DNA of 64,000 bases from an uncultured Actinomycetota bacterium (GCA_963743915.1 CAVURN010000001.1:224001-288000); one strand, 5' to 3'; positions 1 to 64,000 are shown, numbered from the stretch's first letter. Made by a program: numbers and translations. The notes: generated from the letters alone by a model not told the origin.

Positions 1-610
1 CGAGGTCGAGGCCAGTGACCCGGCCTTCTCGAACCCCACCAAGTTCGTGGGACCCGTCTACGAGAAGCAGGACGCCGACGCGCTCGCGGTGGCCAAGGGC
101 TGGCACTTCAAGCAGGACGGACAGGTGTGGCGTCGCGTCGTGCCGTCGCCGCGTCCGAAGCAGATCTTCGAGCTCCGGCCCTTGCGCTGGTTGCTGGACC
201 AGGGCGCGGTGGTCATCGCAGCAGGTGGCGGTGGCATCCCCACGATGTACCTGCCGGGGACGCGGACGCTCGTCGGCGTCGAGGCCGTCATCGACAAGGA
301 CCTGGCGAGCGCCTTGATGGCACAGCTGATCGACGCCGACGAGTTCGTCGTGGCCACCGACGCCGACGCCGTCTACCTCGACTGGGGCAGCGAGCAGCAG
401 AGGGCGATCGCGAGGGTGTCACCCGACCAGCTGGCCACGATGAAGTTCCCGGACGGTTCGATGGGTCCCAAGGTGGAGGCCGCCAGCGACTTCGTCCTGA
501 CGACCAAGCGGCGGGCCCGGATCGGTGACCTGACCGAGCTGCCTGCCGTGCTGGCCGGTGCGGCCGGCACGCAGATCGTCTTCGGCGAAGGCATCCTGGA
601 GTACCGCTGA
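1..610 (+). CDS. arcC: Carbamate kinase, 5'-truncated by window edge
   Basis: DPAFSNPTKFVGP, WRRVVPSPRP, AGGGGIP, EAVIDKD and GSMGPKVEAA motifs; the frame is open from base 2. Confidence 0.93.
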   Translation, partial: EVEASDPAFSNPTKFVGPVYEKQDADALAVAKGWHFKQDGQVWRRVVPSPRPKQIFELRPLRWLLDQGAVVIAAGGGGIPTMYLPGTRTLVGVEAVIDKDLASALMAQLIDADEFVVATDADAVYLDWGSEQQRAIARVSPDQLATMKFPDGSMGPKVEAASDFVLTTKRRARIGDLTELPAVLAGAAGTQIVFGEGILEYR

Positions 611-672
611 GGTCGGCGTTGGCGGGAAACCCGATGGCGTCCACGGCCATCGGTGCGTGAGACTGTCCCCTC

Positions 673-2307
673 GTGGGACACGTCGACGTCAACGGGGTCA
701 GCTTCGTCCTGCCCGACGGCCGCACCCTGTTCGACGACGTGTCGTTCCGGGTCGGGGACGGGGCCGTGGTGGCGCTCGTCGGCGCGAACGGTGCGGGCAA
801 GACCACGCTCATGCGCATCATCGCCGGGGACATCGATCCCCTCGAGGGTTCGGTGTCGCGGAGCGGCGGACTGGGTGTCATGCGCCAGTTCGTGGGCAGT
901 GTGCGCGACGACTCCACGGTGCGCGACCTCTTGGTGTCGGTGGCACCACCACGCATCCGCGACGCGGCACGCGAGATGGACGCAGCCGAGCTGGCGATGA
1001 TGGAGCGGGACGACGAGAAGACCCAGATGCGCTATGCCCAGGCGATCGCCGACTGGGGAGACGCACACGGCTACGACGCCGAGGTGGTGTGGGACGCCTG
1101 CACCATGGAGGCGCTCGGCGTGCCCTACGAGCGTGCCCAGTACCGCGAGGTGCGGACGCTCTCGGGCGGCGAGCAGAAGCGCCTGGTGCTCGAGGCTCTG
1201 CTCCGTGGACCGGACGAGGTGCTGCTGCTCGACGAGCCGGACAACTACCTGGATGTGCCGGGCAAGCAGTGGCTGGAGCGTCAGCTCGCCGACACCCAGA
1301 AGACGGTGCTGCTCATCTCCCACGACCGCGAGCTGCTCGCCCAGGCGGCCAACCGCATCGTGACCGTCGAGGGTGGATCGTCGTGGGTGCACGGCGGCGG
1401 GTTCGCGACGTACCACGATGCGCGGCGTGATCGGCACGAGCGGCTCGACGAGCTGCGGCGGCGATGGGACGAGAAGCACGAGCAGCTCAAGGAGCTCGTG
1501 CGCAACCTGCGCGTGAAGGCTGAGTACAACGACGGCATGGCGAGTCGGTACCAGGCCGCCTGCACGCGCCTGGCCAAGTTCGAGGAGGCCGGTCCGCCGG
1601 AGGAGCGCCCACGCGAGCAGAACGTCCGCATGCGGCTGAAGGGTGGACGGACCGGCGTCCGCGCGGTCACGTGCCAGGACCTCGAGCTCACCGGGCTGAT
1701 GCGGCCGTTCGACCTCGAGGTGTTCTACGGCGAGCGGGTCGCCGTGCTGGGCAGCAACGGCTCGGGCAAGTCGCACTTCCTGCGCCTGCTGGCGTCCTGG
1801 GACCCCCGGACGGGCACGGAGCAGGCGACGGTGGCCCACGCGGGCGGGTGGAAGCTCGGTGCGCGAGTGGTCCCGGGCCACTTTGCGCAGACGCACGACC
1901 ACCCCGAGTTCGTCGGGCGGACGCTGATCGAGCTGCTCTGGGAGCAGCACTCGCTGCAGCTGGGTGCCGCGAAGTCGGCGCTGCGTCGCTATGAGCTCGA
2001 CCGACAGGGCGAGCAGCGGTTCGAGACGCTCTCGGGTGGCCAGCAGGCACGCTTCCAGATCCTGCTGCTCGAGCTGTCCGGCGTCACCCTGCTGCTGCTC
2101 GACGAACCGACCGACAACCTCGACCTCGCCAGCGCGGAGGCGCTGGAGGACGGGCTCGAGTCGTTCGACGGCACCGTCATGTGCGTGACCCACGACCGCT
2201 GGTTCGCCCGCTCGTTCGACCGGTTCCTCATCTTCGGGTCGGACGGCCAGGTATACGAGACGTCTGAGCCGGTGTGGGACGAGGCGCGCGTGCAGCGCGC
2301 CCGCTGA
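673..2307 (+). CDS. ABC-F family ATP-binding protein
   Basis: Two ABC cassettes (GANGAGKT/LSGGE/LLLDEPDN and GSNGSGKS/LSGGQ/LLLDEPTDN); no transmembrane segments. Confidence 0.92.
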   Translation: MGHVDVNGVSFVLPDGRTLFDDVSFRVGDGAVVALVGANGAGKTTLMRIIAGDIDPLEGSVSRSGGLGVMRQFVGSVRDDSTVRDLLVSVAPPRIRDAAREMDAAELAMMERDDEKTQMRYAQAIADWGDAHGYDAEVVWDACTMEALGVPYERAQYREVRTLSGGEQKRLVLEALLRGPDEVLLLDEPDNYLDVPGKQWLERQLADTQKTVLLISHDRELLAQAANRIVTVEGGSSWVHGGGFATYHDARRDRHERLDELRRRWDEKHEQLKELVRNLRVKAEYNDGMASRYQAACTRLAKFEEAGPPEERPREQNVRMRLKGGRTGVRAVTCQDLELTGLMRPFDLEVFYGERVAVLGSNGSGKSHFLRLLASWDPRTGTEQATVAHAGGWKLGARVVPGHFAQTHDHPEFVGRTLIELLWEQHSLQLGAAKSALRRYELDRQGEQRFETLSGGQQARFQILLLELSGVTLLLLDEPTDNLDLASAEALEDGLESFDGTVMCVTHDRWFARSFDRFLIFGSDGQVYETSEPVWDEARVQRAR

Positions 2308-3472
2308 CCCGAGCCACGGCCGCCGCGAGGGTCGTGCTGGCCGTGCCCGCGGCGAAGGTCCAGGTGGGGCTCGCGTCCGCGAGGACGCCACCCACGGCGA
2401 CGCCGGCGCCGATCCCGAGCAGCAGGAAGGTCGTGGTCCAGGCGAAGGCGTCGGTGCGCCGGCCCGGGGCGGCCCGGCTCGCGACCACCCCGTAGCCCGC
2501 AGCCAACGACGGCGCCAGGGCCAGGCCGGACAGGAACAGGGTCAACCCCAGCCAGGGCAGGCCGAAGCTCCAACCGACGACGATGGTCGCGGTACCTGCG
2601 GCGACGCCCCCCATGAGCCAGGGCCAGCGGTCGCTCGGGCCGCGACGCCAACGGTGGCGCGCGGCCACGAGCCCGCCCACCAGGGAGCCGAGGCTCCACA
2701 GCGCCAGGAGCCACCCGCTGGCGGCTCGACTCTGCTCGAGGATGGCGACGGCGGGGACGCCCACTTCGACCAGGCCGAGCCCGAACGCCATCACGGCCAG
2801 CGCCGAGTAGGGACCAGCCAGGTCCAGCAGCGAGCGTGCCAGCGGCACCCGCGTCGACGGCGCCGGGTGCGGCCGCCAGTGAGGGCGCACGATCCCTGCG
2901 AAGGTGATGCCGCCGACCATGCCCAGGACCGCGGCGGCGGTGAGGGCCGCACTCGGTCCGGACACCGCCACCAGGAGGCCCACCAACGCGGGCCCGGCGA
3001 TGAAGATGAGCTCCTGCCACGTGGCGTCGTGGGTGTACAGCGCATCCAGATGGTGCTCGTCGACCGCCAGCTGCGGCCACAGCGTGCGCGAGATGGGAGA
3101 GGTGGGGGCCGCGAGGAGGCCACCGGTCGCGGCGAGGGCGATGAAGACGCCCTCGGTGGACCAGCCGCCCAGGGCGAGGACGAGGACGACGATCCCCTGC
3201 GAGAGGGCGGTGAGCGCCTCGATCCGGTGGGCGCGACCGCGCCCGGCCAGCCCGCCCCAGAGCGGTTGGCTCACCGCCGAGCCGACTGCCCAGGCCCCGC
3301 CGGCGAGTCCGGCGGTCGCGATCGATCCTGTGCCCTCCTGCGCCAGCAGCACCACAGAGAGAGGGGCCAGGCCCTGCGGCATCCGCGCGACGATGGACGC
3401 GACCAGCACCACCACGCTGGTGCGGCGGCCGTCGGCCGCGCCGACACCGGCGTCTGGCTCGACAGGGGTCAC
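2228..3472 (-). CDS. MFS transporter
   Basis: About 12 hydrophobic helices; TAGGGT -10-like hexamer just upstream of the GTG; 3' end overlaps the ABC-F gene by 80 bp, so the stop is uncertain. Confidence 0.85.
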   Translation of the reverse strand: MTPVEPDAGVGAADGRRTSVVVLVASIVARMPQGLAPLSVVLLAQEGTGSIATAGLAGGAWAVGSAVSQPLWGGLAGRGRAHRIEALTALSQGIVVLVLALGGWSTEGVFIALAATGGLLAAPTSPISRTLWPQLAVDEHHLDALYTHDATWQELIFIAGPALVGLLVAVSGPSAALTAAAVLGMVGGITFAGIVRPHWRPHPAPSTRVPLARSLLDLAGPYSALAVMAFGLGLVEVGVPAVAILEQSRAASGWLLALWSLGSLVGGLVAARHRWRRGPSDRWPWLMGGVAAGTATIVVGWSFGLPWLGLTLFLSGLALAPSLAAGYGVVASRAAPGRRTDAFAWTTTFLLLGIGAGVAVGGVLADASPTWTFAAGTASTTLAAAVARVSGRAARAPRPTPAQTSRIPGRPTRR

Positions 3473-3620
3473 TCCGCCACCCTATGGAGCGTGTCCGAGG
3501 GCGTTGGACCCCGGTTTTGACCCGTCACGGCCCACCCGGGTAATCTGGACGGCTGTTGCGCCTGCTTTTCGTGAACGTGGGCGCCCCCGCAATCTCGTAT
3601 GAGACCAGAGAAGGTTTGCC

Positions 3621-4064
3621 GTGCGCACGTACAGCCCCAAGCCAGGCGACGTCCAGCGTCAGTGGTACGTCATCGACGCTGAGGACGTCGTCCTCGGACG
3701 CCTCGCCGCGCAGGTGGCGCAGTTGCTGCGCGGCAAGCACAAGGCCGTCTTCGCGCCACACGTGGACACCGGTGACTTCGTCGTCGTCATCAACGCCGAC
3801 AAGATCGCCCTGACCGGCGCCAAGCGTGAGCAGAAGCTCGCCTACCACCACTCCGGCTACCCCGGCGGTCTCCGCGCCACCGGCTACGACGAGCTGCTCG
3901 CGAAGAACCCGCGGCGCGCGGTCGAGAAGGCGGTCTGGGGCATGCTCCCGAAGAACCGCATCGCCCGGCAGCAGCTGAAGAAGCTCAAGGTCTACGCCGG
4001 CCCGGAGCACCCGCACTCGGCGCAGCAGCCGGTGCCGTTCGAGATCACCCAGGTCGCGCAGTAG
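3621..4064 (+). CDS. rplM: 50S ribosomal protein L13
   Basis: [40 protein letters not shown]. Confidence 0.99.
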
Positions 4065-4096
4065 CGCCCGGGCCAGCAGAAGGTATCGAGAGGACC

Positions 4097-4606
4097 ATGT
4101 CCGACGTGACCGTCACCGAAGAGACCGCCCCCGAGGCGATCGCCGAGTCCGAGGCCGCCGCAACCGGCGACTTCAGCACCGAGTCGACCGTTGCGGTCAC
4201 CCCGCGCGAGATCTCGGACGACCCCGGCGCCGCCACCGGCCGGCGCAAGGAGGCGATCGCGCGTGTGCGCATCGCCCCAGGCACCGGCAAGTGGACGGTC
4301 AACGGCAAAGAGCTCGACGAGGTCTTTCCGAACAAGGTCCACCAGCAGGTCGTCAATGACCCGTTCCGGGTGCTGCAGATCGAAGGCCGCTACGACGTCA
4401 TCGCCCGCGTGCACGGTGGCGGTGTGTCCGGCCAAGCCGGTGCCATCCGCCTCGGCATCGCCCGCGCGCTGAGCGACATCGACACCGAGGGCAACCGCCC
4501 GCCGCTGAAGAAGGCCGGCTACCTCACCCGTGATCCGAGGGCCAAGGAGCGCCGCAAGGCAGGTCTGAAGAAGGCGCGCAAAGCTCCGCAGTACTCCAAG
4601 CGCTGA
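4097..4606 (+). CDS. rpsI: 30S ribosomal protein S9
   Basis: [24 protein letters not shown]-terminal [11 protein letters not shown]. Confidence 0.99.
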
Positions 4607-4678
4607 CGCGTCTTCGCCCCCAGCTCTCCGCCTGGCCGTCGATCGGTCGCCGAACGCGGGGGTGCACGAGGAGGTCCC

Positions 4679-6022
4679 TTGGCCAGGCTGTTCGGAACCG
4701 ATGGTGTGCGTGGGGTCGCCAACCGCGACCTCACCGCGGAGCTGGCGCTTGATCTCAGCGTGGCTGCTGCGCACGTCCTCGCTGAGACAGGCGCCTTCGC
4801 AGGACACCGGCCGGTGGCCGTCGTCGGTCGTGACCCGCGTGCATCTGGTGAGTTCCTCGAGGCCGCAGTCGTGGCCGGGCTCGCGAGTGCGGGGGTCGAC
4901 GTCCGCCGGGTGGGAGTGCTGCCGACGCCGGCCGTCGCGCACCTGACGGCGGCCCGCCAGGCGGACCTCGGTGTGATGCTCTCCGCATCACACAATGCGA
5001 TGCCGGACAACGGCATCAAGTTCTTCGCCCGCGGCGGACACAAGCTCGCCGACGGCATCGAGGACGCAGTCGAGTCCCGGCTCGGCGAGCCATGGGACCG
5101 TCCGACGGGAGCAGCAGTCGGGCGCGTCATCGCCGACACCGCGGGAGCCGACGACTACGTGGCCCACCTCTTGTCGACGCTGGGTGAGCAGCGCCTGACA
5201 CCCGTGCGCGTCGTCGTCGACTGCGCAAACGGGGCGGCCGCCGCTGTCGCGGCGGATGCCTTCAGTCGCGCGGGGGCTGAGGTCACCACCATCCATGACG
5301 AACCTGACGGCCTGAACATCAACGACGGCTGTGGATCGACCCACATGCAGTCGCTGCAGGAGGCCGTCGTCGAGCACGGGGCTGACCTCGGGTTTGCACT
5401 CGACGGTGATGCCGACCGCTGCCTTGCCGTCGACGCCGAGGGCGCCGTCGTCGACGGCGACCAGATCCTGGCCATCCTGACGGTCGCCATGCGCGATGCG
5501 GGTCGGCTGGCCCACAACAGCGTCGTCTCGACGGTGATGGCGAACCTCGGCTTTCGCCAGGCGATGCAGCGCGCGGGGATCGCGGTCGTCGCCACGGCCG
5601 TGGGGGACCGGTACGTGCTGGAGGCCATGCGATCCTTCGGCTACACCCTCGGGGGCGAGCAGTCGGGACACCTGATCATGTCCGAGCACGCGACGACCGG
5701 CGACGGACTGCTCACCGCGCTCCACACCACCGCGGAGGTGGTGCGATCGGGCCAGCCGCTGGCCAAGCTCGCCTCGGTGATGCAGCGATTCCCTCAGGTT
5801 CTCGTGAACGTGTCCGGTGTCGACAAGCTTCGCGTGGACGCACCCGCCATCGCCGCGGCCGTGGCCGAAGAGGAGCACGAGCTCGGGGAGCAGGGCCGCG
5901 TGCTCCTGCGTCCCAGTGGCACCGAGCCCCTCGTCCGCGTGATGGTCGAGGCCGATACGGCCGAGCGCGCTCAGCTCGTGGCCGACCGCCTGGCCGCTGT
6001 CGTGCGGAAGACCATCGGCTGA
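4679..6022 (+). CDS. glmM: Phosphoglucosamine mutase
   Basis: [35 protein letters not shown]. Confidence 0.98.
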
Positions 6023-6079
6023 GCCGGCGCGGCGCCGGACAGGCGCTGGCGGGATCTGGCAGAACGTAGGGTGTAGCCC

Positions 6080-7915
<1,836 letters not shown>

Positions 7916-7919
<4 letters not shown>

Positions 7920-8417
7920 CCACCTCCGATCTCACCGGCGACCGGGTGGCGACTGCTCCCGATCCGGCCCGAGGACGTCGGCGTCCTGCGCGAGATCCGG
8001 GCCTCCTCGTCGGTCCACCGCTGGTGGGGGGCGCCCGAGACGCCCGACTGGCCGTTCGATGACGACACCACCCAGGTCCGTTCCGTCTGGCACGACGACC
8101 GGGTCGTCGGGTTCGTGCAGTGGTACGAGAACGCCGACCCCCGGTACCGGCATGCCGGCATCGACCTGTTCCTCGCGGGCGAGGCCCAAGGCCGCGGCCT
8201 TGGACGCGAGACGGTGACCGTGGTCGTCGACCACCTCGTCCGCGACCGCGGGCACCACCGCATCGTCATCGATCCTGCAGCCGCGAACGAGCGTGCCATC
8301 GCCTGCTACGCCGCCTGCGGGTTCCGTGCCGTGGGCACCATGCGCCGCTACGAACGCGACGTCGACGGTGACGGCTGGCACGACGGCCTTCTGATGGAGC
8401 TCGTCGTCGACTCGTGA
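7916..8417 (+). CDS. GNAT acetyltransferase, AAC(6')-like (apparent frameshift near 7948)
   Basis: [48 protein letters not shown]; GTG overlaps the glmS stop. Confidence 0.85.
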
Positions 8418-8432
8418 CACGACACCCATCCA

Positions 8433-8508
8433 CCGGTGATCGGAGCGTTTCAGTCACATGTCGGCGTCCTGTGGGGTCAGAAAATGACTGAGACGCTCCG
8501 ATCACCGG
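8433..8508. repeat. Long inverted repeat (24-bp arms, 28-nt loop), REP-like or terminator
   Basis: ccggtgatcggagcgtttcagtca (8433-8456) pairs with tgactgagacgctccgatcaccgg (8485-8508), one mismatch. Confidence 0.85.
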
Positions 8509-8545
8509 CAGTACGGGGGGAGCGGGACGGTGGGAGACTGTCGGA

Positions 8546-8896
8546 GTGATCGTGGGGATTGGCATCGACGTGGTCGACATCGACCGGTTCGGCCAGGTGC
8601 TCGAGCGCAGTCCCGGGCTGCGTGAACGTCTGTTCACTCCGGCCGAACGATCGTTGCCGCTCGCGTCACTGGCCGCACGGTTCGCCGCCAAGGAGGCGCT
8701 CGCCAAGGCGCTCGGGGCGCCTGCGGGTCTGCACTGGCACGACTGTGAGGTCGTCAAGGACGCGGAGGGCCGACCGGTCTTCGCGTTGCAGGGAACCGTC
8801 GCCGACCGGGCCGCACAGCAGAGCGCCGGCACCCTGCACCTGTCGCTGAGCCATGACGCCGGCATCGCGTCGGCCATGGTCGTGGCCGAGAGCTGA
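8546..8896 (+). CDS. acpS: Holo-ACP synthase
   Basis: [31 protein letters not shown]. Confidence 0.97.
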
Positions 8897-8904
8897 GGGG
8901 CGTC

Positions 8905-10356
8905 GTGCAAGGGGTCCACACCGTCGAGGAGGTCCGTGCAGCCGAGGAGGCGGTGCTGGCGCGGATCGGTGCGCGCGAGCTGATGCTTCGTGCCGCCACG
9001 GGTCTTGCGCGGACCTGTGCCGAGCTTCTGGCGCTGCACCGCGGAGGTGTGTACGGCGCGCGCATCGTGCTGCTGGTCGGCACCGGCAACAACGGGGGTG
9101 ACGCTCTCTTCGCCGGTGCCGCCCTCGCGCGCCGAGGCGCCCAGGTGTTGGTGGTCCCTACTGGCACGCGCCTGCACGAGGAAGGTCACGCTGCCGTAGT
9201 GCGTGCAGGTGGACGCGTCCTGCCGCCTGACGACGCCTCCGACGCGATCGCCTCCGCCGACCTGGTCATCGACGGGATGCTCGGCATCGGTGGCAAGGGT
9301 GCGCTCCGCGAGCCCGCCGGGTCACTGGCCGCACGTGCCACGGCCAGCGCTGCGCTCGTGGTGGCCGTCGACCTGCCGAGCGGAGTGGATGCCGACACCG
9401 GAGCAGCCGGCGACGACGCCGTGTGGGCGGATGTGACGGTCAGCTTCGGTTTGATGAAGCCGGGACTGCTGCTGCCGCCAGGTTCGCTGCATGCCGGCGT
9501 GGTCGAGCTCGTCGACATCGGGCTGGGGGATGACGCGGTGGTCCCGTCCGTCACCTGTCTCGACGCACAGGATGTCGCCGTGCTGCTGCCGCGTCCTGGA
9601 CCCCTCGACCACAAGTACTCGCAAGGGGTGGTCGGCATCGCCGCCGGCTCTGAGCGCTACCCGGGTGCGGCTGTCCTTGCCGTCGGTGGTGCCGCCCGGG
9701 TGAAGGCCGGCCTGGTGCGGTACTCGGGGTCGGCGGCCGCCGACGTGGTGCGGGCCTGGCCCTCGGTGATCGTGTCCGCCGGGGGCGTGGTCGACGCGGG
9801 CCGCGTCCAGGCGTGGGCCGTCGGGCCCGGAATCGGTCTGGACGGCACGGCGCACGACCGTCTGGCCGAGGTCCTGGGCGAGCCCGTGCCCGTCGTCGTC
9901 GACGCCGACGGTCTGAGCCTGCTCGCGACCGCACCGCAGCTGCTGGACGGGCGGACGGTGAGCACCGTCCTGACGCCGCACGAGCGCGAGTTCGCACGCC
10001 TCGCGCCCGACCTCGAGGTATCGGCGGACCCGGTCGCCGCCGTTCGGACCCTGGCGGCTCGGCTGCGGTGCACGGTCCTGCTGAAGGGTGCCACCACGAT
10101 CGTGGCGGCACCTGACGGGCAGGTGAGGCTGAACCTCACCGGGACCCCGTGGTTGGCGACAGGGGGCACCGGGGACGTCCTCACCGGCATGGTGGCCGCC
10201 TTCCTGGCTGCTGGGCTCACCCCGCTGGACGCGGCATCAGTCGCGGCGTTCGTGCACGGGATTGCGGCACGTCTGGCCGCCGACGGCGCAGCGGTCACGG
10301 CGTCCGACGTGGTGGCCACGCTGCCGGACGCGGTACGTGCAGTGTCGCGCCCCTAG
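8905..10356 (+). CDS. nnr: Bifunctional NAD(P)H-hydrate epimerase/dehydratase
   Basis: GTGNNGGDAL, DLPSG, HKYSQG, VVDADGL, LTPHEREF, LATGGTGDVLTG. Confidence 0.95.
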   Translation: MQGVHTVEEVRAAEEAVLARIGARELMLRAATGLARTCAELLALHRGGVYGARIVLLVGTGNNGGDALFAGAALARRGAQVLVVPTGTRLHEEGHAAVVRAGGRVLPPDDASDAIASADLVIDGMLGIGGKGALREPAGSLAARATASAALVVAVDLPSGVDADTGAAGDDAVWADVTVSFGLMKPGLLLPPGSLHAGVVELVDIGLGDDAVVPSVTCLDAQDVAVLLPRPGPLDHKYSQGVVGIAAGSERYPGAAVLAVGGAARVKAGLVRYSGSAAADVVRAWPSVIVSAGGVVDAGRVQAWAVGPGIGLDGTAHDRLAEVLGEPVPVVVDADGLSLLATAPQLLDGRTVSTVLTPHEREFARLAPDLEVSADPVAAVRTLAARLRCTVLLKGATTIVAAPDGQVRLNLTGTPWLATGGTGDVLTGMVAAFLAAGLTPLDAASVAAFVHGIAARLAADGAAVTASDVVATLPDAVRAVSRP

Positions 10357-10405
10357 ACCGTGGCGCGTCGCGGGTCGACACGGCCCGGGATGGGAGAATG
10401 ACGGA

Positions 10406-11554
10406 GTGCCTGAGCTCCCTCGCGTCCCCCTGCGCGAGCTCCGCGTCGACCTCGACGCGATCACTGCCAACACGGCAGTGCTGCAGCAGCACGCGGGCGA
10501 CGCGGGCGTGATGGCCGTCGTCAAGGCTGATGCCTACGGGCACGGGCTCATTCCGTCGGCCCGTGCGGCCTTGGCCGGAGGAGCCGACTGGTTGGGAGTG
10601 GCGCTCCTCGACGAGGCACTGGCTCTGCGAGCTGCCGGCATCGGTTCCCCGCTGCTGGCCTGGCTGCTCGGACCGGACGAGCCGTGGCCGGCGGCCCTCG
10701 AGGCGGACATCGACCTGTCGGTGTCCGCAGCGACGACGCTCAGCTCGATCGCGGACGCTGCCCGGGAGCGCGGTCGCCCGGCCCGCGTGCACCTCAAGGT
10801 CGATACCGGTCTGGGGCGGTCGGGGTCGGCGGTCGGTGACTGGCCCGACATCGTCGACGCAGCCCGCAAGGCCGAGCTGGACGGAACGGTGGAGGTCGTC
10901 GGGCTGTGGTCTCACCTGGCCTGGGCGGATGCTCCAGGTCACCCCACGATCGACCGCCAGCTCGGCGTCTTCAGCGAAGCGATCGACGTCGCCGACCGGG
11001 CGGGTCTGCGTCCGACCGTGCGCCACCTCGCCAACTCGGCAGCCACCCTCACGCGACCGGACACCCACTTCGACCTGACCCGACCGGGACTGGCGGTGTA
11101 CGGCCTGTCGCCGCTGCGCGGTACCGCGCCCGGGGCAGTCGGGCTGCGCCCCGCAATGTCCCTGCGGGCGCAACTGACGCTGGTCAAACGGGTGCCCGCC
11201 GGTCATGGGGTCTCGTACATGCACCAGTACGTCACTGACCGCGAGTCCACCCTCGGCCTGGTGCCGCTCGGGTATGCCGACGGCATCCCGCGCGACGCGA
11301 CCAACGTCGGGCCGGTGCTCGCCGCCGGCCGACGTCGCACCGTGGCCGGCGTCGTGTGCATGGACCAGTTCGTGCTCGACCTCGGCGACGATGCGGCGTC
11401 CGTCGGTGACGTGGTCACGCTCTTCGGAAGCGGGGACGACGGTGAGCCGACGGCTCAGGAGTGGGCTGACGCGACCGGAACGATCTCCTACGAGATCGTC
11501 ACGCGGATGGGGCCGCGCGTCCCGCGTACCTACGTCGGGGGAGATGCGTCATGA
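10406..11554 (+). CDS. alr: Alanine racemase
   Basis: AVVKADAYGHG, HLKVDTGLGR, HLANSAA, PLGYADG, CMDQ; start assigned to GTG 10406. Confidence 0.97.
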   Translation: MPELPRVPLRELRVDLDAITANTAVLQQHAGDAGVMAVVKADAYGHGLIPSARAALAGGADWLGVALLDEALALRAAGIGSPLLAWLLGPDEPWPAALEADIDLSVSAATTLSSIADAARERGRPARVHLKVDTGLGRSGSAVGDWPDIVDAARKAELDGTVEVVGLWSHLAWADAPGHPTIDRQLGVFSEAIDVADRAGLRPTVRHLANSAATLTRPDTHFDLTRPGLAVYGLSPLRGTAPGAVGLRPAMSLRAQLTLVKRVPAGHGVSYMHQYVTDRESTLGLVPLGYADGIPRDATNVGPVLAAGRRRTVAGVVCMDQFVLDLGDDAASVGDVVTLFGSGDDGEPTAQEWADATGTISYEIVTRMGPRVPRTYVGGDAS

Positions 11555-12615
11555 ACCCGGCGCGTCAGGCCGGCATCGCCGGCGCTGCCCTGCTGGCGGC
11601 CGCGGTCGGCGCGGCCGCGGGCATGGCCGCGGAGCGGGTCGTCGTGGGCCGCCCCCTGCGGCGAGGGGAGACTCCTGGCGGCCGTCTCGGTCTCGGTCAG
11701 CTGCGCGGAACTCCGCACATCCTGACCCTCGACGACGGTGTCCAGCTGCACGTCGAGGTCGACGAGCCACGTCCGAACGCTGCCTGGCACGACCTCACGG
11801 TCGTCTTCGTGCACGGGTACGCGCTGAACCAGGACTGCTTCCACTTCCAGCGGCAGGCCCTCCGCGGCACAGCACGACTGGTCCTCTACGACCAGCGTTC
11901 ACACGGACGGTCCGGGCGCGGTTCTCCTGAGTCCGCCTCACTCCAGCAGCTGGCTGCTGATCTCGACGCCGTCCTCGATGCCTTTGCTCCAGGTCCTGTG
12001 GTCGTGGTCGGACACTCCATGGGCGGCATGACGGTGCTCGAGCTCGCCAGACGTGCTCCTGAGCAGTTCGGTGGCCGGATCGTCGGGGTGGTGCTCATGT
12101 CCACCTCGGCGGGCGAGATGGGGCGTGTCACCCTCGGACTGCCTGCCGTCGCTGTGCGCACCTTGCGACGTGCCGCTCCCACCCTGATCAAGGTGGGGCG
12201 CCGCACCTCGCAGGTGCTGGAACGAGGGCGGCAGATCAGCTCCGACCTCGCCGTTCTCGTGACCAAGGTGTACGCATTCAGCGGCGACGTGCCCGTCGAG
12301 CTGGTCGACTTCAGCCTCGAGATGATCAACGGCACGCCCATCGAGGTCCTTGGCGACTTCTACCCGGCCTTCGCCGAGCACGAGGCGACGGACGTGCTCG
12401 AGGTCCTCAACGGGACGGAGACCCTCATCGTCGTCGGTGCCCAGGATCTTCTGACTCCGCCGGAGCACAGCCAACAGCTGCTCCGTGGCATCCCCGGCGC
12501 CGAGCTGGAAGTCCTCGACCCCGGGGGACATCTGGTGATGCTCGAGCGACCGGACGATGTCAACGGGTACCTGATCGACATGCTCGAACGCGTCGCTCGT
12601 GGGATCGAGGCGTGA
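11551..12615 (+). CDS. Alpha/beta hydrolase
   Basis: VFVHGY, DQRSHGRS, GHSMGG nucleophile elbow, GHLVMLE; usual position between alr and tsaE. Confidence 0.93.
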   Translation: MNPARQAGIAGAALLAAAVGAAAGMAAERVVVGRPLRRGETPGGRLGLGQLRGTPHILTLDDGVQLHVEVDEPRPNAAWHDLTVVFVHGYALNQDCFHFQRQALRGTARLVLYDQRSHGRSGRGSPESASLQQLAADLDAVLDAFAPGPVVVVGHSMGGMTVLELARRAPEQFGGRIVGVVLMSTSAGEMGRVTLGLPAVAVRTLRRAAPTLIKVGRRTSQVLERGRQISSDLAVLVTKVYAFSGDVPVELVDFSLEMINGTPIEVLGDFYPAFAEHEATDVLEVLNGTETLIVVGAQDLLTPPEHSQQLLRGIPGAELEVLDPGGHLVMLERPDDVNGYLIDMLERVARGIEA

Positions 12616-13085
12616 CCCGCAGTGAGGTCATCGTCGAGGTGCCGGACGCCGACGCCATGCGTGACCTCGGGGCCCGGCTCGCGCGGGCCTGCCGCGCCGG
12701 TGACATCGTGGTTCTGGACGGGCCGTTGGGTGCGGGCAAGACCACGTTCACCCAGGGGCTGGCCGTCGGCCTCGGAGTGGCGGGTCCCGTGACATCGCCC
12801 ACTTTTGTCATCGCGCGCGTGCACCGTGCCGCGCAGGGGCCCGACCTCGTCCACGTCGACGCGTACCGGCTGAGCGGTCTGGCCGAGCTGGACGACCTCG
12901 ATCTCGATGCGTCGGTGGCCGACTCCATCACCGTCGTCGAGTGGGGTGAGGGGATGGCCGAGCGTCTGGGTGAGCAGGTGGTGGACGTGCGCATCGCGCG
13001 CGACGTCTCGGAGAGCTCGGAGCACCGGACCGTGCGCATCCGGATGCCCGAGGGACGTGAGCTGCCGCAGGCCGCCGGTCGGTAG
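12612..13085 (+). CDS. tsaE: t6A biosynthesis ATPase TsaE
   Basis: GPLGAGKTTF, SPTFVI, HVDAYRL, VVEWG. Confidence 0.97.
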   Translation: MTRSEVIVEVPDADAMRDLGARLARACRAGDIVVLDGPLGAGKTTFTQGLAVGLGVAGPVTSPTFVIARVHRAAQGPDLVHVDAYRLSGLAELDDLDLDASVADSITVVEWGEGMAERLGEQVVDVRIARDVSESSEHRTVRIRMPEGRELPQAAGR

Positions 13086-13094
13086 CGTGCGGGT

Positions 13095-13757
13095 GTGCTG
13101 ATCCTCGGGCTCGATACGGCGACAGCCGTCACGACGGTCGCCCTGGCCGAGATCGAGGGTGGTCGCTGCAGCGTGCTGGTCGAACGTGACCACGTCGACG
13201 CCCGCCGTCACGGGGAGGTGCTGCCCGTCCAGATCGATGCGGTGCTGGCGGACGCCGGCGTCGAGCCGAACGAGCTGGGGCTGCTCGCGGTGGGGACCGG
13301 CCCGGGCGCTTTCACCGGTCTCCGGGTAGGGCTGGCGACTGCGGGTGCCATGGGGTTGGCACTGGGGATTCCCGTCCATGGTGTCTGCACCCTCGACACC
13401 CTCGCCTGGGCGACGGGGCGGGCGGCGCCGTTCGCCGTCGCCACCGACGCGCGGCGCCGGGAGCTCTTCTGGGCGCTCTACGACGACGCTGCCACCCGCC
13501 GGGGGGAGCCCATGGTCGGTGCAGCTGAAGCCGCGGCGGAGGCGGCACGCGGGCTGGCCGTCGTATTCCCGTCCGGCACTCCTCTTGTGGAGGCGTTCGA
13601 CGACGTCGTCGAGGCAGAGGGCCCTGGGGCCGCGGCCCTGTGCGCTCTCGTGTCGCACCGGATGGCCCTCGGGCTCGTGCCGGAACCCGCCTCCCCGCGC
13701 TACCTGCGTCGACCGGACGTGACGCCGTCCTCGGGCCCGAAGTCGGTGCTCGGGTGA
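13095..13757 (+). CDS. tsaB: t6A biosynthesis protein TsaB
   Basis: LGLDTAT, GPGAFTGLRVG, DARRRE, PRYLRRPD. Confidence 0.97.
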   Translation: MLILGLDTATAVTTVALAEIEGGRCSVLVERDHVDARRHGEVLPVQIDAVLADAGVEPNELGLLAVGTGPGAFTGLRVGLATAGAMGLALGIPVHGVCTLDTLAWATGRAAPFAVATDARRRELFWALYDDAATRRGEPMVGAAEAAAEAARGLAVVFPSGTPLVEAFDDVVEAEGPGAAALCALVSHRMALGLVPEPASPRYLRRPDVTPSSGPKSVLG

Positions 13758-14225
13758 GCGACATCTCCGTACGACCCATGCGCTGGCCGGACATCCCCTC
13801 CGTGCACCGCATCGAGCAGGCCTCGTTCCCCGAGACCGCCTGGTCGGTGGAGTCGTTCTGGGGTGAGCTGGCGGGCGTTCCTGCCTCGCGGTGGTACCTC
13901 GTCGCGGAGGTGGGTCGGACCGTCGTCGGCTACGGGGGTCTGATGGCCGTCGGTAGCCGAGGGTGACGTGCAGACGCTCGCGGTGGAGGAGTCCCAGCGC
14001 GGGCTCGGGGTCGGTGGTGTCCTGCTCGACGCGCTCGTCGACGAGGCGGTGCGCCGCGGCTGCACCAGCGTGCTGCTCGAGGTGGCGGCGGACAACGCGG
14101 CAGCCCAGACGCTGTACGCCGGCCGCGGCTTTGAGCAGGTGGCGCGCCGGTCGGGCTACTACGGTCCGGGTCGTGACGCCGTCGTGATGCGGCTCTCCGT
14201 GCGTCGAAGCGGGGCGGCGTCGTGA
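13754..14225 (+). CDS. rimI: Ribosomal protein alanine N-acetyltransferase (apparent frameshift near 13957)
   Basis: [18 protein letters not shown] in one frame, [26 protein letters not shown] in the next; lies between tsaB and tsaD. Confidence 0.92.
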
Positions 14226-15271
14226 GCGCCGAGGCGCTGGTCCTCGGGATCGAGACCTCGTGCGACGAGACGGGGGTCGGCGTCGTCAGGGGCACCACGT
14301 TGCTCGCGGACGTCGTCGCCACCAGCGTGGAGGAGCACGCGCGGTTCGGGGGAGTCGTTCCCGAGGTGGCCAGCCGCGCGCATCTGGAGGCCATGGGTCC
14401 GGCCCTGACACGCGCCCTGGACGAGGCGGGGGTGCTGCTGGAAGACCTCGACGCGATCGCGGTCACCGCGGGTCCGGGGCTCGTCGGCGCCCTGCTGGTG
14501 GGTACCGCGACGGCGCAGGCGCTCTCGGTGTCGACGGGGGTGCCGCTTTTTGGCGTCAACCACCTGGCTGCTCACGTCGCCGTCGACCGCCTCGAGCACG
14601 GCCCCCTGCCGGAGCCGGCGATCGCCCTCCTCGTCAGTGGTGGTCACTCCTCGCTTCTCCAGGTCGACGACGTGACGTCGGACGTCATGCTGCTCGGTGC
14701 CTCCATCGACGACGCTGCGGGCGAGGCGTTCGACAAGGTGGGCCGACTGCTCGGGCTGCCCTTCCCGGGGGGACCAGAGATCGACCGGCTCGCCCGCGGG
14801 GGAGAGCCGGACAGCATCGCGTTCCCCCGCGGGCTGACGGCTCCGCACGATCTCGAGCGCCACCGGTTCGACTTCTCCTTCTCCGGGCTGAAGACGGCGG
14901 TGGCCCGTTGGGTCGAGCTGCGTCAGCGGGCAGGCGAGCCGGTTCCGGTCGCCGACGTGGCTGCCGCGTTCCAGGAGGCGGTCGTCGACGTGCTGTCGGC
15001 GAAGGCCGTGGAGGCCTGCCGAGCCCAGGGCGTCGAGCATCTCCTGCTCGGGGGCGGGGTGGCGGCGAACTCGAGGCTCCGCGCCGTGCTGGAGCAGCGG
15101 TGTGCGACAGCGGGACTGACCTTGCGCGTGCCGCGTCCTGCACTGTGCACCGACAACGGGGCGATGGTGGCCGCGCTCGGAGCGGCCCTGGTCGAGTCGG
15201 GAGCCATGCCGACGGCGCTGGGGCTCGGTGCCGAGTCGGGGCTCTCGGTGGAGCGGGTGACCGTCGGCTGA
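14222..15271 (+). CDS. tsaD: t6A transferase TsaD
   Basis: [55 protein letters not shown]. Confidence 0.98.
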
Positions 15272-15345
15272 CCTGCCACCGCCCTGCGTCAGGACCCCGT
15301 GGACCCGCCGTTCCCAGCGGCCACCTGATCGGGGATGATGGGCGG

Positions 15346-15666
15346 GTGATCGTGCGCATGTGGGAGACCCCCGTCAAGCCGGGGCAGATCGATGCCCTGA
15401 TCGACTACGTCAAGACCGAGGTCTGGCCGGGTGTCACTGGTGCCAAAGGCTTCGTCAGCGGCGAGGTGCTGCGGTCCTACGGCGATGCGGGCGACCGAGT
15501 GCTGCTGGTCACGCGCTGGGAGAACGCTGCGTCCCTGGAGGGCTTTCTCGGACCGGACTGGCAGGCGCACCAGATGACTCCCGTTCCCGCCGAGGAGCCG
15601 CTGCTGGCGGGCTCGCCGTTCGTCGACCACTGGGACCTCGCCTTCCAGACTCCCGTCGACGACTGA
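15346..15666 (+). CDS. Antibiotic biosynthesis monooxygenase (ABM) family protein
   Basis: About 106 aa; MIVRMW..VKPG..GF..GEVLRS..VLLVTRWE pattern. Confidence 0.75.
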   Translation: MIVRMWETPVKPGQIDALIDYVKTEVWPGVTGAKGFVSGEVLRSYGDAGDRVLLVTRWENAASLEGFLGPDWQAHQMTPVPAEEPLLAGSPFVDHWDLAFQTPVDD

Positions 15667-16899
15667 TCACCGCTGTTGCCGCGCCAGAGCCGGCTGCGCG
15701 GGGTGCGCGACCACGACCACCGGGTCGTCGCCGATCCGGGTCAAGAACAACGTCCGCCGTCCCGCCGCTCGGGGGTCGAGTCGCAGCGAACGGCGCAGCT
15801 CATCGACGTCGACCGCTGAACCGCGCTTCTTGACCACGACTCCCCCCACTCCCTGCGCTCGCAGGTGGGCGCGCAGCCGCTTGACGCCAAAGGGCAGCAC
15901 CGCGTGGACCTCGTACGCGGACGCATAGGGCGTGTCGACGGCGGCGTCGGTGGTGAAGTAGGCGATCCGTGGGTCGAGCATGCGACCGTCCACGCGGTCG
16001 ACCACCGCGGCGACCAGGCCGGCGCGGATGACGGCGCCGTCCGGTTCATAGAGGAACGCACCCACCGCGCCGACGGGAGGTGGCCCGGGGGGAAGGTCGG
16101 TGTCGGAGAGGCACGCGCCGGACGGCAGCAGGGTCGCGCTGCGGTGGACGCCGGGATCGCGCAGGTCTCCGCGGTAGAGGCCGGCCTCCACCACGTCGCC
16201 GCGGTCGGACACGACCGCGAACTCGGTCTCGGGGTCCACGGCTGCGTGGTCGAGCCCAGGGGCGACCTTCAGGCCCAGGTCCGCCACGGGAAGCCCCAGC
16301 AGCCAGGACAGGGGAGGCGACCAGTCCTCCGGGCGGGACAGCCGGCGTCCGGCTGACCGGCGCGCCGGGTCCGCGAAGAGAGCGCGATACCCCGCCCAGT
16401 GCTCGCGCGGCAGGTGGAGCACATCGGTGTGCTGCACCCGGATGCGAGCAGCATCGAGGCTGGCGGCGGCGTTGGCCGCGGCCACTGCGGCGGTCACCGC
16501 GTCGGTCTCGAAGCCCTCCACGGCAAGGCCCGCCGCGGCCAGGGCGAGCAGGTCGAGGCCGACCCCGCAGCCCAGGTCGGCGATGCGGGCTCCGGGACCG
16601 AGGCGGGCGAAGCGGGCGGCACGCAGAGCGGCCACCGAGGGTCGCGTTGCCTGCTCGGCGCCGTCCGGCGTCAGGAGCAGGCGGCGGATCAGCGGCTCGG
16701 CGCTGGCTCCCCACCGCTCGGCAGCCTTGGTGCGGAGCCGGGCCTGCGTGAGGGCAGCCGCGACGAGCGCTGGGGGGTGACCGGACGCCCGAAGGCGCTC
16801 CCCGAGGGTCAACGCGTCGGCCGCCGCATAGCGCGGAAGCGCCTCGACGAGCTCCCGACCCGCAGGGCTGGTCAGCAGGGCGACGTCGGAGGGCTCCAC
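15667..16899 (-). CDS. Class I SAM-dependent methyltransferase with THUMP-like C-terminal domain
   Basis: EQAT, ADLGCGVGLD, ADPARR, LYEPDGAVIRAGLV, VKKRG; divergent from groES as in other actinobacteria. Confidence 0.9.
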   Translation of the reverse strand: MEPSDVALLTSPAGRELVEALPRYAAADALTLGERLRASGHPPALVAAALTQARLRTKAAERWGASAEPLIRRLLLTPDGAEQATRPSVAALRAARFARLGPGARIADLGCGVGLDLLALAAAGLAVEGFETDAVTAAVAAANAAASLDAARIRVQHTDVLHLPREHWAGYRALFADPARRSAGRRLSRPEDWSPPLSWLLGLPVADLGLKVAPGLDHAAVDPETEFAVVSDRGDVVEAGLYRGDLRDPGVHRSATLLPSGACLSDTDLPPGPPPVGAVGAFLYEPDGAVIRAGLVAAVVDRVDGRMLDPRIAYFTTDAAVDTPYASAYEVHAVLPFGVKRLRAHLRAQGVGGVVVKKRGSAVDVDELRRSLRLDPRAAGRRTLFLTRIGDDPVVVVAHPAQPALARQQR

Positions 16900-16935
16900 G
16901 CCCCCATCCTGCCGTCCGGGGGGTGGTCGAGACCC

Positions 16936-17008
16936 TTGGCACTCGGCTTGACGGAGTGCTAACGCGTGGCTAGGTTGGGCGTTGGCACTCTCGGTCCGAG
17001 TGTGCCAA
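16936..17008 (+). promoter_or_regulatory. Two CIRCE (HrcA operator) elements upstream of groES
   Basis: TTGGCACTC-N9-GAGTGCTAA (16936-16962) and TTGGCACTC-N9-GTGTGCCAA (16982-17008). Confidence 0.95.
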
Positions 17009-17101
17009 CAGCAAGTGTTCCCGTGCGCCAACCATCCGGCACCGCGACGGCGGTTGGGTGGCGCCAGTCCAACGTTCGACCGCTAGGCGGAGGTCATCTC
17101 A

Positions 17102-17401
17102 GTGTCGGTTTCCATCAAGCCGCTCGAGGACCGCATTCTTGTCCAGGCCCTCGACGCCGAGCAGACCACGGCGTCCGGTCTCGTCATCCCCGACACTGCC
17201 AAGGAGAAGCCCCAGGAGGGCAAGGTCCTGGCAGTGGGTCCCGGGCGATTCGACGAGGACGGCGAGAAGCGCATTCCCCTCGACATCAGCGTCGGCGACG
17301 TCGTCGTGTACAGCAAGTACGGCGGCACCGAGGTCAAGTACGACGGCGAGGAGTACCTCATCCTCTCTGCGCGCGACGTGCTCGCGATCGTGGAGAAGTG
17401 A
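17102..17401 (+). CDS. groES: Co-chaperonin GroES
   Basis: [36 protein letters not shown]. Confidence 0.99.
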
Positions 17402-17423
17402 GCCCTTCTCGTTGACAGTCGTG

Positions 17424-17463
17424 GTGACGCCCCGCACACCCCTCACGGGTTGCGGGGCGTCAC
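17424..17463 (+). terminator. Stem-loop between groES and groEL
   Basis: 13-bp perfect arms gtgacgccccgca / tgcggggcgtcac; no U-tract. Confidence 0.6.
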
Positions 17464-17500
17464 GCATCTGACCCCTGGTCCGATTCCGATCCGCCCCTGA

Positions 17501-19152
<1,652 letters not shown>

Positions 19153-19153
<1 letters not shown>

Positions 19154-19330
19154 GCCTGCCGAGTGCGGCGCTGGTGGACGTCAGAGCCTGCCGAGTGCGG
19201 CGCTGGATGACGCTCCGCTGCGTCGAGTGCGCTGCGCACACTCGACTGGCTCCGCCATCATCCAGCGCCGCACTCGGCTTCTGGGCACACTCGGCTACGC
19301 GGAGCAGCACTCAGCTCCACACTCGGCTTG
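19153..19330. repeat. Cluster of direct and nested inverted REP-like repeats between convergent groEL and whiB3
   Basis: agcctgccgagtgcggcgctgg twice (19153, 19185); 21-bp perfect IR 19190-19210 / 19258-19278; further cactcgg cores. Confidence 0.85.
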
Positions 19331-19334
19331 TGGG

Positions 19335-19628
19335 TCAGCCGACGAGCTGAAGGCTCTTGCGACGGTAGAGCGCGTCGCGCTCGTCCTCGGTCATGCCGCC
19401 CCAGACGCCGTACGGTTCGCGTACCGCGAGGGCATGCGCCCCGCACTGCGCGATGACCGGGCAGGAGGCGCACACCGCCTTGGCGGCGCGGTCGCGGGCC
19501 TCGCGGGACGGCCCGCGCTCGCCCTCAGGGTGAAAGAAGATCGCGGGGTCAGCCTCCCGGCAGGCGCCCTGGTACTGCCACTCCCAGATGTCGGCCACCG
19601 GCCCGGGCAGGCGAGAGATGTCAGCCAT
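19335..19628 (-). CDS. whiB3: WhiB3/WhiD-family Fe-S transcriptional regulator
   Basis: WEWQYQGACR, FFHPEGERG, AKAVCASCPV..C, EPYGVWGG; next to groEL1. Confidence 0.93.
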   Translation of the reverse strand: MADISRLPGPVADIWEWQYQGACREADPAIFFHPEGERGPSREARDRAAKAVCASCPVIAQCGAHALAVREPYGVWGGMTEDERDALYRRKSLQLVG

Positions 19629-19782
19629 GGGGTCCTCCTCCAAGACGTGCTTTCCGCCGTCATCGGTGACTCTAATATCGCGTCATAAGTTGGTCAAGTG
19701 TTTCCCGCGAACAATTTATGTGACGGATCCTGAGCCCGGGTGTCGACATGCGGATGCGTCCGTGCACGCGCACAATCAGGGC

Positions 19783-20718
19783 ATGGCTGAACCCGTCGGC
19801 GTCCCCAACACCTCGGCGCCGACGCTCACCGTGGCCGCCCTGGCCCGTCGCCTCGGCGTCGCACCCGCCACGCTGCGCACGTGGGACCGGCGCTACGGCC
19901 TCGGCCCCACCGGTCATGCCGCCGGTGCGCACCGGCGCTACACCCCGAGCGACGTGCGCAGGCTGGAGGCGATGCGTCGGCTCACCTTGGAGGGCATCGC
20001 GCCGGGCGAGGCGGCCCGAGCGGCTTTGGAAGCCGACTCCGAACGTGCGGAAGGCGGCCCTGAGCCAACCCCGCCTGACGGTCAGGACCGAGTCGTCCCG
20101 CTCCACCGCACCGACGCCGTGGTGCGCGGACTGACCCGTGCGGCCCTGGCCCTGGACGCCCGCACCATCGACCGCACCGTGGCCGAGGCCCTCGAGCGGC
20201 ACGGTGTGCTCTGGACGTGGGACGCGTTGGTCGTCCCGATGATGACCGCCGTGGGGGAGCGCTGGGAGTCCTCAGGCAACGGCGTCGATGTCGAGCACCT
20301 GACGTCCGAGAGCATCCTGAGTGCCCTGCGTTCGGTCGGTGCCACGGCTCCGCAGCCGCGGAACGCTCGACCGGTGCTGCTGGCGTGTGCCCCCGAGGAG
20401 CTGCACACGCTGCCACTGGCCGCGCTGTCCGCGGCACTGGCCGAGCGCGGGATCGACGCCAGAGTGCTGGGTGCCCGCGTTCCCAGCGAGGCTCTGGCCG
20501 CCGCCGTCCGCCGCGGAGGCGCCTCCGCCGTCTTCGTGTGGGCGCACCGGAGCTCGCTGGCCGATCCCGAGCAGGTCGAGGCCATCCCCACGATGCGTCC
20601 GCCCGTCTCGGTCGTGGTCGGAGGCCCCGGATGGGAGGGCGCAGTGCCCGAGCGGGCCACCTGGGTCAGCTCTCTCAGTGAGGCCGTCACCGCGCTCCAG
20701 CGCGCAGCCGGCGGCTGA
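19783..20718 (+). CDS. MerR-family regulator with cobalamin-binding domain (CarH/LitR-like)
   Basis: LARRLGVAPATLRTWDRRYG HTH; W-x9-EH (WESSGNGVDVEH); EELH B12-type motif. Confidence 0.85.
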   Translation: MAEPVGVPNTSAPTLTVAALARRLGVAPATLRTWDRRYGLGPTGHAAGAHRRYTPSDVRRLEAMRRLTLEGIAPGEAARAALEADSERAEGGPEPTPPDGQDRVVPLHRTDAVVRGLTRAALALDARTIDRTVAEALERHGVLWTWDALVVPMMTAVGERWESSGNGVDVEHLTSESILSALRSVGATAPQPRNARPVLLACAPEELHTLPLAALSAALAERGIDARVLGARVPSEALAAAVRRGGASAVFVWAHRSSLADPEQVEAIPTMRPPVSVVVGGPGWEGAVPERATWVSSLSEAVTALQRAAGG

Positions 20719-20746
20719 CGCACCGGAGATCGAGAGTCCTACGCGG

Positions 20747-20773
20747 TAAAGCACCTCCCCACCACCTGCCGAA
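20747..20773 (+). promoter_or_regulatory. Putative sigma-28 (FliA/WhiG) promoter
   Basis: TAAA-N17-GCCGAA upstream of the 20846 gene. Confidence 0.55.
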
Positions 20774-20845
20774 ACCACCAGGGGACGTCCTCGGCGCGTC
20801 CCGGCCCGTTGGCCTTCCCGCGTACGTGTCCTCTCGAGGTGACTG

Positions 20846-21754
20846 GTGTCCGACGATCTTGCCGCGCTTCTGGCTGCCGGTGAACGAGCAGCCTTCCACG
20901 GCCGACCGGCCAGCGGCGTGACCGCCTTGGAGTCGGCCTTCGAGCGCGCGCGCGTGGAGGGCAAGGGAGCGGAGGCCACAGCGGCCGCTTGGCTGCTGGG
21001 TGTGTGCCTGGCGGCTGCGGGCAAGTTCGGGGGGTCCTTGGCGGTCCTCGAGCCACTGGTGGCGGCCGGGACGTCGGACGTGCCCGAGCGGCGGCTGTTC
21101 GCGGCGCTGGCCGCCGCCACCTCGGCGTCGGTCCGTCGCCAGCTCGGTCAGCAGGCGGAGGCCAAGGCGCTGGACGAGGCCGCTTACACCTACAGCGACG
21201 GAGCGCCCGAGGCATCCTTCGACGCTCTGGTCGGCCTCGCCGCAGACGCGGTGACGGTCGATGACGCGGTCACGGCGGGTCAGCTGGTGGAGCAGGCGCG
21301 CGCCCTGGCTGCCGGTCACGGAGATTGGTGGCGGCAACGGGTACGGCTGGCGTGGGTCGAAGGCGAAGTGGCCCTGCTCGTCGGCGAGCCCGCCCGGGCC
21401 GAGGAGGTGCTCACCGCCGCCGTACAGCTCGCGGAGGTGTCGGGGGCGCCCCGCCATGTGGCCAAGACGCTGCTGCTCGTGGCCGTCGCCCAGGTCCAGT
21501 CCGGACGGCTGGCGGAGGCCGAAGGCACCTTGCGGCGGGCCGCCACGCTCGCGGAGAGCCTCGGCGCCCTGCCGACGCTGTGGCCGTCGCGGGCGCTGCT
21601 CGGAGCCCTGCTGGAGGAGACCGCTCCCGCGGAGTCGGCGAAGTCGCTGGCGTCCGCCCGTAGCGGCGTCATCGCCATCGCCGACGACCTGCCTGACGAC
21701 CTGCGGGACATCTGGCTGGACCGCCCTGACGTCGCCGCCCTGCTGGGTGGGTGA
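20846..21754 (+). CDS. Helical-repeat (TPR-like) hypothetical protein
   Basis: 302-aa Ala/Leu-rich helical repeats with host-like codon usage. Confidence 0.7.
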   Translation: MSDDLAALLAAGERAAFHGRPASGVTALESAFERARVEGKGAEATAAAWLLGVCLAAAGKFGGSLAVLEPLVAAGTSDVPERRLFAALAAATSASVRRQLGQQAEAKALDEAAYTYSDGAPEASFDALVGLAADAVTVDDAVTAGQLVEQARALAAGHGDWWRQRVRLAWVEGEVALLVGEPARAEEVLTAAVQLAEVSGAPRHVAKTLLLVAVAQVQSGRLAEAEGTLRRAATLAESLGALPTLWPSRALLGALLEETAPAESAKSLASARSGVIAIADDLPDDLRDIWLDRPDVAALLGG

Positions 21755-21796
21755 CGTGACCGAGGATCGTCGCCGAGGAGCCGAGGCATCTGAGCG

Positions 21797-21823
21797 CTCA
21801 CGATCGGGCCCCCACGTGCCGAA
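21797..21823 (+). promoter_or_regulatory. Putative sigma-28 (FliA/WhiG) promoter
   Basis: CTCA-N17-GCCGAA upstream of the bldM-like gene. Confidence 0.55.
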
Positions 21824-21901
21824 AGAAGTCGAGAGACAGTCGGGACCCCCTCACCCGAGAACAGCGACGCGCCCGCATGACGGGCGCTGCAAGGAGGCGC
21901 C

Positions 21902-22513
21902 GTGACCACCGTGCTGGTGTGCGACGACTCACCGCTTGCCCGTGAGACGCTGCGTCGCGCCGTGGCCGCGGTCCCGGGTGTCGACCGGGTGACCGTGGCC
22001 GGCAGCGGCGAAGAGGTGCTGAGCCGGTGGGCGGGGGAACGCCCCGACCTCGTGCTCATGGACGTGCGGATGCCGGGGCTCGGCGGGGTGGAGGCCGCTC
22101 GCCGACTCGTCGCCACCTACCCGGACGCCGCGGTCGTCATGCTGACGATGGCCGAGGACCAGGACGGTGTCGCCCGCGCGGTCGCCAGCGGTTCCCGTGG
22201 GTACCTGGTCAAGGACGCCACCCGCGAAGAGCTGACAGCCACCGTCTCCTACGCCCTTGCCGAGGCCACCTGGCGACGCGTCCCGCGTCGGGCCCAGCCG
22301 GTCGAGATGGGGGCACCGCCCACCCTGACCGAGCGCGAGCTGCAGGTGCTCGGCGGAATGTCCCGGGGACGGAGCAACGCGGAGATCGGCCGGGAGCTCT
22401 ATCTGTCGGAGGACACGGTCAAGACCCACGCCCGTCGACTCTTCCGCAAGGTCGGTGCCGCCGACCGCGCGCAGGCGGTGGCCATGGGGTTCCGCTGGGG
22501 CCTGGTGCGCTGA
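21902..22513 (+). CDS. bldM: BldM-like orphan NarL/LuxR response regulator
   Basis: MTTVLVCDDSPLARE, LMDVRMPGLGGVE, LSEDTVKTHARRLFRK, AMGFRWGLVR; synteny whiB3...guaB. Confidence 0.88.
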   Translation: MTTVLVCDDSPLARETLRRAVAAVPGVDRVTVAGSGEEVLSRWAGERPDLVLMDVRMPGLGGVEAARRLVATYPDAAVVMLTMAEDQDGVARAVASGSRGYLVKDATREELTATVSYALAEATWRRVPRRAQPVEMGAPPTLTERELQVLGGMSRGRSNAEIGRELYLSEDTVKTHARRLFRKVGAADRAQAVAMGFRWGLVR

Positions 22514-22561
22514 CCGACGCGAGGGGGTGAACACGCGGCCACGCGGTGGTCGGGTGATGAC

Positions 22562-23173
22562 ATGAGCAGCGATGTAACGCCACGCTCGGCAGCAGCGATC
22601 CTCCACCGAACGGAGGACGGTGATCTCCGTGACCTCGTCGCACGAGCTGCCGCAGGCGAGAACGAGGCGGCCGAGGCGTTGCTCACCCATCTCCGTCCGC
22701 TGGTGGTTCGCTACTGCCGTGGCCGTCTCGGACGTGCTCCGGCAGCCGACTTTGCCGCAGACGATGCGGCGCAGGAGGTCCTGCTCGCTGTGCTGAACGC
22801 GCTTCCCCGCTACCGGGACGAGGGACGGCCCTTCGAGGCCTTCGTCTTCGGGATTGCCGCGCACAAGGTGGCGGACGTCCAGCGTGCCGCGTTCCGCAAC
22901 GCCATCCCCACCGATGAGATGCCCGACGGGGCCGACTTGAACATGACTCCCGAGGAGCGGGTGGTCCAGGCGGGTGACGTCCAGCTCGCGCAGGCGCTGC
23001 TCGAGCGGCTCCCCGAGTCCTTGCGGGAGCTGCTGCTGCTGCGCGTGGCGGTCGGGCTGTCGGCGGAGGAGACCGGACGGGCGCTCGGGATGACCCCCGG
23101 GGCGGTCCGTGTCGCACAGCACCGGGCTCTGACGCGCCTGCGCGCCTACGCCGCCGAGGAGGTGGCCGTCTGA
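22562..23173 (+). CDS. ECF sigma factor, SigD/ShbA type
   Basis: [44 protein letters not shown]. Confidence 0.92.
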
Positions 23174-24103
23174 TGACGCGCACCCCCGACGCCGATGTGC
23201 TTGGCCCTTCAGCATGACGGCGCACTGATCAGTGCCCTGGCGGTGCGCGGTGACCTCGACGGCTTTGCCGACGACCCCATGGCCGAGCCTGCTGGGCGCA
23301 TGGGTGAAGAGCATCGACGCAGGGGATCGACGACAGCGGGTCGTCCTGGGTGGTGCCTGAACAGCCGCCGACGCCGGTCACCCCCATTCGCCACCGGGGA
23401 CGCGCCGGGCTGGTCGCCGGCGTCACCGCAGCAGTTCTGGTGGTCTCCAGCGGTGCAGCCGCTGCTGTCACCGGGGACGCGCTGGCGATCGTGCGCGCGC
23501 CGATCGAGGCCCTCGGGCGGGTCAGCGCCTTCGGAGTGGGACAGGAAGACGCGAAGGACGTCGTCTGCCCCGAACCGGCATCGCCCGTGGCGGAGCCGAA
23601 CAAGCTTCTCGCCGATGCTCAGCGCGCACTGGCACAAGGGGACACCGAGGAGGCTGCCCGGCTCCTGGCCCAGGCTCAGGGGCTGCTCGGCGACGCGGCC
23701 AACCCCGGCCAGCAGCACCGGATCGACAAGCTCACCGCCCAGCTTGGGGACGACCACCAGGCCAGGGCGTGGCAAGGGCAAGGACGCGAACCAGGGCAAG
23801 GGCAAGGACGCCAACCAGGGCAAGGGCAAGGACGCGAACCAGGGCAAGGGCAAGGACGCGAACCAGGGCAAGGGCAAGGACGCGAACCAGGGCAAGGCCA
23901 AGGACGCGAACCAGGGCAAGGCCAAGGGTGCCGACCAGGGCGGCGATGCCGCAGCGGGAGCCACCAGTGGCACGGCAAGGACCGGAGAGCCCAACGAGCC
24001 GGTGGATCCACCGGTGACGCCGGAGGGCACGAGCAAGAGCACGTCCGGCAAGAGCTCGCCCAAGACCAGTGGTCAGGGCAAGTCCGGCGGGCAGAAGACC
24101 TAG
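23173..24103 (+). CDS. RsdA-like anti-sigma factor with repeat tail (split by several apparent indels)
   Basis: Pieces across frames: DGALISALA..DDPMA, LLGAW, TM segment GLVAGVTAAVLVVSSGAAAAV, then GKGKDANQ repeats; directly follows the SigD-like gene. Confidence 0.65.
23771..23938 (+). repeat. 24-bp coding tandem repeat, 7 units (GKGKDANQ)
   Basis: ggcaagggcaaggacgcgaaccag five times (one synonymous variant) plus two degenerate units. Confidence 0.95.
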
Positions 24104-25702
<1,599 letters not shown>

Positions 25703-25732
25703 CGGCGCACCACCTTGGAGAGGTTGTCCCGT

Positions 25733-26842
25733 ATGGGAGAGATGGAGATCGGGCGCGGCAAACGAGGCCGCTCCGCCTGGCGGTTCGACGACATCGCGAT
25801 CGTGCCGCACCGCCGCACCCGCGACCCCGAAGAGGTCTCCATCGCCTGGCAGATCGACGCCTACCGGTTCGAGCTGCCACTGATGGCCGCACCGATGGAC
25901 TCGGTGGTGTCCCCCCAGACCGCGATCACCATCGGACGCCTGGGCGGGCTCGGCGTCCTGAACCTCGAGGGGTTGTGGACGCGGTACGACGACCCTGAGC
26001 CGCTCCTGGCCGAGATCGCCGGGCTCGAGGACGGCGAGGTCACCTCGCGGATGCAGCAGCTGTACGCCGAGCCGATCCGTGAGGACCTCATCGTCCGGCG
26101 CATCGCTGAGGTCCGTGAGGCGGGGGTCAGCACAGCCGCTGCCCTGTCGCCTCAGCGCACCAAGCAGTTCTGGAAGACGGTGGTCGACGCCGGCGTCGAC
26201 CTGTTCGTCATCCGTGGCACGACGGTGTCGGCGGAGCACGTGTCGAGCCAGTCCGAGCCGCTCAACCTCAAGCAGTTCATCTACGAGCTCGACGTGCCGG
26301 TCGTCGTCGGCGGCGTTGCGACGTACACCGCAGCCCTGCACCTGATGCGGACCGGAGCGGCCGGTGTCCTCGTCGGCTTCGGTGGAGGCGCCGCGCACAC
26401 CACGCGTGACGTCCTCGGTGTCGCCGTGCCGATGGCGACAGCGGTAGCCGATGTCGCGGCGGCGCGACGCGACTACATGGACGAGTCAGGCGGCCGCTAC
26501 GTGCACGTCATCGCGGACGGTGGCGTGGGCAAGAGCGGAGACATCGCCAAGGCGATCGCCTGCGGTGCGGACGCGGTGATGATGGGCTCACCGCTGGCGC
26601 GGGCCACGGACGCCCCCGGAGCGGGCTGGCACTGGGGAACCGAGGCCCACCATCACCAGCTCCCCCGCGGGGAGCGGGTCCACGTCGGACTGGTCGGCAC
26701 GCTGGAGGAGGTGCTCGTGGGTCCGTCCCGGGCACCCGACGGCTCGATGAACCTCTTCGGCGCGCTGCGCCGGGCCATGGCGACGACTGGCTACTCCGAC
26801 CTCAAGGAGTTCCAGCGGGTCGAGATCACCGTCCTGCCCTGA
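25733..26842 (+). CDS. guaB3: GuaB3 family IMP dehydrogenase-related protein
   Basis: EIGRGKRGR, FDDIAIVP, WQIDAY, LHLMRTGAAGV, YSDLKEFQRV. Confidence 0.93.
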   Translation: MGEMEIGRGKRGRSAWRFDDIAIVPHRRTRDPEEVSIAWQIDAYRFELPLMAAPMDSVVSPQTAITIGRLGGLGVLNLEGLWTRYDDPEPLLAEIAGLEDGEVTSRMQQLYAEPIREDLIVRRIAEVREAGVSTAAALSPQRTKQFWKTVVDAGVDLFVIRGTTVSAEHVSSQSEPLNLKQFIYELDVPVVVGGVATYTAALHLMRTGAAGVLVGFGGGAAHTTRDVLGVAVPMATAVADVAAARRDYMDESGGRYVHVIADGGVGKSGDIAKAIACGADAVMMGSPLARATDAPGAGWHWGTEAHHHQLPRGERVHVGLVGTLEEVLVGPSRAPDGSMNLFGALRRAMATTGYSDLKEFQRVEITVLP

Positions 26843-26852
26843 GGGGGACGCG

Positions 26853-28634
26853 TCAGTCCTCGTCGCGCCAGCTGCGCCAGAGGGCGGCGTAGGCGCCGCC
26901 TGCGCTCACCAGCTCGTCGTGCGTGCCGGCCTCGGCGATCTTCCCGTCCTCGACGACGATCACCCGCTCTGCGTCGTGCGCGGTCATCAGCCGGTGGGCG
27001 ATCGCGATCACCGTCCGTCCCTCGAGCACCGCGGCCAGCGACTGCTCCAGGTGACGGGCGGCGCGAGGGTCGAGCAGCGACGTGGCCTCGTCGAGCACGA
27101 GCGTGTCGGGGTCTGCGAGCACGAGCCGCGCGAGCGCGAGCTGCTGCGCCTGGGCAGGCGTGAGCTTGTGGCGTCCGGTGCCGACCTCGGTGAGCAGGCC
27201 CTTCGGCAGCGCATGGGCCCACTCGGCGGCGTCCACCGCACCCAGGGACTCCCACAGCTCGGTGTCGGACGCCCCGGGCCGTGCGAGCAGCAGGTTGTCG
27301 CGGAGCGTCCCGATGAAGACGTGGTGCTCCTGGGTCACCAGAGCCACATGCCGGCGGACGATCTCGGTCGGCAGCTTGGCCAGCGTCACTCCGCCCATGT
27401 CGATCGTTCCGGTACGGGGAGCATGCAGTCCGGCCAGCAGGCGGCCGAGCGTGGACTTGCCCGCCCCGGACGGCCCGACCATGGCAATGCGCTCACCCGG
27501 GGCGACGTCGAGGTCGACGCCGTGCAGCACGTCGCGCCCTTCCCGGTAGCCGTACCGCACCTCGCGGGCGTGCAGGTCGGAGGTCTCGGGCTCGCGTGAC
27601 CCGTCCGTCTCGGGGTCGGGTACGTCATGGACGCCGATCAGTCGCGCCATCGACGCCTGACCGACCTGCAGCTCGTCGTACCACATCAGGATGATGTCGA
27701 CCGGCTCGATGAGCATCTGCGTGTAGAGCACCGCGGCGGTGACCTGCGCCAGCGACACCTGGTCGGTGGTGTAGAGCCAGCCACCGAGCGCGAGCACCGC
27801 GGCGAGCGGAATCACGTACGAGATCTCGACCGACGGGAAGAAGACCGTCCGCAGGTAGAGCGTGTAGCGCTCCCAGCTGACCCATCGACCGATCGCGCGG
27901 TCCGTCCGTCGGACCCGCGCGGGTCCGAGCCGGTACGCCTCGACCGTCCGGCCCGCGTCGACGGTCTCGGCCACACCGGCGTTGACGGCGGCGTAGGACG
28001 CCATCTCCTGCCGGTAGCCGTGGGGTGCCCGCTTGAAGTACCAGCGGGTGACGACCAGGATCACCGGCAGCGCGAAGAGCCAGGACGCGGCCAGGATGGG
28101 CGCGGTGAACAGCAGCGCAGCCAGCACCAGGGTGGCGGTGACGAGGGCGATCGCGATCTCGGGCACGGCCAGGCGCACCGCCCACGAGAGCCGGTCGACG
28201 TCGGTGGTGGTGCGGGTGACGAGGTCGCCGGTGCCGGCGCGCTCGACCACGCCGGGTGGCAGCGCCACGACACGGGTGAGGAAGTCCTCGCGAAGGTCGG
28301 CGAGGATCGATTCGCCGAGCACCGCGCCACGGATGCGTGCCCAGCGCGTGAAGGCGGTCTGGATGAGGAGCGCGACCACGAAGATGCCGGCAGCCTTGTT
28401 GACGTAGGCGGCGTCGATCCCGTTGTCGAGCTGCTCGACAAGGTCACCGAGGATCTGTGGGCCGACGATCGAGGCTGCCGCGGCGACCGCGTTGAGCCCG
28501 ACCAGCGCGAGGAAGGTGCCCCTGCGCCGTCGGAGCAGCTGCATCACGTACCGACGGACCGAGGCCGGGCTCGACACGGGTAGCTTGCCCTCGCTGCTCT
28601 TCTCGCTGACGGCGAGCGTCTCAGGCGGCCTCAT
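26853..28634 (-). CDS. ABC exporter, fused permease/ATPase
   Basis: N-terminal TM helices, GPSGAGKST, VLDEATS; degenerate signature LTPAQAQ. Confidence 0.93.
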   Translation of the reverse strand: MRPPETLAVSEKSSEGKLPVSSPASVRRYVMQLLRRRRGTFLALVGLNAVAAAASIVGPQILGDLVEQLDNGIDAAYVNKAAGIFVVALLIQTAFTRWARIRGAVLGESILADLREDFLTRVVALPPGVVERAGTGDLVTRTTTDVDRLSWAVRLAVPEIAIALVTATLVLAALLFTAPILAASWLFALPVILVVTRWYFKRAPHGYRQEMASYAAVNAGVAETVDAGRTVEAYRLGPARVRRTDRAIGRWVSWERYTLYLRTVFFPSVEISYVIPLAAVLALGGWLYTTDQVSLAQVTAAVLYTQMLIEPVDIILMWYDELQVGQASMARLIGVHDVPDPETDGSREPETSDLHAREVRYGYREGRDVLHGVDLDVAPGERIAMVGPSGAGKSTLGRLLAGLHAPRTGTIDMGGVTLAKLPTEIVRRHVALVTQEHHVFIGTLRDNLLLARPGASDTELWESLGAVDAAEWAHALPKGLLTEVGTGRHKLTPAQAQQLALARLVLADPDTLVLDEATSLLDPRAARHLEQSLAAVLEGRTVIAIAHRLMTAHDAERVIVVEDGKIAEAGTHDELVSAGGAYAALWRSWRDED

Positions 28635-30343
28635 GATTCCTGTCCTCGCGTCACGGTGCTCCGGTACTCGGCGTTCTCGCGGAGCAGCTGACGGTGGTGG
28701 CCGGTGGCCCGCACCTGGCCCGCTGCGAGGAAGACCACGGTGTCCACGTGGTCGAGCAGCAGGGGGCTCGTGGTGAACACGAGGGTCGTGCGACCGGCTC
28801 GGGCCTCCCGAAGGCGCTGTCCGATCCGGGCCTCGGTGTGGGCGTCAACTGCGCTGGTCGGCTCATCGAGGATCAGCACGTCGGGGTCGGCGACGAGGGA
28901 GCGGGCGAGTGCCAGGCGCTGACGCTGGCCTCCGGACAACGAGCGGCCCCGCTCGGGCAGGTCGGTGGCGAGCCCGTCGGGCAGCGCGTCCACCACGTCC
29001 ATGGCGGACGCCGTCTCGAGCGCCTCGTCCACGCCGATCCGACCGGTGCGGGGGATGTCGAAGAGGTCCTCGGCCGCGCCGGAGAGGATCATCGGGTCCT
29101 TGTCCTGCACGAGGACGCGCTCACGCACGATGTCGAGCGGCAGCTTCTCCAGCGGCGTTCCGTCGAGGGAGACGTCCGACTCGCGGTAGCGGCCGAGGCG
29201 GTCGATCAGGATCTCGGACTCGTCCGGGTCGTCGGTGACGACGGCGGTGATCCGCCCGGCATGGGCGACCAGCCCGGACTGGGGGTCGACGAGGTCACCG
29301 CTGATGAACCGCGTGCCCTCGGCGGCGTCGGACTCCTCGACCTCGTCGAACGCACGCTCGAGGGTCAGGACCCGTACGACCCGGGCTGCGGCGACGCGAG
29401 CAGCCGTCCACTTGTGTGCGGCCTCGGTGACGGTGCGCAGCGGAAGCACCAGGAACGCGGTGTACCCGTAGAAGGCCACGAGCTGACCCACCGTGAGCTT
29501 GCCGTCGATGGCGAGCAGAGCGCCCAGCCACGTGACGATGACGGTGAACAAGCCGGGCAGGAACACCTGCATGGCATCGAGCAGCGCCCGGATCCGCGCC
29601 GTGAGCACCGCGGCGTCCTGCACCTCTTGGGATGCGGCGCGAAAGCGCTGCAGGAAGAGGTCCTCACCGCCGATGCCGCGCAGCACCCGCAGACCGGCGA
29701 CCGTGTCGGCGGCGAGCTCCTGGGTGATGCCCAAGTGGGCACGCTGGGTGCGCTCGCGCCGCTCGAGAGGGCGGACGAGCGGAGCCACCGCCAGGGAGAG
29801 CAGCGGGACGCCGACCAGGACGATCACGCCGAGCATCACGTTGGTCCAGATCAAGATCGCCGCGACGCCGAAGAAGGCGATGATCGCCCCGACCAGTCGC
29901 GGCAGGATGTCGAACGCGTTGCCGATCCGTTCCACGTCGTTTGCGGACGCGGCGACGACCTCACCGGTGGCCACCTGCTTGGGCAGGTCGGCTCCGAGAT
30001 CGGCGGCCCGGCGGATCAGCAGCTGCTGGACGCGGGAGCCCGCGGTGATCCAGTTGGCGACCGCGTAGCGGTGCCGGACCAGACCCGCACCGGCCTGCAG
30101 GACCCCGAGGGCCAGCACGACGCCGGCCCACCGGAGCGCGCGCGCCTCGTCCTGGTCGGCGATGGCCTGCACGCCCGCGCCGAGCGCACCGGGGATGAGG
30201 GCCTGCCCCACCATCCACAGGACACCCCAGATCACGGCGACGCCGATCAGCCGACGCTGCTGCACCCCGATCCACCGGAGGAAGCGCCCAGGCGTCGTCA
30301 GGACCGGGTCGCCGGGATCGGCGAGCGGCAGGTTCTGGAGCAT
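28631..30343 (-). CDS. ABC exporter, fused permease/ATPase (heterodimer partner)
   Basis: TM domain, [18 protein letters not shown]; Walker A degenerate. Confidence 0.92.
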   Translation of the reverse strand: MLQNLPLADPGDPVLTTPGRFLRWIGVQQRRLIGVAVIWGVLWMVGQALIPGALGAGVQAIADQDEARALRWAGVVLALGVLQAGAGLVRHRYAVANWITAGSRVQQLLIRRAADLGADLPKQVATGEVVAASANDVERIGNAFDILPRLVGAIIAFFGVAAILIWTNVMLGVIVLVGVPLLSLAVAPLVRPLERRERTQRAHLGITQELAADTVAGLRVLRGIGGEDLFLQRFRAASQEVQDAAVLTARIRALLDAMQVFLPGLFTVIVTWLGALLAIDGKLTVGQLVAFYGYTAFLVLPLRTVTEAAHKWTAARVAAARVVRVLTLERAFDEVEESDAAEGTRFISGDLVDPQSGLVAHAGRITAVVTDDPDESEILIDRLGRYRESDVSLDGTPLEKLPLDIVRERVLVQDKDPMILSGAAEDLFDIPRTGRIGVDEALETASAMDVVDALPDGLATDLPERGRSLSGGQRQRLALARSLVADPDVLILDEPTSAVDAHTEARIGQRLREARAGRTTLVFTTSPLLLDHVDTVVFLAAGQVRATGHHRQLLRENAEYRSTVTRGQES

Positions 30344-30442
30344 GACCTCCCCACGCTAGGGGAGAGCCCACCCCGCGGGCCAACGACTTTGCCGCGCCGA
30401 CGCCCGGCATCTCGCCGCTCGGACCGCCGGTAGGATCGGCGA

Positions 30443-32017
30443 GTGACAGCGGAGAGCTTCGACACCGTCCTCGTCGTCGACTTCGGCGCCCAGTACGCGC
30501 AGCTGATCGCGCGCCGCGTCCGCGAGGCTCGCGTCTACAGCGAGATCGTCCCCCACTCGATGCCCGTGGCCGAGATGCTCGCCAAGCGGCCGGCAGCGAT
30601 CATCCTCTCCGGCGGACCCAGCAGCGTGTACGCCGACGGTGCCCCGCAGGTGGACGCCGCCCTGTTCACCGCGGGCGTCCCGGCGTTCGGCATCTGCTAC
30701 GGCTTCCAGGCCATGGCTCAGGCGCTCGGTGGCGAGGTCGCCCACACCGGCACGTCGGAGTTCGGCGGCACGCCGCTCCGCGTCGTCGATCGCGAGTCAG
30801 CACTGTTCGCCGGTCTTCCGGACGACCTCTCGGTGTGGATGTCCCACGGTGACTCGGTCACCGTCGCCCCCGAAGGGTTCTCGGTCACCGCCATGAGCGA
30901 AGGCGCGCCAGTGGCAGCCTTCGAGGACGTCGAGCAGCAGCTCGCGGGCGTGCAGTTCCACCCCGAGGTGATGCACTCCCAGCACGGGCAGCGCGTGCTC
31001 GAGCACTTCCTGTTCGAGGTGGCGCGCTGCCGCCCCACCTGGACGATGAGCAACGTCATCGACGAGCAGGTGGACGCGATCCGCGGCCAGGTCGGCGACA
31101 AGCTCGTCATCTGCGGCCTGTCCGGCGGCGTCGACTCGGCCGTGGCCGCCGCCCTCGTGCAGCGTGCCATCGGTGACCAGCTCACCTGTGTCTTCGTCAA
31201 CCACGGACTGCTGCGCGCCGGTGAGGCCGAACAGGTCGAGAAGGACTTCGTGTCCGCCACCGGTGTCCGGCTCAAGGTCGTGCACGCCGAACGGCGGTTC
31301 CTGGACGCGCTCATCGGGGTCACCGACCCCGAGCAGAAGCGCAAGATCATCGGCCGCGAGTTCATTCGGGTCTTCGAGGACGCCGCCGCCGAGGTCGTGG
31401 CGGAGGCGGGCGCGCACGGTGAGCAGGTGGAGTTCCTGGTGCAGGGCACCCTCTACCCCGACGTCGTCGAGAGCGGTGGCGGCACCGGCACCGCGAACAT
31501 CAAGAGCCACCACAACGTGGGCGGGCTGCCCGAGGACCTGCAGTTCCAGCTCGTGGAGCCGCTCCGCGCCCTGTTCAAGGACGAGGTGCGCGCAGTGGGT
31601 GAGCAGCTCGGCCTGCCCGCCGAGATCGTCTGGCGCCACCCGTTCCCCGGCCCGGGCCTCGGCATCCGCATCATCGGCGAGGTCACCTACGACCGTCTCG
31701 AGACGCTGCGCGCCGCGGACGCCATCGCCCGCGAGGAGCTCACGCGCGCGGGCCTCGACCACGACGTCTGGCAGTTCCCGGTCGTGCTGCTCGCGGACGT
31801 GCGGTCGGTCGGCGTGCAGGGCGACGGTCGCACCTACGGGCATCCCGTCGTGCTGCGCCCGGTGTCGAGCGAGGACGCCATGACCGCCGACTGGTCGCGG
31901 CTGCCCTACGACGTCATCGCGCGCATCTCGACCCGCATCACCAACGAGGTGCGCGAGGTCAACCGGGTGGTGCTCGACGTCACCAGCAAGCCGCCGGGCA
32001 CCATCGAGTGGGAGTAG
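30443..32017 (+). CDS. guaA: GMP synthase (glutamine-hydrolysing)
   Basis: [42 protein letters not shown]. Confidence 0.99.
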
Positions 32018-32018
32018 T
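32003..32018 (+). repeat. attL: 16-bp direct repeat at the 3' end of guaA
   Basis: atcgagtgggagtagt, identical to 41815-41830. Confidence 0.9.
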
Positions 32019-32135
32019 CCACCAAGGCTGACCTGCGGGTTTGCGGCCCCTCATTGAACCTATGAGACCTGGCTTGACCCTACCGATACGCCATGGACGC
32101 TGTCCACGGGCACGGTGACGTACCGGAAAGGTGCC

Positions 32136-33008
32136 CTAGTACTCGCGTCCGAGGGACCCCGAGGAGGGGAGCAGGAACGGGGGATCATTGCCTTCGGCGA
32201 CCACGATCACCCGCTGCACCACCCAGTCGCAGAGCACCATGTGCCAGTTCTCCAAGGTGTTGACAAGGTCCCCCTGGAGCGGGAAGTCGGTCAGGCCGAG
32301 ATGCACTTCATGCACAGCATCGACGCTCGGTGGAGTGCCATCCGGGTTGACGAGGACCCCTAAGAGGGCTCCATCGGTGTAGGCGACTTGGCGCGACGGT
32401 CGCCAACGGTACTTCCCGCCGTCGGTTGGCTGCGCCCAGTAAACGAGGTCGGGCCACCAAGCGGTCACTGGCAGATGCCGGTGCTTGTCAGTGATTGACA
32501 GGGAGTGGAGCCGGTACACCGTGTCAAAGTGGGCATCCTGCTCGGAGACCTCGATGCCGAGTTCGGCAGCCTCCTCGCCGAAGGCAAAGGGCTGAACGCA
32601 GGCCAAGGCCCGTACGTCCTGAGTTCCAAAGAGCCCGCGCAGCCGCTCGACGATGGTCTTGTCAAAGGCTCTCCGGTCCAAGCACACGGGGAAGAAGACG
32701 CGCTTCTCGTCCGTGCTCGATAGTTGACCTCCGTGGTTGCGCTTGGCGAGGACGTAGGCCACGCAGTCCAAGGCCGAGCGCATGTTGTGTACCGCATCGC
32801 CGACGGTAGTGAGCAGGTCCACCGGCACCGGATCATGGACCCGAAGTCGGTACTGCACTTCACCAGGCGTCGCTGTGGGTGCGGTCTCCACCGTCCAGGG
32901 AGAAGTTGCAGTGAAGTCATCGACCAAGCGTCGGACTGATCGGAGGTGGTGATGCGCTCTGCGCAGTTTGGCCCACCACGGGGAGTCCGGGTCGGCCCAG
33001 TCGATCAT
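32136..33008 (-). CDS. Hypothetical protein (mobile-element cargo)
   Basis: 290-aa ORF with KLRRAHHHL, GDAVHNMRSALD, VQPF and LSITDKHRHL motifs. Confidence 0.75.
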   Translation of the reverse strand: MIDWADPDSPWWAKLRRAHHHLRSVRRLVDDFTATSPWTVETAPTATPGEVQYRLRVHDPVPVDLLTTVGDAVHNMRSALDCVAYVLAKRNHGGQLSSTDEKRVFFPVCLDRRAFDKTIVERLRGLFGTQDVRALACVQPFAFGEEAAELGIEVSEQDAHFDTVYRLHSLSITDKHRHLPVTAWWPDLVYWAQPTDGGKYRWRPSRQVAYTDGALLGVLVNPDGTPPSVDAVHEVHLGLTDFPLQGDLVNTLENWHMVLCDWVVQRVIVVAEGNDPPFLLPSSGSLGREY

Positions 33009-33112
33009 CTGGCTACCTTGACAGTCGTCGAGTGTTGAGTCGAGGACACGATCCCATGCTGCGCGCGAGTATTCGAGATGTCGAAGACTGGCGAAGAAAG
33101 GCGTGGGATCTG

Positions 33113-33140
33113 GGAACCGGCTGTGCTGACCGTGCGTGTT
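33113..33140 (+). promoter_or_regulatory. ECF-type promoter, leaderless
   Basis: GGAACC-N16-CGTGTT, ATG 7 nt later. Confidence 0.7.
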
Positions 33141-33146
33141 ATAGGT

Positions 33147-33650
33147 ATGCCTGTGGACTCTGAGCGGTTATCGACTTTCTACGAGCGGACATCTCCTCCG
33201 TTGGTGGGACTGCTCACGGCCATGTGCGGTGATCGCGCTGAAGCCGAAGAGGTCGCTCAGGATGCCTACGTCAAACTGGTCCAGAGATGGTCCCAGATAA
33301 GTGGCTACGACTCCCCGGAGTCGTGGCTGCGCATGGTCGCCGTTCGGCTTCTGATCAGCCGGAAGAGGCGCACCCGCACCTGGCTCACGGCCAGCCTTCG
33401 CCTCTCGTCCGATACCCCTGGACATGCACCGGAGCCGAGCGTCAACTCTGTCGCCGTGGCGGACGCTCTAAAGCAGTTGAGCCTGGAGCAGCGTTCGGTT
33501 CTGGTCTTGCACCATGGACTGGACCTTTCCGTAGAGGAAGTGGCCCAGATGCTTGCAATCCCGGTGGGGACGGTCAAGTCGCGTCTGGCTCGGGCCCGGG
33601 CCGCCCTCATGCCACTACTCGCCGATGAAGAGGTGCTGGGCCATGACTGA
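33147..33650 (+). CDS. ECF sigma factor (SigE family), copy 1
   Basis: AEEVAQDAY, YDSPESWLR, LVLHHGLDLSVEEVA, PVGTVKSRLARAR. Confidence 0.93.
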   Translation: MPVDSERLSTFYERTSPPLVGLLTAMCGDRAEAEEVAQDAYVKLVQRWSQISGYDSPESWLRMVAVRLLISRKRRTRTWLTASLRLSSDTPGHAPEPSVNSVAVADALKQLSLEQRSVLVLHHGLDLSVEEVAQMLAIPVGTVKSRLARARAALMPLLADEEVLGHD

Positions 33651-34452
33651 CATTGACCAACTCATCCGCGACCACATCAACGATTGCACTCCCTCTGCCC
33701 CTCCGCAGATGAGCCCGCGACTGACGCGATCCTTGGCGAATGGGGACAAGATCCCACCCAAACGCGCTGCGCTTGCCGTCGGTGCTACCGCCGCAGCGGC
33801 TGCACTTGTCGTGGCCGGGGTCGCCATCGCCCGAGACCAGATCGCCGAGACGACGCCCTCTGGCGCTGTTCCCGCCTCTGGCGATGTTCCGGTCCTGGTG
33901 ACGTTGCCCGACACGGGTCTGCACATGGAAGCCATCGTGAGCGGCACACTCGGGGTTCGTGATGGGTGCTTCACGGTGGATGGTGCAGTTCTGATCGCAC
34001 CCGAGGGCTCAACAGTCTCACCGGACGGTCAATCCATCGTGATGCCCGGTATTGCGACCGTTCAAGTCGGCGACAAGGTTATCGGAGGAGGCGGCTGGGT
34101 GAACGAGGCACCTGATGCGGCACAACCCAGCAATGCGCCCTGCGTCGAACCAGTCAGGGAGGACAACTTCGCCATCCTCTCTGCCCCCCTCGAAAGCCCG
34201 ACCCCAACGCCCACAACCTCAGAAAGCCAGATCAAGAACGTCCAGGTTCCCGACGTTATTGGGGACAAGGAGGCACAGGCTGTGCAACAACTCCAACAGG
34301 TTGGTCTGGAGGTGACGGTCGTTTACGAGGCCGCACCAGCGGGGACCACATTGGACGCCGGTACTGTCCTTTCGGCGTCACCTGCACCAGGAACCAACGT
34401 CAGGGTCGGCACCACCGTTGTTCTCAAGGTTGTCGATCCGGACAAGGGCTAG
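33643..34452 (+). CDS. Single-pass membrane protein with C-terminal PASTA domain (putative anti-sigma)
   Basis: Overlaps the sigma stop; TM AALAVGATAAAAALVVAGVAIA; VPDVIG..A..L..GL..GTVLS.SP..G..V.L.V. Confidence 0.8.
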   Translation: MTDIDQLIRDHINDCTPSAPPQMSPRLTRSLANGDKIPPKRAALAVGATAAAAALVVAGVAIARDQIAETTPSGAVPASGDVPVLVTLPDTGLHMEAIVSGTLGVRDGCFTVDGAVLIAPEGSTVSPDGQSIVMPGIATVQVGDKVIGGGGWVNEAPDAAQPSNAPCVEPVREDNFAILSAPLESPTPTPTTSESQIKNVQVPDVIGDKEAQAVQQLQQVGLEVTVVYEAAPAGTTLDAGTVLSASPAPGTNVRVGTTVVLKVVDPDKG

Positions 34453-34591
34453 CCCTCGGTCCGGGTTTGCCCGTGCCAGTGGCGGGGTTGCCTTGCATCG
34501 ACACAGTGAGGGGTGGCAAGGGCCGGACGTGATTCGCGGCGGGCCTCGTGTACGACGCCGTTCAGAGGGGCACTTCCACGCCAACGTTCGC

Positions 34592-35197
34592 TCAGGCGTT
34601 GACCCTCTCGTGGCTCTCGCTTGGCGCCGCCAGATGCCGGTACACGGTTGCGCGACTTACCCCCACAACAGCAGCAATGGCCGCAACGGTGTGTTCCCCG
34701 TCGTTGTGCATCTTCCTGACGATGTCGATCTGATCGGCGGAGAGTAGGGGCTTGCGTCCTGGGCGTGAACCGCGTTGCCGGGCAGCAGCGAGACCCGCCT
34801 TTGTTCGGTCAACGATTAGGTCACGCTCGAACTCTGCGAGCGCAGCGAAGATGTGGAACACCAACTTGCCTGTCGAAGTGGTGGTGTCGATGGACTCGGT
34901 GACCGACTTGAAGCCGATCCCTTCCTCGTCCAGCGAAGTCACGGTCCCCACCAGGTGCTTCAGGCTGCGACCGAGGCGGTCGAGTCGCCAGACCAGGAGC
35001 GTGTCCCCCGGACGGACGAAGTCCAGGGCCGCAGCCAACTGGGGACGATCCGTGCGGGTCCCGGAGGCGGTGTCGGTGAAGACGCGGATGCAGCCCGCTT
35101 GGGTGAGGGCATCGACCTGGAGGTCAAGGTTCTGATCCCAAGTGCTGACCCTGGCGTAGCCAACGAGGTCCCCGGAGCGTGTGGTCAGCGTGTTCAT
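34592..35197 (-). CDS. Serine recombinase (resolvase/invertase family)
   Basis: GYARVST..QNLDLQ, LDRLGRS, ALAEFERDLI, HTH GVSRATVYRHL. Confidence 0.96.
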   Translation of the reverse strand: MNTLTTRSGDLVGYARVSTWDQNLDLQVDALTQAGCIRVFTDTASGTRTDRPQLAAALDFVRPGDTLLVWRLDRLGRSLKHLVGTVTSLDEEGIGFKSVTESIDTTTSTGKLVFHIFAALAEFERDLIVDRTKAGLAAARQRGSRPGRKPLLSADQIDIVRKMHNDGEHTVAAIAAVVGVSRATVYRHLAAPSESHERVNA

Positions 35198-35205
35198 CCC
35201 GCCAG

Positions 35206-35340
35206 TGTCTCATAACCCGTCAGCGAGCACAATAGTGAGACAGGGCTCGTGGACACGGGATGTGGACGCTTTGGACCCCCGGATTCTTGGACATGGGGCG
35301 CCGCGAGCCGCTCTGTCCTAGACGGACCGTTTGTGCGACG
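35206..35340. promoter_or_regulatory. Putative res-type binding sites upstream of the resolvase
   Basis: tgtctca...tgagaca inverted pair (35206-35241) and accgtttgtgcgacg near 35326-35340. Confidence 0.55.
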
Positions 35341-35481
35341 AGTCGCTTGGCGCAGCACCCCGCGCAGGACTACGAGCGGTGCTTGCGGACGAACTGCGAG
35401 CCAGCATCGGGCCGCTGCCTCCTTCTTCTACGCGCACTGGGCGGCGGGAACCTCGACTCCCGTAAGCGCGTCATAATGCTT

Positions 35482-36036
35482 ATGAGCCGCTCGCGTCCCA
35501 TACTCCCGCTGGCGGCGGTCGCCATGGCCTTGGCGCTCGTGGCCTGCACCTCGGACACCTCAGACACCTCGCCAAGCGGGGAGAGTCAGGGTGCGACTGG
35601 GGAGCAGTCGGCTGCCACCACCATCGACCTGGTTCGGTCGGGTGCCTGTGGCGATGCCTTCTTCTGGGCGGAGTCCGCCGACGGCGATACCGCCGTGACT
35701 GTTGACGTTGCCTACTCACGGCCCGCTGATCTAGCCGTGACGCTGGCGATCCCATTCACCCTCCCGGATCGCAGCGTCAAGGTCCGCGTCTTGGAGGGTC
35801 AGGATCTCTCCCGCAACTTCTGCACCGACGTCATCGACATGACATCTCAGCCGGAGTCCACGTCACCGGCGCTTGTAGGGCACGGTCGAGTCACCATTGC
35901 CCCACCTCCGGGCAATGGCAACGCCTGTGGTCGCACGTTGGGCACCCTCCGCCTCAATGGGCTCGTCGCGGAGGACGGGGCCGAGTTCTCGCCGATCACC
36001 GTCGAGTCACGCAACATCGGGTGCTACTCCGGGTGA
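35482..36036 (+). CDS. Lipoprotein with 4 Cys in the mature part (module gene 1, copy A)
   Basis: Lipobox LVAC; GACGDAFFWA, RNFCTDV, NIGCYSG; preceded by GGAACC-N16-CGTCAT. Confidence 0.82.
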   Translation: MSRSRPILPLAAVAMALALVACTSDTSDTSPSGESQGATGEQSAATTIDLVRSGACGDAFFWAESADGDTAVTVDVAYSRPADLAVTLAIPFTLPDRSVKVRVLEGQDLSRNFCTDVIDMTSQPESTSPALVGHGRVTIAPPPGNGNACGRTLGTLRLNGLVAEDGAEFSPITVESRNIGCYSG

Positions 36037-36138
36037 GGCGTCACGCCCCAGGTCCTCGTACTCGAACTCTTCATGGTGTGGTGTAAACCGAATCGGCCTT
36101 GGGCGCCACTAGTGGGGTAGTTGAGGGCGGGAGGTCCT

Positions 36139-36675
36139 GTGACCGACGACCTGGACGAGTTCACCTCGTTCGTGGCGTCTTCTTCGGCTGCCCTCTTCCG
36201 GGTAGCCGGGCTACTGACAAGTGGTGACGCTCACGCGGCGCAGGACCTGGTGCAGGAGGCTTACTCCGAGACCTACCGTCGCTGGAGCAGCATCCGCGAT
36301 GCTGATGCCAGGCAGGCCTACGCCCGAAGGATCCTGGTCCGAGCCGCCACCCGGAGATGGCAACGGCTACGGGTGGAGCACCACGAGGCGCAGGTGCACG
36401 GCAGAGATGTCGAGGTGGGACACGCAGACCGTGTCACTGAAGCACGCGACCTGTGGGTGGCTTTGGGGGCCCTGTCACCCAAGCAACGTGCCGTGGTGGT
36501 GCTGCGCTACTACGAGGACATGACCGAGGCGCAGATCGCCGAGGTCCTGAACTGCTCACCGGGGGCGGTGAAGAGTCACGCCTCCCGTGGCCTCCGCACT
36601 CTTCAAGAGCGCCTCGGTGGCCCCGCTTACCTCAAACCAGCGTTGGATGGGAGTCCCGATGACGCCGTCAACTGA
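36139..36675 (+). CDS. ECF sigma factor (SigE family), copy 2
   Basis: AQDLVQEA, QRAVVVLRYYEDMTEAQIA, GAVKSHASRGL. Confidence 0.94.
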   Translation: MTDDLDEFTSFVASSSAALFRVAGLLTSGDAHAAQDLVQEAYSETYRRWSSIRDADARQAYARRILVRAATRRWQRLRVEHHEAQVHGRDVEVGHADRVTEARDLWVALGALSPKQRAVVVLRYYEDMTEAQIAEVLNCSPGAVKSHASRGLRTLQERLGGPAYLKPALDGSPDDAVN

Positions 36676-37936
36676 TACCTGGCTGAGCCAGAGACTGCAC
36701 GAGGGTGCGAGCACGCTTGCGGTTCCACTGAACCTGACAGATGAGGTCGTCGGTCATGCCATCAGATCGCAGCCCCGAAGCAATCGGATCCACGCCTTGA
36801 TGCAGGTCGCGGCAGCAGTGGTCGTCATGGCGGTAGTTGTGGTCGGTGTCAACGTTCTCCGCAGCGATAGCCCTTCGACCTCGCCACCTGTGGCCACTCC
36901 GACGCCAGTCGGCACTGCTGCACCAGTCTCGGACACCGCACGCGACCTGCTCGGCACCTGGCAGGTGGCTACATGGAATGGCGAACCACTCCCCAGATCC
37001 AAGGAGATGCTCAACGGCCCCCTGGTGACTTTCGAGACCGACGGCACCTGGAACGGGTCCGACGGATGCAACGACCTCGACGGCACATACCGCGTGGGGG
37101 CTGATGGCGCGTTCGAGTCCACCACCAAGGGAACGACTCTGATGCTCTGCGGTGGCGTAGACCCCCTTCCGGTGCCCGCTCGGGGCGCCGTTCGAGTGAC
37201 CGTTGAAGGCGATGTGGCTGTCTTCTTCGACACCGAAGGGCAGCAAGTGGCGAAGTACCACAGACCCGGAGGCTTGCTCGCGTCGGAGGCCCGGCTGGTC
37301 ACCCGGCTGGGAGATCCGGCGCTCGCGCTAAGCACCTACGGCAGCGGGAGTTGCCCAACGCGGATCGGATCAATCTCGTTGGAGGCTGACAACCAACTGG
37401 TGGTCGATCTTGCCGATTCATCCAGTCAGGTTTGTACCGCTGATGTCCAGAGGTCTACGGATGTGATGACCATCCCCGGTGGCCTCGATCTCGGTTCACC
37501 GATCACCGCAAGGCTCATGGGTACCCGCCCACCCTTCATCACTCTGCTCGTAGATACCTCGGCGATAGCCGGAGAGCCGCTGCTGGTCACAGCCAAAGAC
37601 TGGGACGGGTCATCGGTAGAACAGGCACGCCTTGAAGGCACCCTTGGTGTCAACGAGCAAGGCTGCGTCACTGTGGGTGACACGGTCGTGATGTGGCCCA
37701 ACACCTACGAACTCGGCTGGGACCGGGCAAGCACCTGGGTCATCGTCACGTTCGATGAGGACTACGGACCCGGCTACGGGACCGTCCTCGCCACCGAGGG
37801 AGAGCGGGTTGTCCTCGCTGGTGGCATGACACCGTTCGACACGAACCCCGGACCGCTACCCGCTGCGACTCACTCTGAGTGTCTCCTGGACGACGACTAC
37901 TGGACCGGCGTCATCGAAGTACAAGGTAACGACTAG
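36659..37936 (+). CDS. Membrane-anchored META-domain protein (putative anti-sigma), copy A
   Basis: Overlaps the sigma gene; one TM; LLGTW..FETDGTWNGSDGCN..GTYRV..TTLMLC META signature, then two further domains. Confidence 0.8.
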   Translation: MTPSTDTWLSQRLHEGASTLAVPLNLTDEVVGHAIRSQPRSNRIHALMQVAAAVVVMAVVVVGVNVLRSDSPSTSPPVATPTPVGTAAPVSDTARDLLGTWQVATWNGEPLPRSKEMLNGPLVTFETDGTWNGSDGCNDLDGTYRVGADGAFESTTKGTTLMLCGGVDPLPVPARGAVRVTVEGDVAVFFDTEGQQVAKYHRPGGLLASEARLVTRLGDPALALSTYGSGSCPTRIGSISLEADNQLVVDLADSSSQVCTADVQRSTDVMTIPGGLDLGSPITARLMGTRPPFITLLVDTSAIAGEPLLVTAKDWDGSSVEQARLEGTLGVNEQGCVTVGDTVVMWPNTYELGWDRASTWVIVTFDEDYGPGYGTVLATEGERVVLAGGMTPFDTNPGPLPAATHSECLLDDDYWTGVIEVQGND

Positions 37937-37955
37937 ACGCTGTCACTGGCTCGAC

Positions 37956-38357
37956 TCAGTACCTGTCGCAGGTTTCGACACCTTGCTGGATCTTGGCTTG
38001 GTCACGTTCGGAGAGTTCTAGGCCACGCCAGATGCTGGCACCGTCGTTGAGTTCGGCTGGCTCGTAGGCAGCGATGTGCAGGAGACGCTGGGCGTTCCAG
38101 AGTCGGTGCACTTCACGCCTCAGAGCCTTATCCCCAGCCGCTTCCTCACCCGCTGGGTCGAGCCCCCACACTTCCTTGTAGCCCTCATCGAACGCTTCGC
38201 GGTCCTTGGTCTCATACGCCGTCGCCATCTTCCGCAGCCCGTCGCAGGCGTCGGCCATGTAGGACTCGTAGGCGCTGGAGCACCCGGTCATGGTGAGCAG
38301 AACCATGCCAGCGGTCGTCGCGCCGAAGACCTGGCACCGAGTCCTTGAAGCCCCCAT
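37956..38357 (-). CDS. Small helical lipoprotein (module gene 4, copy A)
   Basis: Lipobox-like MTGC; paralog at 45996-46397; TAGCCT -10 just upstream. Confidence 0.8.
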   Translation of the reverse strand: MGASRTRCQVFGATTAGMVLLTMTGCSSAYESYMADACDGLRKMATAYETKDREAFDEGYKEVWGLDPAGEEAAGDKALRREVHRLWNAQRLLHIAAYEPAELNDGASIWRGLELSERDQAKIQQGVETCDRY

Positions 38358-38406
38358 GACGTAAGGCTAGGTGATGTGAACCAGGCCTATGAGCGGTTTC
38401 GCTTGT

Positions 38407-38688
38407 CTAGCGCACCACGGTCAGACTGGTGCGCTGCACCTGGGCCACGATGTCGACACCACCATCGGTGAGTGCCTTGGCCAGTGAGTGAGCGGAGTCG
38501 TCTACGACGGGTTGCACGCTGTGCGTGATGACCTCCCGGTCCCCGGGGTCGGTGTGCGCTGCCATCCGCACCCAGGACCCGTGAGCGTCTGTGTAGAACC
38601 TCACGGTTGCTCCGACTCGTTGGCACCAGGCCATCGTCTCGGCCAAGTCCAGCAGTGCCATCGCCTCTTCGAGTGTGGTCTCTGCCAT
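38407..38688 (-). CDS. Hypothetical protein
   Basis: 93-aa ORF with an aagggg RBS-like sequence before the ATG. Confidence 0.55.
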   Translation of the reverse strand: MAETTLEEAMALLDLAETMAWCQRVGATVRFYTDAHGSWVRMAAHTDPGDREVITHSVQPVVDDSAHSLAKALTDGGVDIVAQVQRTSLTVVR

Positions 38689-38882
38689 GGGTCCCCCTTC
38701 AGCGGTACACCATTGTCCTCGCCCTCAGCGCCAGTCCGCTAACCCTTACGAGTGATTGGTGTCATGGACCACGCTCGCGCAGGCGGTGAAGGTGCTGTCT
38801 GACCGATGAGCGCCACATTGGGCCGCGATGTCTCGAAGGATCATTGCTAGTTGATCGAAGGATTGTTGGTAGTGAGCCCTTC

Positions 38883-39272
38883 TCAGGCCCGTCGACCGTC
38901 CAGATCACCGGGATCGCTCGCTCGAAGTGCACGCCGCAACAGCGACGCCCGTTCCCAGATGTGCCTAAGGAGGAGTTGCAGTGTGTCGTTGGTGGCTCGT
39001 GCACGGTCCGGATTCTGCTCGTGGTCGATGGAGGACCTCGGGGTGAAGGAGGTCGTCCGTGAGAGCCAGAGGTCGTTGATGGAGCCGATCCCGGCGAAGG
39101 CCGAGAGCAAGTGGTCGAGGCCGAAGATGTCCCCGTGGCGAATGAGGTCGCAGTCATCGGCCAGCCATTCTGCCCACCGGCTCTCGCCCTGTCTCCCGAG
39201 CATGTCGACGACCTGATGCAGGTCGCGCACCAACTCACGCTGCAACATGTCGATGTCGGTCAGCGCCACCAT
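38883..39272 (-). CDS. DUF6966-like protein
   Basis: E.RWAEWL..D.FGLDHLL..FAGIGSINDL pattern, recognised from memory. Confidence 0.6.
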   Translation of the reverse strand: MVALTDIDMLQRELVRDLHQVVDMLGRQGESRWAEWLADDCDLIRHGDIFGLDHLLSAFAGIGSINDLWLSRTTSFTPRSSIDHEQNPDRARATNDTLQLLLRHIWERASLLRRALRASDPGDLDGRRA

Positions 39273-39376
39273 GTCGCGGATGCACTGGCCGGGTCGACCG
39301 TCTACGGATGTGCGCGAGGGGTCAGAGATTCTTTTATCTCCGAATCGTGGTGAGGATGTACGGCATCTGTGCGATG

Positions 39377-40366
39377 TCATGCTGCACTTCGGTACTCGAC
39401 GATGCGCAAGCCGTCTCCGTTGCCGCCTAGAAGCCTCAGGACCCCATCTGAGCCACGGAACGTGATGATGGGCACTCCGATCTCACCTGGCCCGTTCACC
39501 GCCGTTAGATCGGCTCTACGGCCAAGTGTGTGGAGAACCTCACCGGTCTCGACATCGATGAGATGCCTTGGCTGTTCGTCGCGGAGTGCCTGAGCCGAAT
39601 GGGTCGACAGCGCATGGAGGTTCTTGCTCGACCACTGGGCGTTCTTCTGGGCTGGGGTTAGTTGTTGCGTCCCATGCAGGGTGAGTACTCGCGTGCGTGC
39701 CTCCCGTTGGCTCAGCGGTTGCCTCGTCTTGCCGTCACGGAAGAAGCCACGGCCATGGATGAGTTCTCGACCGTTCAGGCGGATGTGCTCGGTCAGGCTC
39801 GCTTGGTTGTGGGTGACGTTCTTGGCGATGTACCCGAAGTCACCGTCGTAGGTGACCGGGACGAGGTCGGTGTGTCCGTAGCCGACCGTGGCTGCTTGTT
39901 CGGCCAGTTGATCCCTGCTGAAGTGGTCTCCCCAGCCCAAGGCGTGGAGGTGGAACCCGGTGGCGTTGGGGTTGGGTTCGATGGTCCATAGCCACTGGAC
40001 TACTCCTACCTGGTTCCGTAGCCCCGTCTGGAGGTCCGCGATGCGGTCCCTGTCTGCTCGGTAGTCTCCGACCAGGTTGGTCAGCAAGACCATGTACTGC
40101 GGCTGGGCCAGTGCAACCATGTCGGGCAGGTACTTGTAGCGGAGTCTGGTGTCCTGGAGGCAGTCAGGTCTCCTGCATCTGTCTGGTTGGGTCCTGTTCT
40201 CCCTGTTCTTCCCCTTGGGGCATGGACCCTCTGGTTCCCTCGGTCCCCACTGCTCCTCCATGCTCCTAGCGACACCTGAGGCTCCAGAAGGAAGTGTGCG
40301 GTAAGGAACAAGAGAGAGTGTCGAGACCGCCGAGGGCGGCTCGGGGGAGATGGGGAAGTCGTTCAT
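39377..40366 (-). CDS. HUH-endonuclease, rolling-circle Rep-like protein
   Basis: Motif I-like MVLLTNL, motif II WTIEPNP..GFHLHAL, motif III GYIAK; RBS gaaggag before ATG 40366. Confidence 0.75.
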   Translation of the reverse strand: MNDFPISPEPPSAVSTLSLVPYRTLPSGASGVARSMEEQWGPREPEGPCPKGKNRENRTQPDRCRRPDCLQDTRLRYKYLPDMVALAQPQYMVLLTNLVGDYRADRDRIADLQTGLRNQVGVVQWLWTIEPNPNATGFHLHALGWGDHFSRDQLAEQAATVGYGHTDLVPVTYDGDFGYIAKNVTHNQASLTEHIRLNGRELIHGRGFFRDGKTRQPLSQREARTRVLTLHGTQQLTPAQKNAQWSSKNLHALSTHSAQALRDEQPRHLIDVETGEVLHTLGRRADLTAVNGPGEIGVPIITFRGSDGVLRLLGGNGDGLRIVEYRSAA

Positions 40367-40390
40367 CAGATCTCCTTCAGATCGATGTCG

Positions 40391-40484
40391 CCGGGACACC
40401 CACCCGGATCTGAAGACGGGTGGGTGTCCCGGACGACGCCACAGCGGCAAGGAGGGGGCGACCCTCCTCTACCCCTTCAAGGGG
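40391..40484. other. Hairpin cluster between integrase and Rep (candidate origin or terminator)
   Basis: Perfect 16-bp IR 40391-40406 / 40417-40432; smaller IRs at 40450-40468 and 40472-40484. Confidence 0.7.
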
Positions 40485-40540
40485 GCTCGGAGTGTCTGCG
40501 ACAGGAAGACCGGACCATCTACCCCGGGACATGCCATCGG

Positions 40541-41636
40541 TCAGATGGAGTCAGCGAGGGGTCTCTCCTCGTCAGGGTGAAGTTGCACGACATCAGCCAG
40601 TTGCACCATGTCGCTCAGGAAGGGTCGGCCACGAAGCACTTGGTCCCGACGGATGCGCTCGCTGGAGAGGCCGAGGTAGTGCTCGGTGGTCGAGGAGTTC
40701 TTGTGGTGCAGGAACGCGGAGGTGGTGCGAAGAGCGTGGTCGTACTGCCCCTGTCGCCAGACATGTCGAAGAAGTGTCGGGCGGCGGCACGGCGCATGGT
40801 GTGCATCCCCTCGCTCTTGACGGGGAGACCCAGGCGGCTGAGCCCGTACTGGACGATGCGCTCGGGGTGTTGGAGCGGCTTCGCGGGGTTCCAGGTGGCC
40901 TCGACTCGCCCCTTGACCTGCTTGCCGCCTTCACCGACCGTCCAGGCGTACCGACTTCCATGTCTGGCCGGGAACAGATAGTCGTGGTCGGTGAGGGGAC
41001 GCCCGATGTCGAGGGCGTAGGTCCGTAGCCAGTCAGCCAGGTGCTGCCCCAGGTCCGACGTGATGGCCACGTTGTCGTAGTCGCCAGACTTCGAGATGAC
41101 CACCTTCATGCTGTACGCGGCCAGGTCGAGATCGCCCACCCTGATGCTCAGGAGTTCATGACGCCTCAGCGCCGTGTTCGCTGCGGCTGCTAGTAGCGCC
41201 CGGTCGCGGCTGTTCGCCGCCCCCTCGATCATCGCCAGCAACTGCTCTGGGCTCGGCTGAAGCCGCTCTTGTCGCGGCACCCGCATGGGTGTCACCTCCC
41301 GCAGGAGAGCGCGGCGGACGACACCCCTCCTAGTCCAGTGCTCGAAGAACACGTCCATCGTCTTGCGGTAGTAGTTGTGGGTGCTTGGGGCGACCGGCTC
41401 TCGCTGGAGTCCGTCTCTCGTCACATGCTGACGCATAACTCCGTTGGCACCCGAGAAGAAGTCCTCGACGTGGCTCTCGGTCAGGTTGCGCAGTTGTATG
41501 TCGCGCTCCAGGAAAGCCGCGAAGCGCCTGAGGACGTACCCCTGGTTCGTCACGGTCGACGAAGCAAACCGGGCTGCGCGAAAGTGGAGGAACTCCTCCA
41601 CAGCCTCGGAGACCGTGATGTGGTGCTGGGTGCCAT
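40541..41636 (-). CDS. Tyrosine recombinase/integrase (apparent frameshifts near 41620 and 40746)
   Basis: NTALRRHEL (catalytic R), HTMRR (HxxR); the shifted frame gives LHHKNSSTTEHYLG with the catalytic Tyr and a stop at 40541; RBS gaaagg before ATG 41636. Confidence 0.92.
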
Positions 41637-41814
41637 GAGAGGGCCTTTCGGGTGTTCGGCGTATTGAGTTGAACAGCGTCTGGCCTCTCTGGCTCAACGA
41701 GGAGAACACACCGACGGGCACCGTGGCAACCCTTACTACGCCTGGGGTTTCGGCGTTAGCAAGAAACCTTGACAGTGATTGATGGAGGACTAGCAAGGAT
41801 GTTTCAAGTCCCCA

Positions 41815-41830
41815 ATCGAGTGGGAGTAGT
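41815..41830 (+). repeat. attR: duplicate of the guaA 3' end
   Basis: atcgagtgggagtagt, about 180 bp upstream of the integrase start. Confidence 0.9.
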
Positions 41831-41910
41831 GCATGAAGGCTGCGTGCTGAGCACCGAGCAGTGCTCGCCAAAGCGGTGACTGGCCGCCATTCGAGTGGGA
41901 TCGTGGGTTC

Positions 41911-42252
41911 ATGCGTCGAACGCTGGTCGTGACGGTCGGGCTCGTTCTGGTGGCCGCCGTGATGGTGGCAGGCTGGTGGACGTATCAGAATCGCGTGTGG
42001 CTTCGTGATCAGTACCAGGAGGGCTACCAGGCAGGTGCCCGGTTCGACCGGCAGGACTACCTGACCGACTGCCATCGCCGTGTCGATCATCAGTACGGCG
42101 TGCGCGTAGACGTGTCGATGCCTGAGAACGCCGCTGCCTTCACTATCGGCTGCTACGACGCCGCTCGGGATAGGTACCGGCCAGCAGCTGTTGGTTCTCT
42201 GCTCGCTGAGTTCATGGGGAAGTCCGACGTGAGATTCTGGCCGTGGTGGTGA
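41911..42252 (+). CDS. Small membrane-anchored hypothetical protein
   Basis: N-terminal TM, YQEGYQAG, Cys pair, AFTIGC. Confidence 0.65.
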   Translation: MRRTLVVTVGLVLVAAVMVAGWWTYQNRVWLRDQYQEGYQAGARFDRQDYLTDCHRRVDHQYGVRVDVSMPENAAAFTIGCYDAARDRYRPAAVGSLLAEFMGKSDVRFWPWW

Positions 42253-42674
42253 TGGATCACCAGGACTCGCGCATCAGTCGTCGCGCTGTCGTGGTGTTCG
42301 GGAGCCTGGTCCTCATCGCCGCGTTGACCGTCGGGGGTTGGTGGGGGTACCAGAACTGGGTGTGGCTCCTGAATCCTGAGGTGAAGGACCAGATCGTCGA
42401 CTTCACCAAGCAGGAACTCAGCGTGGATCGGACTGAGGTCGGTGATTGGAGGCTGGGCGGGGAGTGCATCGTGGCGGAGGTCGCGGTGTCTGGCGGTGAG
42501 ACCTATCGAGTGGCCCTGGTCAACCAGAACCCTGAGCCGAATCCGTACGAGCCGCTGTGGATCTCGCAGATCTTCACGCTCGATGACTTTGTATCGTCCA
42601 GTGATGCGTGGTGTGGAATCATCCACACCCCCGCGTACGTCTTCGATAGCAACGGCGAACGCATCATCGGCTGA
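42252..42674 (+). CDS. Small membrane-anchored hypothetical protein
   Basis: N-terminal TM ending GWWGYQNWVWL; coupled to the previous stop. Confidence 0.65.
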   Translation: MDHQDSRISRRAVVVFGSLVLIAALTVGGWWGYQNWVWLLNPEVKDQIVDFTKQELSVDRTEVGDWRLGGECIVAEVAVSGGETYRVALVNQNPEPNPYEPLWISQIFTLDDFVSSSDAWCGIIHTPAYVFDSNGERIIG

Positions 42675-42683
42675 GTGAAGAGT

Positions 42684-43103
42684 TCAGTAAGGCTTCTCCG
42701 GACCGGGAACGACTTCGCGGTCGCCTAGTGGCTCAGTCATTGTCACGGTCACGGTGACCGGCGGGTTGCCTTGGCAGGTGTGGGCGTTCCCTTCCGGTGG
42801 GATCGCCCACACGGTCAAGATGGCGATGTCCTCCCCGTACTCGACGACCGGCTGCGGGTCCTGAGCCTTGGCCCCACCGGTACACGCGATCCACGCCACC
42901 TGTACGTCGAACTCTCGGTCCTCGGGTCTGGGTTCCTTTCCGGCGAATTGCCAGTGAGCGACCTTGCGGCCATCAGTGTCTACCTCGGCGGTGGTAGTGG
43001 TGCCTGGCTCATCTTCTGCCGTCTGGCTGGACAGTCCATCCGCGCAGGCCCCCACACTCAGCAACAGCGTCACGGCCACCCAAGCGATGTGCTGGGTCCT
43101 CAT
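42684..43103 (-). CDS. Lipoprotein
   Basis: Lipobox VGAC; ACTGG..TCQGNP..EPLGDR; preceded by GGAACC-N16-AGTCTT. Confidence 0.8.
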   Translation of the reverse strand: MRTQHIAWVAVTLLLSVGACADGLSSQTAEDEPGTTTTAEVDTDGRKVAHWQFAGKEPRPEDREFDVQVAWIACTGGAKAQDPQPVVEYGEDIAILTVWAIPPEGNAHTCQGNPPVTVTVTMTEPLGDREVVPGPEKPY

Positions 43104-43192
43104 GGTCCTAAGACTGTCAGGCGCGGGTCGTGGTTCCCCGGTTTCAGGCTCGCGGTCGACCGAGAACGCGAGGTGTAGCCCTGGAGTGGTCC

Positions 43193-43525
43193 ATGGCGGC
43201 GCACACTAGGTCTGTGCATCGCCGACCCGTTCGAGCCGCGGGGATTGCGGTGGCCGGAGTCGTGGCTGCGGTCGTTTGGTTATGGGTTGGGCCCGGCAGC
43301 TACCAGCCCTGTCTTCCCGCACCTCCGTGGGACGATCTCGCCGTCTGGATCAGTGGGAGTCTTGGAGCTGGGGAGACCGACGGACTGTCGGGAGCGCCTG
43401 CGTTCTGCGACATACCTACGGACTTCACCTGGGTCGTCGCGCTCGGGATGCTGGCAGTCGCCGTGGCGGCAGCCGTCTGGCCGGTGGTAGGGGGCAGGAA
43501 CCTCGACTCCGGGCAGCGCGTCTGA
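43193..43525 (+). CDS. Small two-TM membrane protein
   Basis: Two hydrophobic segments flanking a loop with 2 Cys. Confidence 0.55.
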   Translation: MAAHTRSVHRRPVRAAGIAVAGVVAAVVWLWVGPGSYQPCLPAPPWDDLAVWISGSLGAGETDGLSGAPAFCDIPTDFTWVVALGMLAVAVAAAVWPVVGGRNLDSGQRV

Positions 43526-43530
43526 TGGCC

Positions 43531-44079
43531 ATGAGCCGCTCCCGTCCCATAACGCTGCTGGCGACTGCCGTCATGGCGCTGGGGCTTGTGGCCTGTACCT
43601 CGGACACCTCAGACCCGTTGACAAGCGGGGAAAGTCAGGGTGCGACTGGTGCGCCGGCCGCCATCAACCTAGTCCGGTCGGGTGCCTGTGGCGATGCCTT
43701 CTTCTGGGCGGAGTCTGCCGACGGGGATACCGCGGTGACCGCCGAGGTGACCTACTCCCGGCCAGCCGGGGCGAACCCGACGGTGGCCATCCCGTTCTCG
43801 CTGCCTGGCAACCGAGCCGTCAAGGTCGAAGTACTCACCGGGCGCGATCTGTCGCGCAACTTCTGCACCGATGTCTTAGACATGTCATCCCAGCCCGAGT
43901 CGAGGTCACCGGCGGTTGCAGGGGAGGGTCGGGTCACCATCGACGCACCTCCGGCCAAAGGCAACGCTTGTGGTCGAACGTTTGGCACCCTCGACCTGAG
44001 CGGGCTTGTCGCGGAGGACGGTTCGGTCTTCTCGCCGATCACCGTGCAGACCCGCAACATCGGGTGCTTCGCCGGTTGA
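43531..44079 (+). CDS. Lipoprotein (module gene 1, copy B)
   Basis: Lipobox LVAC; paralog of 35482-36036; preceded by GGAACC-N16-CGTCTG. Confidence 0.82.
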   Translation: MSRSRPITLLATAVMALGLVACTSDTSDPLTSGESQGATGAPAAINLVRSGACGDAFFWAESADGDTAVTAEVTYSRPAGANPTVAIPFSLPGNRAVKVEVLTGRDLSRNFCTDVLDMSSQPESRSPAVAGEGRVTIDAPPAKGNACGRTFGTLDLSGLVAEDGSVFSPITVQTRNIGCFAG

Positions 44080-44182
44080 TGCTTCACGCCGTGGGTCCTC
44101 GCGCTCAGACTCCTCAGGGTGGGGTGTAAACCGAATCATCGGCTGGAGCCACTAGTGGGGTAGTTGAGGGTGGGAGGAGCCG

Positions 44183-44719
44183 GTGACTGACGACTTGGAC
44201 GAGTTCACCTCGTTCGTGGCGTTTTCCTCGGCCGCCCTCTTCCGGGTAGCCGGGCTACTGACAAGTGGCGATACCCATGCAGCGCAGGATCTGGTGCAGG
44301 AGGCGTACTCCGAGACCTACCGACGCTGGAGCAGCATCCGCGATCCTGGTGCCCGCCACGCCTTCGCTCGACGCATCCTCATCAGGACAGCCACCAGGCG
44401 TTGGAAGCGGCTCCGAGTCGAGCAGCCGGGGCAGCACATGCACGAGGGGCCGGTCGGCGTCAGTCATGCGGACCAGGTTGCACAGGCCCATGACCTGTGG
44501 GTGGCGCTGGCGGCGCTGTCTCCCAGACAACGGGCCGTCGTGGTGCTGCGCTACTACGACGACATGACCGAGGCGCAGATCGCCGAGGTGCTGGGGTGCT
44601 CATCCGGGGCGGTCAAGAGTCACGCCTCTCGCGGCCTGCGGCGACTCCAGGAGCAACTTGGTGGCCCGGGCTACATCACCACGCACACGGAGGAGAGCCA
44701 CCATGGCACCGCCACCTGA
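44183..44719 (+). CDS. ECF sigma factor (SigE family), copy 3
   Basis: Close paralog of 36139-36675. Confidence 0.94.
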   Translation: MTDDLDEFTSFVAFSSAALFRVAGLLTSGDTHAAQDLVQEAYSETYRRWSSIRDPGARHAFARRILIRTATRRWKRLRVEQPGQHMHEGPVGVSHADQVAQAHDLWVALAALSPRQRAVVVLRYYDDMTEAQIAEVLGCSSGAVKSHASRGLRRLQEQLGGPGYITTHTEESHHGTAT

Positions 44720-45977
44720 GACCTGGCTGAGCCAGCGACTTCGCGAAGGCGCGGACACACTGCAAGTACCCTTCGACCTCACTGATGTGGTCGTCAATGA
44801 AGCCATCCAGTCGCAGTCCCGGAGCAAGCGAATCCACTCGGCCGCGCAGGTGGCAGCAGTGGTGGCAGTTGTGGCGTTCGTTGTTCTCGGTGTCAGTGTC
44901 ATCAGAAGCAAGGACACCCAGACGCCGACTCCTGCCGACTCCCCGACACCGAACAACACGATGGCACCAATCACCGACCGTGCAACCGCCCTGCTTGGGA
45001 CCTGGGAGTTGGTCGTCTGGGAGGGCGAGCCCGTGCGTCGCTCCAAGGGGATGCCCAACAGCGCACTTGCGACTTTCCAGACCGACGGGACCTGGGAAGG
45101 ATACGACGGATGCAACTTTCTCAACGGCACATACCGCGTGAGGGCAGATGGCAACTTCGTGTCGACCATCAACTCCACAACATATGCCGCTTGCCCCGGT
45201 ATGACGCTGCCCGCCATGCCCGCTGTGGGTGCAGTCCGAGTGTCCGTTGACGATGACGCCGCCATCTTTCTTGATGCCTCGGACGAGCCCGTGGCGAAGT
45301 ACCGCAGGCCAGGAGGACAGCTCGCGGCTGAAGCGAGAGTGGTCACTCGACCCGACGGCGCGGCTCTTGCGCTCAGCACCTACGGCAGCGGCAGTTGCCC
45401 AACCCGGATGGCCTCCATCTCGCTTGATGGTGACGGTCAACTGATGGTGCAGATCGCAGACTCGCCTGACACGCCTTGCACAGCCGACTTCCGCAGGTCG
45501 ACCGATGTCATGACGCTGCCCGATGGCGTCGACCTGAGCGCTCCGCTCACCGCCACCCTGGTGGGGAGGCAGCCCCGCATCACGCTGCTTGTCGACACAC
45601 CAGCCGGACTGGGAGAACCGTTGCTGGTCGTAGCCAGAAACTGGGATGGCGGGTCAGTGAGGACGGCTCGCCTGGAAGGGACCCTAGGGGCGAACGAGCA
45701 AGGCTGCGTCACCGTGGGCGGAACGGTCGTGATGTGGCCAAGCACTTACCACCTGGTCACCGACCGGGCAGATATGTGGGCTATCGCCACCACCGATGAG
45801 CGCTACGGGCCCGGGTACATGAACGTCCTCGCAACCGAGGGCGAGTCCGTAGTCCTCGCCGGTCACGTGACGCCGTTCCAGGTGCGCTCCGGGCCGTTAC
45901 CCACTGCGAATCACTCAGAGTGCCTCCTCGACAACGACTACTGGACCGGGATCATCGAGTTACCACCGAACGACTAG
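44703..45977 (+). CDS. Membrane-anchored META-domain protein (putative anti-sigma), copy B
   Basis: One TM; LLGTW..DGTWEGYDGCN; STYGSGSCP; ARLEGTLG..GC. Confidence 0.8.
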   Translation: MAPPPETWLSQRLREGADTLQVPFDLTDVVVNEAIQSQSRSKRIHSAAQVAAVVAVVAFVVLGVSVIRSKDTQTPTPADSPTPNNTMAPITDRATALLGTWELVVWEGEPVRRSKGMPNSALATFQTDGTWEGYDGCNFLNGTYRVRADGNFVSTINSTTYAACPGMTLPAMPAVGAVRVSVDDDAAIFLDASDEPVAKYRRPGGQLAAEARVVTRPDGAALALSTYGSGSCPTRMASISLDGDGQLMVQIADSPDTPCTADFRRSTDVMTLPDGVDLSAPLTATLVGRQPRITLLVDTPAGLGEPLLVVARNWDGGSVRTARLEGTLGANEQGCVTVGGTVVMWPSTYHLVTDRADMWAIATTDERYGPGYMNVLATEGESVVLAGHVTPFQVRSGPLPTANHSECLLDNDYWTGIIELPPND

Positions 45978-45995
45978 ACGTGTGACTGGCTCGGC

Positions 45996-46397
45996 TCAGT
46001 ACTGCTCGCAGGTCTCGATCCCTAGGTGCACCTTCTCCTGGTCTTTCGCCGTGAGTTCCAGGCCACGCCAAACACTCGCTCCCTCATTGAGTTCGGCTGG
46101 TTCATAAGCGGCTATGTGCAGGAGACGCTGGGCATTCCAGAGCCGGTGGACCTCACGCCTCAGCGTCTTGTCTCCCGCTGCCTCCTCGCCTGCTGGATCG
46201 AGGGCCCACACCTGCGTGTAGCCGTCCTCGAACGCTTCTCGATCCTTGGACTCGTAGGCAGTCGCCATCGTCCGAAGCCCGTCGCAAGCATCGGCCATGG
46301 AGGACTCGTATGGGCTGGAACATCCTCCGAGGGAAAGCGCGACGAGAGCACCACTCGTCAGGCCGACGACGCGACGCAGAGACCTCGATACCCCCAT
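45996..46397 (-). CDS. Small helical lipoprotein (module gene 4, copy B)
   Basis: Lipobox LGGC; paralog of 37956-38357. Confidence 0.8.
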   Translation of the reverse strand: MGVSRSLRRVVGLTSGALVALSLGGCSSPYESSMADACDGLRTMATAYESKDREAFEDGYTQVWALDPAGEEAAGDKTLRREVHRLWNAQRLLHIAAYEPAELNEGASVWRGLELTAKDQEKVHLGIETCEQY

Positions 46398-46457
46398 GGC
46401 GCAAGGGTAGGTGGTCGGCCGAAGCCCCCGCAGGGTTCTGTGTCGTGCGCCCGGGGT

Positions 46458-46886
46458 TCACTCTTCGGCCAGTAGCTCCAGCAGAGTCCGTCTCAGCTCG
46501 GCCATCCGTCGCTCTCCCAGTCGCGCCGTGAGCGCGGCCTCCGTCTCTCCGAAGGCCCGCAGAACGGTGTACACGGCCGCCCATCCCCGGTCGGTGAACT
46601 CGATGAGCTTGGCGCGACCATCTGTCGGGTCGGGGACGCGATGCAGATAGCCCATGGCGACGAGGTCGGCGACTAGCTCCGACATCGCCTGCTTGGTCAT
46701 GCCTGCTCGGTCTGCAAGGTGGGTGAGACGAATCCCTTCGGGGGGCACGAAGGGGAAGACCCTGTCGTAGACCATCCGCTGGTCGGTGAAGCCCGCGTCC
46801 CAGAGGGCTTGCAGCAGCTGCTGGGAGAACCTGGCCGAGCACAGGCCAAGGAGCCGTGCCAGAGGAGCCTGGGATTCGTCGCTCAC
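46458..46886 (-). CDS. MarR family regulator
   Basis: LADRAGMTKQAMSELVADL..GY..PDPTDGRAKLI.FTDRG. Confidence 0.93.
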   Translation of the reverse strand: MSDESQAPLARLLGLCSARFSQQLLQALWDAGFTDQRMVYDRVFPFVPPEGIRLTHLADRAGMTKQAMSELVADLVAMGYLHRVPDPTDGRAKLIEFTDRGWAAVYTVLRAFGETEAALTARLGERRMAELRRTLLELLAEE

Positions 46887-46896
46887 GCCGTCAGTT

Positions 46897-46955
46897 TAGT
46901 CAGGGGACTTGACTAGGTGTCCGAGCGTGAGGAGACTAGTCAGGAAACCTGACGA
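46897..46955. promoter_or_regulatory. Two palindromic operators between divergent marR and SRPBCC genes
   Basis: tagtcaggggacttgacta (46897-46915) and tagtcaggaaacctgacga (46937-46955). Confidence 0.75.
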
Positions 46956-46987
46956 AAGAGTCAGTCCACGGTGCAGGGAGCAGGCGG

Positions 46988-47446
46988 ATGACCGAACGCA
47001 GCGCGAAGTCCTGGACGATCGAAGCCCGGGTGACTCCCGAGGTCGCCTTCAACTACGTGGCGGATGTCACCCGTCATGCGGAGTGGTCGCCCAAGCCCTA
47101 CCGGGTGGAACCGGCACCTTCGTTGCCCCTGACAGAGGGGACCCGGTTTCGCTCGATAGGTCAGGTGCCCGGGGACAGGGAGCACGCCAACGACATCGAG
47201 GTGACCACCGTCCAAGCCCCGCAGGTGCTCGTCCTGACGAGCACCGACAAGGGCGAGCGGTATGTCCACAGATTCGACGTGGAAGCGTGCGGCGACGGGT
47301 CCCGCGTCACCCGCACGGTGGACGCACCGATGCCTACTGGCCTTGTTCGGCTCATCTTCCCAGTGATCTTCGCCCTCCTGATCAAGCCTGACGTCGACAA
47401 GGGCATGCGGATGCTGCAGGAGAATCTGAACACCCTCAGCACCTGA
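46988..47446 (+). CDS. SRPBCC (START/polyketide cyclase) family protein
   Basis: PEVAFNYVADVTRHAEWSP pattern, 152 aa, C-terminal helix. Confidence 0.85.
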   Translation: MTERSAKSWTIEARVTPEVAFNYVADVTRHAEWSPKPYRVEPAPSLPLTEGTRFRSIGQVPGDREHANDIEVTTVQAPQVLVLTSTDKGERYVHRFDVEACGDGSRVTRTVDAPMPTGLVRLIFPVIFALLIKPDVDKGMRMLQENLNTLST

Positions 47447-47503
47447 ATCTTGGCTGTTACGAGCTCGTCCACCGGAATGGCGTTCACTTGCCTCACGTGA
47501 AAG

Positions 47504-47531
47504 GGAACCAGATCGGCCCCTGCCGCGTGTA
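47504..47531 (+). promoter_or_regulatory. ECF-type promoter, leaderless
   Basis: GGAACC-N16-CGTGTA, GTG 7 nt later. Confidence 0.7.
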
Positions 47532-47537
47532 AGGAGT

Positions 47538-48047
47538 GTGGACTCGGTGACGGACGATCTGGCGTCCTTCTATCGGCGTACCTGCCCAGCGCTGGTCGGG
47601 CTGCTCACGTCGGTCGGTGGATCACGCAGTGATGCCGAGGAGATCGCTCACGACGCGTACCTCGCGTTGCTTCCACGTTGGAACCACGTCAGAACCTACG
47701 ACAGTCCTGAGGCGTGGGTGCGGACGGTTGCCCTGCGGTCACTGATCAGTCGGCAGCGACGTGCCCGAGTCGCATCACTTGGACTGCGCCGCCTCGCGCA
47801 CGAGCCCTTGGCCGACGCCCCGCCTCCGAACAGCGACAGTGTGGCGGTGGCTGCGGCTCTCCGCACTCTGCCGGTCGGCCATCGCGCAGTCCTGGTGCTC
47901 CACCACGGGCTTGACCTCTCGGTCGAGCAGGTGGCGCGCGAGCTCGATATCCCGGTGGGCACGGTGAAGTCGCGACTGGCCCGGGCGCGGTCGGCGGTAC
48001 AGCCGCTGCTCGTCGACGAAGAGAGGTCCGAGCATGAACGACGTTGA
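47538..48047 (+). CDS. ECF sigma factor (SigE family), copy 4, paralog of copy 1
   Basis: YDSPEAWVR, LVLHHGLDLSVEQVA, PVGTVKSRLARAR. Confidence 0.93.
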   Translation: MDSVTDDLASFYRRTCPALVGLLTSVGGSRSDAEEIAHDAYLALLPRWNHVRTYDSPEAWVRTVALRSLISRQRRARVASLGLRRLAHEPLADAPPPNSDSVAVAAALRTLPVGHRAVLVLHHGLDLSVEQVARELDIPVGTVKSRLARARSAVQPLLVDEERSEHERR

Positions 48048-49389
48048 CACGCTGGTGCGCCAGTATCTGCAGGACTGCACGCCTGCGGAGATGACGCTCC
48101 GTGAGCTCAGCCCCGGGCAACGCAGCCAAACCCACGGACGCCCGCGTGCCTCCGTCGCTGTGCTCGCAGCGGTGGCCGCTGCGGTGCTGCTGGTGGTGGG
48201 AGTGGTCATCGCGCGCGAACAGGTTGACCCAACAGAAACAGTGGCCCCGCCTGCTGTCGACGTCGTGACCTCCGACAGCGCGGACCTGCTCGGCACGTGG
48301 GTGGTACTCGGTCAGGCCTCTGCCGATCCCGCCGATCTCGAGCGGCAGGTTCGCATGACGTTCCTGTCGGACGGAACGTGGTCTGGATGGGACGGCTGCA
48401 ACTCGATCGCCGGCACCTATCGTGTCAACGATGTAGGTGTTCTCCGAGTCGCGGCCAAGTCGAGCACCCTGGTCGCGTGCACCAAGCAGTCGGACATCGC
48501 CCTTCCCCTCGACCAGGACCTGACCTTCGAGACCGGATCCTCAAGGATCACGCTGAGCAATCTGGACGCAAACGAGGTGTCCGTCCTCTGGCGTCCCGGC
48601 GGCCAGTACAACCCGACGGCGCAGATGCTCGCAGCGGGCGCGGAAGGCTGGCGGCTGAAGCTGACGACCTGGGGTGGCGGCGGGTGCCCATTCATCCCCT
48701 CCGATGTCACCTTCTCAGGCGAGAATCAGCTGACTGTCGACAGTCGGGTGTTCTACAAGGCCTGTGACACCAGTCTCGTCGGAACCTCGCGCTCCACCTC
48801 CGTGGACCCCTCGCAGATCGAGGACGGATCACCGGTCACGGTCACGCTGAACGGCCTCTACTCCGCCCCCGTGACGGTTCCCGTGGACATGACTGCGGTT
48901 GACGGGAACTCCGGCCCCATGCGCACGTTCGACGTGGGTGTCGTGCTGGTCGACATGCCCCCGATCGGGTCCGAGGCCGAACCGACCCTCGTCACATACC
49001 CCACAACTGTCGAGTCTACCGGCGACATCGGCTGGGACGCGGTCAACGCGCTCTTCACAACGGTGGCCTCGGACGGCAAGGCCGTCAACGGGTTCAACCT
49101 CGGGCACGACGGCCGGTACCCCGCGGCTGCGGTCAACTCGGTCGTCGTGGGCAGCGACATGATCACCGTCGACATTGACCGCAACGTGTGGGACCCGTAT
49201 CCGACGGCCGATGGGAACTGGCCCGGCGGCGAAGTGGTGATGCAACAGCTGGTGTGGACGTTGCACGGGGCTCTGGGAACGGATCTGCCGGTGCTGCTCA
49301 CGGTTGACGGGGAGCCCGCGCGCGGCATCTGGTTCCACCGACTCGACGGCCCGGTCGCTGCTGAGCCGGCGATGGAACCTGCTCGCTGA
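48034..49389 (+). CDS. Membrane-anchored META + GerMN-like protein (putative anti-sigma)
   Basis: One TM; GTWSGWDGCN META; TWGGGGCP; C-terminal ITVD..QQLVWTL..V.LTVDG (GerMN-like). Confidence 0.78.
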   Translation: MNDVDTLVRQYLQDCTPAEMTLRELSPGQRSQTHGRPRASVAVLAAVAAAVLLVVGVVIAREQVDPTETVAPPAVDVVTSDSADLLGTWVVLGQASADPADLERQVRMTFLSDGTWSGWDGCNSIAGTYRVNDVGVLRVAAKSSTLVACTKQSDIALPLDQDLTFETGSSRITLSNLDANEVSVLWRPGGQYNPTAQMLAAGAEGWRLKLTTWGGGGCPFIPSDVTFSGENQLTVDSRVFYKACDTSLVGTSRSTSVDPSQIEDGSPVTVTLNGLYSAPVTVPVDMTAVDGNSGPMRTFDVGVVLVDMPPIGSEAEPTLVTYPTTVESTGDIGWDAVNALFTTVASDGKAVNGFNLGHDGRYPAAAVNSVVVGSDMITVDIDRNVWDPYPTADGNWPGGEVVMQQLVWTLHGALGTDLPVLLTVDGEPARGIWFHRLDGPVAAEPAMEPAR

Positions 49390-49436
49390 CTGAAAGAGTT
49401 ACGGGTCGGCCGGCCCAGGGCATTACCGTACGACTG

Positions 49437-51211
49437 ATGCCCCCTAACCTCGCCGAACGCTTCGCAAGCATGCGGTCGCTCTGGCGCATCAGGGTCTACG
49501 TCCGCCCTTATGCGGGTCAGATGATCCTGATGACCGTGCGTGGCGGCCCTCGCGGTCGGAGCGAGCATCGTCGTGCCCCTGGTGACGATGTCGGTGGTCG
49601 ACGGTCCGATCGCCGACGGCGACCGGCCGGACTCGTGCCCGCTGGGCCTGCTCGCACTGCTCCTCGGGGTGCTCGAGGCCCTGCTCATCTTCATCCGTCG
49701 ATGGGTGCAGTCGTACGCCGCTCTCGGCGTCGAGACGGCGGTCCGCGACGACCTCTACGCGCACCTGCAGAGCGCTGTCGGTGTCGTTCCACGACCGTTG
49801 GCAGGCGGGGCAGCTGCTGTCCAGTGCGACCACAGACCTGTCGATCATCCGCCGCTTCCTCTCCTTCGGCCTGGTCTTCCTGGTCGTGAACATCGCGACG
49901 TTCGTCGTCGTCGTGGCCCTGCTGATCCACCTGTATCTCCCGCTGGGCGTCATGGTCGCGCTGTCGTCGATTCCTCTGTCTCCTCATCTCGCGCGGCCTG
50001 GGCCGCGCCTACCTCGGCGCCTCGCGGCTCGTCCAGGACCAGCAGGGTGACGTCGCGACGTTCGTCGAGGAGTCAGCGGTCGGGGTCCGGATGATCCGGT
50101 CCTTCGGACGCCGTCAGCACGTCGGCGAGGTGTTCCGCGAGCAGCGCCCAGACGTCCTGCACGACTCGTCGGTCCAGAAGTCCGTGCTCGTGGCCCGTTT
50201 CTGGTCGCTGCTCGACCTCATCCCGAACCTCACCCTCGGTGCCACACTGCTGTTCGGCGCGCTGGCGGTTGCCCAGGTGCAGCTCACCCTGGGGGAGCTG
50301 GTCGCCTTCGTGTCGCTCATGCTGATGCTGGTCTGGCCCGTCGACGCCCTTGGCTGGATCATCGCCAACGGCCAGGAGGCGATGACGGCAGCGGACCGCA
50401 TCTACGAGGTGTTCGACACCGAACCGGAGATCACCGACCGTCCGGGGGCGATCGAGCTCGTCCGAACGCCTCGGGACTGCTGCGGTTCGAGGACGTCTGC
50501 TTCTCCTACGGCGAACGCCTCCGAGGTCGTGCTCGAGCACGTGGATCTCGAGGTCGCTCCCCGGCGAGACGCTCGCGGTCGTCGGGATCACCGGCAGCGG
50601 CAAGACCACGCTCACGTCGTTGGTTCCGCGGCTCTACGACGTCACGAGTGGCCGCATCACGCTCGACGGCATCGACGTCCGCGACATCCGGCTCTCGTCG
50701 TTGCGACAGGTGGTCGCGACGGCGTTCGAGGACGCGACCCTGTTCTCGGCCAGCGTGCGGGAGAACCTCACCCTCGGGTTACGCCGAGGCGACCGACGAC
50801 GAGGTCGCGCAGGCACTCGACCTGGCGCAGGCGACGTTCGTGTACGACCTGCCCTGGGGCTCGACACCCGGATCGGCGAGCAGGGCATGTCGCTGTCCGG
50901 CGGTCAGCGGCAGCGACTCGCGCTTGCGCGGGCCGTCATCAGCCGAGCCCACCGTGCTCGTCCTCGACGACCCGCTGTCGGCGCTCGACGTCCACACCGA
51001 GTCGCTGGTCGAGCGGGCACTGCGCCGCGTGCTGACGACGACGACTGCGCTGCTCGTCGTGCACCGACCGTCGACGGTGGCTCTGGCCGACCGGGTCGCC
51101 CTGCTCGAGGACGGGACGATCCGGGCGGTGGGCACCCACGCCGAGCTGATGCAGTCCGAGCCGTCCTACCGGGCGGTGCTGTCGCAGGAGTCCGAGGACG
51201 CGGCCGCCTGA
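49437..51211 (+). CDS. ABC exporter permease/ATPase (multiple apparent indels)
   Basis: Fragments across frames: TM helices, [27 protein letters not shown]. Confidence 0.85.
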
Positions 51212-53088
51212 TGCCGAGACCGACCGACGCTCAGCAGACGGCTCCCGACTCCATGGAGGCCGACGATCACAGCTGGCGCGGTGTGTCGCTCGGAGCCGGA
51301 CGACGACGCGATCACCGTCGAGGTCACGCAGGCATTGCGCGGCCGCAGCCGCCGGCTGCTGCGCAGCCTGCTGCACCCGCACAAGCGCGCGATCGGACTC
51401 GCGATCGGTCTTCTGCTCCTGCAGAACGCGGCGAGCCATGGCGGGTCCCTACCTGGTGTCGGTCGGCATCGACAAGGGCATCGCAGCCGATCGCCGAGGA
51501 TGGCGACCCGACCGTCCTCATCACGGTCACCGTCGCCTTCGTCGTCGCGGCCATGACCGAGTACCTCGCCAAGCGGTCCTTCCTCATGGCGAGCGGTCGC
51601 ATCGGTCAGGCGGTCCTCTACGACCTGCGCACGCGCGTGTACGACCACTTCCAGCGGCTCTCGCCCGCCTTCCACGAGCGGTACACGTCCGGACGCGTCA
51701 TCTCACGGCTCACGAGCGACGTCGACGCGCTCGGCGAGCTGCTCGACGGTGGGGTCGACGACCTCGTGCTCGCCGGACTCTCGGTGGTCTCCGTCGGTGC
51801 CATCCTGCTCGTTCCTCGACCTGCCGATGGGCCTGGTCACCCTGCTGAGCTTCCCGTTCCTGCTCTGGCTGTCCCGCTGGTTCCGCCGCCACTCGGCGAT
51901 CGCCTACCGCCGCACCCGCGAGACCGTGGCCCTCGTGATCGTGCACTTCGTCGAGTCGCTCGGCGGCATCCGTGCGGTCCAGGCGTTCCGCCGCGAGGAC
52001 CGCAACCAGGAGATCTTCGAAGACGCTCAACATCGACTACCGGCTGCGCGAACGAGCGCGCCTTCAAGCTGGTGGCCATCTTCGCGCCCGGCATCAAGCT
52101 GATCGGCAACGTCACGATCGCCGTCGTCCTGGTCTACGGCGGCTACCGGGTGATGGACGGGCAGGTCGAGGTCGGCGTGCTCGCCGCATTCCTGCTGTAC
52201 CTGCGGCGGTTCTTCGAGCCGATGCAGGAGCTGTCGATGTTCTACAACTCGCTGCAGTCGGCGACGGCGGCCCTCGAGAAGCTGTCCGGGGTGCTCGAGG
52301 AGACGCTCGACCGTGGCCGAGCCGGAGAACCCGGTCTCCCTCCCCGGGTCCGGGGCAGCGTCGACCTCGACCATGTGACCGTTCGCGTACCGCGAGGTCA
52401 CGGTCCTGCCCGACCTCGACCTGCACATTCCCGCAGGGCGAGACGCTGGCGCTGGTCGGGGCCACAGGTGCGGGCAAGACGACCATCGCGCGGCTGGTCG
52501 CCCGCTTCTACGACCCGGTCGAGGGCACCGTGCGGCTCGACGGGGTCGACGTCCGCAGACCTGGCCGAGGAGGACCTGCGGCGCACGGTCGTCATGGTGA
52601 CCCAGGAGAACTTCCTCTTCTCCGACACGGTCGCGAACAACATCCGCTTCGGGCGCCCGTCGGCGAGTGACGACGCGGTGAGGCGGCGGCTCGGGCCATC
52701 GGAGCCCACGACTTCATCGCGGCCCTGCCCTGACGGGCTACGACACCGACGTCGGCAAGCGCGGCGGACGCCTGTCGGCCGGCCAGCGGCAGCTGGTCGC
52801 GTTCGCGCGAGCATTCCTCGCCGACCCGGCGGTGCTGATCCTCGACGAGGCGACGTCGTCGCTCGACATCCCGAGCGAACGCCTGGTGCAACGCGCCTGC
52901 GCACGATCCTGGCCGACCGGACGGCGATCATCATCGCCCACCGCCTGTCGACGGTCGAGATCGCCGACCGCGTCATCGTCCTGCGAGGCGGGCCGGATGG
53001 AGGAGAGCGGCAGTCCTGCCGAGCTGCTGCACGGCGAAGGGCAGCTACGCCGGCCTGCACGCCGGCCTGGCTCGAGTCGTTGCTCTAG
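51211..53088 (+). CDS. ABC exporter permease/ATPase partner (multiple apparent indels)
   Basis: Fragments: [47 protein letters not shown]. Confidence 0.85.
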
Positions 53089-53092
53089 CCGT

Positions 53093-53737
53093 TCAGCCGG
53101 CCGCCTCGGCGCGTGCCTTGAGCCCTCGCAGCATGCCTCGCGCCATCACGAAGTCCGCGGGCACGATCGTCGCGACGTAGAGCGCGGCGAACCACCGCGG
53201 ACTCATGCGCCCACGAACCCGAAGGTGGACGCGCGTGCCGGAGGCCTCGGGCGTCAGGGTGAAGCACCAGGTCCAGACGATCCGGGCGTCGTACTTCTCG
53301 TCCCAGCCGGGAGGCACGTGGGTGGTCGACCTCAGCACGAGCAGCCAGGGAGGATCGACCTGGTCGACCACGTACTCGGCGGTTCCTGGAGGGCCGTCGG
53401 GGATGGTGTCGCCGACGGACAGCTCCCGTGCCAGGGAGGGATCGATCCGGTCGAGGCTCGGCCAGTTGCCGGGGAACAGGAGGCGGTCGACCCACTCCGG
53501 CGTGTAGTACCCGGCCCGGTGCCACCCCATCTGGGTGAGCCAGGGCCAGATGGCGTCCGGCGTCGCAGCGATCGAGACCGCGTGGTCGGTGACCAGCTGT
53601 GGTGCAGGTACCAGCTCGTCACCGGGCAGGCCCGCCCGTCGCTCCTCGGTCGTGGAGCCCGCACGGCGCCCGAGCACCTGAAGCGCACCGTACGCGGCCA
53701 CCGCGCCGAGCCCGAGGGACCAGCCCAACCTGCGCAT
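53093..53737 (-). CDS. SRPBCC-like conserved hypothetical protein
   Basis: [48 protein letters not shown]. Confidence 0.8.
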
Positions 53738-53831
53738 GGCCCACCTCCCAGTGACCCCAGCCTTGCAGGCGAGCGGATCCGTGCACAACGGCCTCGAAGT
53801 CCACCCGGGGACATCCGGCATATGCGGCGTC

Positions 53832-53858
53832 CTCAAGGGTGTCACCCGATCGGCCGAT
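53832..53858 (+). promoter_or_regulatory. Putative sigma-28 promoter for the chemoreceptor gene
   Basis: CTCA-N17-GCCGAT. Confidence 0.6.
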
Positions 53859-53916
53859 TCCTTGCGTGACCGGAGGTTCAGCAGACGCCGCTCCGTGCGG
53901 CGCAGGGGAGTCGACC

Positions 53917-56092
53917 ATGACCCGTACCACGTGGCGCATCGTCGCGTTCGTGCTCGGCGTCGTGCTGACGGCGACGGCGAGCGCGCTGCTCTACGTGTCG
54001 ATGAGCGAGTCCACCCGGGCAGCCAAGGAGCTGGACCAGCGCCTGTCGACCGCGTCCGAGAGCTCGTCGGTGCTGCTGTCGGAGTTCTTCGACCGCGCAG
54101 TCGGGTCCGACCTGCAGCTGGCCGCGGAGCCGTCCTTCGCCGCGGTGTACAAGGCACCGGGGTCGCTGCGCTCCAAGGTGGAGCGGAACATCCCGGCGCT
54201 GCAGGACGCGCAGCAGAGCATGATCGCCATCGAGAAGACCTACCCCGGTGCGGTCAGCGAGGTGTGCTTCATCGACCTGGCGACCGGGTCGCGAGCTGGC
54301 GCGCATCGTGGACCAGGAGATCGCACCCGTCGACGACCTGTCCGCGGACGAGTCGGATGCGGTGTTCTTCGAGCCGGCCAAGGCGCAGCCCGTCGGGATC
54401 CCGTACCAGTCGGTGCCCTACGTCTCCGAGGACTCGGGGCTGTGGGTCGTGGCGACCGCCACCCAGATCGACGCCACCGCAGAGGACCTCGGGATCGGTG
54501 ATGGCGCACGTTCAGCGGACACCGCTCTCCCCGGCCATCGTGCACTTCGAGGTCAGCATCGAGAGCCTGCGTCAGGCTCTCGTGGCTGCCGAGACCGACT
54601 CGCACATCCGCGTGGTCGACGGGCACACCGGCGACGTGATCATCGACGGTGACCGCGTCCAGCAGCCCGGCGGGGACCTCGGCAACCCGGGAGACGAGAC
54701 CTTCGTCGGCGAGGACCTCACCCGAGGCGGCGTTGACCGACCTCGGGGACGACCGCGTCAGCATGGACCCCCTGCCGCCCGGTCGCACGCTGGCCGCGAG
54801 CAACGCGAACCGCTGGATCGTGACCGCGTCCGCGCCCGAGCGTCGCCACGGGACTGGCCGCGGCTCTGAGCCCCCTGATCGTGGCCCTCTTCGCGATCGG
54901 CATCCCCCTGATCGTCGTCGGCGTGATCGGCGCCGTGCGAGCCCGCCGTCAGCGCAGGCTCGAGGAAGCCCGCGTCCGCGTGGAGCGCGACACCCTCGAT
55001 GCGCGCATGGAGGACCTCTCGCAGGCACTGGCACGCGCCGCCGCAGGTGATCTGTCGGTCACCGTGGACGTCGATCTCGGCGACGAGCGCATGACGACGC
55101 TCGCCCAGGCGTTCGACGCGACGTTGACGCACCTGCGTGCGCTCGTCGCCCAGGCTCAGGTCAGCGGTGAGCGACTCGCCGAGTCGGCGGGTGAGCTGCG
55201 CGCCACCGCTGCCCAGCAGGCCGCCGCGGCATCCGAGCAGTCGACTGCCGTGACCGAGACCACCGCGACCGTCGAGGAGCTGGCAGCGACGGCTGCGCAG
55301 ATCGCCGACACCGCGACGATGGTCGCGGACTCGGCCCAGGAGACGCTGACGCTGACCGGGGAGGGGCTGTCCGCCGTTCAGGACTCCGTCGACGCGATCG
55401 GTCGCATCACCGACAGCGTCGACTCGATCGGCAGCAGCTCCGCGGCCCTGGGTGACAAGGTCAGCGAGATCGGCCGCATCCTGGTGCTGATCGACGAGCT
55501 GAGCGAGCAGACCAACCTCCTGGCGCTGAACGCGGCGATCGAGGCGGCCCGGGCCGGTGAGCACGGCCGCGGGTTCGCCGTCGTGGCCGCTGAGGTGCGC
55601 AAGCTCGCCGAGCGTGCCCAGGAGTCGACCGCCCAGATCCAGGGGCTCGTCACCGAGATCCAGGCCTACACCCAGACCACCGTCCTCGCCTCCGAGGCGG
55701 GAGCCCGCGAGGCCGGTCGGGGTGTGCAGGTCGCGGGTGCGGCGTCGACAGCCCTGGACCGGATCGCCCAGATGGTCGACTCCACGACGACCGCGGTCGC
55801 CGAGATCTCCGTGGCCACGCAGCAGCAGCGCTCGGCGTCCGACCAGGTCGTGCAGGCGATGTCCCAGGTGGCCGAGATGTCACAGGCGTTCGCGGCCGGC
55901 TCCCAGCAGACCGCCGGTCTGTCGCGCGAGATCACCGAGCTGGCGGGTGACTTCTCCGCGGCGATCGCCCGCTTCGAGGTCGACCGCGAGGGCTCCGTGG
56001 GCGCGCCGGCGGCGGAGGTCCCGTCAGCGGCCCCGGTGGAGGAGCGGGTGGAGGAGCCCCTCGAGGAGCTCTCGGAAGAAATCTTGAACTAG
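53917..56092 (+). CDS. Methyl-accepting chemotaxis protein with Cache-like sensor (several apparent indels, 54290-54870)
   Basis: N-terminal TM; EVCFID / YQSVPYVS sensor fragments; second TM; [36 protein letters not shown]. Confidence 0.92.
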
Positions 56093-56095
56093 TCC

Positions 56096-56122
56096 TAAAG
56101 TACTAGTCCGTTCCGTGCCGAT
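56096..56122 (+). promoter_or_regulatory. Putative sigma-28 promoter
   Basis: TAAA-N17-GCCGAT, followed by a ggagga RBS and a small ORF. Confidence 0.6.
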
Positions 56123-56171
56123 ACCAGGAGTACCCCTTCCCAGGGACCCCCCTTCCCGGAGGACAGGTGCG

Positions 56172-56339
56172 ATGGACTGGCAGAGGTTCGACTGGCCGGC
56201 AGTGGCCGGAGAGCCGGACCAGGCCTGGTTCGACCACCTGGCTCGTCGCGGGTGGACAGTGAGTCCGGTGCCGACCGTGGCCCGCATCGGACCTCGCAGC
56301 TACCTGCGTTTCCTCGGCTGGCGGGCCCGCTCGGCGTGA
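56172..56339 (+). CDS. Small hypothetical protein (55 aa, Trp-rich)
   Basis: RBS ggagga, ATG 56172, sigma-28-like promoter upstream. Confidence 0.55.
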   Translation: MDWQRFDWPAVAGEPDQAWFDHLARRGWTVSPVPTVARIGPRSYLRFLGWRARSA

Positions 56340-56400
56340 GCCGCGCGGGCCCCGCCCGGCCCGGACGCCTGCCCCGCTCGCGGATGGCAGGATCGCCTCT

Positions 56401-56847
56401 GTGGTGCATGCAGTCCAGGACATCCAGCGCGTCGCCGCCTATGGCGTCGTGGTGCGTGACGACCAGATCCTGCTCGTCCGGCTGACGGAGAAGACGCCCG
56501 CTGCCGGCTCCTGGTCACTGCCCGGTGGAGGGATCGACCATGGCGAGCATCCGGCGGACGCCGTGGTCCGCGAGCTCTACGAGGAGACCGGGCTGCGCGG
56601 GCGGGTGGTCGAGCTGCTCGACGTCGACTCGCACTTCCGGGAGCACTACCTCGACCAGGAGGTGCTCGAGCGGTACCACGCGGTGCGCATCCTGTACCGG
56701 GTCGCGGTCGACAGCGCCGGACCCCTCACCGTCGTCGACGAGGACGGCAGTGCGGACTCACCCACCTGGTTCGCGCTGACCGACGCGCGGTCACTGAAGC
56801 TCGCGCCGGTGGCGTCCCGCGGACTGCAGTTCGCCGTCGAGCGCTAG
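56401..56847 (+). CDS. NUDIX hydrolase
   Basis: WSLPGGGIDHGEHPADAVVRELYEETGL Nudix box. Confidence 0.94.
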   Translation: MVHAVQDIQRVAAYGVVVRDDQILLVRLTEKTPAAGSWSLPGGGIDHGEHPADAVVRELYEETGLRGRVVELLDVDSHFREHYLDQEVLERYHAVRILYRVAVDSAGPLTVVDEDGSADSPTWFALTDARSLKLAPVASRGLQFAVER

Positions 56848-56856
56848 AGGCGTCGG

Positions 56857-57120
56857 TCAGTCGGTGTCACTCGCGGCGTCGACCGTCCGATCCACCAACG
56901 GCTCGCCCGGGTCGTCGGCTGCCGCCTCCTCGCGGCGCGGCCGAAGACCACTCACCGCGCCGACGATCGCAGCGACTCCGAGGACGATCAGGGCGACGGG
57001 GAAGAACCACGGGCCGGCGACATCCCAGTCCAGGGAAGGCGCCGCCAGATACATGGCGGCAAGTGCCCCGAACACGAGGGCGAAGAGGAACGACACGACG
57101 TCGAAGGCGTGGCGCTTCAT
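56857..57120 (-). CDS. Small membrane protein of the psp locus
   Basis: MKRH.FDVVS..ALVF, two TMs, coupled to the pspC gene. Confidence 0.75.
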   Translation of the reverse strand: MKRHAFDVVSFLFALVFGALAAMYLAAPSLDWDVAGPWFFPVALIVLGVAAIVGAVSGLRPRREEAAADDPGEPLVDRTVDAASDTD

Positions 57121-58413
57121 CGGGTCACCTGCTTTCCGCCCGCCTGGGGCGTCTCGTCGATCACTGTCACGGCACCGAGGCCACTGCTCAACGTGAGGTT
57201 GACGGTGCCGGTGCCGTCACCTGCGCGTTGCCAGGACTGCTCGTAGCCGATTCCTCCCTGCTCGGATCCGCCGGTGGGGAAGTCGATGGTGCCGGCGCCG
57301 ACGTCGGCGTCCACGTCGACCGCGACGTCCGGGGGCAGCAGAACGATCACCTCGCCCATGCCGATCGAGACCTCGACGTCCTCGGTGCCCACGACCTCCA
57401 CCTCGCTGAGGTCGAGGGTGAGCTTGCCGACGCCGAGCTCGTACCGGTCGGAGAGCTCACCCTGCGACGTCGGCTGGTAGAGGCGTTCGCCGGCACCACC
57501 GCTGACCCGCAACCCGTCAGGTGCTGCACCGACGGGGATGAGCAGGAAGACCAGCACGATGCCGAGCGCGATCAGTCCGCGCGCACGTCCCACGATGGTC
57601 CCGACCAGCAGGCCGAGCGCGACAACCGCGAGGGCGGAGGCGAGGACCACGACCGGTTCGACCGTGATGACATCCGCGACGTCGAGGGCGATCAGCGAGC
57701 CGGCCACGAGCAGCGCCACGCCCACGGTGAGCCGGCCCAGGACGGAGCGCTCCTTTGGAGGCTGGGGCGGTGCAGGCGGGTAGGCAGCGTTGGACGTGGG
57801 CGGTGCCGGAGGTGACGCAGGTGGAGGAGGACCGACCGCGAGCACCGCGGTCTGTGAGCTCACCGTCGAGGGCGCGGGGGAGTCGCCTCCGGAGGTTTGC
57901 GCGCCCGGGTCGGTCACCGGTACTGGTGCCGACGGGTTCGCTGCGACGGGACCGGACGCCGGTCGCTCGTCACGACGAAGCAGCAGGACGACGCCGACCA
58001 CGACCAGCACCAGCAGCACGGCACCGCCGGCCCCCGGTCCGTCACCTGCCCAGCCCCAGGCCACCATCGGTCCCACGATGAGCACCGCCAGGATGACCGC
58101 GAGCGTGATCACCAGGGCGTTGTTGTTGCGGAAGAACCGCTCACCGGCGGAGTCGTCCCGTCCCTCCGGCGGGATGAAGAGCCATCCGGCCAGATAGAGC
58201 AGCAGCCCGCTGCCGCCGAAGATGGTGAGCACCACGAAGGCGACCCGCACGAGCACCGGGTCGATCCGCAGGCTTCGGGCGATGCCGGCGGCGACGCCGC
58301 CGAGGACGGCACCGTCCCCGGTCGCCCGCCGGAGTCCCGGGCGCGAGACAGGGAGGGGGCGGAGGGGTGAATCCGGGCGGTGGCGGCGCGTAGCCGGTGG
58401 AGTTCTCGTTCAT
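57117..58413 (-). CDS. pspC: PspC-domain membrane protein with LiaF/DUF2154-like C-terminus (apparent frameshift near 58320-58360)
   Basis: LGGVAAGIA..DPVLVRVAFVVL..GLLLYLAGWLFIP; GVGKLTLDLS, GMGEVIVLLP. Confidence 0.82.
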
Positions 58414-58458
58414 GGCTCCATCCAACGCCGCGTCCCGCGCCGGCACATCGGGCGATCG

Positions 58459-58519
58459 CCCTGACTCGACCCTGACCGCACCCCTGAACGGCCGGGGTGC
58501 AGCTCCTGGTCATCCCTGA
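58459..58519. promoter_or_regulatory. CCCTGA direct repeats in the divergent psp promoter region
   Basis: ccctga at 58459, 58470, 58482 and 58514. Confidence 0.6.
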
Positions 58520-58554
58520 GGACGCCGAGGGTGGCCACGCGGGACGATAGGGGC

Positions 58555-59784
58555 GTGTCCTCGCCCACCACCGTCCCCGACTCGGGTCCGCCGCCCCTCA
58601 CCCGCGCGACCGAGGGCCGCATGGTGGCGGGCGTCGCCCGGGGCGTTGCCGTGCACCTGGGCGTGGACGTGTGGTGGGTGCGGCTGGTGTTCGTGCTGCT
58701 GGCGCTCGCGGGCGGTTCCGGCTTCGTCGCCTACGCGGCACTGTGGATCTTCGTCCCGCTGGAGGACAGCGAGCCGTCCCCGCCGGGACGCAGGAGCCAG
58801 GCACGGGCGCCCACTCCGCCGGAGACGGCGCTGCTGCTGGTGCTCGGGGCTGCCGGGGTGGTGCTCGGTGGGCTCCTTCTGGTCTCGATGGCTGGGTGGG
58901 ACGTGCGGCCGCTGTGGCCACTGGCGCTCGCGGGTATCGGTGCGGCTCTGATCTGGCTCCGCGCCGACGAGGAGCAGCGCGAGCGGCTGCGGAGCAACGT
59001 GGAGCGCGTCGCCCCGGCGCGGCGGGCCGGGCTGGTGCAGCTGGTGCTCGGCGGCGTCCTCGTCGTCGTCGGTCTGATCGCGTTCGGCATCGGCGGGGTC
59101 GGGCTGTCGGAAGCGGGCACGCTGTTGGCCTCGGTCGCGGTCACCGTCGTGGGCATCGCCCTGGTGGTCAGCCCCTTCGCGCTGCGCGTCCGCCGCGAGC
59201 GGGACGCCGAACGGCGCGCCCGGATCCGCAGTGAGGAGCGCGCTGAGCTCGCGGCCGGACTGCACGACTCGGTGCTGCAGAGCCTGGCTCTCATCCAGCG
59301 CAGCGCCGACGACCCAGCCGCCGTGTCCCGAATCGCCCGTGCGCAGGAACGTGACCTCCGTCGCTGGCTGTACCCCGCAGCGACCCCCTCCGCATCGTCG
59401 TTCCGGACTGCTCTGGAGGGAGCAGCGGCGGACGTCGAGGACTCCGGTGACGTACGGGTCGAGCTGGTGTGCGTCGGTGACGTCCCTCTGGACCCCGGCC
59501 TTTCCGCGCTGGTGCGCGCGTCGCGCGAGGCCATGAGCAACGCCGCGCGGCATGCCGGCGTGGACACCGTGTCCGTCTTCGCTGAGGCGACCGACGCCCA
59601 GGTGGCCGTCCACGTCCGCGACCGGGGTGCCGGGTTCGAGGTCGACTCCATCCCCGACGACCGCATGGGCGTCCGGGAGTCCATCATCGGACGCGTCGAG
59701 CGGCACGGCGGTCGGGCCACCGTCACCAGCGCCACTGGCACAGGCACTCGCATCGAGCTCGTCATGCCGAGGGAGAAGCCATGA
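58555..59784 (+). CDS. PspC-domain sensor histidine kinase
   Basis: N-terminal PspC domain (VAGVARGVA), LHDSVLQSL, EAMSNAARH, DRGAGF, GTGTRI. Confidence 0.92.
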   Translation: MSSPTTVPDSGPPPLTRATEGRMVAGVARGVAVHLGVDVWWVRLVFVLLALAGGSGFVAYAALWIFVPLEDSEPSPPGRRSQARAPTPPETALLLVLGAAGVVLGGLLLVSMAGWDVRPLWPLALAGIGAALIWLRADEEQRERLRSNVERVAPARRAGLVQLVLGGVLVVVGLIAFGIGGVGLSEAGTLLASVAVTVVGIALVVSPFALRVRRERDAERRARIRSEERAELAAGLHDSVLQSLALIQRSADDPAAVSRIARAQERDLRRWLYPAATPSASSFRTALEGAAADVEDSGDVRVELVCVGDVPLDPGLSALVRASREAMSNAARHAGVDTVSVFAEATDAQVAVHVRDRGAGFEVDSIPDDRMGVRESIIGRVERHGGRATVTSATGTGTRIELVMPREKP

Positions 59785-60434
59785 CCGACACCGACCAGCC
59801 GCCCACCGTCGTCCTCGTCGACGACCACCGGATGTTCCGCACCGGCGTCCGCACCGAGCTGGGCGACGCCGTGAGCGTGCTCGGGGAGGCGGACGACGTC
59901 GAGTCCGCCGCCGCGATGGTCGTCGAGCAGCAGCCCCAGGTGGTGCTGCTCGACGTGCACCTGCCCGGGGGAAACGGAGCCGAGGTCATCCGACGGGTGG
60001 GGGACCGGGCACCGCAGACGCGCTACCTCGCGCTCTCGGTGTCGGACGCCGCCGAGGACGTCATCGCCACCATCCGGGCGGGGGCACGCGGCTACGTGAC
60101 CAAGTCGATCAGTGGTCCTGACCTGGCCGCTGCCGTCCGGCGTGTGGCGGCCGGCGACGCCGTCTTCTCGCCCCGGCTTGCCGGATTCGTCCTCGACGCC
60201 TTCGCGGGCACGGTGGACGTGGCCGACGTCGACGAGGAGCTCGACCGACTGAGCCCGCGCGAGCAGGAGGTCATGCGGCTCATCGCGCGGGGCTACACCT
60301 ACCGTGAGGCGGCGTCGGAGCTCTTCCTGTCCGTCAAGACGATCGAGACGCACGTCTCCAGCGTGCTGCGCAAGCTGCAGTTGTCGAACCGCAACGAGCT
60401 CTCCCGCTGGGCCTCAGAGCGCCGACTGCTCTGA
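59781..60434 (+). CDS. NarL/LuxR response regulator
   Basis: VDDH, LLDVHLP, LSVKTIETHVSSVLRKLQL. Confidence 0.95.
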   Translation: MTDTDQPPTVVLVDDHRMFRTGVRTELGDAVSVLGEADDVESAAAMVVEQQPQVVLLDVHLPGGNGAEVIRRVGDRAPQTRYLALSVSDAAEDVIATIRAGARGYVTKSISGPDLAAAVRRVAAGDAVFSPRLAGFVLDAFAGTVDVADVDEELDRLSPREQEVMRLIARGYTYREAASELFLSVKTIETHVSSVLRKLQLSNRNELSRWASERRLL

Positions 60435-60453
60435 CCCGCCCTAGGCTCGCCAC

Positions 60454-60795
60454 ATGGAGTTCCTCACGCACACGCTGGTGGTCCTGCACTTCATCGGCCT
60501 GGCGAGTCTGCTCGGGGGATTCCTGGTGCAGATGAAGTCATCGCCGCGGGTCGTCAACCCCGCGATGGTGCACGGCATCCTCACCCAGCTGGTGACGGGG
60601 GTGCTGCTCGTCGGCCTCGCCGAGGCCGACGACGCGGAGGTGGACCACGCCAAGATCGGCGTCAAGCTGGCCGTGGCCGTAGTCGTCGCGATCTTGGTGT
60701 TCGCCAACCGCAGGCGCGAGGCACTGTCCACGGGAGCGTGGGCCGCGATCGGCGGACTCACCATCGCCAACATCGTGGTCGCCGTCTTCTGGTAG
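60454..60795 (+). CDS. Small integral membrane protein
   Basis: Four TMs with conserved-looking His residues; KIGVKL; TAGGCT -10 upstream. Confidence 0.8.
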   Translation: MEFLTHTLVVLHFIGLASLLGGFLVQMKSSPRVVNPAMVHGILTQLVTGVLLVGLAEADDAEVDHAKIGVKLAVAVVVAILVFANRRREALSTGAWAAIGGLTIANIVVAVFW

Positions 60796-60845
60796 CAGGC
60801 CTGCCGGGTGCGTGGCTGCTGCACGCAGTCGGCCGGTGTGCGCAG

Positions 60846-61574
60846 TCAGCCGGTGCGGACGATCTGGAAGGCCTCCGCGAGGCGGCCGGTGGGCAGCTCG
60901 AAGCGCTCCGCCGTCATCTCACCCCACGATCGGACGAACGACTCCAGGTCATCCATGTGCGCGGTCTGCGACTCGTGAGCCCGAAGCGCGGCGATCTTCT
61001 TCGGAAAGGTGTCGGTGATGTCGACGGCGTGGTTCGGCTGTGGACCGGCCATCACCCACACCTCCTCGACCGTCCACGCGTCGAGGCCTTCGTCGCCCAG
61101 CAGGGAGGCGTGGGCGAACGGGTTGCGGGCGTCGGGGTAGACCGCCTGGATGGCAGCCTCGCCGGCGGCCAGGTGGTCGGGGTGTGAGGCGGGGATCCGT
61201 TCCCAGTTGCGCTCCGGTGACTGGATCAGCATCCGCCGCGGTCGGACCTGGCGGATGACCCGGCTGATGTCGCGGCGCAGGTCGTGCGACACGGTCAGCT
61301 CACCGTCCCGGTAGCCGAGGAAGACGACGTCGTCGACGCCCCAGTGAGCCGCGGCGGCGCGCTGCTCCGCGCGTCGAATGCCCGGTATGTCCGATCGCGG
61401 CACGGCGGGGTCGAAGCCGCCGGCGTCCCCGTCGGTGATCACGCAGAGTGTCACGCCGATCCCGGCCGCCGTCCACTGCGCCAGGGTTCCCGAGGCGCCG
61501 AAGTCGACGTCGTCGGGGTGAGCGGTCACCACCAGGACCCGTTCGACCTCGGCATCAGTCAGGTGCTCGACCAC
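60846..61574 (-). CDS. PIG-L family deacetylase
   Basis: AHPDDVDF, RRAEQ, HPDH, ALRAHESQ. Confidence 0.93.
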   Translation of the reverse strand: MVEHLTDAEVERVLVVTAHPDDVDFGASGTLAQWTAAGIGVTLCVITDGDAGGFDPAVPRSDIPGIRRAEQRAAAAHWGVDDVVFLGYRDGELTVSHDLRRDISRVIRQVRPRRMLIQSPERNWERIPASHPDHLAAGEAAIQAVYPDARNPFAHASLLGDEGLDAWTVEEVWVMAGPQPNHAVDITDTFPKKIAALRAHESQTAHMDDLESFVRSWGEMTAERFELPTGRLAEAFQIVRTG

Positions 61575-61695
61575 TGGGGGTCCTCCAGGCGAGTAGGTCC
61601 GGCATGGCTGGCCGGGGGTGGGCCAATCGGGTGAGACGCCCAGGTCATGGTAGGCAGGGCGCTACAGCGCGGCTCACCGGCCGCCGAACCTACCC

Positions 61696-63480
61696 ATGAT
61701 GCCCGTGACGACCGCCGCCCTCCGACTGCCCGCGCACCTGGTGCTGCTGGCGCTCCTCGCGACGCTGCTGCCGCTCCTCACCGCCCCGTCGGCGTCGGCC
61801 GCACCACCGCAACCGGACACGCCTTCGTTCGGACGCGACATCGAGGACTACGCGGCCTACGAGGCGAACACCATCTGTGATCCGGTGAACACTCCGGGGG
61901 CCGTGAAGCTCGCGAAGCTGATCCGGCGCACCTACGGCTCGGACGAGTCGATCGGCATCGCCCGCAACGCGTGCTACACCACCTCCGAGCACAACGACGG
62001 ACGCGCCCTGGACTGGATGGTCGACGCCACCACACGTGCGGGAAAGAGGAAGGCGAACACGTTCCTCGACTGGCTGCTGGCCACCGACGACGACGGGAAT
62101 CGGCACGCCATGGCGCGGCGGCTCGGCGTCATGTACATCATCCACGACCGACGGATCTGGCGTGCCTACGGCGACCCGGGGTGGGGGCCCTACTCGGGCA
62201 CCAACCCGCACACCGACCACATCCACATCAGTCTCAGCTACGACGGGTCGACCGGTCGCTCCTCGTTCTGGACGGGTGACGCACTCGCGGGCCCCTGCTC
62301 CACCGGCTCACTGCTGTCTGCTGCACCCCCCGTCGAGACGCAGCCGATGCGATACGTCCCTGTGGCGCCCACCCGGCTCGCCTCGACGGAGACCGGAAAG
62401 GGCATGCTCAGCGGTCCCTGCCGACTCGCCGATGGTCAGGACATCGACGTCCGGGTCACCGGGCGCGGGCCGGTCCCCTCCGAAGGTGTGGCAGCCGTGG
62501 CCCTGCAGGTCTCCATGCGGCGTCCGAACTGGGATTCGGGCCTGACCGCCGGTCCTGCCGGTGGTGACATCCCCGGCGTGCGACGACTGACCACCGCACA
62601 GAACGCGATCAGCTCCGGGCTCATGGTGCTCCCGGTGGGTGCGGACGGGAAGGTCAGCTTCGCCACCGACTTCGGTGCGACCGACCTTGCGGTGAGCGTG
62701 GTCGGGTTCTACGTCGACCCGGACGCCCCCCGCAGCGTGCGCCGTCAGGTCGCCGCGGACGGCGGCGACGAGCTCGACGCCGTGGCACCGCAGCGGTTGG
62801 CCGACAACCTCACCCTCGGGCCGTCGGACGCCGCCAAGGTCGAGGTGGCCGGACGCGCCGGAACCGATTCTGCCTCGAGCTCGGCGAGCGTGACCGTCAC
62901 CGTGGATGCCGGCGCGGGACGCGGTGACCTCTATGTCTACCCGGCGGGGGGCGAACGGCCTCGGGTCCCCGTCCTGTCCTACGACAGGGATGCCACCACC
63001 GTGCTCACATCGGTGCCGCTCGGTCGCCGCGGCAAGATCGTGCTCGAGAACACCGGTAAGGGTCGCCGCACCGTTGACCTCGACATCTCCGGCGCCTACG
63101 AACCAGCGGCGCTGGCCGGTGGACGCAGTCTGGCCCTCAGGAAGAACCCGCGCACCGTCGTCGACACCGCGGAGAACCTGGAGGTTGCCTCCTTCGGGGC
63201 CGGCACCACCAAGGACTTCTCGGTCGGCGACGCCGTGCCGCGGGACGCCGAGGCCGTCCTGCTGCAAGTGACGGTGAGGCGCGCGCGGCAGGGTGGAACC
63301 CTCACCTTCTGGGAGCCGGGGACAGAACGGCCCAACACCGTCGACCTGTCCGTCGTGCCAGGGGGCACCGTCACCGGGACCGTCCTGACCTCACTGGCGA
63401 ACGGGCGCAAGGTGCGTGTCAACAACACGGGCATCGAGCGCAGTGACGTTCGGATCACGGTGCTCGGGTCGTTCCAGTAG
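61696..63480 (+). CDS. Secreted protein with Zn-peptidase-like (LAS/M15-type) N-terminal domain and beta-rich repeats
   Basis: Signal peptide ASA; SEHNDGRALDW and HTDHIHIS motifs; PVAPTRL-type repeats. Confidence 0.75.
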   Translation: MMPVTTAALRLPAHLVLLALLATLLPLLTAPSASAAPPQPDTPSFGRDIEDYAAYEANTICDPVNTPGAVKLAKLIRRTYGSDESIGIARNACYTTSEHNDGRALDWMVDATTRAGKRKANTFLDWLLATDDDGNRHAMARRLGVMYIIHDRRIWRAYGDPGWGPYSGTNPHTDHIHISLSYDGSTGRSSFWTGDALAGPCSTGSLLSAAPPVETQPMRYVPVAPTRLASTETGKGMLSGPCRLADGQDIDVRVTGRGPVPSEGVAAVALQVSMRRPNWDSGLTAGPAGGDIPGVRRLTTAQNAISSGLMVLPVGADGKVSFATDFGATDLAVSVVGFYVDPDAPRSVRRQVAADGGDELDAVAPQRLADNLTLGPSDAAKVEVAGRAGTDSASSSASVTVTVDAGAGRGDLYVYPAGGERPRVPVLSYDRDATTVLTSVPLGRRGKIVLENTGKGRRTVDLDISGAYEPAALAGGRSLALRKNPRTVVDTAENLEVASFGAGTTKDFSVGDAVPRDAEAVLLQVTVRRARQGGTLTFWEPGTERPNTVDLSVVPGGTVTGTVLTSLANGRKVRVNNTGIERSDVRITVLGSFQ

Positions 63481-63555
63481 GCCTTCGGTCGGCCCGCCCC
63501 GACGCGCTCCGGCCGACTCCTCGGGCTGTCGGCTGAGCCACCTAGACTCCCGTCA

Positions 63556-64000
63556 GTGACCTCGCTCTTCGACGACCTCCCGGGCTTCACGGCGCCGCAG
63601 CCCGTCGAGATCTCACGCCCGGGGGTCACCGACACCCGCGCCCTGCTCGAAGGGCTCAACGACCCGCAGCGCGAGGCGGTCAAGCACGAGGGCAGTCCGC
63701 TGTTGATCGTGGCCGGTGCCGGCTCCGGCAAGACCCGGGTCCTGACCCACCGCATCGCCTACCTGCTCGCGGCCCGCGGCGCGCAGCCGGGGCAGATCCT
63801 GGCCATCACGTTCACCAACAAGGCGGCCGGCGAGATGAAGGAGCGCGTCGCCGCGCTGGTCGGGCCGCGGGCCAAGGCGATGTGGGTCAGCACCTTCCAC
63901 TCCGCCTGCGTCCGCATCCTCCGACGCGAGAGCAAACGTCTCGGCGTCTCCTCGTCGTTCTCGATCTACGACGCTGCCGATGCGCAGCGTCTGATGACCA
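63556..64000 (+). CDS. pcrA: DNA helicase PcrA/UvrD, 3'-truncated
   Basis: [41 protein letters not shown] (read directly; absent from the ORF track). Confidence 0.95.

Follow-up and report, generated by a model that had tools for sequence, protein, structure and literature searches.

Actinomycete integrative conjugative elements (AICEs) are, according to the descriptions in PMC3218068 and PMC2440964, elements of about 10 kb in actinobacterial hosts that combine a tyrosine integrase with a rolling-circle HUH initiator and whose excised circle replicates. Integrative elements that target guaA are also known, including ATE-1 in Actinobacteria, and the table in PMC5704250 gives ATE-1 of Trueperella, GIsul2 and a Brucella IncP island as mobilizable elements at the guaA 3′ end; as described there, they have a guaA-targeting tyrosine integrase and lack conjugation machinery, and replication genes are present in some. 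The epsilon15/CMGI-3 integrase cluster is likewise described as targeting the guaA flank (PMC8138268). Minimal islands consisting of an integrase and replication functions are represented by PICMI of Vibrionaceae, very small islands with an excision and replication core and accessory cargo; the account in PMC10803314 describes spread that depends entirely on a helper, and concatemers that fit rolling-circle copying, and indicates that such elements can be phage satellites.

The window analyzed here is a stretch of 64,000 nucleotides from an uncultured Actinomycetota bacterium (GCA_963743915.1 CAVURN010000001.1:224001-288000). In this window 9.8 kb of foreign DNA is integrated at the 3′ end of guaA. 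The element is real, and in kind it is a minimal integrative replicon, one of a class of small mobile elements that keeps growing. We consider it probable that it is a site-specific integrative element with a backbone of integrase (Int), HUH Rep and resolvase and a cargo of ECF sigma/anti-sigma and lipoprotein genes, without self-transfer. The features of the locus are as follows.

30443-32017, plus strand: guaA, encoding GMP synthase, target of the element (NF000848 equivalog over residues 9-524, 769 bits with a cut-off of 400)
32003-32018, plus strand: attL core, a 16-bp exact direct repeat
32022-32045, plus strand: left-arm motif directly behind the core; similar sequence lies behind guaA in several sister species
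32136-33008, minus strand: 290-aa ORF, function unassigned, cargo or backbone (no match in Pfam, PHROGs, NCBIfam or PADLOC)
33078-33650, plus strand: ECF-type sigma factor, cargo (Sigma70_r2, r4 and r4_2, E 2.6e-15)
33553-34452, plus strand: membrane protein with a C-terminal PASTA domain (E 7.6e-13), putative anti-sigma partner, cargo
34592-35197, minus strand: small serine resolvase, 201 aa, conserved backbone (PF00239, E 3.9e-45, and HTH_7)
35260-36036, plus strand: lipoprotein-like ORF, cargo (69% identical paralog at 43276-44079)
36121-36675, plus strand: second ECF sigma factor, cargo (Sigma70_r4_2, E 3.3e-18; 80% identical paralog at 44183-44719)
36587-37936, plus strand: META-domain membrane protein, putative anti-sigma partner, cargo (META, E 9.3e-11; 62% identical paralog at 44568-45977)
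37956-38357, minus strand: 133-aa lipoprotein-like ORF (no family match)
38407-38688, minus strand: 93-aa ORF, sole candidate for a small backbone gene (no family match, no Xis-like domain)
38883-39380, minus strand: DUF6966 protein overlapping the end of rep (PF22294, E 2.4e-11)
39377-40366, minus strand: Rep, 329 aa, predicted single-tyrosine HUH rolling-circle initiator of an uncatalogued family (motifs, weak PF23343 match, model, fold matches)
40391-40432, minus strand: hairpin with a perfect 16-bp stem (40391-40406/40417-40432) and a 10-nt loop, 25 nt upstream of the rep start
40541-41640, minus strand: tyrosine integrase, disrupted as assembled (an intact allele matches one frame with residues 4-297 and another with residues 293-365)
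41802-41814, plus strand: right-arm sequence adjoining the core, kept at guaA in the sister genomes G015 and G011
41815-41830, plus strand: attR core, a 16-bp exact direct repeat

The PF00589 protein of the element agrees with the integrase definition used for AICEs by Ghinet et al. (2011) and is frameshifted in this copy. In contrast to AICEs, the element has no FtsK/SpoIIIE Tra and no Xis, Spd, Pif or Kor-type genes, its Rep is not RepSA, RepAM (PF12307) or Prim-Pol (PF09250) by any library match (no RepSA is named among the Pfam matches), and its target is the end of a protein gene, not a tRNA. The gene order in pSAM2 is rep-xis-int, whereas that of the window's element is att-int-rep. ATE-1 and GIsul2 are set apart by their descriptions in PMC5704250, which give a MobV relaxase for the former and RepA/RepC for the latter; the window's element, apart from its recombinases, has one DNA-processing enzyme only, an HUH Rep from a different family. 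PICMI, as described in PMC10803314, carries int, alpA and a primase, lies next to fis and is a satellite of virulent tailed phages, whereas the window's element has an HUH Rep, no AlpA and a guaA site.

The boundaries are marked by a 16-mer, ATCGAGTGGGAGTAGT, present as an exact direct repeat at 32003-32018 and 41815-41830. These two copies are its only matches in the 64-kb window, even when up to three mismatches are allowed. The left copy corresponds to the final 15 nt of guaA and one further base, and since the element carries a copy of these 15 nt, guaA is not disrupted. The bracketed 9.8 kb has a GC content of 0.63, against 0.71, and the step from about 0.71 to 0.63 falls exactly at 32000, that is, at attL. 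The duplication of the guaA end around 9.8 kb, reported in a first-pass annotation of this DNA, was thus confirmed as two exact copies with a GC drop at attL. The low-GC island continues past attR to a position of about 50 kb in the window, which makes it twice as long as the bracketed part. Neither a circular junction nor an empty-site junction was found in contigs of four public runs; contigs drop rare forms, and this absence is therefore uninformative either way.

Comparison with sister species revealed traces of the same element. A second exact core is present 793 bp behind guaA in G015, and a second core with two mismatches at +1836 in G011. The right-arm 28-mer that includes the core has one mismatch in G015 and three in G011. 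In a pattern scan the left-arm motif was found with three and two mismatches in G011, where it recurs behind the second core, with five in G016 and with six in G015. G015 and G011 hold decayed remnants of 0.8 and 1.8 kb at guaA, consisting of arm sequences without genes. In G012 homology to the MarR gene of the window (46465) starts 73 nt behind guaA, and judging from sequence this site looks like an empty one.

The integrase gene and rep run in the same direction, as noted in the first-pass annotation, both being on the minus strand. The integrase matches PF00589 (E 1.9e-9) and phrog_1 (E 6.4e-19), and homologs were found in two of 401 genomes of the class. The earlier assignment as a tyrosine integrase with R, HxxR and LHH..Y motifs stands in that all the motifs are present, but they do not belong to one reading frame: R and HxxR lie in one frame and LHH..Y in another, and the gene is therefore frameshifted as assembled, ahead of the LHH..Y part. 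It also has no in-frame ATG. The shift is located near 40754-40761, where contigs of runs X1, X3 and X4 have a net +1 base. Intact alleles, 96-97% identical to the two int segments of the window, are present in other public data (P0154 and contigs of three of the four runs). Because its integrase is frameshifted as assembled, this copy of the element may be immobile; if the frameshift is real, the assembled copy cannot excise.

Analysis of Rep identified the features of an HUH nuclease. Among 60 relatives P89, H139 and Y179 are invariant, and C49, C64, C69, E130, N132, P133, G137, H141 and K182 are kept in at least 90% of the sequences; in the 17 closest sequences H139 and H141 are both invariant. 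The HUH metal-binding motif is thus present in Rep, and the consensus has a TLT-type strand (motif I) upstream of it and YxxK downstream. The AlphaFold model, with pLDDT above 90 over most of residues 61-230, has the alpha/beta fold of HUH nucleases. A BFVD fold search gave 46 matches at E <= 1e-3, and the named ones among the 50 matches listed are all viral replication proteins, from microviruses or other viruses; with Foldseek no PDB entry matched at E <= 1e-3. Replication initiators of viruses with single-stranded DNA give the best fold matches. Rep shares with the initiators of PF23343 (REP_ORF2-G2P) and Microviridae VP4 the motif order I, HUH, YxxK, the fold matches and weak profile matches, and one relative of Rep is encoded on an inovirus-like circle. 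In contrast to PF23343 initiators, Rep scores below the curated cut-off (20.4-20.7 bits, E ~6e-4, against 27.8 bits) and carries a Cys cluster at its N-terminus and 100 extra residues at its C-terminus. PF23343 was matched by 15 of the 60 relatives at E <= 0.01, the best E being 6.5e-7. Overall, sequence and model indicate that the 329-aa ORF is a single-tyrosine HUH initiator with predicted nicking activity, and the earlier reading of this ORF as an HUH Rep from its HLH and YIAK motifs is borne out by the conserved motifs and the fold matches.

The spacer between int and rep folds into three hairpins (z = -7.9; none of 200 shuffles folds as well), which confirms the hairpins noted there before. 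The loop of the hairpin at 40391-40432 holds TCAGATC. This hairpin is kept in G014 with one compensatory pair, and TCAGATC is also found upstream of rep in the related metagenomic element L043/L044, with 0.02 occurrences expected. By its position and by analogy the hairpin is a candidate double-strand origin or nick site. No common loop motif was found among tiny circles that carry Rep relatives.

The remaining genes include one further backbone component. An integrase and a Rep are indeed present, as the description of a minimal integrase-Rep element required, but that description missed the serine resolvase at 34592-35197, which belongs to the backbone. In G014 a 65% identical DUF6966 ORF lies directly behind the Rep homologue, so this pair is conserved. 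When compared with a protein atlas, the 290-aa ORF at 32136-33008 matched only unnamed actinobacterial clusters. The true start of the PASTA-domain protein at 33553-34452 is probably an internal ATG, and its putative anti-sigma role is suggested by its position. A 75%-identical paralog of the sigma/anti-sigma cargo lies just outside the repeats. Given the low GC and the paralogous cargo beyond attR, some of this "cargo" could derive from the host island and not have belonged to the element for long.

Pfam, PHROGs and PADLOC scans of the element detected no Xis, FtsK/SpoIIIE or virion families, and no conserved Walker A motif was found in any of its six frames. Both results agree with the earlier observation that Xis, Tra and virion genes are missing. 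No canonical relaxase family was found in the element in the Pfam scan. The genome of the window has a single FtsK_SpoIIIE match, the housekeeping FtsK at C1:811253, 547 kb away; no VirB4-type match over the cut-off and no HK97-type capsid were found in this genome, and Zot (PF05707) is absent from both the element and the genome, which is 90% complete. As is expected of an IME, the element has its own integration module with att sites and no mating-pore genes. With no transfer or virion genes detectable, it appears from its gene content to be unable to transfer itself.

A metagenomic element, L043/L044, has the same gene order, with 46% identity in Int (E 8e-102), 38% in Rep and 62-64% in a resolvase fragment. 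The reverse complement of a guaA-type gene end adjoins its integrase, and the 5.9 kb available contain neither transfer nor virion genes. We propose from these sequences that Int-Rep-resolvase elements at guaA form a family, of which the window's element and L043/L044 are the only two gene-bearing members. The first-pass suggestion of an unnamed element family thus holds, since Int, Rep and resolvase are conserved together in L043/L044 and sister species have remnants at guaA. Beyond these remnants, no further case of an Int-Rep pair beside guaA was found in the genomes searched (401 of the class and 401 of the phylum).

Rep itself has a wider distribution. Matches were found in four of 401 genomes of the class and four of 401 of the phylum, and relatives form 275 sequence clusters in metagenomes; tblastn gave no match in PLSDB plasmids or GenBank phages, and there were no relatives among 2.9 million viral contigs and 50,697 phage records. 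In a tree of 81 sequences the window's Rep falls in a clade of seven (support 0.90), five with a linked tyrosine or serine recombinase and none on a circle. The nearest relatives with known context adjoin site-specific recombinases, contrary to the possibility raised earlier that Rep homologues might be unlinked to integrases. Identical ends were present in 26 of 67 metagenome contigs with Rep relatives, and the resulting circles measure 1.17-2.4 kb (n = 23), 3.5 kb (n = 2) and 6.26 kb (n = 1). A further three contigs carry longer repeats at their termini, and within each of two pairs the sequences are circularly permuted. The 6.26-kb circle has all its ORFs on one strand and a Zot/pI assembly ATPase directly before rep (PF05707, 26.1 bits against a cut-off of 20.3). 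This ATPase matches 46 phage records by tblastn, and the matches listed are pI of IKe, If1, PEar and Thermus filamentous phages. A second contig with Zot adjoining rep is L093.

These data suggest the following course of events. The integrase would recombine the element's own attachment site with the terminal 15 nt of guaA, the element bringing a replacement gene end; the repeat is observed and the reaction is what we infer from it. After excision, Rep would nick the circle at an origin adjoining rep, for which the 40391-40432 hairpin with its TCAGATC loop is the best candidate, and would drive rolling-circle copying, as its motifs, its fold and its relatives on tiny-circle contigs suggest. 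The resolvase would resolve multimers. Transfer between cells would require a function not encoded by the element. Excision, rolling-circle replication and helper dependence are thus all put forward conditionally.

Other explanations have to be considered. It is extremely improbable that the repeat is a coincidence and the region ordinary variable chromosome. The region behind guaA is variable across the family, and 8 of 100 shuffles reach two matches of the 16-mer at up to three mismatches. However, the match is exact, a second exact copy being expected by chance at about 3e-5 by our own arithmetic, far below the shuffle rate, and the attR core is about 175 nt from the integrase start; moreover, the element-side flank is kept at guaA in two other species and a guaA-type end likewise lies beside a homologous integrase found elsewhere. 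The locus might instead be the decayed rest of a larger AICE or prophage, a fixed island with Rep and integrase as relics. The integrase frameshifted as assembled, the 0.8- and 1.8-kb remnants at the same site, the Rep homologue of G014 that sits among fragments (a truncated serine recombinase, Prim-Pol), the Rep pseudogene of G450 broken over three frames and the continuation of the island beyond attR could all be explained in this way. We nevertheless consider it unlikely, as the repeats are exact, the Rep, DUF6966 and resolvase ORFs are open, and L043/L044 has the same three backbone genes with no transfer or virion gene in the part seen; in addition, there are intact integrase alleles with 96-97% identity to both int segments of the window, and contigs with 0-1 differences per kb occur in runs of several studies.

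Two further readings concern the way in which the element leaves the cell. RS1 and TLC, with CTX-type phages in Vibrio, provide an analogy for a satellite of a filamentous (inovirus-like) phage, which would keep integration and a G2P-like Rep while a helper supplies coat and assembly functions and packages single strands. The Zot genes next to rep on the 6.26-kb circle and L093 point this way, as do the nearest Pfam family, that of ORF2/G2P Reps of single-stranded-DNA phages, and the fold matches to microvirus initiators. The Zot-linked Reps, however, branch away from the window's clade in the tree, the genome has no Zot, the viral contigs and phage records contain no Rep relatives, and the element has no recognizable packaging signal, which leaves this reading a small probability. 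An equally small one is given to its extension, in which the Rep family may connect three ways of life in Actinomycetota, namely circles of 1.2-2.4 kb with rep alone, a genome of 6.3 kb resembling that of a filamentous phage, and chromosomal islands with a linked recombinase. The window's element would then be an integrative satellite that resides at guaA, is replicated by its own G2P-like Rep and leaves in particles of an unseen actinobacterial filamentous phage with envelope-stress regulators as cargo. It is rather less probable still that the element is an integrative mobilizable one, whose Rep doubles as relaxase and whose excised circle relies on a second element's conjugation machinery for mobilization. 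Of 144 such elements in Streptococcus, 118 have relaxases related to rolling-circle initiators, some also serving for maintenance, and guaA 3′ ends are used by mobilizable elements including the actinobacterial ATE-1, as described in PMC5704250. Against this, the element has no coupling protein and no P-loop protein, its genome has no VirB4-type match over the cut-off and only a housekeeping FtsK, and no member of the Rep family lies beside conjugation genes in the contexts examined.

The minimal integrative replicon described here adds an uncatalogued family of rolling-circle initiators, with 275 metagenome clusters yet no match in PLSDB plasmids or GenBank phages, and a conserved three-gene backbone of integrase, Rep and resolvase. 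It also adds a natural series at one site, from an apparently complete element to 0.8-kb scars, and connections at the sequence level from integrated islands to Rep-only mini-circles and an inovirus-like genome. As replicons, the Rep-only circles of 1.2-2.4 kb would rank among the smallest known. The element thus offers a compact system in which to ask which genes an integrative replicon needs at a minimum, and also lets one test how ECF sigma/anti-sigma pairs and other regulatory modules spread.

The analysis of the region behind guaA revealed a 16-nt core, consisting of the last 15 nt of this gene and one further base, which is repeated exactly at 41815-41830. With up to three mismatches allowed, the 64-kb window contains no further matches, the right-hand copy being the sole second one in the window. 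The first-pass annotation's observation of a guaA-end repeat bracketing an element is confirmed. GC content falls from 0.71 to 0.63 at 32000 and, without recovery at 41830, stays at 0.62-0.66 up to about 50 kb. No tRNA was found in the window and no Rfam family in 31500-50500. The genome itself (2.9 Mb in 5 contigs, about 71% GC, completeness 90%) belongs to an order with one family, represented by 20 species genomes in the collection. The features of the 9.8 kb between the two cores are as follows.

Features of the element and its ends, from guaA rightwards (window positions)
30443-32017: guaA (GMP synthase equivalog, 769 bits)
32003-32018: left core (attL), followed by the left arm at 32022-32045
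guaA-side end of the element, minus strand: 290-aa ORF, no function from curated libraries or the protein atlas
after the 290-aa ORF: ECF sigma factor, then PASTA-domain membrane protein
34592-35197, minus strand: serine resolvase, 201 aa (PF00239, E = 3.9e-45)
after the resolvase: lipoprotein-like ORF, second ECF sigma factor, META-domain membrane protein
next toward attR, all minus strand, in this order: 133-aa lipoprotein-like ORF, 93-aa ORF, DUF6966 protein (likewise without function from the protein atlas)
39377-40366, minus strand: 329-aa Rep candidate
40391-40432: hairpin, candidate origin
40541-41640, minus strand: tyrosine integrase, adjoining attR
41802-41814: right arm
41815-41830: right core (attR)

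No ORF of the element matched excisionase, FtsK/SpoIIIE, relaxase, terminase, capsid or Zot families in Pfam, PHROGs or PADLOC. Its six frames contain only two Walker-A-like strings, both considered chance occurrences; one lies within Rep, in a stretch not conserved as a P-loop. The earlier statement that Xis, Tra and virion genes are missing holds within these searches. As described in PMC3218068, AICEs combine Int, Rep and an FtsK-type Tra; the element differs from them in having no FtsK-type Tra and a Rep of another family.

The Rep candidate is an HUH initiator. HMMER searches of 1.84 billion cluster representatives identified 275 clusters of relatives at E ≤ 1e-3, of which 58 reached E ≤ 1e-10. 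Aligning 60 Rep sequences showed P89, H139 and Y179 to be invariant, and C49, C64, C69, E130, N132, P133, G137, H141 and K182 to be shared by at least 90%. An N-terminal Cys cluster is followed by a TLT-type motif I, HUH and YxxK; the fourth Cys is absent from the window's Rep and its two closest relatives. The HUH Rep identity proposed from the sequence alone is supported by the invariant H139 and Y179 and the conserved H141 and K182. PF23343 (ORF2/G2P replication protein) was matched by 15 of the 60 sequences (best E 6.5e-7), the window's Rep scoring 20.7 bits against a cut-off of 27.8. An AlphaFold model of Rep has a mean pLDDT of 76, with values above 90 over most of residues 61-230. The structural comparison suggested at first reading was positive in one database only: Foldseek returned nothing from the PDB at E ≤ 1e-3 and 46 predicted viral structures at that threshold. 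Among the matches listed, all those with names were replication proteins of microviruses or other viruses, one of them an ORF2/G2P-domain protein. Rep had no match in PHROGs, NCBIfam or PADLOC. A phmmer search of PDB sequences yielded alphavirus capsid proteins at E ~0.85, which are chance matches.

Rep relatives are rare in genomes, occurring in 2 of 20 of the family, 4 of 401 of the class and 4 of 401 of the phylum (the last searched with a profile). Using tblastn, no match was obtained with the window's Rep in plasmids and phages, with a mini-circle Rep in plasmids, or with the Rep of the inovirus-like circle described below in phages; none was found in PLSDB or among GenBank phages. A scan of viral contigs gave 16 pattern matches, none of which was a Rep relative. 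A scan of JGI metagenomes, based on a 7-sequence alignment, located 67 loci with Rep relatives. Separately, in genome G450 a Rep homologue (L019, 9480-10391) is a pseudogene, split over three frames; there is no recombinase up to 10 kb away, and a DUF4193 gene is nearby, as in locus L021.

Identical contig ends are a mark of circular assembly. Ends identical over at least 20 nt were observed in 26 of the 67 loci, with units of 1.17-2.4 kb (23 loci), 3.5 kb (2) and 6.26 kb (1), and three further loci have terminal repeats of 543-1019 nt. The 23 small circles (among L045-L102) carry essentially Rep alone, at 60-73% GC. Circular permutations were recovered from different samples for two pairs, L090/L092 and L087/L088. 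Two linear loci, L071 and L067, consist of three and two tandem units of about 1.8 and 2.3 kb, respectively, 82-88% identical and each with a Rep gene, which makes tandem arrays an alternative for some of the circles; these units may represent heteromultimers, copies integrated in tandem or strain variants merged during assembly. The 6.26-kb circle (L092, 1-6381, and L090) was assembled from two samples with different breakpoints. Its ORFs, including one of 582 aa, are all on one strand, and a Zot/pI assembly protein directly precedes Rep. Because this protein has matches among assembly proteins of filamentous phages (IKe, If1, PEar and phages of Thermus), the circle can be called inovirus-like; it probably represents a filamentous phage infecting a high-GC host.

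Other Rep relatives are found in integrated settings. In locus L043/L044 a tyrosine integrase is followed by one ORF, Rep, an HNH gene, two ORFs and a resolvase fragment; L095 has a tyrosine integrase, an HTH_17 protein and Rep, and L010 a tyrosine integrase, one ORF and Rep. In L009 and L106 a large serine recombinase adjoins Rep. A midpoint-rooted FastTree phylogeny of 81 Rep sequences placed the window's Rep in a clade of seven (SH-like support 0.90). Five of these seven are linked to a recombinase, a sixth has an IS and an HNH gene as neighbours and the last comes from a short contig; no circle is among them. The recombinase-linked L023, from an unpublished genome, is elsewhere in the tree. 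Identities between the window and L043/L044 are 46% for the integrase (E = 8e-102), 38% for Rep and 62-64% for the resolvase; integrase, Rep and resolvase form a conserved backbone. About 100 nt upstream of its integrase, L043/L044 carries a guaA-type gene end in reverse complement (...GAGTGGGAGTGA); guaA itself was not seen there, and the contig stops short of the other junction. The loci of other Rep-bearing integrated elements showed no guaA, nor was one found next to the integrase homologue in genome G025. In the window's own family the only other Rep of this type, with 74% identity and the DUF6966 neighbour kept, is in genome G014 (L003, 7662-12906). Ahead of it come a large serine recombinase in truncated form, a piece of a Prim-Pol and an HTH protein, and the contig has about 63% GC throughout the 20 kb read.

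The 165-nt spacer between int and rep, folded as single-stranded DNA, forms three hairpins (-40.6 kcal/mol, z -7.9), of which the central one, a candidate origin, has a 10-nt loop closed by a perfect 16-bp stem. The spacer of G014, 75% identical to this one, preserves the hairpin, although with some mismatches besides one compensatory pair. L043/L044 likewise carries the loop heptamer TCAGATC upstream of rep, within otherwise non-aligning DNA; this is the contig's single copy, where 0.02 would be expected per 370 nt, and none of the other 69 loci examined has the heptamer upstream of rep. No hairpin-loop motif shared among the mini-circles was found. The loop is moreover complementary to the ribosome-binding region of rep at 9 of 9 nt (40363-40416), which offers translational control as an alternative to origin function.

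As assembled, the integrase is broken: low-complexity sequence follows in the frame of its N-terminal domain and HxxR, and LHH..Y is in another frame. An intact 365-aa form, P0154, is known from public metagenomes; its residues 4-297 and 293-365 match two frames in the window's genome with 97% and 96% identity. Contigs of three of four public sequencing runs (X1, X3 and X4) lack one base at 40754 and have an extra base after each of 40759 and 40761, a net gain of one that restores the frame. In X1, X2 and X4 contigs a compensating indel pair at 41626 and 41680 puts the ATG of the intact form in frame. Over the integrase stretch X1 contigs differ by 9 bases and 5 indels in 1.46 kb, and six X1 contigs covering 34122-40325 by 2 bases in all. 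Two ABC transporter genes (membrane and ATPase, 49416-53041) are each split over at least five frames, compared with single ORFs of 589-741 aa in relatives G017 and G001; the assembly therefore has patches of frameshifts, and the splitting could be explained by real decay or by a patch of indel errors. For the integrase, either a local consensus error or a real, dead allele could account for the disruption, and the window's copy may be dead.

Public contigs from the four runs were compared over 31000-43000. Among the joints listed none skips 32019-41830 or returns from 41830 to 32019, and the sole long backward joint (41954 to 35573, one X4 contig) fits paralogous lipoprotein genes. Depth right of attR is next to none in X1, X2 and X4, and a 1709-nt X1 contig matches 40368-41829 and continues with 246 nt unmatched to the window; the element may be in another right-hand context there. 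Contigs at 0-1 differences per kb were present in all four. Words sampled from 38000-42300 were found in 19 public runs from 13 studies of sediment, freshwater, wetland and soil, a distribution indicating that the host, or the element, is widespread and saying nothing of mobility. As for helpers, the 90% complete genome gave no Zot, HK97-type capsid or VirB4-type match over cut-off. It encodes one FtsK and four tyrosine recombinases, the two strongest matches of which (ORFs of 329 and 351 aa) have sizes that would fit XerC/XerD. Overall, the element and its Rep are real and part of a small family; the earlier interpretation is supported to this extent, activity, rolling-circle replication and helper dependence being inferences.

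Within the window's own genus, the flank on the element side of attR is conserved at guaA in two species. In G015 a further exact copy of the core lies 793 bp behind guaA, with the same right arm ahead of it (1 mismatch in 28 nt). In G011 a core with 2 mismatches at +1836 is preceded by the arm and about 130 nt of the integrase 5′ region and followed by a second left-arm copy; the second left-arm unit contains an ECF sigma gene and a 320-aa ORF. Two core-plus-left-arm units behind guaA (L025, oriented 1384-5127) suggest tandem accretion. G013 retains part of an integrase where a contig ends, at a distance of 2.3 kb from the ABC transporter. By eye, a left-arm-like motif is recognizable behind guaA in 6 of 15 relatives' flanks (G015, G011, G016, G017, G007 and G013). 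The homologue of the window's MarR gene (46465) is 73 nt behind guaA in G012 and about 100 nt behind the second core in G015, so that compared with these genomes the window has an additional 14.4 kb, made up of the 9.8-kb element and a further 4.6 kb (41831-46457). The latter, a second low-GC stretch directly behind attR, holds three small ORFs and a lipoprotein/ECF sigma/META module; neither G012 nor G015 has it between guaA and the MarR gene.

This module resembles the cargo: 35440-38373 inside the element and 43490-46413 outside are 74.6% identical in DNA, the proteins being 69% (lipoprotein), 80% (sigma factor) and 62% (META protein) identical, and 33199-33632 matches 47590-48023 with 67% identity. 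The duplication could be explained either by an older related, integrase-less element in tandem, which 41831-46457 may be, or by capture of host-island genes by the element. No third, degenerate core was found at the far end of the second low-GC stretch.

Integration at guaA has precedents: its 3′ end is described as a target of integrative mobilizable elements, among them the actinobacterial ATE-1 (PMC5704250), and guaA is also listed as a target of the integrase cluster around phage epsilon15 (PMC8138268). PICMIs indicate that an island with excision and replication functions only can be a phage satellite (PMC10803314). In the literature covered, mostly outside subscription journals, no report of this Rep family or of an Int-Rep element at guaA in the lineage was found. 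What sets the present case apart is an uncatalogued Rep family with ties to both mini-circles and an inovirus-like genome, together with a backbone of three genes and a succession of decay states at a single site.
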